Assembly (NCBI RefSeq): GCF_009914755.1
Contig: NC_060927.1
Source: the human T2T-CHM13v2.0 reference genome, Homo sapiens
Length of the DNA stretch: 64,000 bases
Direction: 5' to 3' (one strand)
In this document: positions 1 through 64,000 of the stretch, piece after piece
Position numbering within the stretch: the stretch's first letter is position 1
Layout of the letters: each line of letters begins with the position of its first letter
Made by a program: the position numbers and the translations under genes
Notes under the pieces: generated by a model
What the model was told of the DNA's origin: nothing
Databases searched by the model: none
The model's input: only the letters and a program-made list of their open reading frames with translations

Positions 1-496
1 AATTGAAAAATGCTGCAAATTATAGAAAATTATAACTTTTTTTCAGAGCCAGTTGTTAAACATTTACAACATAGCACTCAGTGGATCCTTTTGAATATGA
101 TCCAATAATAATAACAGCAACAGCAAAATAACCAATAATAGCTAAAGAAATGAGCTATTTTTTAAAGAAATTAATTACCATCAAGATATCCCCATCAAAC
201 CATTTGCAATTCCCTAGACACATCATGCTCCCTCATGCCTTCATGTCTTTTTCATTGATCTAAGTACCAGGTTAATAAATGATTAAATGAATGTTTCTCT
301 TCTGAGCAACCGTATATTCTGTGCTTGTTTTGTTGGATTTATCTCATAATTGTTTATCTTTTCCTACAACATAGTATTCTCCTTGAGGCAGGGACTTTGT
401 CTTTCAACCTTGGCATTCCCAAGGACTGCTCATAGTAGAAAATCAACAAATGTTTGTTGAATGAATAAAACATTTGAATCATTAGCTTATCTATAG

Positions 497-1214
497 CAAT
501 AGTTCTCAAACATTTAGTCTCAGGACCCCCTTATACCCTTAAAAATTATTGAGGATCCTTAACAGCTTTAGTTAATATGGGTTGTGTCTACTGATACTTA
601 CAATATTCAAAATTAAAACTGAAAAAATTTTAAAACACAAGAATACATAAGCACACATTCAATTTGTCATGAGAGTAATGATGTCATCACATCACATAGC
701 TTCTGGGAAACTCCAGTGAATCTTCATGAGAGAATGAGAATAAAAAAGAAAATAATATTTTAGTGTTGGTGTGAAATGTTTTTTGTTTTGTTTTGTTTTG
801 TTTTGTTTTGTTTTTGAGATGGAGTCTCGCTCTGACGCCCAGGCTGGAGTGCAGTGGCACAATCTCGGCTCACCACCACCTCTGCCTCCCGGGCTCAAGT
901 GACTCTTCTGCCTCAGCCTCCCCAGCAGCTGGGTCCACCGGCATGTGCCACTATGCCAAGCTAATTTTTGTATTTTTAACAGAGACAGGGTTTCACCATG
1001 TTGGTCAGGCTGGTGTCAAACTCCTGACTTCATGATCCACCTGCCTCAGCCTCCCAAAGTGCTGGGATTACAGGCATGAGCCACCACGCCCGGCCGGTGT
1101 GAAAATACTTTGACCCCACAAGCCCCCTGACTAGATCTCAGGAATTCCCTGAAGGAGTCTCAGGGGCCCTCTGAAGGGTCTCAGGACCCCCAAGCAACAC
1201 ATTGAAAATCACTG
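497..1214. mobile_element. hAT-Charlie type non-autonomous DNA transposon (MER113/Charlie4-like), interrupted by an Alu
   Basis: Ends CAATAGTTCTCAAA...TTGAAAATCACTG form Charlie-type TIRs; flanks ATCTATAG/CCTTATAG resemble a degenerate 8-bp TSD. Confidence 0.6.
777..1095 (-). mobile_element. Alu (AluS-like) with (TTTTG)n tail
   Basis: Full dimeric Alu in reverse; TSD GGTGTGAAA at 768-776 and 1096-1104. Confidence 0.95.
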
Positions 1215-1703
1215 CCTTATAGTAATTCTTCAACTAAATAAACTAACTCAGAAAAAAACATTCCACAGAGTTAGGTACAATGGATTTGATGATTTAGGAT
1301 TAAGCACAGTAACTCTGTCCCAGAGGGAACTTGGAGAAAGGTGGACTGGTAGTCATTTGATGTGAGTCATTGTTTTGTGGATTAAATAATTTTGTAAAGT
1401 GAAAACGTGGTACTAAGCACATTAATCAATTACATATTTTTGATAGACTTTCTATAGGCTGAGGTATTTTTTAAATCAAGTAATTGGCATATTTTAGCAA
1501 CCGATATTTTGGGGTATATTTTATGACTCTTGACCTTACGCTGGAAGCAGCACTAACTTTAAAACTCTCCAGCTACAGAACCCTAGTCTCCTATCAGGCT
1601 TTCTGAGACTGAGAAGAAGTGGTCAATAAATAGTGATTCCTGTGGTTTCCTTTTGAATTAAAGACTTTTCTGATTGAAACATTCATGCAGCTTTATAATC
1701 TGG

Positions 1704-2085
1704 TGTGATTAGTCCATTCTCACACTGCTATAAATACCTGAAACTGGGTAATTTATAAAGAAAAGAGGTTTAATTGACTTACAGCTCCACAAGCTGTACA
1801 GGAAGTATGGCTGAGGATGTCTCAGGAAATTTGCAATCATGGCAGAAGGCAAAGAGGAAGCAGGCACATCTTACATGGTGGGAGTAGGAGAAAGAGAGTG
1901 AGGGGGAAGGTGCTACACACTTTTAAAACACCAGATCTCATGAGAACTCACTCATTATCATGAGAACAGCAACAGGGAAGTCCACCCTCAGTATCCAATC
2001 ACCTCCCACCAGGCCCCTTCTCCAACATTGGTGATTACAATTCAGACATGAGATTTGAGCAGGGAAACAAGTAGAAACCATATCA
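1704..2085 (-). mobile_element. MaLR solo LTR (MSTA-like)
   Basis: TGTGATTAGTCCATTCTCACACTGCTATAAA...AAACCATATCA is the reverse of the MST/THE1 consensus; CTGGT on both flanks. Confidence 0.85.
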
Positions 2086-2621
2086 CTGGTCAAATCCACT
2101 AATGTCTGTACATTACCACAATAATTATTATTTAATTGTTTAATTTTAAACAGATGAGAAAAGAAAGCCACTACTTCATTTTCCAAAATAGGGAGTATAA
2201 AAATCTTTTTCTTTCCTGTATCTATATAATATCCAAAATTATGTTACAGAAGTATTTTTGCTTTTCTCATGCTAAGAATACCAGTTCTTTCTTCAACATT
2301 ATTTCTAATAAGCAGTTTCAGATAAAGAGTATGAATGTCAGGTTGCTCAGTTTCCACTCTTGTCAACTCTATTAAGTTTATTATGTAAAAAAGAAGAATG
2401 AAATGAGATAAAATGGATATATTTAGGATGTTTCGGGATGCCAAAACATTACTACTTTTACTATGACATAACAGAGGATGCCTTAATGCCTTATCACAAA
2501 GCTTTTCCCATTAAGCATCACAAAGGGTTCTATTTTTTCTTACAGTAATTCCCCTTTGAGGATAATATATTGCCATACTTCCTAAAGGAGTGTATATTTA
2601 TCTTAGATGATGTATTCAGCA

Positions 2622-2623
<2 letters not shown>

Positions 2624-2667
<44 letters not shown>
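2624..2667. repeat. (GT)n microsatellite
   Basis: About 22 perfect GT units. Confidence 0.98.
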
Positions 2668-2669
<2 letters not shown>

Positions 2670-3212
2670 GAGAGGTGGGGGTAACATAATCATGGAGTAT
2701 GTACCCCATGATAAGTAATTTAAAATTTTATTTTTATTAAAATAAACACAGATATATCAAATAAAATGAAGACATTATGTTAATTTTCAGATCAAATATG
2801 GAATTAAAAAATGTCTCTCCTTCAGCAGATTAATTCTCCCAGAACACACACCAATTGACAGAAAACAGCAGGGAGTCTAGACTCAGCAGCCTTACTGAAG
2901 AAGACTTAGAAAATCACAAAGCTTTGAAAGTCACAGAACCAAGAGATAAAGATTGGCATGACTATTTATCCAAAGCAAGTCATCCAAGTGGGTAAAAGTG
3001 CCCATCCTTCTGGTAACAGGATAAACAGATAAACAGTATAGAGATATTACAAGGAAATCTCAAAACACATTGGGATATATATATCATAAAATTTTTTTAT
3101 GTATACAATATATGTATATATATGTGTATATACATATATGCATATTTTGTTTGTTTTGTTCTGTTTTGTTGTAAATAAAGGAGTTGATAAGTAAGGATGC
3201 TCATACTAAAAA

Positions 3213-3422
3213 TTTATTCATTCATTCAACAAATATTTATTGAGCCCCTACTACGTGCCAGGTATTTTTCTATGCAATGAGGACATAGCAGTAAATAAAA
3301 CAAGTCCCTGCTTTCATGGAGTTTGCATTCTTATGGGGGAGACAATAAACAAGCAAACAATAAATATATAACATAATGTCTGATATTTAAAACATTATAA
3401 CAAAAATAAAACAGGATGGTAT
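3213..3422 (-). mobile_element. L2 LINE 3' end, left part (split by the outer provirus)
   Basis: ATTCATTCATTCAACAAATATTTATTGAGC...GTGCCAGG L2 terminus; sequence resumes at 18862. Confidence 0.8.
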
Positions 3423-3884
3423 TAAGGGAGGAGACCACCCCTCACATTGTCTTATGCCCAATTTCTGCCTCGAAAGAAACAAGAAGTAAAAACTAAAAGG
3501 CAGAAATGAAATCCACAGGCAGAAAGCCCAGTGCCACACCCTGGGCCTGGTAGTTAAAGATTGACCCCAACCTAATTGATTATGTTATCTATAGATTACA
3601 GACATTGTATAGAGAAGCACTGTGAAAATCCCTATCCTGTTTTGTTCTGTTCTAATTACTGGTTCATGCAGCCCCCAGTCACGTACCCCCTGCTTGCTCA
3701 ATCGATCCAGACCCTCTCACGTGGACCCCTTTAGAGTTGTGAGCCCTTAAAAGGGACAGGAATTGCTCACTTGGGGAGCTCAGTTGTTGAAGACGTGAGT
3801 CTTGCTGAAGCTCCCGGCCAAATAAAACCCTTTCTTCTTTATCTTGGTGTCTGAGGGGTTTTGTCTGCAGCTTGTCCTGCTACA
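3423..3884 (+). repeat. Outer 5' LTR (LTR2)
   Basis: Homologous to 18395-18857; TATA-like CTTAAAAG near 3747, AATAAA 3821-3826. Confidence 0.95.
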
Positions 3885-3889
3885 TTTCT

Positions 3890-3907
3890 TGGTTCCCTGA
3901 CTGGGAA
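3890..3907 (+). promoter_or_regulatory. Primer binding site, tRNA-Glu (outer provirus)
   Basis: TGGTTCCCTGACTGGGAA is a 17/18 match to the complement of the tRNA-Glu 3' end (TTCCCGGTCAGGGAACCA). Confidence 0.92.
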
Positions 3908-4146
3908 GCGAGGTGATTAACAGACAATCGAGGCAGCCCTTAGGCAGCTTAGGCCTGCCCTGTGGAGCTTCCCTGCGGGGGACTCCGGCCAGCTTGAGCG
4001 ACACGGATCCTGAGAGCACTCCCATGTAGGCAATTGCCCCAGTGGAATGCCTCGCCAGAGCAGTGCATGGCAGGCCCTTGTGGAGGATCAACACAGCGGC
4101 TGAACACCAGGAAGGACATGGCACTTGGAGTCTGGACATCTGAAAC

Positions 4147-4155
4147 TTGGTAAGA
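4147..4155 (+). promoter_or_regulatory. Retroviral leader major splice donor (outer)
   Basis: TTG|GTAAGA in the leader; conserved in the inner copy (GT at 11398-11397 on -). Confidence 0.65.
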
Positions 4156-4431
4156 CTGGTCTTTGGAACTTGCCTGCTCCATTTGAGTAGAAGCGTGGCC
4201 TGATCACCCATGGCGTGCCTGTACCGGCACTTTGGTTTTTGTTTTTGACTTGACTTGGATTGCTTGATACTTTGGTTTTGGTTTTGACCTGGCTTGGATT
4301 TCTTGATACTCTGATTGTGGTTTTGATTCTGGTTTGGTGTAAACTGTAAAATTATGTTTGTGCGCTTTTTACCTGTTCTTTGTTTTGTGGTGTGCTTGTG
4401 GTATGAGCCTGGTGTTTTGTCTTGAAGAAGC

Positions 4432-4520
4432 ATGGGTCAGGCACAAAGTAAGCCCACCCCACTAGGAACTATGTTGAAAATTTTCAAAAAAGGATTTAAG
4501 GGAGATTACGGTGTTACCAT
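4432..4520 (+). pseudogene. gag: Outer gag matrix, N-terminal part
   Basis: MGQAQSKPTPLGTMLKIFKKGFKGDYGVT with MG..S myristoylation-type start; cut by the nested provirus. Confidence 0.85.
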
Positions 4521-4981
4521 TGTAGCAGGACAAGCCACAGACAAAACTCCTCAGACACTGAGTTAAAGAAGGAAGAGGCTTATTTGGCCGGGAGCATTGG
4601 CAAGACTCCTGTCTCAAGAGCTGAGCTCCCCAAGTGAGCAATTCCTGTCCCTTTTAAGGGCTCACAACTCTAAGGGGGTACATGTGAGAGGGTTGTGATC
4701 AATTCAGCAAGCAGGGGGTATGTGACTGGGGGCTTCATGCACCAGTAATCAGAACGAAACAGAATAGGACAGGGATTTTTACAATGCTCTTCCATACAAT
4801 GTCTGGAATCTATAGATAACATAACCGGTTAGGTCAGGGGTCGATCTTTAACTACCAGGACCAGGGCGTGGTGCTGGGCTGTCTGCCTGTGGATTTCATT
4901 TCTGCCTTTTAGTTTTTACTTCTTCTTTCTTTGGAGGCAGAAATTGGGCATAAGACAATATGAGGGGTGGTCTCCTCCTTA
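4521..4981 (-). repeat. Inner 3' LTR (LTR2)
   Basis: Homologous to 11665-12126; purine tract AAAGCAGGGGAA precedes it on the - strand; poly(A) hexamer reads AATAAG. Confidence 0.95.
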
Positions 4982-5012
4982 TTCCCCTGCTTTGAGACTC
5001 TCACTCATTTTA

Positions 5013-7072
5013 TTAGTGGGAGTTCTCACTTTCATTTTTACTACCTATGCCTTCCTGCATGACAGATTGATAGTGATTTATGTAGCACACTTGTGCTGAA
5101 GCATTCTGGTGAACTAGAGTAGCGATGAAACCTTTTGCCATTTGAATGAGTACAGGTAGTAAACAAGGGATCAGTAAGCAGGTTCCTATTAGTACTATAA
5201 TTTTTATTATAAGAGTTTTAAATCCTCCTAGTGCTGGGAATCATTTTTAAACATGGCCTCAGGGTCAAATCCGTGCCACACTTGTACAGGCACATGTGCC
5301 AGTTTAGTCATGTCTTTAACTATATCTTCAACTACTTGACCCTGATCATCTATGTGCAGGCAGCAATTGGTAAGGTTAAATTTTCTACAGACTTTCAGCT
5401 GCTAGCAAGTAGTTAGGAGTCCATCTATTTTGATAGATAGCATTTCTCATCTGAGTTTCTTGCTGGGCCAGAACAGTCAAGGTTTTACCGGTTTTATCAG
5501 TAATGATCTCCAAGACAGCTTGCAACTGTATGATTCGGTTGAGCATGTAAATGGGGGTCTGGTATCACCACGAGCCATCTTATGCCCAAGTGGTAGGCCC
5601 ATAGTATTGTATAATTTTTTCAGGAGGCCGTTTATCATCTTTTTAATTATCTATGGCTATGCTTCACTTTTTGCTGGAAGCATAGAAAGGGAAGCCCAGG
5701 AGTTCGCCTGTTTTTACCGGCAGTAGGAAGGAAGATGGTTTAATAGTGCCAATAACACAACTACCTGTCCACTGGTCAGGCAGCTTAGCGTAGGCTCTAT
5801 GTCCACATATCCAGTATAGCCCAGTGGGGGCTGTCCAGTCCCAGTGGGATTCTGGGTGGGCCTAAATGGTCTGCAACTTTGGAAATTTACTGAATGGATT
5901 TTTCTCTGGGTGGTTTGAACTCCACCACATAGTCTTCCTACAGGAAGGGTGAAGTCCTTCCCCACTCTTGCTATACAGTATTGTCTAATGATTGAGGCTT
6001 TTAGGACCTAGAAGTGATCAGGGTAATTATTTTGGGCCAGGAATTCATCAGGAACTGGGTCTGTAGGTACTAATTCTCGGGCTTCCTACGGCCATTGATC
6101 TCCTGTTACAGTTTCTCCACATACATAACATGAAGTGAGAGTGAGAAACTGGGCTACATGCTCAGCTAACTGCAAAAACAAATTTCTTATTTTTCCTGGA
6201 ATTTCTGGTACTGGCACATTTAGTTTATCATAGAAGGTTTGAAATACTGGCTCAGGAGGGTGTTTATAAACTTTTTCTCAAACCACAATATTTACTTGAA
6301 GATCCAGTCCAGCTCCATCAATTTTTAGGGTTCCCCTTTTTTCTAGCGAGGATTAAGGGGGTTGGTTATTACTAGATCTAAGTGGTTACACTGACCGCTG
6401 GTACAGGAAGGGCCACTTTTCCCTTTCTGAAGGTGGACAGGATTTTTTTTATTTTTTTTATTCAAGTAGCCTAAATGACACAAGAGCAGTATCTACATTT
6501 ATTTTCACACAGACCTAATTCATGATAAATGTACTTATTTTCTGCCATATAGCCTCTTTTCTAATTAACAGAACCACATCTTATTTTTTTTTTTTTGTAT
6601 TTTTAGTAGAGACAGGGTTTCACCGTGTTTTCATATCATTTTTTACTTATTATTATTAATGACAGCACAGGCATCAAACTTCAAGGTGATTTGTTTGGGC
6701 ACCTCTTTTTTTTTCTGTTTTGGCTAACACTTTACTTGTATCATTTATGAGCCCCCACCAGTCTTCAGTTCTTAATCTTATTTTAAAAACTGTGGTCATC
6801 GGAGGCTCAGATGGGTCATAACACACATCAGGTTGGTCATTTCCCGGGCTACATACCTTGTATAGAATAACATTATACAAACAAGTTCTTTTTAGATTTC
6901 CAGCACACTTATAATAACCGTAAAATAATAGGACTGTAGCAACATTTTGTCCTATCTCAGTGACTTGATGTATACACTGGGAACAGCCCTCAGTCTGCAG
7001 AAGGTCAGTTGAAGTCCTTACTGTACAAGTCCAACTTTTAAGGAAAATGAGTCCCACAATGAGTTTTCTCAT
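5013..7072 (-). pseudogene. env: Inner HERV-E-type env, disrupted
   Basis: MRKLIVGLIFLKSWTCTVRTSTDL...CSPGNDQPDVCYDPSEPP; TM remnant with [10 protein letters not shown]; multiple stops and frameshifts. Confidence 0.88.
6586..6629 (-). mobile_element. Tiny internal Alu fragment inside the inner env
   Basis: TTTTTTGTATTTTTAGTAGAGACAGGGTTTCACCGTGTT is the Alu middle linker plus left-arm end; absent from the outer env at ~16755-16765. Confidence 0.8.
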
Positions 7073-7094
7073 GCTTCGGCTGTGCGTGGACCAG

Positions 7095-7725
7095 TCAGCT
7101 TCTGGGTGTGACTGGAGCAGGGCTTGTCGTCTTCTTCAGAGTCACTTTGCAGGGGTTGGCGAAGCTACTGCCATCCATATACGGCTCCCAGTCTACTGAT
7201 GTTTAAGGATGGTCTCAGAGGCTGGGCCCACTAGAATAAACTGAGTCCAATACCTCTACATAGTTATGTTCAACTGGGCTCTCTGATACCGGGAGCAAGG
7301 TGGCGAGGTTTAGGGTGTTGCAAACTTCAATGGTTATGTGGGGATTTTCACAGAGCAAGCTTTGGTATCTGTTAGTCTAGCATTCGTTAGCTAATGATGT
7401 CCTTTGGTATTTATTAAAGTCACCACAGCATGGGGGTACTTTATGTTTAGGTTTTGCTCAAGAGTTAGCTTATCTGCTTCTTGAGCTAACAGGGCCATTG
7501 TTGCCAGGGCCCTTAGACATGGGGGCCAGACTTTGGAAACCCCATCTAGTTGTTTTGAGAGATAGGCCACTGGCCTTGGCCAGGGCCCTACAGTCTAGGT
7601 TAAAACTCCAACTGCCATTTTTCTTTTTCTGACACATAGGGTATAAAGTGTTTTGTCAGGTCAGGTAGCCCCAGGGCTAGGGCTGACATGAGTTTTTCTT
7701 TTAACTCATGAAAAGCTTGTTGCTG
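7095..7725 (-). pseudogene. pol: Inner pol fragment (RT connection to RNase H start, joined to the integrase tail)
   Basis: Reverse-complement homolog of 15665-16300. Confidence 0.75.
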
Positions 7726-7729
7726 TTGG

Positions 7730-9130
7730 TTTTAATAGATGTAGTTTGTCTAATCTACGTTTTTATTAACTGTCACCCACTAAAATATAGACTTAAATCC
7801 TGTAGCTATTTGATCTCAAGCTTTAAATTGATCTGGTATTCCTTGTGGGGCTCCAATTGCATCTAAATAGATGTGAGAGTTGAAAGACCCATAAAGGGCT
7901 TCTCTTGCTTTAAGGTGTCTTATTTTTTCTCCCTCTGGTTGATAAAATGCCAGGGCAAAAGGGATAGCCAAATGGACTAAAGCACAAGTGCCACTCCAGT
8001 TATTCGGCAGAGTGCCCAGTAAAGGTCCACCACAATACCACCACACATCTGCTCAGGGCTGACTGATTGATAAGTTCTTGAAAATTCTTAAGCTCATCGC
8101 ATCCCTTCAGGTTTCCAAGGAATGCTAAGTTTCCTCCCTGTCGTGAGAGACACGAAGTGAACTTAGTGTTGGGAGACGGAAGCTGGATGGCCCTTGGGGG
8201 CTGACCCGCAGGGTGCTGGACTTCGGGATATAGCAGAGAGAGCTTGGCATGACTTATTACTCCAGGCTATAGCATCCTGGAAAAGAGCTGCTGTGCAGCC
8301 TACGCCTGGTCGACTGGAGGACCACCTTAGTGGAAGGGGGACAATTTGGGCCTCTGGCCTGCCATGTGCACAAGCATAACAATTGCTTTTTGTTTAACAT
8401 GCAGATGGAATATTTGATCCATTTTAACCAGGCATTTGCATCTTGGTATCCTATCTTTATTGCTAAAGTTTGTTTTAAGTCTTTAACTTCTATGATCCTC
8501 TAGTAAAATGAATGTATGATTTTAGGAAATTACAAAAACCAGTTGGGGCAGTCCATCCTTGCTCTTTAGTGGCCCACAGAACATTGGACCAACTATGGCA
8601 TGAAAGCTCTACATCGGGGGGCAAGACTCCTGGTTGGCATTGGGGTCTTTATTGAAATCTCCCTGGAATAAATGGTCCTAGTTTACTAATGTCGAGTCTG
8701 AGGAGAGTCAGGATGGAAAGAAGTACTTTTGTGAAGTAGAAAACTGTCTTTGACTTGGCAAGTCTCCACAGGGTATAACAAGGCAAGCATTAAATGCAAT
8801 AGTTGGAGGCAAAATTGACTTGGTTATATTAATAACCAGATGGTCAGCAATAGGACGAGGAATGAAGAAAGAGTAACAGAATAGACGAAAAGAGTTAAAT
8901 TTTTTTTAGCTTTAGTTTAGTAGGGTTTTCCCCTGGGACTATGGCCCACGACTCTGGAGGAGGTGGTGCTTTCTTGACTCGGGTGTGATGAGTCCATCCT
9001 TTTTTGCTGTACGAGCAGCAGTCTTGGTGGTTGGCAGCACAAGGTAGCGTCCTTCCTAGGCTGGCTCGAGTTTTTCTTCTTTCCACCCTTTGATGAGAAC
9101 GTGATCTTCAGGCTGGTGCTGGTTTACTGG
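7730..9130 (-). pseudogene. Inner second retroviral segment: integrase C-terminus plus partial non-HERV-E env
   Basis: LEPA*EGRYL...KGWTHHTRVKK; WWYCGGPLLGTLPNNWSGTCALVHLAIPF. Confidence 0.7.
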
Positions 9131-10587
9131 AAATTCTAGGGGCGGTACCTGTGCTAAAAGACTTTTAGTTTTGAGGGAAAGGAAAGTGGAAGATAAACCA
9201 AGTATATAATTTTTAAGAAATTGACCTTTTGTTTTAAATGTGGGGACCTTGGCAGTGGACTTTAAAGTCTTTGGTGCCTTTTTACTGAGAAATTTCTTTT
9301 AGCCCCTATTTTTATTAGTTTTTAAACCAAAGAAAGCCAAATACCATTTTACATTTAACAATGCTTTATGTATGATTTTTATACCAGATAAGCTAAATTT
9401 TACCGTTATATTAGTGTGTTATTAATGTTAAACCTAATTTTAATAAAACCTTGTAGACATATTTATCCAATTTTTAATGTTTGACCATAAGGTAAGATTT
9501 TATAGCCTCTTTTTAACCTTTTATAATTTTTGCTAAAGCGCAGGTTGGTGCTTTAAGAAAAACCTGCTATGCTTTTATTTTAATGTCCCGTTTACAGAAA
9601 AACTGGATAATACCTCTTTAACTTTAGCCAATGTTTACACACAGAATTTTCTTTCCATTAACATTTTAAAACTTGATTAAACCTTTAAAACAAAATATAC
9701 ATATTTTAACCTTTTAATGTCGGTAAAAATTTGTATTCTTATAATTATTTTACCAAAGGTATATTTCACTTTTCTTATACACCTTGCACATAAACTGTTA
9801 TTATTTTTTTTTTTTTTTAGTTTTACATTCAGGAGGCCTAGTTACTTTTACATTATACAACATTTCCTGCATAAATTCTTTTTTTATAACATTTTTCTCT
9901 TTCACAACTTTCGCAGACAATTCTCCAACATGCTTTAACTTTCAGACTTATTACAAATATTTCTTTCTTTAAACAACCAGTTAATTTATTTCAGGAGAAG
10001 ACTTTACAATATAATACTCTTTTTATATAAATTCTGCCCCCCTTTTTTTTCCTTCTTTTTTTTTCTAACAGAACAGCCCCATACTTTAAGATTTTTGAGT
10101 TAGTAAGCTCCTTTTTCTTTTTTGATTTAGGATAGTTCTGAACTGAACTAATAAGGTGTGCTCACAATGAGGTTTCCTCTAAAAGTTATTTATTTATTTA
10201 TTTATTTTTACTTTTTTTCTGTTAGCAAAGCAGTTGCTGCTACAGATTGAATGCATTTGGGCCATCCGCAGGTTACTGGGTTAAGAATTTTTGATAGGAA
10301 GGCCTCAGTGCTTTCGGGATATGCCCTTGTTTACACAGACAACAAAGTGGTATTGGAGCATTATAGGATTACAGAGAATACCTTCAATTATCAATTACAG
10401 GTTTTAAATTTACCTTGGCTTTTAAAGGAATAGGGTACACTGTTTTTTTTTCTTAACTACCTGTATATATCTCTCTTTCTCTCTCTCTTTGACTTTATCT
10501 CTCTCTCTTTGACTTTTCTTTGCCTCTGTCTCTTCCTCTCTCTCTTTTCTGTCTCTCTCTCTCTGCCTCGCTTATGCTGCAGTTCTC

Positions 10588-10873
10588 TCAACCACTGTGG
10601 AGAGATCCAAAACCAGCTGTAACCAAGCATCTATGTATGGGAACTGGTCTGGGTGCCCTGGCTTTACAGGTTACCTTGTGCCATACCTTTGAAACAAGGG
10701 ACCTGTCCAGGCTTCCTTCTGATGGCCAACCCACCTCTAATGCTGGCCAGTCTATTTTACACAAAGTTTTAAGTTTTCCTGGTGTCATAGTACCCCATAG
10801 TCTCCCTTAAATCCTTTCTTGAAATTTTTCAACATAGTTCCTAGTAAGCTGGGCTTATTTGTGCCTGACCCAT
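10588..10873 (-). pseudogene. gag: Inner gag matrix remnant (frameshifted)
   Basis: MGQAQ start at 10873, early frameshift, then MTPGKLKTLCKIDWPALEVGWPSEGSLDRSLV. Confidence 0.85.
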
Positions 10874-11037
10874 GCTTCTTTGAGACAAAACGCTACACTC
10901 ACACCACACGCACACCACAAAACAAAGAACAGGTAAAAAGGGCACACACACAGTTTTGCAGTTTACACCAAATTAAAATCAAAACCAAAATCAGAGTATC
11001 CAGAAATCCAAGCCAGGTCACAACCAAAACCAAAGCA

Positions 11038-11395
11038 TCAAGCAATCCAAGTCAAGTCAAAAACAAAAACCAAAGTGCCGGTACGGGCACACCATGGGTG
11101 ATCAGGCCATGCTTCCACTCAAATGGAGTAGGCAAATTCCAAAGACCAATCCTGTCAAGCAATTCAAACCAAGTCAAAACCAAAACCAAAGTGCCGATAA
11201 AGGCATGCCATGCGTGATCAGGCCACACTTCCACTTAAATGGAGTGGGCAAGTTCCCAAGACCGGTCCTGTCAAGCAATTCAAACCAAGTCAAAACCAAA
11301 ACCAAAATCAAACCGAAGTGCCGATAAAGGCACACCTTGGGTGATCAGGCCATGCTTCCACTCAAATGGAGTGGGCAAGTTCTCAAGACTAGTCT
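11038..11395 (-). repeat. Three tandem ~117-bp units in the inner leader
   Basis: TCAAGCAAT...AAGTGCCG...GTGATCAGGCCA...AAATGGAGT recurs from 11038, 11155 and 11271. Confidence 0.9.
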
Positions 11396-11641
11396 TACCA
11401 AATTTCAGATGTCCAGATTCCAAGTGCCCGTTCCATCCCGGTGTTCAGCCACTGCATTGATCCTCCATGGGGGTCTGCCGCGCGCTGCTCTGGCAAGACT
11501 TCCCACCGGGGCAAATGCCTATCTGGGAGTGCTCTCAGGATCTGCATCACTCGGGCTGATCGGAGTCCCCCATAGCGATGTTCCACAGGGCAGGCTTAAG
11601 CTGCCTAAGGAGCTGCCTCGACCATCCGCCAATCACCTCGC

Positions 11642-11659
11642 TTCCCGGTCAGAGAACCA
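11642..11659 (-). promoter_or_regulatory. Primer binding site, tRNA-Glu (inner provirus)
   Basis: Plus strand TTCCCGGTCAGAGAACCA is a 17/18 match to the tRNA-Glu 3' end. Confidence 0.92.
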
Positions 11660-11664
11660 AGAAA

Positions 11665-12126
11665 TGTAGCAGGACGAGCTGCAGACAAAACTCCTCAGAC
11701 ACCGAGTTAAAGAAGGAAGAGGTTTATTTGGCTGGGAGCATCGGCAAGACTCCTGCCTCAAGAGCCAAGCTCCCCAAGTGAGCAATTCCTGTCCCTTTTA
11801 AGGGCTCACAACTCTAAGGGGGTCCACATGAGAGGGTCGTGATCAATTGAGCAAGCAGGGGTTATGTGACTGGGGGCTGCATGCACCAGTAATCAGAATG
11901 AAACAGAACAGGACAGGGACTTTTACAATGCTCTTCCATACAATGTCTGGAATCTATAGATAACATAACCGGTTAGGTCAGGGGTTGATCTTTAACTACC
12001 AGGCCCAGGGCGTGGCACTGGGCTCTCTGCCTGTGGATTTCATTTCTGCCTTTTAGTTTTTACTTCTTCTTTCTTTGGAGGCAGAAATTGGGCATAAGGC
12101 AATATGAGGGGTGGTCTCCTCCCTTA
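11665..12126 (-). repeat. Inner 5' LTR (LTR2)
   Basis: Adjacent to the PBS; AATAAA intact (TTTATT at 11723-11728). Confidence 0.95.
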
Positions 12127-12335
12127 CTATGACACCAGGAAAACTTAGAACTTTGTGTGAAATAGACTGGCCAGCATTAGAGGTGGATTGGCCATCAGAA
12201 AGAAGGCTGGACAGGTCCCTTGTTTCAAAGGCGTGGCACAAGGTAACCTGTAAGCCAGGGCACCCAGACCAGTTCCCATACATAGACGCTTGGTTACAGC
12301 TGGTTTTAGACCAACCCCCCGCCACAGTGGTCTAA
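12127..12335 (+). pseudogene. gag: Outer gag matrix, C-terminal part
   Basis: MTPGKLRTLCEIDWPALEVDWPSERRLDRSLVSKAWHKVTCKPGHPDQFPYIDAW, in frame with 4432-4520 once the insert and one TSD copy are removed. Confidence 0.85.
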
Positions 12336-12361
12336 CAGCAGCATAAGTGGCTGGCAGAGGC

Positions 12362-12585
12362 AAGGAAAGACCAGCAGAGAGAGAAAGAGGAAGAGACAGA
12401 GAGACAAAGAGGGAATCAAGGAAAGAGAGAAAGAGAGAGAGAAAGAGAGAGGCAGAGAGAGAGAGAAAGAGAGAGGCAGAGAGAGACAGAGAAAGAGAGA
12501 GGCAGAGAGAGAGAAAGAGACAGAGGCAAAAGGAAAGTCAAAGAGAAAGAGATAGAAAATCAAAGAAAGAAAGAAAGAGAGAGAT
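12362..12585 (+). repeat. GA-rich polypurine low-complexity tract
   Basis: GAGAGAAAGAGAGAGGCA-like units; a shorter CT-rich counterpart lies at ~10470-10570. Confidence 0.9.
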
Positions 12586-14279
12586 ATACAAGTAGTTAAG
12601 AAAAAAAAACAGTGTACCCTATTCCTTTAAAAGCCAAGGTAAATTTAAAACCTATAATTGATAATTAAAGGAATTCTCTGTAACCCTGTAACACTCCAAT
12701 ACCACTTTGTTGTCAGTGTAAACAAGGGTGTATCCCGAAAGCGCTGAGGCCTTCCTATCAAAAATCCTTAACCCAGTAACCCTTGGATGGCCCAAATGCA
12801 TTCAATCTGTAGCAGCAACTGCTTTGCTAACAGAAAAAAGTAAAAAAAATAACTTTTAGAGGAAACCTCATTGTTAGCACACCTCACCAACTCAGAAGTA
12901 TCCTAAGAAAAAAAAAAAAACGAGGATGACTTAACATTAACCACTGAAAATTCCCTTAACCCAGCAGGTTTCCTAACAGGGGATCTAAATCTTAATTACA
13001 ACACAAAGGTCGGACCAGACCTAGGAGGAACTCCCTTCAGGACAGGATGATTGATGGTTCCTCCCAGGTAATTGAAGATTAAAAAAAAAAAGCCACCTAT
13101 ATAAATTCTAAGTTAATTTGGACAAAACAAGGTCTTATTAATAGCAAAGGATAATTAAAACCCAAACTTACAAGGTTTTCAACAAAGGTAAAGTTTGCTA
13201 AAAGTTAACAGTGTACCATGTATTATAGTAACTTCTAATCTTGTGGCCTTAGACAATCTAGTCCACAGACATAAAAGAAATTTACTTTGGAAAACAATGG
13301 TTATCATCTTCAAAAAAAAAATGGGAAAAAAAAGTAGGGGGGCAGAACTTATGTAAAAAGGATGTTATATGGTAAATTCTTGTCCTGAAATAAATTAATT
13401 GGTTGTTTAAAGAAAGAAATGTTTGTAATAAGTCAGAAAATTGAGGCATGTCAAAGAATTGTCTGTGAAAGTCATGAAAGAGAAAAAAACTTATAAAAAA
13501 AGAATTTATGCAAGAAATGTTGTATAATTTAAAAGTAACTAGGCCTCCTGAATGTAAAACTGTTGAAAAAACAGTTTATGTGCAAGGTGTATAAGGAAAG
13601 CAAAATATACCTTTGGTAAAAGGATTATAAGGAAGCATAAGAATATAAATTTTTACCTACATTAAAAGGGTAAAAAAAATTTTGTTTTGAAGATTTAAGC
13701 AAGTTTTAAAACTTTAATTTTATATATATAAAAAAATTCTGTATGTAAACATATTAGCTAAAGTTAAAGGGGTATCATCCAGTTTTTCTGTGAACTGGAC
13801 ATTAAAGTAAAAACACAACAGGTTTTTCTTAAAGCACTAACCTGCTCTTTAACAAAGATTATAAAAGGTTAAAAAGAGTCTATAAAAATCTTACCTCATG
13901 GTCCAACATTAAAAATTGAATAAATATGTACACAAAGTTTTATTAAAACTAAGTTTAACATTAATAGCACACCAATATAAAGGTGAAATTTAGCTTATCT
14001 GGTATAAAAATCATACAAGAAGCACTATTAAATATAAAATGGTGTTTGGCTTTCCTTGGTCTAAAAACTAATAAAAAATAGATGCTAAAGGAAATTTCTC
14101 AGCAGAAAGGCACCAAGGACTATCAAATCCATTGCTAATGTCCCCACATTTAAAACAAAAGGTCAGTTTCTTAGAAATTATATACTTGGTTTATCTTCCA
14201 CTTTCCTTTCCCTCAAAACTAAAAGTCTTTTAGCACAGGTACCACCCCTAGAATTTCCAGTAAACCAGCACCAGCCTGA

Positions 14280-15665
14280 AGATCACGTTCTCATCAAAGG
14301 GAGGAAAGAAGAAAAACTCGAGCCAGCCTAGGAAGGAACCTACTTTGTGCTGCTAACTACCGAGACTGCTGTTCGTACAGCGGAAAAGGGATGAACTCAT
14401 CACACCCGAGTCAAAGTGCCACCCCCTCCAGAGTCGTGGGCCATAGTCCCAGGGGAAAACCCTACCAAACTAAAGCTAAGAAAAATTTAACTCTTTCATC
14501 TCTTCTATTACTCTTCTTTCCTTGCTCTATTGTTGACCATCTGGTTATTAACATAACCAAGTCAATTTTGCCTCCAACTATTGCATTTAATGCTTGCCTT
14601 GTTATATCCTGTGGGGACTTGCCAAGTCAAAGACAGAGCTCTACTTCAGAAAAGTACCTCTGTCCCTCCTGACTCTCCTCAGACTGGGCATTAGTAAATT
14701 AGGACGTTTTAATCTAGGGAAATTTTGATAAAGACTCCAATGTCAACCAGGAGTTTGCTCCTCAACATAGAGCTTTTATGCCATAGTTGGTCCAACATTC
14801 TGTGGACCACTAAAGAGCAAGGATGGACTGCCCAAACCGGCTTTTGTAATTTCCCAAAATACATTCATTTTACTAGAGGATCATAGAAGTTAAAGACTTA
14901 AAACAAACTTTGGCAATTAAAACAGGATACCAAGATGCAAATGCCTGGTTGGAATGGATCAAATATTTCATCTGCACGTTAAACAAAAGCAATTGTTATG
15001 CTTGTGCGCATGGCAGGCCAGAGGCCCAGATTGTCCCCTTTCCACTAAGGTGGTCCTCCAGTCAACCAGGCATGGGCTGCATAGTAGCTCTTTTCCAGGA
15101 TTCTACAGCCTGGAGTAATAAGTCGTGCCAAGCTCTCTCTGCTATGTCCCAAAATCTGGCACCCTGTGGGTCAGCCGCTGAGGGCCATCCAGCCTCCGTC
15201 TCCCAACACTACGTTCATTTCGTGTCTCTCATGACAGGGAGGAAACTTAGCATTCCTTGGAGACCTGAAGGGATGCAGTGAGCTTAAAAAGTTTCAAGAG
15301 CTTATCAGTCAGTCAGCCCTTGTTCATCCCCGAGCGGATGTGTGGTGGTATTGTGGTGGACCTTTCCTGGGCACACTCTGCTGAATAACTGGAGTGGCAC
15401 TTATACTTTAGTCCAATTGGCTATCCCTTTCACCCTGGCATTTCAAAAACCAGAGGGAGGAAAAATAAGACATCGTAAAGCGAGAGAGAAGCCCTTTATG
15501 GATCTTTTGACTCTCACGTCTATTTAGATGCAACTAGAGTCCCTCAGGGAATACCATATCAATTTAAAGCTTGAAATCAAATAGCTGCAGGATTTGAGTC
15601 AATATTTTGGTAGGTGACAGTTAATAAAAATGTAGATTGAATAAACTACATCTATTACAACCAAC
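14280..15665 (+). pseudogene. Outer second retroviral segment: integrase C-terminus (GPY-type) plus partial env with CYAC
   Basis: KLEPA*EGTYFVLLTTETAVRTAEKG*THHTRVK; NKSNCYACAHGRPEAQIVPFPL; NNWSGTYTLVQLAIPF. Confidence 0.72.
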
Positions 15666-16300
15666 AGCAACAAGCTTTTCACAAGTTAAAAGAAAACCTC
15701 ATGTCAGCCCCAGCCCTGGGGCTACCTTACCTGACAAAACACTTTACACTCTATGTGTCAAAAAGAGAAAAAAAATGGCAGTTAGAGTTTTAACCCAGAC
15801 TATGGGGCCCTGGCCAAGGCCAGCGGCCTATCTCTCAAAACAACTAGACGGGGTTTCCAAAGGCTAGCCCCCATGTCTAAGGGCCCTGGCAGCAACGGCC
15901 TGTTAGCACAAGAAGCAAATAAACTAACCCTTAGGAAAACCTGAATATAAAGGCCCCCCATGCTGTAGTAACTTTAATGACTACCAAAGGACACCATTGG
16001 TTAACAAATGCTAGATTAACCAACTACCAAAGCTTGCTATGTGAAAATCCCCGCATAACCATTGAAGTTTGCAACACCCTAAACCTCGCCACCTTGCTCC
16101 TGGTATCAGAGAGCCCAGTTGAACATAACTGTCTAGAGGTGTTGGACTCAGTTTATTCTAGCAGGCCTAACCTCCGACACCATTCTTAAACATCAGTAGA
16201 CTGTGAGCAGTACGTGGACGGGAGCAGCTTTGCCAACCCCTGCAAAGTGACTCTGAAGAAGATGACAAGCCCTGCTCCAGTCACACCCGGAAGCTGACTG
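15665..16300 (+). pseudogene. pol: Outer pol fragment (RT connection to RNase H start)
   Basis: VLTQTMGPWPRPAAYLSKQLDGVSKG; KGHHWLTNARLTNYQSLLCENP; YVDGSSFAN. Confidence 0.8.
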
Positions 16301-16319
16301 GTCCACACATGGCCGAAGC

Positions 16320-18370
16320 ATGAAAAAACTCATCGCGGGACTCATTTTCCTTAAAATTTGGACTTTTACAATAAGGACTTCAACTGACCTTCCTCAGACT
16401 GAGGACTGTTCCCAGTGTATACATCAAGTCACTGAGGTCGGACAAAAAAATTGCTACAGTCCTATTATTTTATGATTATTATAAGTGTACCAGGACTCTA
16501 AAAAAAAAAAGAAACTTGTTTGTATAATGCTATTCTATGCAAGGTATGTAGCCCAGGAAATGACCAACCTGATGTGTGTTATGACCCATCTGAGCCTCCC
16601 ATGACCACAGTTTTTGAAACAAGATTAAGGACTAAGAACTGGTGGGGGCTCATAAACGATACGAGTAAAGAGTTAGCCAAAACAAAAGAAAAAGGGGTGC
16701 CCAAACAAGTCACCTTGAAGTTTGATGCCTGTGCTGTCATTAATAGTAATAAGTTAGGAATAGGATGTGGTTCTCTTAATTAGGAAAGAGGCTATATGGC
16801 AGAAAATAAGTACATATGTCATGAATTAGAACTGTGTGGAAATGAATGTGGATACTGGTCTTGTGTCATTTAGGCTACTTGGATAAAAAATAAAAAGGAT
16901 CCTGTCCACCTTCAGAAAGGGAAAAGTGGCCCTTCCTGTACCAGTGGTCAGTGTAACCCCTTAGAACTAGTAATAACCAACCCCCTTAATCCTCGCTGGA
17001 AAAAAGGGGAGCGTGTAACCCTAGGAATCAATGGGGCTGGACTGGATCCTCAAGCAAATATTGTGGTTTGAGGAGAAGTTTATAAACACTCTCCAGAGCC
17101 AGTATTTCAAACCTTCTATGATAAACTAAATGTGCCAGTACCAGAAATTCCAGGAAAAACAAGAAATTTGTTTTTGCAATTAGCTAAGCACATAGCCCAG
17201 TCTCTCAATGTCACTTCATGTTATGTATGTAGAGGAACTGTAATGGGAGATCAATGGCCATGGGAAGCCCGAGAATTAGTACCTACAGACCCAGTCCCTG
17301 ATGAATTCCCGGCCAAAAAGAATCACCCTGATAACTTCTAGGTCCTAAAAGCTTTAATCATTAGACAATACTGTATAGCAAGAGTAAGGAAGGACTTCAC
17401 AATTCCTGTGGGAAGACTCAGCTGCTTTGGACAAAAACTGTATTATAATAATACTACAAAAATAGCCACCTAGTGGAGCTCAAACCACACTAAGAAAAAT
17501 CCATTTAGTAAATTCCCAAAGTTGAAAACTGTGTGGACCCACCCGTTAGACAGCCCCCACTGGATTATACTGGATATGTGGGCATAGACCTTATGCCAAA
17601 TTGCCCAACCAGTGGGCAGGTAGTTGTGTTATTGGCACTATTAAGCCATTTTTCTTCCTACTACACATAAAGACAGATGAACTCCTGGGCTTCCCTGTCT
17701 GTGTTTCCCTCAAAAAAGAAGCATAGCTATAAAAAATTAAAAAGATGATGAATGGCCTCCTGAGAGAATCATACAATATTATTGGCCTGGTACTTGGGCA
17801 CAAGATGGCTCATGAACCCATATTTACATGCTCAACTGAATGATACGGTTACAAGCTGTCTTAGAAATAATCACTAATAAGACCGGCAGAGCCTTGACTA
17901 TTCTGGCCTGGCAAGAAACTCAGATGAGAAATGCTATCTATCAAAATAAATTGGCTCTCAACTACTTGCTAGCAGCTGAAGGAAGGGTCTGCAGAAAATT
18001 TAACCTTACTAATTCCTGTCTACACATAGATGATTAAGGGCAAGTAGTTGAAGACATAGTTAGAAATATGACAAAACTGACACATGTGCCCATGCAAGTG
18101 TGGCATAGATTTGATCCTAGGGCCATGTTTGGAAAATGATTCCCAGCGCTAAAGAGATTTAAAACTCTTATAATAGGAGTTATAATAGTAATAGAAACCT
18201 TCTTACTGCTCCCTTGTTTGCTACATGCATTTCTTCAAATGAAAAAAAGCTTCATCACTACCTTAGTTCACCAAAGTGCTTCAGCACAAGTGTACTATAT
18301 GAATCACTGTCATTCTGTCTTGCAAGAAGACACAGGTAGCAAAAATGAAAGTGAGAACTCCCACTATTGA
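16320..18370 (+). pseudogene. env: Outer HERV-E-type env, disrupted
   Basis: MKKLIAGLIFLKIW...; LNVTSCYVC; immunosuppressive-domain-like [18 protein letters not shown]; many stops. Confidence 0.88.
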
Positions 18371-18394
18371 GTGAGAGTCTCAAAGTCGGGGGAG

Positions 18395-18857
18395 TAAGGG
18401 AGGAGACCACCCCTCACATTGTCTTATACCCAATTTCTGCCTCCAAAGAAAGAAGAAGTAAAAACTAAAAGGCAGAAATGAAATCCACAGGCAGACATCC
18501 CGGCGCCAGGCCCTGGGCCTGGTAATTAAAGATTGACCCCTGACCTAACCGGTTATCTTATCTATAGATTATAGACATTGTATAGAAAAGCACTGTGAAA
18601 ATCCCTGTCCTGTTCTGTTCCATTGTAATTACCAGTGCATGCAGCCCCCAGCCACATACCCCCTGCTTGCTCAATCGATCATGACCCTCTCACGCGGACC
18701 TTCTTAGAGTTGTGAGCCCTTAAAAGGGACAGGAATTGCTCACTCGGGGATCTCGGTTGTTGGAGACGTGAGTCTTGCCGAAGCTCCCAGCTGAATAAAG
18801 CCCTTTCTTCTTTAACTCGTTGTCTGAGGGGTTTTGTGTGCAGCTTGTCCTGCTGCA
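18395..18857 (+). repeat. Outer 3' LTR (LTR2)
   Basis: Homologous to 3423-3884; AATAAA at 18794-18799. Confidence 0.95.
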
Positions 18858-18861
18858 GTAT

Positions 18862-19170
18862 GATAGAGATTGCTGGGGAAGCTGCTCTTTTAACTGGGGT
18901 GCTCAAGGAAAGCCATCCAAAGAGGTGAAGTGAGAGAATCAGCCCATCTGAGGGAAGAGTGTTCCCTCAGAGGGAACAGTCAATGCAAAGTGCATCAAGT
19001 GGAAGCACATGTGGCTCGTTTGAGACATAAGGGATCAGTGTGGCTAGAATGGAGTAAGCAAAAGAAGCCTGATGGGAGGTGAGTTGAAGAGGTCATAGGA
19101 GCCAAATATAAGCAGAGCTTATATACCATGGAGGGCTTTGGATTTTATTCTAAGTGTGGTGGAATATGTT
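18862..19170 (-). mobile_element. L2 LINE, right part (continuation of 3213-3422)
   Basis: GATAGAG...GGGAAGAGTGTTCC...AGAGGGAACAG...GGATTTTATTCTAAGTG is L2-like and colinear with the left part. Confidence 0.75.
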
Positions 19171-20034
19171 TAATAGGCCATTGACCTGGTTTGATTTAAG
19201 AAGTTCTTAAGGACAAACAGGACTTTCTAAATAGTTATTGTGTTTTCTTGTACTTTCATGCTACTACAAGAAGTTATCTGTTTAATATAAGACATATCAA
19301 ACAAAAGCGGAGAGGGACAGGGTCAGAAACTGGAGCAGAAGATAGAAAAAGTTCTCTCTTCAATGGCTTAGAAGTTGGCCCATGTGAAGACAGGTGAACA
19401 GTGTTATGAAGCGAATTGCTTTCTAGGCCTACCTTCTATAACTCTGATACTCACTCAAATGAGAATTATCATGAAGTTAATGCTAGATATTTTACAATTT
19501 GTTTTCTGATTTTAATTAAAATATCTATTCATTATAAGACATTTGGAAAGTAGAGAAAAGTAGAAGAAAGAAAATGAAAACACATATAATCCCATCAACC
19601 CCCCAAAAAAATCACCATTAAAAATATTGGCCCATCTCTATTCTGTCTTTTCTTTGATACACATTTATACAAAATGAGATTACATCATATTTTTGTAAGT
19701 TCATTCTGCAAGCCTGTATTAAAGGTGAAATAGTAATAGGCCAATGTTTGCCTCCTGACTGTGAGAAAAGCAGCTTTGTTACACACATGAAGCATGAGGG
19801 GGCTAGCTCTATGCAAGTAATGACAGTCCGAGGAGTAGCTAGAGGTCAGCTCTGTTCAGTCTAAAAGACAAAAAGTCCTGAGTCCCATTCAGTCCTGAGT
19901 GCCTCAGTACAGTCAGCCAAAGCTGGATTCACCTCACCCAAGCCTGCATTTCCTCGTAGAGAGAATCAGAGAAAGTTAGATCATTTCATCTCAAAAGGAA
20001 AAAGTATGTTATCTCCAGCTTCCAATTCTTAGAG

Positions 20035-20255
20035 TCACGGCTGGGAATTAGTGTGAGGTGAGTGAGGCATTCTCCTTGGGCTCAACACTTAAGGTGTACC
20101 AAAAACCTATAATCAAAAGAAGGAATATTTTAATGCAAAATTTTGAAAAATAAAAATTAATGTTAAACAATCCATAATAAACAACATATCAAAATTTTAT
20201 GTAATGACAGGATTGGTTTAATGATTTTTGCCTTTTGCCTTAGGCACCATTAAGT
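20035..20255. mobile_element. Old DNA-transposon remnant (MER91-like)
   Basis: GTGAGGTGAGTGAGGCA...AATATTTTAATGCAA...TTTTGCCTTAGGC. Confidence 0.45.
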
Positions 20256-20429
20256 ATTAGTGGGACATCATTCCTCATCTTACCTGAACCCACTGAATCA
20301 GAATTTCCAGGAGTGAGGCCCAGGAGAAGTCTGTTTTTTATTAAACTCTTTGGGTAATCCTTACACATGATAAATTTTATGAAGTCCTGGAAAGATGATC
20401 TCTGAAGTTTCTCTGTTGCCTTAGTTTGC

Positions 20430-20750
20430 ATGTTCTGATGACTCAAACAGCCCTCTTGGAGGGGCCCAAGTAGCAAGGAATTGAAGGCAGCTTCTACGCA
20501 GCAGCCAGCAATTTAGGAACTGGGGCCCCCAAACAGCTTGCAAGGAACTGATTCCTGCCAACAACCACAGGAGCTGGGACAGGATCCCAGGCCTGGCTAA
20601 CACCTTGATTGGAGCCTTGTGAAAAATCCTGAGCAAAAAGGCCTTTTACGTTATACCTAGACTCCTGATTCAGGAAAAAGGTAAGATAAGAAATGTGTGT
20701 TGTTTTAAGCCACTAAGTTTGTGTTCATTTGTTTCACAGCAATAGATAAT
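20430..20750 (+). mobile_element. MLT1 MaLR LTR fragment
   Basis: AAGGAACTGATTCCTGCCAACAACCAC...TGTTGTTTTAAGCCACTAAGTTTGTG...CAGCAATAGATAA. Confidence 0.75.
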
Positions 20751-20944
20751 TTTAATACTCTAAGTTTATATATATATATAAATTATATTTTATAATTAAT
20801 ATTAATTTTATTTAGTAATGTTTAAACTGGTTCAACCATGGACTCCATCAGTATTACAAGTAATAGATATGTGTTCATTTATTAAGGATATACTTCTATT
20901 GCCATGCTTATATTAAATATTGGAATATTTATTTTGTGGTAAAT

Positions 20945-21370
20945 TATTTAGATAACAGCTTTATTGAAATATAATTCAGATGTCATAAAATTCATTCATT
21001 TAAAGTGTACAATTCAATAGTTTTTAGTATATTCAGAGTTGTGCAAGTATCATTACAATCAATTTTAGACTATTTTTAGCAGCCCAAAAAGAGACCACAT
21101 ACCCCTCAGCCATCATCACCCTCCGCCTCCTTTCTCCGTGTCCTAAGCAATCTTTAAAAAATCTTAGGCTGTTTCCTAAGATCTTTCTATTCTGAACATT
21201 TAATATAAGTGGAATCATACAAATATGTGTTCTATTTTAGAAGGAATATCAGCCTAATATTTTAAAGGTTCATCCATGTTGTAGCAGGTATCAGTACTTG
21301 GATCTTTTTTTAATGGCCAAATAATAGCCCATTTTAAAACAGTCCATTGTGAATAAATTTCCATTGTAAA
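20945..21370 (-). mobile_element. L1M (L1MB-like) 3' end
   Basis: AACAGCTTTATTGAAATATAATTCA...TTAAAGTGTACAATTCAAT...AAGGTTCATCCATGTTGTAGCA. Confidence 0.8.
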
Positions 21371-21965
21371 TCTTTTTTTTCTTTCTTAGGTAAAAAAATA
21401 AACAGAAATAAAAGTTTTAACACTTTCTTTACTTTTTAAAGTGTTAGACCATTGCATGAATCCCCTAGGTACACACACCTTAGTTGATGACATTCTTATG
21501 ATACAGTCTTTGGTTTTATGGGGGATGTTTGACTAAATACTAAACAATAAAATAGTTATTTTATGCCGAGGGCAAAAAGGCCCTCCACAAAATGATGGTT
21601 TGAGAGGAGGAGAACATTTATTCTAAAGCCATCTTATTAAATTTTGCCTCAAAGCAATTCACATTGTAACAGGGCTCTGATGCAGTCATTTGCATTTATA
21701 TTGACAGTTGGTCAATCAGTATTATTGAGTACCCAATAGTTCATAAGGCCCTGAGAGTCAAATAATACAATTATGAAGGCCATAAGAAGCCAGACAGGTT
21801 AAACACAGTCTTCCTTGTGATGCTGGTGAACAGCCATATACTTACTGATGGATCTCACCTCCCAACTCAGACTCTTATGGTCAGAGGCATATTTAGTGCT
21901 TTCATAGGCTGTGATCTACTAAGGATCACAATTTTTTTCCTATAAGTGTTCATCATCATAGATTC

Positions 21966-22378
21966 TGTGTTACACTGCCCAAGGATTCATTGCTCCTAGC
22001 TCTTGGAAATTTGTTTGACATCACTCAGCTAGCAACCCCTTTGGGAATTATTTTGGCAGAAGAGAGTCACCTTTGCCTTATCCATGGTCATACTCCCTAC
22101 CAGGGGCAGACTACGTCCAATGACTGGCTAATAAAAAAGGCCTGGCTCCTCACCTCAATTCAAGACAACCCTGAAAGGCCCTCCTATCTTCAGAACTTGT
22201 AACAGGGTCAGCTGACATCTTCAACAATATTGCATTACAAATCAACTTCTCCCTCTGCCCAACCTTGGTTATTTCTCTACCCCCCACTGGAGTTAATCCT
22301 GAGTGCACTCCTTAATAAACTTCCTACATGCAAATATCTATCTGGGAGTCTGATTTTCAAAAATCCTAACCTGCTCCA
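21966..22378 (+). mobile_element. ERVL LTR (LTR16-like)
   Basis: ...CACTCCTTAATAAACTTCCTACATGCAAATATCTATCTGGGAGTCTG...AATCCTAACCTG. Confidence 0.6.
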
Positions 22379-22571
22379 CTTATGGAACTTTCTAACTGTT
22401 CATTAGAACAGTTCATTTGAGGTTGAGCACTTGACATATAGAGAAAGAAGTACAAGAGAACACAAGTGATTCAGTCAGTAAGTCCTACTAATCATGGAAA
22501 ATTATTGACACCCTAAACTCTTACATAAAGACTTCCCAGTGTTTTTTCAAATCTCACTTTTGATGTTACTA

Positions 22572-22935
22572 TGATATGATTTGGCAGTGTCCCCACAAAA
22601 ATCTCATCTTGAATTGTAACTCCCATAATCCCCACATGTCATGAAAGGTACCTGGTGGGAAGTAATTGAATCGTGGAGGAGGGCTTTTCCCATGCTATTC
22701 TTGTGACAGTGATTAAGTCTCATGAAATCTGATGGTTTTATAAAGGGCAGTTTCCCTGCACACACTCTCTTGCCTGCTGCCATGTAAGATGTGCCTTTGC
22801 TTCTCCTTCACCTTCCATCATGATTGTGAGGCCTCCCCAGCCATGTGGAACTTTGAGTCCATTAAATTTATTTTTCTTTATAAATTACCCAGTCTTAGGT
22901 ATTTCTTCAAAGCAGTATGAACGTGGACTAATACA
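22572..22935 (+). mobile_element. THE1 MaLR solo LTR
   Basis: TGATATGATTTGGCAGTGTCCCCAC...GGACTAATACA; perfect 5-bp TSD TACTA. Confidence 0.92.
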
Positions 22936-23791
22936 TACTATATCCATATATTTCTCCCATATGACCCTTATGTCTTTGCAAAGACCTTATTGAGTTCAAA
23001 GTTCAAGGTGCCACAGAACATTCTAAAACAGGTTTCATCTGAGTTGAGGATCTTTTACACTCCATTTCATGGTGTTCAGGTTTTTCAAGACTCTACATTT
23101 ATGACTTTGAATACTTCTTCTCCCCTTATAACTCAATGATCAAAGTGGAAGTGAGGGTGATGATTGAGATAGAAGTATAAACCATTTAATTCAACTTGGA
23201 TTAAGTTTGAGTTGAGATGTATTCAATTCAAGCAGCCTTTTTCTGGTTTTCAAAGAAAACTTTGTTGTTGTTGCCCTTCTCACTTAAAGAGCTAAAAGGA
23301 CCCCACAGGCGGTACCACAGAAAAAATTAGGGTCTAGGTCAGAAAGAGGGTTTATCCAACCAGTGCAACATGGTATAGGTAGATTATAAAATCAGTCTTC
23401 ATTATCAGGAAGGTCTAAGGCTATTGCTGAAATAGTTCCAAGCACCAGTCCAAGGGTGAGACAAGGAAGGAGATAGAACAAGGACCCAGGCAGATAGCTG
23501 AGAAAATAAGGCATTCAATAGAAGCAGACATCTGGCACAATTTAAGAAATGTGGTTCAGAAATTTGCCTGTGAATGGTACATAGGTGCTGGAGCTTCCTT
23601 TCTCAGATTGCCTGGTGCACACAGCAGGGATTAATGTATCAACTTCATGTATGCCCTGGACTGGAAAACCTCCCAATTTTTATTTCCTTTTTCTTGCACC
23701 CATTTCCTCAAAATCTTACTCATTAAAATTGACAGTGTAGACTGGCAGGTCGAGAATGTGATGGCAAAGAGAAAGTTGCAAGTTCCCTTGA

Positions 23792-24205
<414 letters not shown>

Positions 24206-24651
24206 TGATCACATAAGAACACAATCCTCCTGCCACAGGTAAGCGCAATGTACCAGGAAACAGGTTGCGGGTAAACCATTGTTCTCCCTCTGCCATTATG
24301 ATAGAAATATCATGACAGGCAGCTCTGCCCCCAAATCTTGCAAAATCTCAATGTGCACCTCAAGTTTGTATTGTTTTAGCCTATGATGGAACTGACAGGT
24401 TGGGGAAAATGGAAAGCAAAGTTCCATCAGTCTGGATCGCCTTTTGTAGTGTCCCCAGTGAGATCATAGCTGGAGAGGCAAGGATGTAACTCACTCAAAA
24501 TTTAAGGCTTATGGCCAAAGTTGATGACTAATAATATAGAATTGTAGGTTTGGGCTTTTTGCTTTCTTAAAAAACTCTGTCAGGTTTGGAAAGGGACCTC
24601 CAATCTAATTTTGAGATACCACAGGTAATGTCCAATTGTCTTAAGGTGTGA

Positions 24652-24994
<343 letters not shown>

Positions 24995-25285
24995 TAAAAT
25001 TTTTCAAAATAAACTTGCTGTTACTTTTCTTCTTTAATTTAAAAATACCTCTATAGGCTACATGAGAGTTTTTGAAAAAGTAGCCATGTTTGGCATGGAA
25101 ATAGGCCCCAAATATGTCAACACCTGTATTTCCTTCCAGATTTCAGTCCTACAACTTTGGACTCCCAACAGATTAAGAATCACTGGTCTAAGGTTTCTAA
25201 AGTCAGGGTAGATCCCTTTCCCAAGTGACAGCCACAAATCCAACGCTGTATCATACCCTATCTAAAGAAAAGATAAAAGTAAACT

Positions 25286-25586
25286 GGCTTGGCACAGTGG
25301 CTCATGCCTGTAATCTCAGCACTTTGGGAGGCCAAGGCAGGCGGATCATGCGGTTAGGAGTTGGAGACCAGCCTAACCAACATGGTGAAACCCCGTCTCT
25401 ACTAAAAATACAAAAATTCGCCGGGTGTGGTGGTGCACGCCTGTAATCCCAGCTACTCAGGAAGACTGAAGCAGGAGAATTGCTTGAACCTGGGAGGCGG
25501 AGTTTGCAGTGAGCTGAGATTGTGCCACTGTGCTCCAGCCTGGGTGACAGAGCAAGACTCTGTCTCAGAAAAAAAAAACAAAAAAC
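25286..25586 (+). mobile_element. Alu bounding the ACP3 proximal promoter
   Basis: Full Alu; TSD AAAGATAAAAGTAAACT. Confidence 0.95.
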
Positions 25587-25604
25587 AAAGATAAAAGTAA
25601 ACTG

Positions 25605-25896
25605 AAAACAAGGATAGAAATGTCTGCTAACATGCTCTGTGACCTTGATCAACAGCTTTCCCCGCTCTTGGCCTTGGTGTCCTAACTTAAATGGGGAAAC
25701 TGTGATCTCTCTCAGCTCAAAATTTACATGACATTATTTACATACCAAACCTGCCCTACGCTTCCTGGAAACTTTACTACTTATGAGTGTGGCTCCTCCT
25801 TCCCTTTCAATCCCTTAATTAAATAGCTTCCCCTCTACAGGCTTTTGAAGTGGTAGCAGTTCCTCCTAACTCCTGCCAGAAACAGCTCTCCTCAAC
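25605..25896 (+). promoter_or_regulatory. ACP3: ACP3 proximal promoter and 5' UTR
   Basis: Unique CpG-poor sequence directly 5' of the ATG; TATA-like TTAAATA 25819-25825; steroid-response-like 15-mer TGGCCTTGGTGTCCT 25669-25683. Confidence 0.75.
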
Positions 25897-26016
25897 ATGA
25901 GAGCTGCACCCCTCCTCCTGGCCAGGGCAGCAAGCCTTAGCCTTGGCTTCTTGTTTCTGCTTTTTTTCTGGCTAGACCGAAGTGTACTAGCCAAGGAGTT
26001 GAAGTTTGTGACTTTG
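25897..26016 (+). CDS. ACP3: Prostatic acid phosphatase exon 1 (signal peptide plus KELKFVTL)
   Basis: MRAAPLLLARAASLSLGFLFLLFFWLDRSVLAKELKFVTL; donor TTG|GTAAGT; 120 nt, phase 0. Confidence 0.98.
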
Positions 26017-26181
26017 GTAAGTAGACTTTTCTCATTGCTTTTTCCTTAAAACTGTGTTCCCAGCAAAGTCTGATAAGGCAAGCGTCAGGTTTCATCTTAT
26101 CCTTGGATTGTTTCCCAGAGACCAGGCTCTGTTCAAACTCAGAAAGTGAATAATCAAGTTTTGCAAGTTCCTCTTAATGAA

Positions 26182-26196
26182 GACCTAACGTGTCCT
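26182..26196 (+). promoter_or_regulatory. Steroid/androgen response-like element in intron 1
   Basis: GACCTAACGTGTCCT contains a TGTCCT half-site; position agrees with my recollection of a reported intron-1 element. Confidence 0.45.
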
Positions 26197-26987
26197 AACA
26201 AAAATATTTTTTGGTCGCTGTTTTTTTAGGGGTTGCTTTTTATTTGCTTTTGCTGATGTTATTTATTTACTTACTTTACAACTGCCTTGAATTCAGATTC
26301 CTTTTGACAGCCACACCAGTCCAGAAGAAACCACAGCTGGCGCTGTTTATGTACCAAGAGCTGGCTTCATTCAATTTAATCATTATTTGTTTGCAAGCCA
26401 AAAAACAGTCATTTTCTGAATTAAGTAGTCCTTTCACCTTTGTTTATCAGGAAATTAGAACAACTATTTGTAAACAACCTTGAAGCATAAAAGTGAATCT
26501 AAATTTGGAATTTTAGGATGATTTTCTGATATATAGATTTAGTTGACGATTAAAATCATTGGCACATGTGACCAGTTATGAAAAAAGGTGGGGGGTGGCT
26601 GATGCATAATATCAAGAAAAGAAAATATACTGTTGACATTGTTTGAAAATAGATGGAAAGAGGGTTTGCAAAGTGAAGGGGATTCATCATGTTACCTAAG
26701 AGTCTGATTTTCTGTTTCTGTATCTTTTTTTCCTTCTGTTTCACTCTTTCTCTGCCTCTAAGCCTCTAAGCTGCTTCTTGCCTTTCCTCTCTCGTTTTCT
26801 TTCTCTTCCCTACATTTTTTATTTGAGATAGTGAAAGTGGGCTGATAAGTAGGTAAATTTTCTTTCTGTCAAGAATACTCAAAAATTATTTTTATAATTT
26901 GAAGGAAAGTCACTGTTTCCTTAAAAATTAAAGTTCAGGCTTTTTTTTTTTTCAGCATGGGATATTCAAAGCTCTTTACTTTCTACA

Positions 26988-26999
26988 GAAAATATGATA
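26988..26999 (+). promoter_or_regulatory. GAAAATATGATA prostate element
   Basis: Exact 12-mer, recalled as a prostate factor site shared with the probasin promoter; contains a GATA core. Confidence 0.6.
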
Positions 27000-27789
27000 C
27001 CCATGTGCTTATTTGAATCATTATTCTTATAGTCCAGTAAATCCTTACTAGGTCATGAGTCAACAATGACAGAAAACCCAGTGAAACAAACTATCAATTT
27101 ATTTACAAATGATTCACCAGCTGTCAGACTTCTGTGCAGAAAAAAATATATAATACTGTGTGCCTTCTTTAGGGAAACCCATGTGAGCTAGGCTTGTACT
27201 TCTATCAGTAGTTTTCTTGCTAACATGTGCATGAGGCAAGTTTAGGGACTGTAGAAATTGTACTGCATCTGCCGTGCTTGTAATACTGTAAACCTGTGAC
27301 AAGCTGGTTGAGTGGCAGTCCTCTGAGAAATCCAAGTTACTCCAAGCTCACTGTACATGATGTATTCCCTCCTCCATGTTTTACCCAAGTTAGCCCAGGC
27401 TAACTTCCTTTGACTACCAAATTGTTGTGGGTTTCCTATATTCAGGGACTGCAAGTTAATTCTTTCCTGAGGAAAGCCAAAATACAAAGCTAGCTCTCTT
27501 AGAACTAAAAAAATTAACAAATATTGCACAAAGCCAGTGTTAACTATTTTTTCCTACCATGATTTCCTTCCATTAATGGTAGATGAAGGGCCATTTAATA
27601 CATCTTTCTTGGCCCTTATAAAACAACGTCCATCTAAGTACTTAAGCCAGTAAACATCAGTTTCTTATTTTTATTGACTAAAGAGAATATTTGACTATAA
27701 GTGGTTAATTTATACAAATGAGATAACTCTTAGAAAATTATTAGGAGAACCAGAATTGTTTTAAAAGATGCCCATAACTAAAGTGGTAA

Positions 27790-28245
27790 TATTAATGATA
27801 ATAACCAATAGTCAATTGAGTGCTTACTGCAAGTACTTACTGCAATTGAGTGCTTACAAGGCACTGTTCTGAGTGTTCAATATGAATTGTATCACATAAG
27901 CCTGTCAACAATCCTCTAAAATAAGGTCGTTAAATAAAATATGGGATGACCATTTGAATTTGAACTTCAGATAAATAGCAAATAATTTTTTAGTCCCATG
28001 CAATATTTGGGCATCCTGTATGTTTATTTGCCAAATCTGGCAACCATTCTATAAAGTTTTGTAAAACTTATTATTCCTATTTTATAGATGAAGAAATTGA
28101 GGCACAAAAAGGTTAAGCATCTTGCCCATGGTCACACAGATGGAATGGTGGAGACAGAATTTGAACCCAGGCTCTCTGACCCCGGATGCCTTTCCCTTTA
28201 TCACTAGACATGGTCTTTTCCTGCTGTGTGTATATAACCCAGCAC
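27790..28245 (-). mobile_element. MIR interrupted by a MER53-like element
   Basis: TTATTCCTATTTTATAGATGAAGAAATTGAGGCACA...GGTTAAG...CTTGCCCATGGTCACACAG MIR core. Confidence 0.8.
27922..28048. mobile_element. MER53-like MITE, internally deleted
   Basis: TTTGAATTTGAACTTCAGATAAA...AATAATTTTTTAGTCCCATGCAATATTTGGG...AATCTGGCAACC. Confidence 0.7.
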
Positions 28246-29080
28246 ATGGAGCTAGTCTGAGATCCCCCTGTAAGGTTTGCTGGATTAGCTTGACTCTGAA
28301 TCAGCAGGTGGTTCCCTTGCTTTTCCTCTGTGATCCGAGAAAAATAAATCCTCCCCAATTCTGAAAAGCTGTTCTCAGCAGAAAGAGGAGGAAACTGTCC
28401 TTGGTTCTTGTTCTCGGACTAACTGAAGTGCCTGTGACCCATGAAATGCTAGTTTGACAAGTTGTTAACAGGTGTACATGGGGAAAAAATCAGTTTCAAT
28501 AGTCAAGTTAGCTTTGGGAATAGAACTGGGTTAAACTGTGTTTAAAAGTTCTCTTTAATGCAGTAATCCTAAGTCTTTAACATGCTAATACACACTGTGG
28601 CTTTCAAGGAAAGGATCTAGTGTTTTCCAAACTCTGTTTTCAAAATTTTGATTACAGCATTCACCTCCCTCTTTTTTTCCCCAATGTCCTGTAGAAAACA
28701 CTGAGAGAACTGACATTTTTAACTTTATATGGAAAGAATCGTAAATATGGTGAATCTGGATGTCCTCATCAACCAGCTTCAAAGACTATCACCCATGCAA
28801 TCTTGTTTCATCTGCATAGCCACTCATTTCCCACACACACCCACTTGAGTTTTTTAAGTTATTTCATGCACCATATCATCCAGAAATAGAAAAATGTCAT
28901 TTTAAAGCATCCTGTCTCCCCTAACCCAGAGAAAACCCACAAGTTCAGCTGATCCAAGACAGAAAAATTCCATCTCATTTCACCGGTGTTAAGAAAGGAA
29001 TGATGACTTACAAGGTATACACTCTTCTCATTCTTCATGGTTGACTTTCTTCATGCAGAATTCTTAATCAAGTAATATAA

Positions 29081-29771
<691 letters not shown>

Positions 29772-30309
29772 GATGGACCAGATAAAATTCCACTGAAAAG
29801 CAAAAATCAGGTCTCCTGCCTCAGTTCACAAACAACCTTACATACAATCTCTCTCCCTTGCTGTATGGCTCCTAATCACTGTATCCAAGGAACAGCCAAG
29901 CTGTCTGGAGACCACAGGTTTTTCAAAGACATTTGCCGGAAACAGCACCGTGCGCTGAGAGTTGGTACTGAGCCAGGCTCAGTTCAGTTTGCTTACATGA
30001 GCTTCTCCCCAGATTTATGCCAATGCATTTCACAAATTTTCAGGGTGCATTTGGCCAAGACATTTCAGCCAACCAGGTTATTCCTGTGGGTGCTTCTCAG
30101 TATCCTAAATGCAAAGGAATAATTAATTATTCCTCTCAGCCAAGGAAATAAAAGTAGGGAGAGATGATTAGAAATTAACAGAGGTATGTCTCGAAGGAGA
30201 GTGCTGTTTCCCATTGCTCAATAGGTAGTGCTCATTTGCCCTATATGCTGCAAATTATTGTCAGCAGGAAAGGAAGTATATATGTTAGCTAAGCTAAATG
30301 TCTGAATAA

Positions 30310-30610
30310 TATAACAACAAAAATAATTATAACAAATATAATAATAAATCCCACATATCAAATGCATCCGGTGTGCTCGGTATTATACTGATGGCTTTAC
30401 ATATATTACACATTTAATTTTCATGATGCTCCTGGATGAGAAATAATGCTTTTGTGTTTTACACGAAAGGAAATTGAGGAAAGGAAAGGGAAATTGAGGC
30501 ATGCAGAATGTTAAGTTAAATCATTTTCCCAAGGTCACCCAGCAGGACCTTGACAAAGCAGGAGTTTGAACCCAGGTCTAACCAACTGAAAACCCAGACC
30601 TTTTCTGATA
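30310..30610 (-). mobile_element. MIR
   Basis: GGAAATTGAGGCA...GTTAAAT...TTCCCAAGGTCACCCAGC...TTTGAACCCAGGTC. Confidence 0.7.
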
Positions 30611-31160
30611 TATCACACATCTTCTACACAACATAATACACAGTTTTTACAGCTTCCCTTATTTGCAGGCCTCTGTGTTCGTCCCAGTCTCTGGATCAAA
30701 GTCTTATTAGACTTGTCCTGATTGCTTCACGGGGAGTACAGAACATATTCTCATGCTGATTCCTTTCAAGGTCAGCCAGCTTTCCTTCTAACCTCTGAAA
30801 TGACACTCATTTACATTACTCAATTATTTCTGCCCAAACTATTTTATTTTTAATTTTCTTTACCAATGGATTTATTTCTTAGGTCCTAAAAGAAGAAAAT
30901 AAAATAGACTTCTACTCATAGTTATCTTTGTGCATCACGAGATTTTCACAACTTAGAGTATACCCTAATAAAATAATAAGAAGAATTTAATGTCAGGAGA
31001 TAAGGTTCCTTTTAGGACTTCCAGAATCACCCCAAAGTTTTATGATGTGTCTCCAATTCCAAACCTGAAAGGAGAACATGATGGTTTATGAGACTTCAAT
31101 CCAGTCTGGAAGCAGACTCACTGTTCTAGAAGCAAAGGCACAAATGAATAGGATAGAGAC

Positions 31161-31577
31161 TGCTACAATTTGAATGTTTGTCCCCTCCAAAACTCATGTT
31201 GAAACTTAATCCCAATGTAACAGCCTTAAGAGGTGGGGCCTTTAAGAGGTGATTGGGCCATGGGGGCTCTACTCTCCTGATGGATTAATGGATTAACAGA
31301 TTAATGGATTAATAGGTTATCACAGAAGTGGGTGAGTTATCATGTCAGTGAGTCTATCATAAAAACCATTTTGGCTCTCAGTGTGCCCCTTCTTGTCCTG
31401 TCATGCCTTCTGCCATGTTATGACACAGCACAAGGCCCTCACCAGAAGCTGACTAGATGCAGCTGCCTGATCTTGGACTTCCTAACCTCTAGAATTGTGA
31501 GCAAAATAAACCTCTTTCCTTTATAAATTTCCCAGTCTCAGGTATTCTGTTAAAGCAACAGAAAATGGGCTAAGACA
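31161..31577 (+). mobile_element. MST MaLR solo LTR (MSTD-like)
   Basis: TGCTACAATTTGAATGTTTGTCCCCTCCAAAACTCATG...GCAACAGAAAATGGGCTAAGACA. Confidence 0.85.
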
Positions 31578-31734
31578 GAGGGGAAAGACAAGAAGATGAA
31601 AGAAAGGAAAAAAAAAAAGCACACATAGCACACCTTGCTGATAAATAAGGATGATGAACAAAAACCCTCATGAAATGAGAATATTGGAAAGAAATCCATA
31701 ATGTACCTGGAAGTACTAGACCCAATCCGAGATT

Positions 31735-32280
31735 CACCTGTTCATCAGAACAGGCCTTTTTTGCATATTACTATGTTCCAGGCACTGTTTTGGGGTTATA
31801 GCAGTGCTTGTGACAGCAAGGCTTCTGCTTTCAAGGAGTTTCTAGGGACAGGGAGGGAGCCAGATTTTTTTTAATTTTAGTAAAAACAAAAAATAAGAAA
31901 ACATCAGGAATATTTATTTGAAATAAAACAGTGAGATAAGATAGAGATTGAGCAAGAATTATAATGATGGTCAAGGGATGTCTCTCTGTAAAGGTCAAAT
32001 TTTCAGGACAGACCTCAAATTGATGAGTGGTGTGTATGCTGAGAGAAGACGCAGACTTGAGACATTCAAAGCAGACAGGACATCAAGAGCAAAGGCCCTG
32101 AGGCTTCAGCAAATTTAGTATATTGGATGTAACAGCAGGAGGGCCCATGTGGGTAAGCTGAGGACATCAAGGTGAGAATATCAAGGTGGGTAGGGACCAG
32201 ATCAGGTAAGATCTTGTGAGCCCTTGTAAGGACTTTTAATTTATGCAAAGAGCAATAGAACATGATATAATATCTAAGAG
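31735..32280 (-). mobile_element. L2 fragment
   Basis: CTATGTTCCAGGCACTG...GCAAAGGCCCTGAGGC...GTAAGGACTTT. Confidence 0.6.
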
Positions 32281-32308
32281 TGATGAGGATATAAAAGAAA
32301 CAAGACTA

Positions 32309-32675
<367 letters not shown>

Positions 32676-33018
32676 CTCCACTTTTGTATATCTTTACATT
32701 TTCCACTGGATATAGCCTCGACTGTACTCACCAGGTTCTCCACACCCTAAGCCACATGCCAGATTTGTTTAGCAGATTCAGTGGAGCAGGTTCATTCATG
32801 GGGGCACCAAACCAAAAGTCCTTTTAAAAACAGTTACCTGTGATTTAAAAGTGTGAAGTGATTGTAGTATGATGGGGAAACAGTGGGCCAACTATCATGA
32901 GAATTAGGAGATCTGGACAGCTACATGATCTCTTTGATCATATAGTTTTCTTACTTGCTCAGTGCAGCAGTAGTGCCAACCTGTCCTCAGACGGGGATGT
33001 AATAATTAAAAGAGGTAG

Positions 33019-33378
<360 letters not shown>

Positions 33379-34030
33379 AGGAATTGTTATTATCTTGGAT
33401 GTCTTTCTATTACAATTACCACTACTACTGCAAAAATCCTAATTGCTAATAAAGTATTTTTAGGTTTTTAAAGGATTTCATAGAGTATGATTGCTGGACT
33501 GAGCACAGAGGTAATAATTGGTAGAGCAGCAGTTAAGAAGATTGCTCTACCACAGAATTAAAAGAATGTCTTCGCATAGTCCAAGAACTCCAGCTGAATT
33601 TTGAAACTCCAAAAGCTCAAGGAACACCAGCTTCACATTTGCCTGCGGGAGGGGTGTGTGCACACATTTTGATTTCCAGCCCTGGAAGTGGAGAATGGTT
33701 TATTAAGTGTTTCTCCAGGACATCCCTTCCAAAGGGTTGACAGCATGTTTGAGCAACTACCTTGGAAACACTTAAAACCTACTGAAATGTAGGGGAGTAC
33801 AATTATTTCTGAACTATGGGCCAGAGTGAGAAAGTTTGCCCAAGTCTCATGATTATGTTCCAGTTCTCTGCTCTTCAAAACACTCTGCTAAGGTGACCAC
33901 ACTTGTTTTTCTCTCTCAGGCCATTCTGTCATTTAGTTGCATAACCTCAGTTCTATTCTTTCAATAATATACATAGTTCACAGTGCCTTCGGGGTAGTTT
34001 CCGTATCAAGGTTTTGGTTTCTTCTGATAC

Positions 34031-34033
<3 letters not shown>

Positions 34034-34079
<46 letters not shown>
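34034..34079. repeat. (CA)n microsatellite
   Basis: About 23 AC units. Confidence 0.98.
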
Positions 34080-34081
<2 letters not shown>

Positions 34082-34204
34082 CTTCCAATCCTAGAGGAAA
34101 AGAGTATACTAAGTAGAGTTAATAAAGAAGCGTTAGATCCCAGACCATTCAGATTTAGCTGGTGGGACTGTGAGGAGTGTGATCATACAGAAATGAACCT
34201 CTCA

Positions 34205-34440
34205 CAGGTGGTTAAGTATGCTGGAGTTGGAGGCACAGCCTGTGTTTGAATATCAGCTCTACCACTTCTTACATGCTGTGTGAGTTTAGACAGGTCACTT
34301 AATTAAGCTAAACTTCCTCATTTGTGAAATGGAAATAATAATAGTAACTGCTTTGTGGAACTGATGAGAAGATTACATCTATGAGAAGCACTTAGCACAG
34401 TTTCCAGGACAAAGTGAGTGTTCAAAAAATGTTAAGGAGT
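34205..34440 (+). mobile_element. MIR
   Basis: GTGGTTAAG...CAGCTCTACCACTT...TTCCTCATTTGTGAAATGGAAATAATAATAGTA. Confidence 0.75.
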
Positions 34441-34523
34441 TACCGTTGTGGTTATAGGTTGGTGGGAAGCAATGTAAATTATTTTATTACAATGTCTCTC
34501 ACCTGACTTCTCTTTGGCTAACT

Positions 34524-34726
34524 CAGTGGCTCTCAACTTGGGGTGATTTTCTGCCCCTATGGCAGAAAATGTGCCTTTTTCAGTTGTCACAGCTGGGGAA
34601 TGTTACTGGCGTCCGGTGGGTAAAGGCTAGGGATGCTGCTAGACATTCTACAATGCACAGGACAACCCCCACAACAAAGAATTATCTAGCCCAAAATGTC
34701 AACAATGCTGAGGTTGAGAAGCCCTA
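34524..34726. mobile_element. MER20 DNA transposon
   Basis: CAGTGGCTCTCAAC...GGATGCTGCTAGACATTCTACAATGCACAGGACA...GCTGAGGTTGAGAAGCCCT. Confidence 0.85.
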
Positions 34727-35694
34727 GAAACTAAAACAGTGTGGGGTTTGTAATTTATTGAAACCATGTAACAACTTTAGTTATTCAAAGACACATTTAC
34801 CTGGGATATAAAAACTCTAAAATGTACTTCAATTGTGGAAAGAGGCATCAATGATTAACCATAATCATTTCTGATCATGACCAAGTCACCCCTGAGACTA
34901 GTAACTGCAGGTGCTCACAAAAAAATATGCAGCTGTCCTTCCTGCCTTCAGGGGATCATTCATGAAAGTAATTTCTCACCTGACCAAAATGATCGCTTAA
35001 CATTTATTGCATCATTGCCCCTGTTTCTGTAGACTATTCTACCGAAGTTTTAATTTGTCACTAGTTTAAAGGGCCAAAAGATCTGTTTTCTTCAGATATT
35101 AGAGACACAAACCAAGCATCTCCCACTTTCTTGGAATTCCTTCTCAAAAATGACTAAAGTCTGAGACTGTTTTCTTATTTAATGTCTATTGAATTCTGTT
35201 TTACAGAATTTCAAAAGAGCAGGTTCTTAGCTTACTTTTCAATGGAACATTTTAGCCAGGTAGTATAAGTACAGGTGCGGGTAACCTCAGATAAATCAAG
35301 GTGTTATGCAGCTGTCTCTATATTAAAAATATTTGCTGACATCAGTGTAGACTTCATCTTGTAGTTCTTCAGTGTTTTCTTTCCTTATCTTTTGCTCATA
35401 AGATGGCTTTGTGTTTGGTTTGATATTATACTGAGAAAGCATATTAGAATCAAAGCACCAAGATTTCAAAAGTCCAGACTACTCTTCCCAAAGAGAAATG
35501 TGCAATCACAATAGCATGACATGGGTACAAATATAGAAGTATGTTATTAAAGTATTGAGAATTAGCTTTCCTAACCTCCCCACCTGCAATCTTTTACTCC
35601 TAATCTCCAAAAAATGAACAAATCATTGGCTCAAAATGGTCACAAATTGTATGTGGTGTTAAAAATCTATTATTTTTATTGTATATAAAATGTT

Positions 35695-36267
<573 letters not shown>

Positions 36268-36474
36268 GTTATACCACTATTACTGTAATCATTAAGGGAA
36301 GAATACTTCTCATCAGAGTTTGTCTGCAGTAAAGTACTCTTGTCAGCTTTGTGTTCCTTTCTGTCCTATCTTATGTACAAACCGATCTCCATTATGTGTC
36401 ACCTGCCTTCTAATGGCTGATCATCTTGATTCTTACATTACCTGAAACACAGTGAAAGTGTTAGTGAACTTAGA

Positions 36475-36645
36475 ATAGTGGTTCTTAACTAGAGATTTAC
36501 CCAGGGAGATTTTTTAAATCCTGATGTCCTGGCCACATCCCAGACTAATTAAATAAAAATCACTAAGGTTGAAAGCCAGTCCTCAGAATCTTTTAAAACT
36601 CCTTACGTGATTACAATGGGAAGCCAAAGTTAAAACCAATGAGTT
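36475..36645. mobile_element. MER5-like MITE
   Basis: TAGTGGTTCTTAAC...GCCAAAGTTAAAACCAATG. Confidence 0.6.
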
Positions 36646-36728
36646 AGAAAAAAAAAAACTATTATAATGAGCAGAAGCAAAACACCCAAGTGACGTTTGT
36701 AACATCACTCTCTCACATCTACTTTCAG

Positions 36729-37160
<432 letters not shown>

Positions 37161-37711
37161 AAAGATTCTTGATGAGTCTCAAGGGGAAATGTATATAGAA
37201 TTGTCTGTTTTGATATTTTTTGCCCTTCTGGCTTTATTTAAATGTAAGAGATGTACATGAACAAAGACTATATGAGCTTAGAAATGCTGAAGAGAGCCAA
37301 GTGGTAATCATAAGCCAGGATTTGAATTTCTTAGGCTTCACATGAGAAAGTGAAAAATAGTCTTGTAATCAATAAGCTGAATCAACAGCATTGGGAAACA
37401 TGATTCCCCAAAGTGCTGATATCAGAATATGATTTCTTGTCAGCTGGATATATTGGGATTTGACCTTCCTTATAAGTGGTCAGTTAAACACAGGGAGCCC
37501 TACTTTCTGAAGAGCATCTAAGGAGAAGGTGAACTGGGGAGCAAAGCCATCTTTAGTCACTGTTCCAAAGCCCTATTCCCTTTGCTTGTAAGATTGGATG
37601 ACTCTTCTGTTTGGAGCCACAAGGCCAGGTGAATTGCTTCTGTCCTGATCTGTTTAAATATATTAATTAAGAAAATGTCACAGAATCTTTAGAGTAGAAT
37701 GTCTCAAAAAC

Positions 37712-39625
<1,914 letters not shown>

Positions 39626-40107
39626 ATTTTTTTATGAACCAGGAATTAATAAACTGGGCAGATAGTAAAGCATTGCCCACAGAGGTTGAAAGAGACTTTC
39701 AGATTCATCGAGTCTAATCTCATCAGATGGTTGAGCTTCTTCCACAAAATCCCCACCAAGTGGGTCTCTTTGAATGCTCTACCAACAAGGATCCCACTAC
39801 ATCAGAGATGAACCATTTACTTAAATCAGATCAATCACCCAACTATCAACTAAGCACTTACTATGTGCAAGTCTCTATGTTAAGTGCTAATGAAGATAAA
39901 TGAGTTTTCTCAGGGAGTCAGGGAACTGTAACTAAAGAGTACAGCTCTTTTGTTTTCACTTAAATATGTGTCATTATTGTGGAACTATTAAACCACACCA
40001 TTGTTCATTCTACACACATAATGAAAAAAAAAATCAACAAATTTTTATGATAGTGTGATTCATAGAACTTACTTTCATTAATTTTTGCTTTTATTTTTTT
40101 CCCATAG

Positions 40108-40194
40108 CTGGGCATGGAGCAGCATTATGAACTTGGAGAGTATATAAGAAAGAGATATAGAAAATTCTTGAATGAGTCCTATAAACATGAACAG
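40108..40194 (+). CDS. ACP3: ACP3 exon 3
   Basis: CCATAG|LGMEQHYELGEYIRKRYRKFLNESYKHEQ|GCAAGT (GC donor); 87 nt; NES sequon. Confidence 0.97.
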
Positions 40195-40652
40195 GCAAGT
40201 TGGGGAGCCAAGAGTGGGAACTTTGATCTTTGAAATAATTAAAATAATTCTGCATATATAAAAGTGCTTTGCCTGTTTTCCAAGGAACTTATACAAGTCA
40301 GAGGTCTTGTTTACAAATATATTCCTCTTTATGCAAATTTTTGTTCCAAAAAGTTTGTGAATATGAGTAATTTCAAGATTTTATGAACACCTGAATAAAT
40401 ACTTTGGCTTGACAAGTAGCCACTGCTTAATTGATCTCATTTGTCAATTCAACTATTGGCCAACCAGGTTGCTTTGTACCATGATCATAATATTGCTCAT
40501 TCCTTAACAAGTATTATGATTCTGATGTTAGCACAATGTCTGTAATATTTCACTGTGGGTGTCCTTTCCTTTCTCTAATACCTTGGCAGCTCTGTAGAAA
40601 AAAACCTCATGCTCCCTTTACGTTCGCTTCTGCTTTGATTTTCCTACTCTAG

Positions 40653-40805
40653 GTTTATATTCGAAGCACAGACGTTGACCGGACTTTGATGAGTGCTATG
40701 ACAAACCTGGCAGCCCTGTTTCCCCCAGAAGGTGTCAGCATCTGGAATCCTATCCTACTCTGGCAGCCCATCCCGGTGCACACAGTTCCTCTTTCTGAAG
40801 ATCAG
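40653..40805 (+). CDS. ACP3: ACP3 exon 4
   Basis: CTCTAG|[51 protein letters not shown]|GTCAGT; 153 nt. Confidence 0.98.
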
Positions 40806-41269
40806 GTCAGTATACTGGGAAAACCAGGAGATTTCAGATGGACCTAGAATGAGGAAGGCAGGCTACTCAACAGTTGTGGATTTGGGAGTCTGGACACTCC
40901 TTGAGCTGTGCAGTTTTAATTCTTTCTTAAATAAAGATACAAAGGACAATTTAGGACATGGAAAACCCTAGCTAAGAGAGAGTAGGAACCAAATTTCTCT
41001 TTGGATCTGTATGATCCACTTTGTTTTGCCACTCTTGCAACTCTTGGCAATTTGCCCCCTCATCGTCATACACAGAGAGAGAGAGAGAGGGAGAGGGAGA
41101 TAGACAAGTCCCCCAGTGTTCTGCCTTAATTCCCAGGCTTTTGGTGCCCCAAACAGGTTTCTCCACTCTCCAGATTATCCAAAGATATTTATACCACCAA
41201 ACACTCCTCCACTCATGAAAATCCACATTCCTAGGTAGAGAAAAAAAGATTTGAGTGCATAATCATTGC

Positions 41270-41652
41270 CTAACATTTTATGTGAATCATTGTGTTACCT
41301 TTCATAACAACTCTGAATGGACAATATTCTTGCTCTCCTTTTATAGTGAGGGAAATAAGTGCTTGGAGAGGTTAAATAACAAACAAATTGGTCCAAAGCA
41401 ACACTGCTGGCAAGCATCACTCTGGGATTAAAACTAGGCCTATTTCATTCCAGAGCAATTTTCTTCCCTATAAAATCATGATTCTCAGACTTAGCTGCAT
41501 ATTAGGATCATGTGGTTTTTTAAAAAAAATCCTGATGCCCAGGGCACTCTCCGTAAGAAATCGGAATGTCTGAGGGTGGACCCAGGCATCAGTGTTTGAA
41601 AAATAATCTCCCTCGATGATTCCAGTGGGGAGGCAAGTTTGAGAACCAGTAC
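41270..41652. mobile_element. MIR followed by a MER5-like MITE
   Basis: TTTTATAGTGAGGGAAAT...AGAGGTTAAATAAC; TGATTCTCAGACTTAGCTGCAT...AAGTTTGAGAACCAGT. Confidence 0.6.
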
Positions 41653-42249
41653 TATAAACTAAGCTGCCTGAATGGGGCTGTTTGAGAGAAACTCTCAAAC
41701 GTGTTTACACAGGTTGGGACCGACCAAGCTTTCTTTAATCTTTTCAGAGGAATGGGTATTTTTAAAGTAGCAATAGATAAATCTAACTAATCTTCCAGGT
41801 GTGAAACTTAAGGCTATATGAAAGAAATAGTTTGGGACAAAGAATCCCTTCCTAATTTCCCTGCAGTCCCATCATAGGCATGACCATCGCATCTCTTTAT
41901 GGCTGAAGCTTAGCCTGACTGCTGGACCCAGACTTTTGCCCAGTGACCTCTGGGGTAGGTTACTATCCTCTTTGTCCTGCCAGTACCCCTAGAAATTTGA
42001 CTTAATTGCTGCATCTAGGGACTTAGGGATTTTTCCCAAATGCTGTGTAGAAAGTCACTGGAGTTAAATCTACTCCAACCATTTTTCTGCTGTTTCTTGA
42101 AAAGACAGGATGATTCATTTACATCTCTTTTCCTTCACAGAATCATGAGGGAAGTATTGTGATTACCAGTGTTAAGCATTTGTGAATATTTTATTCCAAA
42201 AAGAAAAAAAATCACTTTACCAGCCTTTTCTGCAGAGATAAAGACTGGA

Positions 42250-42559
<310 letters not shown>

Positions 42560-43254
42560 AAAGACTGGATAGCAGCACCAAAATTTAGCAAAATGTAGAC
42601 CACAACAGCTATTTAACAATTAATCCTGAATGATAGTAATTAAGTTACACAGAAAGAGAATGCAGGTGCTAGTAGAAGAGGAGGAAAGAAACAGGGAGAG
42701 TGAGGGAGAGAAAGAGAGAAGCAAGGAACATTATCTACCTATGGCTTCCATCTATCTGATTCACTAAGGTCAAAAAAATTCTCTCATATCAACTAAGAAA
42801 TCTAATGAAACCAATCAACACTAGCTTATTCCTAGCATTTAGCTGTGCTGAATGCTGTAGAGAAATAGGAGGCGAAGTTTTTCTAATTTATAGTTTGATG
42901 AAAGCAAATTAGCATGTGTGAAATGTGTAGAAGACATTATAAGATGGCGGGCAATAATTTCAAGTACAAGCCACATATGCTGGGTGAAGTCAGAGAATGA
43001 GACTTACGTGCAGTTACCACAGGGCCGTCGTTCAGGTCTTCATAAAGAGAGTGAGAACTTGAACCAGACCTCAGAGGAGAGGGAGGAAGGAGAGGAAGGC
43101 AGCACAAAAACACGACCATGAGTGAATATGTAGAATGCCAGTTCTTCTGTGCCCAGAGTTCATATTTAGAAAGAGAATGAAAATAAAATTGATTATATTG
43201 GACACAGATTAGATAATCCAAATTTAATAGCCAGGAGGAATCTTGAGTTGAAAG

Positions 43255-43460
43255 AAAGGCAGTGTGATGTTAGAAGGAGGGCTGAATTTGAAGTTGGAAA
43301 ACCTACATCCAACTACCACTTCAGATATATGACCTTGAGTAACCTCCGTAAACCTCAGTTTCCTTTCTGTAACATGGGAAAATAGCACCCACCTAACTTC
43401 TTCTTAGGGATTTGTGAAAGTCAAGTTAGTTAAAAAATGGAAAACACCATAAACTGCAAA
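43255..43460 (+). mobile_element. MIR
   Basis: TGACCTTGAGTAACCTCCGTAAACCTCAGTTTCCTTTCTGTAACATGGGAAAATAG. Confidence 0.65.
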
Positions 43461-43904
43461 ATTCTGGACAGATGTCTCGGTGATTATTCTGTTTATTTTC
43501 AGCCTGACTCAATTTGTGGATGAAAAAACTAACATCCAGAAAGTAATTAATTAAATTCCAGGCCTTTTAATGAACAGTCTTCTGCTTTTTCTCTTAACAA
43601 TATAATTTCTCCTATGGAACAATTTGAAAGCCATGCATGCAAATTTAGACTAAAAGCAATGGACATAAAAGAAACCTGTATACATTCTTCGGTATTACGC
43701 ACATGTGATGAGTGGTGCTTTTGGGCACTTGCCTGACAGTAGCTTGGACAGAAAAGACACTGGAGCCTCAGAGAATAACTATTGAAGCAATTCTGGAATT
43801 AAGAAATAAGGCCTGAAATGAGATGGTAAAAGATGTTAGAGGAAGAGAAGCAAGGTAAGACAAGGTGACACACAGAATCAGAAATGATGAACAGGAAGCA
43901 ACTT

Positions 43905-45210
<1,306 letters not shown>

Positions 45211-45522
45211 ATGCAAATTAGTTATTTCTACCAAGGGCTAGAAATACAGGACTAGTCACAGATGGAAAGTAAGGGCAACAAAATAAACTTGAGAGCCACA
45301 AACCTGTGGGTTACAGTTAAAATTATAAAACACTGTCAAAATTTAATTAATTTTAGGAAGTTCACTTTGTCCTCACAACAGGTTTTTGAAGTATATTTTT
45401 CTAAGTATTTAATACGTACTCTTAACAGTCTGCAAATTTGCAAAACCTGAAGTTAATGAGTGGTTAATTGACTTAAGATTTTTTCCAGAATCAAATTCCT
45501 TTCTCCATACATACATGCGTTG

Positions 45523-45524
<2 letters not shown>

Positions 45525-45558
<34 letters not shown>
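45525..45558. repeat. (GT)n microsatellite
   Basis: About 17 GT units. Confidence 0.97.
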
Positions 45559-45560
<2 letters not shown>

Positions 45561-45914
45561 AGGTGTGCACCTACTGCAAGAAATGAAAGTGATTGGGAAG
45601 GAAGCAAGATAACAGTTATTCACGTGGAAGATCGAGAAGTGTAAATATTTACCACCAACAGCTCAGTTATATTATGGCAAGTTTATGAATGAAAAAAAAG
45701 GATTTTCAATTCTGAATACATATCCTACTATTTTAAGACCTATAGATCATTTGATTCTTTCTCCCCAATTTTGGAATTTCCACTCAGCTCAAAACACATT
45801 TGAATCTTTTATTAAGGTTGCTTTGAACCTAATGAGGCTTAAAATATTGCTGCAGCATATTTAGCAAAGTTTTTCTGACTCATAACAGTTTTATGATTTT
45901 TCTCTTATCCTCAG

Positions 45915-46013
45915 TTGCTATACCTGCCTTTCAGGAACTGCCCTCGTTTTCAAGAACTTGAGAGTGAGACTTTGAAATCAGAGGAATTCCAGAAGAGGCT
46001 GCACCCTTATAAG
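45915..46013 (+). CDS. ACP3: ACP3 exon 5
   Basis: CCTCAG|LLYLPFRNCPRFQELESETLKSEEFQKRLHPYK|GTTAAA; 99 nt. Confidence 0.97.
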
Positions 46014-47324
46014 GTTAAAAGCTAGTTTTGTTTAGTGGTACTTGTTAGTTTGTTAGTGGTACTTGAGTGTGAGGGCCAAGACACAAGATGAAGCTTTGGC
46101 TTCTTAAAAAGATGGGACGAATGCATCTGTCAGTGGCTGGTTACAGCAATGGGTTAGAATATTTAATGAGGGAGGTCATCACTCCTGCTTCCCTTCCCCA
46201 TACAGGGGTCACAAGCCAATAGACAAGCCAGTCCTTTTGAATCCTTTACTCATGGCCTTGAGAGGAACCAGGTGTGAGTAAATGGCTGGATGAGAATAAA
46301 TATAAGTCTAAAATCACCTGCCTTATTCAGGCTAAGGGGCTGGGATTATTGTCTTCATATACAAAGGATAGTCTTTTTTTTTTGTTTCTATTTTGCAAAA
46401 TACCCATTTTCAGCACAATACAAAAGGTAGATATAATGCTGTGTACTTTTTAAAATAATCTTTTGAATATTATACATTCATACTGTCCAAAAATTAGAAA
46501 ATATAAAAAGGAATACAGTGGAAGCCTCCATGACCCCACAGGTAACCACTAGCATTATTTTCTAGTAGTCTTTTATGTGTTTATTTTATGCAGTCTTTTA
46601 TGTATTTTATGTAGTATTTTATGCAGTCTTCCAATTTCCTTATGCATATACAAACATAAAAATATATTCTGATAGTTTCTTCTTTTGTTACACGAAAATG
46701 GTATACTATTCATAGGGTTGGGCACCTTGGTTTTGTTTTGTTTTTTTTTTTCCATTTAAGAAAATATATTGGAAATATTTCTATATCTGTATGTAAAGAG
46801 TTTCCTCCTTTTCTTTCTTTTCCTTTTTTTTAACAAATGTGTAATATTTATATTTATGCCATAATTTATTTAACCAGCCCCTATTGATAGGAATATGGGT
46901 CATTTTTCAATCTTTCATTTTTACAAACAGCATGTATGAATAACTTGTGCATCTAAATAGTTTCACAAGAATACCTGTGGGATAATATCCTAGAAGTAGA
47001 CATTCTGGGTTAATCTGAAATATTATTAATTTACCCTCCAAAGAGGTTTTACTACTTTCTACTTCTATCAGCACTGCATGCAAATGCCCATTTCTCCACA
47101 ACTTTGCCAACAGTATGTGGACCACTCTGGGGATATTTGCCAATCTGGTAAGTGGAAAATAATATCACTAGAAGCATCCATCTCCTCTAAAATTAGGAAT
47201 AAGACAAGGAAGCTCACTATTATAACTACTGTACAACATCGTGCTATAGTACTTCTTGTGATGAGTGAGTTTGGGTATCTTCATCTAGTTAAATACCATT
47301 TTTTGGTTTGTTTTTTGATATTGT

Positions 47325-47550
47325 ATTTCTTTTTTAACTTTTATTTTAAGTTCAGGGGTACAAATGCAGGTTTGTTATATAGGTAAACATGTGTCATGGG
47401 GGTTTGTTGTACAGATTATTTCATCACCCAGGTATAAAGCCTAGTACTCATTGGTTATTTTTCCTGACCCTTTGCCTCCTCCCACCCTTCACCTTCCAAG
47501 AGGCCCCAGTGTGTCTTCTTCCCCTCTATGTGTCCGTGTATTCTCATCAG
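47325..47550 (-). mobile_element. L1PA 3'-end fragment
   Basis: AACTTTTATTTTAAGTTCAGGGGTACAAATGCAGGTTTGTTATATAGGTAAAC...TCATCACCCAGGTA. Confidence 0.85.
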
Positions 47551-47680
47551 TTAAATGCCATTTATATTTCCTTTTATATCAATATCCCTTGACTATTTTT
47601 CTTTTGGATGATTGATTTTCCTTTTGCTATAAGTTTTTAGAAGCTTTTTTCTATGTATTTTAACATTTCTGTCTGTGATA

Positions 47681-48816
<1,136 letters not shown>

Positions 48817-50758
48817 GATAATGAATGGCATTTTTAAAAAAAAGTTTGTCTATTAACTGCTTACCGTGTTCTTGCCATGTAGGTTCTGTATCAATGTATT
48901 CTTATATGGCTTCTATATTTTGAGTCATGTTTAGAAAAGCTTTCCCCACTCCTAGGTTATAAAGGAAGTCTGCAATGCTTTCTTCTAATTCCACTCTAGC
49001 TTCATTTCTCATTTATATATTGAATTCATTTACAGTTCATACTGGTAGAAGGTATCCTGTTTAAGTTTTTTCCTGGAAGATTATCTAATTGCTCCATCAT
49101 TGTTTATTGAATAGTTCATTTTTTTCCTACTTATTGAAGCTATTATATATTAAAATTCCCATAGGTGTGGGGTCTATTTATGTAATTTTTATTCTGTTTA
49201 ATTTTTTATTAGCCAAAACTTGGGTTTTAACTATTAAGACTTTATAATATGCTTTAATATCTAAAGGGCTAGTCATCCCTCATTGCTTTTTCTGAGTTTC
49301 CATGGCTATGTTTTAATTTTCTTTGTGAACTTCAGAGTCAGCTTGTCTAGTTCCAAAAGTATTTTTTAATTTTTAGTATTTTCATTAGGATCATATTAAA
49401 TTTATTTAACTTAGGGAGAATTTGCAACTTTTCACTGTCAAATCTTCCTAAGAATATGGTACATGTTCCTACTTGTTTTATCTTAAAGATTATTTTAGGG
49501 TTTTCTTCATATATGTCTTTACATTTTTTGTTAAGTTTGTTTCAGGTTTACAGTATCTCCAGTTTTCAAAAATGTGTATCTCTGATTTCTTCCTTTTGCC
49601 TATTTGCACTGGCCACTACTTACAGTATAATGTTATGGGCAGTGTTGGTAGCGGGTATTCTTGTCTTATTTCTGATTTTAGAGGAGTTTTCCTAATAAGC
49701 ATACAGGCTTTTGAACCAAAATAGACATATTTTTATGAAACTAAGGAAATATCCACCTTTCTTATTTTCTTGAGTGTATTTTTTTAAATCAATATTAGTT
49801 GTTTAATCTCCTGAATGATTGTTTTAACATTTTTTAATACAATCAAATTATTTTTCTCCTTGGATTAATTACAATGATTGATTACATTCATAGATTTACC
49901 AATGTTGAACAATCTTTATATTTCTCAAATCAAACCCATTTCCTTTTATGTGACATTGAATTACTTCCTGTTATTTTACTTACACCTTTTGCATTGATAT
50001 TTACAAGTGGCATTGAACTAATAGTTTTATTTTGGGGGCAATCTTTGTCAGTATCAGTGTTACACTTAATTCATAAGAAGTTTTTGAAAGTTTTCTTTCA
50101 TCTTCTATGCTCCAGAACAGTTAAAATAGCATTAGAATAATTTACTCTTGAAAAGCTTGGTAGAATTCCTCTATGACAGTCATCTGGCCCTGGAGCTTTT
50201 ATGTTTGAGAAGATGGCAGTAGGAGCTCTTTAACAATAATTTCTATTATTTTATGAAAATCTATTGAGGTTAATATTGGCAAATTGTAGTTCCCTAGAAA
50301 TTTCATCCATCAGACAGACAATATCTTCCAAAAAGGCTTCCCAGAAATGGCTGCCAATTTCAGCAGTCAGATAGCTGAACATTGGGTCTCATTATTGCGA
50401 CATTCCAAGAAACATACAGAACCTAGCGAAAGATTTGCATTCCATCCAAGTTTTATATGTATAGCCAAAGACCAAGCCCTATTTGTGTTGCATGTTCCAG
50501 GATGCTTTGGCCTGAAATATGCTTTCCTTTCTCACCTGGGACATATTTACACATGAGTTATACTTTACCCACTTCTAAAAAGAATCTGAGGCAGTACACT
50601 TCAATCCAATTCCAGCACGAACCAGGAACATGTGGCAGTCAGCCAGCATCTATCTACATTTTAAATGTAATAATAAGGAATAATCAATTCGTGTTTGTAA
50701 AATTCTTTGGAATGACATTATCGTAACCAATATTACTGGTGCATTTTTCTGTGAAGAA

Positions 50759-50976
50759 CAGCGGTTCTCAACAGGGGCGCATTTGCCTCACAAGGAACAT
50801 TTGGCAATGTCGGGAGATATTCTGGGTTATACAAGTGGGAGATTAGGAATGCTACTGGCATCTAGTGGGCAGAGGCCAGGATACTGTGAAACATCCTATA
50901 ATGCACAGGAGAGCTCCCTACAACAAACAATTGTCTGGCCCAAAATATCAATAATGCTGAAGCTGAGAAACCTGTG
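50759..50976. mobile_element. MER20 ending ~30 nt before exon 6
   Basis: CAGCGGTTCTCAAC...CATTTGGCAATGTC...GCTACTGGCATCTAGTGGG...GCTGAGAAACCTG. Confidence 0.88.
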
Positions 50977-51008
50977 TAGGAATTTTTCTTTCTCTGTTTG
51001 TGTTTCAG

Positions 51009-51101
51009 GATTTTATAGCTACCTTGGGAAAACTTTCAGGATTACATGGCCAGGACCTTTTTGGAATTTGGAGTAAAGTCTACGACCCTTTATATTGTGA
51101 G
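51009..51101 (+). CDS. ACP3: ACP3 exon 6
   Basis: TTTCAG|DFIATLGKLSGLHGQDLFGIWSKVYDPLYCE|GTAAAA; 93 nt. Confidence 0.98.
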
Positions 51102-52307
51102 GTAAAAGAAAAAAAAATCACAGGTTAACTTGCAATCTGATTTTATGATTTATGCTTATTTTGAAATAGATGAATATCTTTTCTTTCACTTCTTTATGAA
51201 TGTATTACTTATACTTCTTTTGACATTGAAACGTAATTCACAACTTCCTTATATTAACTTGAAAATGCTGACTTCTCTTTTCTCTCTATTATTATTTATG
51301 TTTTCACCCTTTAGAAAATTACAAGCAAAATTGCTTTTCTTCTATGAGTTTCCACTTTAGTTTTTTCCCCCCTTGGATTCAGTAGGAGCTTATTTATTTT
51401 GCAGCCACTCAAAAATGCTGGGTTCCTGTCCTTGGTCTTAATGAAAAAACAATGTTGTTATAAAGAAAGAGGGGAAAATTACCTGATTTCCGAATGTAGA
51501 AATAAACAAGCAAAATATAAGCCAGGCTATTTATATTTGCTTAACAAGAAAGAACTTCTTTCTTGCTTTGCGATGCATTTGAAATACCGTTTGTGGCCAG
51601 ATAAATTACGATTGCTTTTCAAGGTTACATGGTGTTTCTCACTCACCATGCTCCACCTTCTGGCCAAAAGGAGTACTCTCTGTTCCTGTTTTCCCAACTA
51701 GCTCACTAAATATGGGGCAAGATTCTGACGACCCACCTAATTCATATTGACTTCTAACTTTGAGGTCATCGTGAGAGTCTGGGGGGCAGCAATTACTTCC
51801 GTAGTTCTATCTTAATAACAGATGACACAGTTTGCCTCCATCCCTCCTAAAGTTAATTGACCCAATCACATGCTACTTTCCCAGTATTTTCACTTAATCA
51901 TCAGCAACTATTTCAGTGAAAATTCATTAGCATTGTAAAAGACTCTTCAGTGAAAACAAGAGCCCCCATTTTTGTTCCAGTCATAATTTTTTTTTCTTCC
52001 TTACTACAGTTTGATCTGAGCTATTCCAAAATGTGGTCATGTCATGTGATATTTTTTCCAAATCTCTCTCACTTATTTCCTCTGTAGGTCACTCCACTTT
52101 GGTCTCCTCTTTCACGAACTCACTTTCTCTCACTCTTAATCCTGCCTTTGAAACTGGGGGACTCCTAATCAACTCTTCCTAACGGGTAATAAATATTGGC
52201 ACAAGGTCTCACCTGCCCTGCTTGTACTTAACCATTCATTTAACGCATATTTACCAAGTATCCACTGTGTGCAAGGTGCAGGCTTTCCTCAAGAGTCAGT
52301 GAACTAC

Positions 52308-52922
<615 letters not shown>

Positions 52923-53384
52923 AAAGTCAGCAAACTAGACCTTGATGGGGGTAGGGGAGAATATATTACTGAAGGCTCCAGAAATATATTGCCTTTCCTA
53001 ACTGGCCTCTCAGGCAGCCCATTCAGCTTTTAAGGAAATATCATTTAACTCTGTCAGGTTCATAGAAAGATTTCTAACCCTTTCATAAAGGAATGAGGTA
53101 TTATTTCCCTACTGCACCCTTACTCTGCAAAATATGAGCCACCCACTGATCCAGAGTTAAACCAAAAGCTATGGACTGGGTAGGAATGGGTAAATTCATT
53201 TATATAAGCTTTTCTTCTGAAAGTCAATACCACTACTTATCACAATATGAAGTTCTCTTAGAAAGAAATGGCAGGACAAGAAAGTCTGGCCCTACTAGTT
53301 CTTGTGAGGTGAAAAAGGATAAGTCAACAAAGAGGACAGTCATATAAATACACATACATTTTTCTTCCTTTTTCTTTGCTACAG

Positions 53385-53517
53385 AGTGTTCACAATTTCA
53401 CTTTACCCTCCTGGGCCACTGAGGACACCATGACTAAGTTGAGAGAATTGTCAGAATTGTCCCTCCTGTCCCTCTATGGAATTCACAAGCAGAAAGAGAA
53501 ATCTAGGCTCCAAGGGG
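53385..53517 (+). CDS. ACP3: ACP3 exon 7
   Basis: CTACAG|SVHNFTLPSWATEDTMTKLRELSELSLLSLYGIHKQKEKSRLQG+G|GTAAGT; 133 nt, ends phase 1. Confidence 0.98.
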
Positions 53518-53534
53518 GTAAGTATTATAAAATG

Positions 53535-53880
53535 AGAGGAGCATATTGGATTTGTGGTTGAATGATCCAGGTCTGAGTCATTCCCTCCACCAATCAACTG
53601 TGTGATCTCAGACAGTTCACTTAATCACTCTTGCACCAGCTTCCATTCTGCAAAATGGGGATATTAATGATACCTACTTCATAGACAGTGAGTATTAAAA
53701 TGAATGTATGTATTCAAATGGCTTAGAGCAAACAGTACCTGGTACATAATACACTGTCAATAAATGTCATATGTTAGTATAATCATAACTATTACTCACT
53801 CAAGCCCTTAGTTTTCTATCTGGAAAATGAAAGCTAAAGCTAAATGATCCTTTCCATCCCCTCCAGATCAAAAATCAAGG
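53535..53880 (+). mobile_element. MIR fragments
   Basis: CTGTGTGATCTCAGACAGTTCACTTAATC...CTGCAAAATGGGGATATTAATGATACCTACTTCATAG. Confidence 0.7.
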
Positions 53881-55892
53881 ATCTGTGTCTGAGCCACATG
53901 AAAATCAATTGTGTCTTGTGGCCTATATGATGAATTTTTCAAGTGGGAGGTATGACAAAAGTGGCCTGTTTTCCTGAAACCCTGAGTGGTAGTCATTGTG
54001 AAAGCCGATAAAATATATTTTTCAGGCTAATTGTTATATTTTTCAGACCAATTATGTGCTGTTAAAATATGTTGCAATTGACAAGTTTATAACACAGCTT
54101 GAAATTTTTCATTGACATTGAAAGCTGTTGAGATTTATTTATCAGTGATGCCTCTTCTTGGTTAGAACTGGCTCTTCGTAGCACAGGACACCCTGTCATA
54201 TGAAGGCAGACCCAGGCAAGAGGATGCTGGATTCTTGTAATCAGGATAAGTGGATGGAAGAAAAAAGTCAGGACCAGCAAAGACAAGGACAGATGTTGGG
54301 GCTTATGAGAGAAACTGGATGGGCAGGCCAAGATACCAAATGAGGTGTCAGACTTAGATGCGGTTATCATAGGTATTAAAACTAGGGATAAAGAAGAAGA
54401 GAAAGTTCATCATGTCAGGTTGACGTAATGAGGAAAGTCCAAGCCACAGGAGATGGTCCAAGTCAGGCTGACACACATATTCAAGGCATTTTGAGATTAA
54501 TACAATCACATCATGATTCCAGCCATTGACAGACACTATTCACCACAGCATCAGGACAAGTCCATCAAAATCCCAAGAGAATGCATAGAGGCAAAGCATA
54601 TTAGGGCTGGACCAGACTGGGAGGTTGTTCACTGAGGCTACTTAACTAGGGAAAAAATTCAAATCACTGACCAGAAAAGGAATCAATTATAGCTAGAAAA
54701 GCAGGGCTGCACACCAGGTATAAAGAGTGAGGCAAGCTGTAACCAGGGGAATGAGGTATGAAACCAGGATGGTCAGGAGCAAATTCATGTGAGATGAATA
54801 AAGTAGGTTGGGGCAAAAAATTTAGGACAGTGGCCATTAACGACATGAGGTTGTTGTAGATCTGCTATTACAAAAATCCTGATTGCATGGCACAGAGACA
54901 GACTTGATAGAAATGTGCAAGTCCTTACTTCACATTAAACACATGAGCAACAAGATCCAGCCTTGAGGAAGGGAGAGTCTCCAGAGAGGAGTCTTAGATG
55001 GAAGCTGGAGTGTTGGAAAAAATTACCAGGCAGGATACAGACTGTGTCTATGGGCAGAACCCAGGAAGAAGCTCAATCTTAAGTGCTTAACAACAAAAGA
55101 TGTAGAGGGTGCCTTGGAAGCCACATAAGCACTCAGCCTCATTTCTGGCCCACCAGGTGCCAGCAGTGTGACTCAGTCGCAAGCCCCATCAAATGGTGGA
55201 AGCAGGACTCTTGATTTATTTCCCCCAACCTAGTTATGGTGGATTCAGGCACCTAGTCCCTCACGACTCAAAGTGCAGTCTACTTTTCAGCATCGGCATC
55301 AACTACCACCTGGCTAGAAACACAGGCCCCACTCCCAAACGAGTTGAATCAGGATCTGCATTTGAATAAAATCCCAACATGCTTTATACCAGACGGGAGT
55401 TGACAGTAGTCTAATAGTAGATGTAGGGATGTGTATGTATGAATAAGAAATGGAGTTGCTCCACTTTCCTCATGTTTCCTCTTTTATTTCCCTTGCCTAC
55501 TAGAAGATTACATTTGGGAGAAGCCACTTCCCCTCTCTGGATCTCTGTTTCACTACCTATGAGGAGATTAAACTAGACTGTCTATAAGAGTCCTTCTCTG
55601 AGTTGTTCTCTGATCTTGGATTCTAAAGGCTGGCACTTGTATGAAACCAGCTGTCCTGCTTTCTGGAAAAAGTCCAGCGCCATTGTTAAGCAGGAAAATT
55701 TCTCCTGTGTGGTTCTGCCAAAACAAAAGCTCAGACTATTATTCAGATCTGGCTGGGCAAGAGAGATTTGTCAACTACATGTTTATTGAATGATGAAACA
55801 GCTGAACACATTCCTGCACAGAAAACACACATTGTCTAGGTGACAAAGAGTAATGTGGACACATCAGGGCCACCTTCTGACCTTTGCTAGTT

Positions 55893-56240
<348 letters not shown>

Positions 56241-56290
56241 TAGAATTTTTATTTCATCATTTAACTTCAGGGGTGACACTGTTCAGTAAG

Positions 56291-56295
56291 ACACA

Positions 56296-56336
<41 letters not shown>
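56291..56336. repeat. (CA)n microsatellite
   Basis: About 23 AC units with one interruption. Confidence 0.97.
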
Positions 56337-56344
<8 letters not shown>

Positions 56345-56413
56345 TCCCTGGGGCAAATTTAGGATGATATGGCTGGTCATATCAGTGAAAAGAGAGCTCT
56401 TCTTGCTCTAGGC

Positions 56414-56634
56414 CAGAGGTTGGCAAACTACTGCCTGTATGCCTAATCCAGCCCACTACCTGGTTTTGTAAATAAAGTTTTATTGAAATACAGCCACACT
56501 CATTCATTTATGCATTGTCTATTGCTGCTTTCATGCTACCACCGCAGAGCTGAGTAGTTGCAACAGATTTTTTAACCCACAAAGCCTAAGACATTTACTC
56601 TCTGGACTTTTACAGAAAAGTTTGCCAACCTCTG
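56414..56634. mobile_element. MER58A DNA transposon
   Basis: Perfect 16-bp TIR CAGAGGTTGGCAAACT/AGTTTGCCAACCTCTG; TSD CTCTAGGC/CTGTAGAC. Confidence 0.92.
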
Positions 56635-57461
56635 CTGTAGACTAGAAATGAAGGAAGCAAAGTTTATGTCTTCAGATCAATGATATTTTTGTCTAGTTTA
56701 CGAAGATTTAATAAAGGATACAACAGATAACTTTGAAGCTAGCTTTCCACGATAGCATGGTCTAATGATTACAAATAAAGGTTTTGACACAGGACATGCT
56801 AGATTTAAAGCCCTCCTTCTCTGCTTGCAAGTTGTATAATCTAATTAAGTTGCTGAGCCTCTCCAAGCCTCAGTTTCCCCTATAAAACAGAATATTGATA
56901 TGCCAGAGCCTGAGGATAATCATGATAGTCACCCCTAATCACTCCTGGGATAAGGGTGTAATCATACCAGAACCAAGAACTGATATATTCATGACCAAAA
57001 CTGCAGCCTGACCAAAAGGCACTTGTTGACAAAGGGCAACTTGCTGATTTCAGGTGGCTGTCATGGCTCCCAAAAGCTTGGCCACAGAGTTTAGCACCAA
57101 CATGGCATGTGAATCAAGCTAAAGTCCCTAATGCATTCCACAGGGCAACCCTCTCTGAGATAGAGGGATTTAGACCTGTTAGACATGTACATTCAGATTA
57201 TCCTATTCATCTTCAAGGAATTTCCAGTATCTTATAGAAAGAGCAGATACCTACCTCCTTAATTAACCCTTTTTTATACTTACTGGTGTACAGACCTGTC
57301 TCTTCTTACTATTTTATGAGTTTTTGGAGGGCAGGGACCAGGTCTGATTCTCCTAGCACAGTATCTGGCGCATCATAGCTGCTCAGTGTGTGTTTGTTGA
57401 GTGGACTACAGAACCTGAGATTATAGTCAATCTGTTAATATCAATGCCCTGCTCATTACAA

Positions 57462-57463
<2 letters not shown>

Positions 57464-57498
<35 letters not shown>
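57464..57498. repeat. (CA)n microsatellite
   Basis: About 17 CA units. Confidence 0.97.
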
Positions 57499-57501
<3 letters not shown>

Positions 57502-58403
57502 AACACACCCTACTGGTCATTCTCAGCCAAGAGAGCACATGATGCAGGGTAAAGAGACCAACAGAGACACCAGATAGTTACAGACATCTCTGAAGCAACA
57601 TGTCCTTAAAACAGGATCTGTTTTGGCACCACAAGGTACCCCACAGCCCTCAGTGCCTAGAAATAGGACAAATACTGTAAGCTCTATATCTGTCTTTCAC
57701 CACCTCAGGAGCAACAGCAGTTAGGTGTTCAGATGTGAAGTGTGAAGAGCAAAAGTTTCCTCTACTGAAGACAGACAGAAACTCAAATGAAAGCTAAAGA
57801 TGCTGGCTGTCCCCCCAATAGTGACACCTAGGGTAACCTGGAGAAATGGTCCACAGAGAATAGTCCATGATCTGTACAAACATCCAGAGAGCTGCTTTCT
57901 CCCATGGCCTCCCACAGGTCTGACTGCCAGAGAGTAGAAGCAAGAGGGGTGAAAACAGAGGAGTACCTGCTGTGCTGTCATTTCAGGTCTGCTCTGGAGA
58001 AGAACATGGGCTAAGAATTATCTTTTATGATCTGAAAAAGCTGTCTGAAGTTCCTTCCAAGCTTATCAGCCTCCTAACCTGAGCTTTAACAAAACCCGGT
58101 ATGGTAGAGTCCTAGTGTGCCAATCCAGCTTTCCTTACCTGGCTGTGTGAGTCACTTAATATCTTTGGACTTAAGATTCCTTACCTAAAAATGAGGGTTG
58201 AGACGTAGGATTCAGTTTAAAAAAAAAAAAGTATGTAAATCACATTACCTAGCACAGAGCAGATGCTCAATAAAATTAGATCTTTGCCCCTCTTCTTAAG
58301 TCATGGCAGGGAGAGTCCGCAACTATGAAGTGACAAAAAGCTAATGAACTAAAATAGAAGCTTATGTTTGGTTCAGTTTGGTTATTGATTCATCTTCTTT
58401 AAG

Positions 58404-58486
58404 GTGTCCTGGTCAATGAAATCCTCAATCACATGAAGAGAGCAACTCAGATACCAAGCTACAAAAAACTTATCATGTATTCTGCG
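58404..58486 (+). CDS. ACP3: ACP3 exon 8
   Basis: TTTAAG|GT+VLVNEILNHMKRATQIPSYKKLIMYSA|GTAAGT; 83 nt, phase 1 to phase 0. Confidence 0.98.
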
Positions 58487-58944
58487 GTAAGTATTTTCAT
58501 CTTCATTTAACATATATTTGTTCAAGTGTGTGATCTCTTGAAGCACAGGACCTCATCTTTTTTTTATCTTCATTTCCCCATCTCCTTGTACGTGGTAGGC
58601 ACTTGCACAAAGCTTTTAGAATTAAATGCATCATTCTGTCCTTTAAGGGATTTATAATCTAAACTAACAAGACAAACATAAACACTATACAAAATGGGAT
58701 GGAAATGCCATGCAGGCAAGTGCTATGGCACCTCAGAAAATCTAGCCATCCCTTCTGTTCCAAGAGGGTGGAGAAGATAAGCAGAAAGGCTTCCTAGACA
58801 AGGCAGCACATCCAACACATCAAAATGAAAGGGGTTAGTAAGTGCTGCTCACTAGTGTGTAGGACAAATAAAGTAAATTATTAGGACAGAAGTGGAAGGC
58901 CAGGAATGTTGTGTCGAAAAAGTGGTACCAAATTAGTGGATGTT

Positions 58945-59155
58945 GACTGTGCTGCTCAATATGGAACCTAGTAGCCAGAAGTAGCTACTTACATTTAAAT
59001 TAATTATGATTAAGTAGAATGAAAAATTAAGTCCCTCGGTTGTATTAGCCACATTTCAGGTGTTCAATAGCCATATATAGCCAGTGGCTACTGAATTGGA
59101 GAGCACAAATATACAACATCTCCATCATCATGGAAGGTTTTTTAGATAGCCCTGA
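58945..59155. mobile_element. MER3-like DNA transposon
   Basis: GTGCTGCTCAATA...TAGCCACATTTCAGGTGTTCAATAGCCA...CCAGTGGCTACTGAATTGGAGAGC. Confidence 0.75.
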
Positions 59156-60669
59156 TATGGAGTGTCAGAAGTTTATGCTGGATGGCAGCTGAAGGGCCAT
59201 GTTGTCCTGCTGCTTCTTTGTTTAATTGTAGAAAGAAGCAAGGAAGCAAGGGAGAACCCCCCTGTCAGTGTTTGCTCAGGGAAGGCAGGGCAGGAGTGAC
59301 AGGATAGGAGCAGCATTTTGGAAATTAATTATTTTATAGAATAACTGGATGTTGGGAACAGGATATGGTGTAGAAAGCTTTTGTGATAGTCTAGAAAAAT
59401 GGGGATATGGCCTAAAATTAGGGCAGCGGCAGGAGAGGAAAAGAAGTGAGCCAGGTTACAAGAAAAGCTGAGTGTGCATTCTCAGTGATGAATTGGAAGT
59501 GGGTGGAAGACAATGATGTGGAAGGTGAAGCTCCATATGAAGTCAAGATTTCAGTTTTCAGTGGCAGGAAGGAGGTGGTCTTGGGCCAGGCAAATGTACT
59601 GATTAGACAATGGGTTTGAAATGCCACAGGGGCATCCCAGCAGAAAACTTCAGATGGCAAAGAGAATAGAAGGAGGAAAGGGAAGAAGGACTGCAACTCA
59701 AAGTTGGAGCTACATTTGGGAGTAGAAAGAAAAGAGAGCAAGAGATCTTAGAAAAGGCTTTCATCTTGGAGAAGCCGGGGAGAGAAGAGTCTGAGACGCC
59801 AAGGAGAGACACAGTGTTTGGGGAAAATTCTGCAATTGTATTATACATTCAAATAGCTGCCCATGGAGTCTGGGATGAGCAGGGAAACAGGACATAGCAT
59901 GCTGACTCCTTTCACTCACATCTCCATGACAAAAGGTTTCTCAGCTGTGGCTGGAGAAAGAAAGTCATGTTTTCATTCATGCAAGAAGGTGAAAGAGGTG
60001 ACTGAAGATGCCAGGAAGTTTGTTTATTATCAGGAGCCCTAAATGGTATAGACTAGGGAAATAGGCCTGGGCAGGAGCAGAGTGCTTCCTGGAGAGAGAT
60101 AGGCCTGAAATTAGTCATTTCTGCCAATTTTCGTAGTGTCTAATCTGATTTCTAGTTTTAACTTGTGGTGTGACTTCCAGCATGTCATATCCGTAGCTCC
60201 TTTTTTTTTTTCTCTATTAGATTACTTCTAACGCCTTTTGAATATGTGCACGCTGCCATACAGTTTAGGCAGCCAAATGTTATCCCAATTTTGCAGATAT
60301 GGAAGTTGAGGACTGCCTAAGATTAGATAGCTAATCAGTGGCAGAAAGGGGGTTGAAAACCACTCCCCTATACCTTCCAGCCACTCTGGGGTAAACATTT
60401 AGCTTTACAATTATTTTAAATTGCATCCTATACTTCCTTGTATTTTATCTTCCCTAAACATTTAAACCTCATATATTCTTCCACAACTTTAAATCACAGA
60501 TGATGCTAATCTATAGAAAAATATAATCTAGCATTAATGTGTTTCAAAATATTTCAAAAAGGCACAGCACTTAAGGAGGCTTGATTCAAATTTACTTTCT
60601 TCCATTTGGGGTTATATGACATTAAGCAAGTTGCTTAATTTCCCTGGGTCTCAATTTCTTCATCTTTTA

Positions 60670-61000
<331 letters not shown>

Positions 61001-61203
61001 TGAAAATAATGATACATATCTAAATCATACTGCCTAGCACACCGCTAATGCTCAACCAAAATCTTTCCTTCTCTACTTATTAAGTCATTGTGGGCGTATG
61101 GGAAATTTAATTGAATCAGAAGCCATCATGGTGCTGTACAAGTGCTTCATACCTATTGAATGTGAATCTGAACAGGCGATAAAATTGATTTCAATCTCTG
61201 TAG

Positions 61204-61307
61204 CATGACACTACTGTGAGTGGCCTACAGATGGCGCTAGATGTTTACAACGGACTCCTTCCTCCCTATGCTTCTTGCCACTTGACGGAATTGTACTTTG
61301 AGAAGGG
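61204..61307 (+). CDS. ACP3: ACP3 exon 9, HD catalytic motif; gene continues beyond the window
   Basis: CTGTAG|[34 protein letters not shown]+GG|GTAAGT; 104 nt, ends phase 2. Confidence 0.98.
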
Positions 61308-63529
61308 GTAAGTGACTAAGTGCTTTTCAAAATCAGTATCACTGGACCTTGGGTTTCATTATTATTATTTTGGGTTAAGGGTTGTGTGCCTGTTTGTCTT
61401 TGATTTGGTTTTATATTCAGAGGGAAGAATGGTGGTAACAAGATCTTTGCTAGTCATGTCTCTTTTTTCTTTTTCATGAAGACTTTTACTGGAAAATAAT
61501 ATACACAGTAGATGAAAAAATTGGGAAATAGCCTATGTAACAGAAATTACATTTTTAAAAAAATTAAGGTATTCTAAGAAGTAGGCATGTATTGTATATA
61601 TACTTGGCAAGAGAAAAATTTCTTGATGGTTATATAATAATATTTTTTCAATTAAAGAATTCAAACATATTCATTCAGCTTCTGATGATTCATATCCACA
61701 AGTCAAGATTCTTAAAGTACAATTTCTAACTGGTGTCTACCTCTGTGTGACCTGGTGTGGCCCTCCCCAGATGACCACAGCTTAGCTTGAACCCATTAGA
61801 AGGGTCAAAGTTAGCGTAGCCAAATGTCCCAGTTCACCAGAATTGACCCACAAAATCTGGTGTTCTCAGAACATGTGAATTTCATTGTTAAAACCAGAAA
61901 TGTCCTGGAAAAACTGGGGAAGAATTGATTATCACACCAAGGTCATACCAAAAATATTTATCTGCTGTGACAACGACATTCTCATTGGGAGGAGAAGAAG
62001 GAGGTATTTGGAACAAGTCACCAGACTTCATGGGATATTATTAGTGAAATAAGAGCAACGAAAGGGCTGAGTTAAGGCAGTGACCCCAGAGTTTGTTTTG
62101 GGATTAGTCAGGGAGATCTATTTTGCCCTTCCCTCAAGGCATTCACAATAGCTGCATACCAACCTGACTGTGCAGTTACATGGGGACCTGGCTCAAAAGA
62201 GCCCATGCTTGTTTTAATGATCTGCTGTGGCCATCTTTAAATTGTAATAATGTTTAAACAATGGGCCCTGTATTTCATCTTGCAAATTTTGTAGTCTTGG
62301 ATGTAGCTTTCTGGCCCCTGAATTTGTAGAGTAAGAAAGTAACAGCACAGAGACTTCATTCTCAACCAATATCTTCACTGCTTACAAAGAAGTGAGTTCT
62401 GCACAGTTAGGGACAGGTAGATACATTCTTTATTGAACCTCTAACTGAGTGTCAGGCACAATGAACTAGAACTAAAATGTGGTCTTAGTTAACCTTGCTC
62501 TCAAATATCTAGAGTCAGCATGGAGAGGTAAGACCCACAAAATGGAGACTGGCCAAATAGAACAGAAAATGGGAATGAAACGACTAGAGACATAAAACCC
62601 TGTCTTAATAACAAGCCCGGCACAAGTCTGCCCATCAGAAGGCCAGCTCTGGGCACAGAGTTAATAAATCCAACCAAATTCCAGGATCAGCTTCAGGAGC
62701 AGGCACCATCTCCTTTGGGATAAGACAAGAGAAGCTACTGACTCTACTCGTATCTCCCTGTTCTCTGGTTTCTGGACCCCAGTGGTCCAGAGCTTGCTTT
62801 CTCGGTGCACAGAAGCATTTTCTCCCACTGAATTGCCTTGTTTTACGACCCTGAGTTAAATCTATATTACAAATCAAGTGTGGAGTATTTTTTCAACTGA
62901 AAGGCAGTGACATACAGAAAAAATTAACCAAGGGCCACGTAAAGGTCAAGTCCAATTTGTTGTTATATTAGGATTTTTTTTATTGGCACTCCAGGGAAAT
63001 ATCAAAGGTGAAACGTGATTGCTTTTAAATTAGGATCAAGGAGGCTTCAAGTTAACGAATTCTGTCTAAGCCTGCTTATTAGGTGATCCTGACTGTGAAG
63101 TGATCTCACATTTTCTTATGAGAAGATATGGAGAGAGACAGAAAGAGAGAATATTTTAGATTTTCAACCATCTTAAATACGTAAACTTTTCAGGTTGTAG
63201 AAAAGGTAGCTAAAAATATTCTTAAAAGATTTAATTTTGGGTTAGATACAGAGATTTAAAATCATAGACTATATAAAATAATTCATTAAGTTAATATTGC
63301 TTTGTTTCACTTTTACATTTTATAAAATGATTTTATCTAAACTCTTTGTACGCATCTTTGGCTTGTGTCTTCACCACTAAAGCCAATTTTGAGTCTTTTA
63401 AAATTGTTTCCCAGATATATTCACTAATAAAAGATAATTTTGTCTTCTATATAGATGAACCTCAGATTTTTGAAGTCTTAACCCAATGAAAATTAATTTC
63501 ACACTTATCTAACAGTACAATGCAGGTGT

Positions 63530-63830
63530 ACATTAATAGATGTGATTCACACGTGGTGATTCAGGCACCCAGGGTTCCCTCTTTGGACCTACGGTTTCAA
63601 GAGTGCTGTGCTCACTTGCAGGCAGCTTGTAGAAAGGAATGAAAGGGTGGAGGCAGCAACCCGCTTATCAACCACGTCAGCCTTTTAAAGGGGACACATA
63701 TCATTTCTGCTCACTTTCTACTGGCTAAATTAGTGACTTGGTCCTACCTAGGTACAACGTAGTCTTGGCAATGTGGTCACTTCTGAGCCATAATTCAATT
63801 CTATGGAAAGAGAATAACAGAGTTTGATGG
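63530..63830. mobile_element. Degenerate MLT1-like LTR fragment
   Basis: GTGATTCAGGCACCCAGG...ACACATATCATTTCTGCTCAC...CTGGCTAAATTAGTGAC. Confidence 0.45.
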
Positions 63831-63955
63831 AGTATTGGTCATCTAGGCCATATCATCTTAAGACAGAAGATGCTGTTACTGAAAAAGTTATTCCAAGATA
63901 TAAGTACCCATTGATAATACATATTAGGGAGGTTTTTGTAAGTTTTATAGACATC

Positions 63956-64000
63956 TTATTTTATTTTATCTTATTTTATTTTATTTTATCTTATTTTATT
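63956..64000. repeat. (TTTTA)n / TTTTATC repeat, probably the tail of a minus-strand retroelement beyond the window
   Basis: TTATTTTATTTTATC units running to the window edge. Confidence 0.8.

What the first reader, a model, noticed from the sequence alone, without database searches (positions are those of the whole stretch)
3423..18857. Provirus nested antisense inside a sister provirus forms a multi-kilobase inverted repeat upstream of ACP3
Seen: a full LTR2/Harlequin element (4521-12126, -) sits inside another (3423-18857, +). Segment 4521-10790 is therefore the reverse complement of 12127-18857 (arms of ~6.3-6.7 kb around a ~1.3 kb loop), and 3423-4520 is the reverse complement of 10787-12126. 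Established: long intramolecular dsRNA is a substrate for ADAR1 and the sensors MDA5/PKR, and ERV dsRNA drives viral mimicry after demethylation. Inference: one transcript from the outer 5' LTR to the outer 3' LTR poly(A) site would fold into a duplex about 20 times longer than an inverted Alu pair, next to a very active prostate locus. I do not know of a description of this locus, but I cannot search the literature.
Basis: partly seen in the sequence, partly recalled or inferred. Interest (0 to 1): 0.85.

Follow-up and report, generated by a model that had tools for sequence, protein, structure and literature searches.

The report
Retrovirus fossil nested backwards in sister
Two dead copies of the same ancient retrovirus family sit one inside the other in opposite directions 7 kb upstream of the human ACP3 gene, forming a real 6-kb imperfect inverted repeat that could make double-stranded RNA only if it is transcribed, which nothing here shows.

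Summary
An outer provirus (3423-18857, +) has a perfect 4-bp target-site duplication. It is split at one point, 636 bp past its 5' LTR, by an inner provirus of the same family (4521-12126, -) that has its own LTR pair and its own 4-bp duplication. An uninterrupted relative on another chromosome shows that the two outer halves abut exactly. The inner LTR pair is about half as diverged as the outer pair (K2P 0.060 vs 0.111).

The main arms (4521-10790 and 12127-18857) form 5,438 Watson-Crick pairs, 88.7% of aligned positions, around a 1,336-nt loop. Cofolding strongly favours the duplex in 16 of 16 blocks.

Both copies are coding-dead mosaics that fit Harlequin/LTR2.

The functional reading is untested. 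No transcript is annotated here. No 300-nt window reaches the 96% pairing used in the field for MDA5-type ligands. The two complementary pairs cross each other, like a pseudoknot. Convergent LTR promoters are an equally plausible route to dsRNA.

Inverted-repeat ERV dsRNA is a known class. ACPP is already listed as an LTR2-associated gene, but I found no description of the nesting.

Verdict: a real, ordinary nested insertion with conditional dsRNA potential and modest interest.

The parts
3419..3422 (.). Left copy of the host target-site duplication of the outer provirus (GTAT)
   Evidence: GTAT lies directly before the outer 5' LTR and again at 18858-18861
3423..3884 (+). Outer provirus 5' LTR (462 nt), with AATAAA at 3821
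   Evidence: 89.6% identical to 18395-18857; alignment; for the poly(A) hexamer; K2P 0.111 to the 3' LTR
3890..3907 (+). Outer primer-binding site, 18 nt starting TGG, 5 nt after the LTR
   Evidence: Sequence read. Its assignment to tRNA-Glu is recalled, not tested.
3885..4520 (+). Outer leader and start of gag, up to the insertion point. Together with the 5' LTR this is segment A, complementary to 10791-12126.
   Evidence: 87.9% over aligned positions; collinear with L004 586-1680
4517..4520 (.). Left copy of the target-site duplication made by the inner provirus (CCAT)
   Evidence: The right copy is CTAT at 12127-12130. The homologous uninterrupted site has one copy only, in the inner provirus itself and in L004.
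4521..4978 (-). Inner provirus 3' LTR. The canonical AATAAA is replaced by AATAAG.
   Evidence: 94.3% identical to 11665-12122
4979..11664 (-). Inner provirus internal region: coding-dead mosaic. Gag_MA remnant at 10591-10806, IN-C-like at 9014-9118, RNase H-like at 7373-7594.
   Evidence: the longest sense-strand open frame is 153 aa
4521..10790 (+). Arm B' of the inverted repeat (antisense of the inner provirus as read on the + strand)
10791..12126 (+). Loop of the main hairpin. This is segment A' (inner leader plus inner 5' LTR, antisense on +), complementary to 3423-4520. It contains a 116-nt tandem repeat at 11038-11389.
11642..11659 (-). Inner primer-binding site (18 nt)
   Evidence: Sequence read. 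The tRNA assignment is recalled.
11665..12126 (-). Inner provirus 5' LTR, with AATAAA at 11728 on the - strand. It faces the outer 5' LTR, so the two promoters converge.
   Evidence: K2P 0.060 to the inner 3' LTR
12127..12130 (.). Right copy of the inner target-site duplication (CTAT)
12127..18394 (+). Outer provirus internal region after the insertion. Gag_MA at 12129-12332, GA-rich low-complexity stretch at 12367-12556, IN-C-like at 14269-14376, RNase H-like at 15659-15757, env TM remnant at 17840-18034.
   Evidence: collinear with L004 1680-8245
18395..18857 (+). Outer provirus 3' LTR, with AATAAA at 18794. Its end lies 6,990 bp upstream of the ACP3 transcription start (25847).
   Evidence: hub gene table for the start site
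12127..18857 (+). Arm B of the inverted repeat
18858..18861 (.). Right copy of the host target-site duplication of the outer provirus (GTAT)

Best explanation
This is the fossil of two successive germ-line integrations. A Harlequin-type provirus (LTR2-flanked, HERV-E backbone, class I/gamma-like) integrated into host DNA about 7 kb upstream of what is now ACP3. Later a second copy of the same family, not derived from the first, integrated in the opposite orientation 636 bp downstream of the first copy's 5' LTR.

The 6.3/6.7-kb inverted repeat is a geometric by-product of that event. It has since decayed neutrally to about 89% complementarity. Both copies are coding-dead.

Shown: the nesting, both duplications, the order of events and the strong thermodynamic preference for arm pairing if both arms are in one RNA.

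Inferred: in normal tissues the composite is most likely silent or fragmentarily transcribed and has no function. Its dsRNA potential is conditional on LTR derepression. If it is realised, an imperfect Alu-like hairpin (a substrate for ADAR or PKR) or a sense/antisense duplex from the convergent outer and inner 5' LTRs is more likely than a clean 6-kb MDA5 ligand.
For: Nesting:
- Perfect GTAT/GTAT host duplication, and CCAT/CTAT duplication around the inner copy.
- The homologous site is single-copy in the inner provirus and in an uninterrupted relative, L004.
- The two halves of the outer provirus map to L004 586-1680 and 1680-3497, abutting at one base.

Order of events: inner LTR pair K2P 0.060 against outer pair 0.111.

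Independent origin: each LTR and the internal 2 kb have at least 40 scored genomic copies at 86-94% identity, with 1,345, 1,299 and 591 first-look candidates. Inner against outer is only about 88-89%.

Family:
- Gag_MA is above the Pfam cut-off in both copies.
- IN-C-like and RNase H-like remnants are sub-threshold and in non-canonical order.
- An env TM remnant is present.
- The published Harlequin mosaic and its defective gag/pro/pol fit this picture (PMC4724089 and PMC5753468, passages).
- ACPP is listed among genes with an LTR2 within 10 kb upstream (PMC4419796, passages).

Dead coding capacity: no sense-strand frame longer than 153 aa.

Duplex:
- 5,438 Watson-Crick pairs, 88.7% of aligned positions. 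The longest perfect helix is 69 bp, and 18 perfect helices are at least 33 bp.
- Cofold ddG is -302 to -499 kcal/mol in 16 of 16 400-column blocks, against -5 to -32 for non-cognate pairings. Two of 18 blocks were dropped beforehand because one side had fewer than 100 nt.

Silence:
- No gene or transcript is annotated at 1-25846 (hub table).
- CpG observed/expected is 0.21-0.42.
- Long predicted dsRNAs are reported to be mostly intergenic and unedited, probably for lack of transcription (PMC11838218 section 10).
Against: Nothing here measures transcription, methylation or editing, so 'silent' is inferred from missing annotation and from general knowledge.

Read-through is not obviously blocked. 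0 of 11 internal AATAAA and only 4 of 14 internal ATTAAA hexamers on the + strand have a GU/U-rich downstream element by a crude test that 3 of 3 LTR AATAAA signals pass.

All four LTRs keep long invariant blocks. LTR2 elements are known alternative promoters (PMC4379568, passages).

HERV-E env RNA is reported in prostate cancer without locus assignment (PMC12663314, passage).

The family name was not tested against a repeat library, since none was available.
Confidence: 0.8

Rival explanations
1. A single transcript from the outer 5' LTR to the outer 3' LTR poly(A) site is made in some tissue or after demethylation. It folds into a duplex of about 6 kb that engages ADAR1, PKR or MDA5 at a biologically meaningful level.
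For: Pairing is strongly favoured energetically in 16 of 16 blocks. There are 18 perfect helices of at least 33 bp, the stated minimum for PKR (PMC13730806 passages). No strong internal AATAAA signal was found. Inverted-repeat ERVs in one transcript do form MDA5 filaments and induce interferon when over-expressed (MRPL19 3'UTR; PMC12695637 passages).
Against: No transcript is annotated (hub table). The RNA would have to run 15 kb past 25 poly(A) hexamers. 0 of 6,569 300-column windows reach 96% Watson-Crick pairing. A pairs with A' before B is made, and the A/A' and B'/B pairings cross, which hinders full zippering (inference). After DNMT inhibition, MDA5-bound RNA was reported to be mainly inverted Alus, not ERVs (PMC7615088 passage). 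A retrovirus-like transcript may be spliced, which would remove the arms in the nucleus (inference).
Confidence: 0.07
2. Convergent-promoter model. When the LTRs are derepressed, the outer 5' LTR (+ strand) and the inner 5' LTR (- strand) fire towards each other across 4521-11664. They give perfectly complementary sense/antisense RNAs (cis-NAT type) rather than, or as well as, an imperfect hairpin.
For: The geometry is shown. The two 5' LTRs face each other about 7.8 kb apart. The inner 3' LTR has lost its AATAAA, so inner transcripts could run on into the outer leader. Bidirectional ERV transcription is the usual proposed source of ERV dsRNA, and cis-NATs rank among the most immunogenic dsRNAs (PMC7615088, PMC12695637, PMC13730806 passages).
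Against: There is no evidence that either LTR is active. Both LTRs are old, with CpG observed/expected of 0.25-0.42. Convergent polymerases interfere with each other (general knowledge).
Confidence: 0.1
3. The relevant function is cis-regulatory. One of the LTRs, most likely the outer 3' LTR at -7 kb in the same orientation as ACP3, acts as an enhancer or alternative promoter for ACP3. On this reading the inverted repeat is irrelevant.
For: ACPP is among the LTR2-associated genes driving a statistical prostate signal (PMC4419796 passages). LTR2 serves as promoter or enhancer at EDNRB, APOC1, CD5 and AMY1 (PMC4379568 passages).
Against: The published association is statistical and based on presence within 10 kb only. 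The RefSeq ACP3 models all start at or after 25847 (hub table). An androgen-response-element scan gave 6 matches against 5.6 expected, none in an LTR.
Confidence: 0.07
4. The structure is not a nested integration but an inverted segmental duplication or an assembly artefact.
For: None beyond the inverted symmetry itself.
Against: Each element has its own 4-bp duplication. The two LTR pairs differ two-fold in divergence. The arms are only about 89% alike and differ by several indels of 31-243 nt. The outer halves abut at one base of an independent copy. The window contains no N.
Confidence: 0.01

Closest known systems
Inverted-repeat ERV pair in the MRPL19 3'UTR (IR-ERV; PMC12695637, passages read)
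   Same: Two ERV-derived copies in opposite orientation that can pair within one RNA. That pair was shown to form MDA5 filaments in vitro and to induce interferon-stimulated genes when over-expressed.
   Different: The MRPL19 pair lies inside an expressed, exported 3'UTR and is edited. The ACP3-upstream pair is intergenic with no annotated transcript. It consists of two whole proviruses, one inside the other, and its arms are about 20 times longer.
Inverted Alu pairs (IR-Alu), the main ADAR1 substrates
   Same: Imperfect complementarity of roughly the same quality: here 88.7% Watson-Crick, with mismatches about every 9 nt. Both arise as a by-product of retroelement insertions in opposite orientation.
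   Different: About 300 bp against about 6,300 bp. Alus are abundant in introns and 3'UTRs and are demonstrably transcribed and edited. This locus has neither shown.
Long predicted intergenic dsRNAs from inverted LINE pairs (dsRNAscan; PMC11838218, section 10 read)
   Same: Long inverted retroelement copies that are mostly intergenic, unedited and probably untranscribed.
   Different: Those were selected at over 96% pairing. This pair is about 89% and would fall outside that class.
Harlequin / HERV-E (LTR2) proviruses (PMC4724089, PMC5753468, PMC4379568, passages read)
   Same: LTRs of about 460 nt. An 18-nt primer-binding site. A gamma-type matrix remnant. A mosaic interior lacking recognisable gag-pro-pol order. 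A HERV-E-like env remnant. Hundreds of genomic copies. LTR divergence within the published range.
   Different: Ordinary members are single proviruses or solo LTRs. Here one member is the integration target of another. Secondary integrations are a described category in PMC4724089 (figure legend), but there 'often an LTR', not a whole sister provirus.

Membership tests
Nested LTR-element insertion (provirus within provirus) | The inner element is complete, with its own pair of LTRs in the same orientation | tested here: met
   4521-4978 and 11665-12122 are direct repeats, 94.3% identical, aligned
Nested LTR-element insertion (provirus within provirus) | The inner element is flanked by a short target-site duplication made of host-element sequence | tested here: met
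   CCAT at 4517-4520 and CTAT at 12127-12130, 3 of 4 bases identical. The site is single-copy in two uninterrupted relatives.
Nested LTR-element insertion (provirus within provirus) | The two halves of the host element are collinear with an uninterrupted copy and abut at one point | tested here: met
   Window 3423-4514 maps to L004 586-1680 and window 12125-13957 maps to L004 1680-3497
Nested LTR-element insertion (provirus within provirus) | The guest is younger than the host | tested here: met
   LTR-pair K2P is 0.060 (inner) against 0.111 (outer). Excluding CpG sites it is 0.045 against 0.089.
Harlequin / HERV-E group (LTR2-flanked class I ERV) | LTRs belong to the LTR2 family | tested here: inconclusive
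   No repeat library was available. Indirect support: ACPP is listed as having an LTR2 within 10 kb upstream (PMC4419796), which fits only the outer 3' LTR. The LTRs have more than 1,000 first-look genomic candidates and 587 tag matches.
Harlequin / HERV-E group (LTR2-flanked class I ERV) | Primer-binding site complementary to tRNA-Glu | not tested
   An 18-nt site starting TGG sits 5 nt after each 5' LTR. Its match to tRNA-Glu is recalled from memory and was not compared with a tRNA sequence here.
Harlequin / HERV-E group (LTR2-flanked class I ERV) | Gamma-type (class I) gag and env remnants | tested here: met
   Gag_MA PF01140 scores 48.3 and 34.3 bits against a cut-off of 30. The env TM piece matches class I fusion ectodomains, best E 5.8e-5.
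Harlequin / HERV-E group (LTR2-flanked class I ERV) | Mosaic interior (published as LTR2-HERVE-MER57I-LTR8-MER4I-HERVI-HERVE-LTR2), defective in gag/pro/pol | tested here: inconclusive
   An IN-C-like remnant lies upstream of an RNase H-like remnant in both copies, but both hits are below Pfam cut-offs. No capsid, protease, RT or integrase core was detected in 70 ORF pieces or 6 read-through frames. The component families could not be named without a repeat library.
Long, highly paired dsRNA of the MDA5-ligand class (over 300 bp and over 96% paired; PMC11838218, PMC7006430) | Length over 300 bp | tested here: met
   Arms of 6,270 and 6,731 nt
Long, highly paired dsRNA of the MDA5-ligand class (over 300 bp and over 96% paired; PMC11838218, PMC7006430) | Over 96% of nucleotides paired | tested here: not met
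   0 of 6,569 300-column windows reach 96% Watson-Crick, and the best is 93.3%. Counting G-U, 277 of 6,569 windows reach it, with a best of 96.7%.
Long, highly paired dsRNA of the MDA5-ligand class (over 300 bp and over 96% paired; PMC11838218, PMC7006430) | Both arms present in one exported transcript | not testable with these tools
   No expression data were available. No transcript is annotated over 3423-18857 (hub table).
Edited inverted-repeat hairpin (ADAR substrate, IR-Alu-like) | Two copies of one repeat family in opposite orientation with roughly 80-90% complementarity | tested here: met
   88.7% Watson-Crick over aligned positions; ddG -302 to -499 kcal/mol per block
Edited inverted-repeat hairpin (ADAR substrate, IR-Alu-like) | Clustered A-to-I editing in both arms | not testable with these tools
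   No RNA data were available
cis-natural antisense pair from convergent promoters | Two promoters facing each other with overlapping transcription units | tested here: inconclusive
   The outer 5' LTR (+) and inner 5' LTR (-) face each other. Promoter activity was not testable.

The most novel reading that the evidence does not exclude
On loss of LTR silencing (DNMT inhibition, SETDB1/HUSH loss, or spreading of the very active ACP3 chromatin domain in prostate), this one locus would become one of the largest single-locus sources of ERV dsRNA in the human genome. It would act by two routes at once. The first is a multi-kilobase imperfect hairpin on read-through RNA. The second is a perfectly paired sense/antisense duplex of up to 7.6 kb from the convergent outer and inner 5' LTRs. 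It could also contribute to the unassigned HERV-E env signal reported in prostate cancer.
Probability: 0.08. Interest if true: 0.6.

Novelty: new member of a known kind. Interest (0 to 1): 0.3.

Why it matters
If the composite were transcribed, it would be a defined, uniquely mappable locus for asking whether whole-provirus inverted repeats, rather than inverted Alus, can feed ADAR1, PKR or MDA5 in viral mimicry. It sits next to a prostate-specific gene of clinical interest.

As it stands, it is a clean textbook example of ERV-into-ERV integration with datable order. It also warns that length alone does not make an immunogenic dsRNA: pairing quality, topology, transcription and export all have to be met. 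Here one of these is not met and the others are unknown.

Tried and rejected
1. Inverted duplication or assembly artefact. Rejected by the two separate duplications, the different LTR divergences and collinearity with L004.

2. Recent gene conversion between the arms. No long near-identical tract: the longest perfect run is 69 bp, and the best 1,000-column window is 90.4%.

3. Known structured RNA or miRNA in the region. Rfam gave 0 matches at gathering thresholds over 3000-19500.

4. Androgen-response elements in the LTRs. 6 matches in the window against 5.6 expected; 51 of 100 shuffles had at least 6; none was in an LTR.

5. Genome-wide census of + - - + LTR signatures. The pattern search found 587 tag matches (303 forward, 284 reverse; control 0) but lists only 100, so the census is partial. 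Among those 100, only this locus shows the signature within 20 kb. One other opposite-strand pair within 20 kb (C9) turned out to be two solo LTRs 14 kb apart.

6. Locus names in print. 'HARLEQUIN_3q22.1', 'HERVE_3q22.1' and the prefixes 'HARLEQUIN_3q', 'HERVE_3q' and 'HERVEA_3q' gave 0 papers. Supplementary tables are not searched, and locus-level HERV expression tables usually sit there.

7. Pfam on natural ORF pieces and on frames read through with X. No capsid, protease, RT, integrase core or TLV_coat was found. HTH_36, ParE_like, Auts2 and DUF6736 hits are far below cut-off and are taken as chance.

9. The T2T epigenome preprint (10.64898/2026.03.19.712972, passages) held nothing on this locus.


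Full report
**1. Observation**

- 13312-18857 is the reverse complement of 4521-10064 (85.2% over 5,663 columns, gaps counted).
- 12125-12924 continues the same diagonal against 10108-10792.
- 3420-4514 is the reverse complement of 10792-12129.
- There are two direct LTR pairs: 4521-4978 with 11665-12122 (94.3%), and 3423-3884 with 18395-18857 (89.6%).
- All four LTRs align over their full length of about 460 nt, with a mean column identity of 88%.

**2. Is it a nested integration?**

Four independent tests say yes.
- The outer element is flanked by a perfect 4-bp duplication, GTAT (3419-3422 and 18858-18861).
- The inner element is flanked by CCAT (4517-4520) and CTAT (12127-12130). The homologous uninterrupted site carries a single such tetranucleotide in the inner provirus itself and in an independent family member fetched from another chromosome, L004.
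- The two halves of the outer provirus map to L004 586-1680 and 1680-3497. They abut at one base of an uninterrupted copy, and the rest is collinear to the 3' LTR.
- The inner LTR pair is about half as diverged as the outer pair: K2P 0.060 against 0.111, or 0.045 against 0.089 without CpG sites. The guest is therefore younger than the host.

At 2.2e-9 substitutions per site per year, these values give roughly 13 and 25 million years. With the 0.3% per million years quoted for HERV-E (PMC4379568, passage) they give roughly 19 and 34. The absolute ages are soft. The ratio is the robust part.

An inverted duplication or an assembly error is excluded by these tests.

**3. What the elements are**

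Neither copy has a sense-strand open frame longer than 153 aa.

Pfam on 70 natural ORF pieces and on six frames read through with X at stops found only the following:
- A gamma-type matrix remnant in both copies, above cut-off: 12129-12332 (+) and 10591-10806 (-).
- A sub-threshold MLV-integrase C-terminal-like remnant.
- Further downstream, a sub-threshold RNase H-like remnant.

That order is not the canonical one. The two sub-threshold remnants occur at homologous positions in both copies, which is expected of homologues and is not independent support.

A 65-aa piece near the 3' end (17840-18034) matches class I fusion TM ectodomains, best E 5.8e-5.

This fits the published description of Harlequin: an LTR2-flanked HERV-E-backbone mosaic that is usually defective in gag, pro and pol and retains a HERV-E-like env (PMC4724089 and PMC5753468, passages read). 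ACPP is listed among the genes with an LTR2 within 10 kb upstream (PMC4419796, passages read). Only the outer 3' LTR, at -7.0 to -7.5 kb, fits that.

I could not name the family against a repeat library. The tRNA-Glu assignment of the 18-nt primer-binding sites (3890-3907; 11642-11659) is recalled, not tested.

**4. Relation of the two copies**

'Sister' holds at family level only.
- The inner LTR has other genomic copies at up to 94% identity, the outer LTR at up to 93%, and an internal 2-kb segment of the outer at up to 92%.
- Each of these searches scored 40 places, out of 1,345, 1,299 and 591 first-look candidates.
- Inner against outer is 88-89%.

The inner copy therefore came from elsewhere, not from its host. 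No tract suggests later homogenisation. The longest perfect run is 69 bp, and the best 1,000-column window is 90.4%.

**5. Quality of the potential duplex**

In a global alignment, the main arms 4521-10790 and 12127-18857 give:
- 5,438 Watson-Crick pairs, 695 mismatches (519 transitions; 261 would be G-U in a + strand RNA) and 735 gap columns.
- 88.7% of aligned positions, 92.9% with G-U, and 79.2% of all columns.
- 608 perfect helices with a median of 6 bp and a maximum of 69 bp. 18 are at least 33 bp.

Most gap columns lie in the first 1.5 kb of the outer arm. They come from a GA-rich expansion and from a stretch of about 350 nt that is missing from the inner copy but present in L004.

I cofolded cognate 400-column blocks. 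16 blocks were examined, and two of 18 were dropped beforehand because one side had fewer than 100 nt. All 16 gave ddG of -302 to -499 kcal/mol relative to the arms folded alone, against -5 to -32 for non-cognate pairings. If both arms are in one RNA, pairing is strongly favoured.

By the field's working definition of a likely MDA5 ligand (over 300 bp and over 96% paired; PMC11838218 section 10, PMC7006430 passages), the duplex is long but not highly paired. 0 of 6,569 300-column windows reach 96% Watson-Crick, and the best is 93.3%. In quality it resembles an inverted Alu pair. In length it is about 20 times larger.

**6.

- *Topology.* The four segments lie in the order A (3423-4520), B' (4521-10790), A' (10791-12126), B (12127-18857). 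A pairs with A' and B' pairs with B, so the pairings cross like a pseudoknot. A and A' are both transcribed before B. An early A/A' helix would then enclose B' and hinder full zippering with B. This is inference.
- *Convergent promoters.* The outer 5' LTR (+) and the inner 5' LTR (-) face each other. If both fired, their overlapping RNAs would be perfectly complementary, the cis-NAT type that ranks as most immunogenic in PMC12695637 (passages). The inner 3' LTR has lost its AATAAA, which now reads AATAAG. Inner transcripts could therefore run on into the outer leader.
- *Processing signals.* A 15-kb read-through must pass 11 AATAAA and 14 ATTAAA hexamers on the + strand. By a crude GU/U-rich downstream test that 3 of 3 LTR AATAAA signals pass, 0 of the 11 and 4 of the 14 look usable. 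Read-through is neither blocked nor assured.
- *Annotation.* The gene table supplied with the finding lists no transcript before 25847.

**7. Known context**

Inverted-repeat ERVs within one transcript are an established class of MDA5-activating dsRNA (MRPL19 3'UTR; PMC12695637 passages). Bidirectional ERV transcription is the standard model for ERV dsRNA (PMC7615088 and PMC13730806, passages). After DNMT inhibition, MDA5-bound RNA was reported to be mainly inverted Alus rather than ERVs (PMC7615088 passage). Long predicted dsRNAs are mostly intergenic and unedited, probably for lack of transcription (PMC11838218 section 10).

I found no paper describing the nested structure at this locus. Supplementary tables are not searched, and locus-level HERV tables may list it there. 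HERV-E env RNA is reported in prostate cancer without locus assignment (PMC12663314 passage). This is a lead only.

**8. How unusual is it?**

A 30-nt LTR tag has 587 genomic matches at up to 2 mismatches, with 0 for the control. Only 100 are listed. Among these, this is the only place with the + - - + signature within 20 kb. The one other opposite-strand pair within 20 kb is two solo LTRs. The census is therefore partial.

A rough expectation for random insertion of about a thousand family members into a few hundred 8-kb proviruses is a few tenths of an event. One such locus is unremarkable. This is inference from copy numbers in PMC4419796 and PMC4724089.

**9. Verdict**

The most likely account is an inert, neutrally decaying by-product of two integrations (confidence 0.8).

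The dsRNA idea is physically sound but conditional on transcription that is not shown. The duplex fails the pairing criterion for the most immunogenic class. A convergent-LTR route is at least as plausible as the hairpin.

I rate it as a new member of a known kind, with modest interest.

Noticed in passing
window 24675-24994 and 25286-25596: An inverted pair of repeats of about 320 nt (80.2% over 323 columns, about 290 nt apart) lies directly upstream of the ACP3 start site at 25847. Further copies of the same repeat are at 777-1095 and 23832-24137. From their length they look like Alus, but the family was not tested.
   Followed up: no
window 4521-4978 (- strand): The inner 3' LTR reads AATAAG where the other three LTRs have AATAAA. 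The inner provirus therefore lacks a canonical poly(A) signal at its own 3' end.
   Followed up: partly
window 11038-11389 and 4229-4326: The inner leader carries 2.9 copies of a 116-nt tandem unit. This adds 243 nt that the outer leader lacks. The outer has only a 39-nt sub-repeat array at the homologous place.
   Followed up: no
window 12367-12556 and 10470-10569: There is a GA-rich low-complexity stretch just after the matrix remnant. It is 96 + 31 nt longer in the outer copy than in the inner copy.
   Followed up: no
window 12932-13291; L004 2478-2862: About 350 nt present in the outer copy and in the independent relative L004 are missing from the inner copy (gap between 10068 and 10115). 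This is a deletion in the inner element, not an insertion in the outer.
   Followed up: partly
L004 3497-3796: The uninterrupted relative on contig C10 carries about 300 extra bases absent from both window copies. It is probably a later small insertion and was not identified.
   Followed up: no
L001-L003 (G000:C9:100352001-100382000), local 7550-8006 and 22104-22567: Two solo LTRs of the same family lie in opposite orientation 14 kb apart (87% alike), in a region dense with repeats of about 300 nt. No internal proviral sequence lies between them.
   Followed up: yes
window 1708-2019 and 22645-22932: A weak, old inverted repeat (67.6% over 321 columns) brackets the whole composite at a distance. 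The family is unknown.
   Followed up: no
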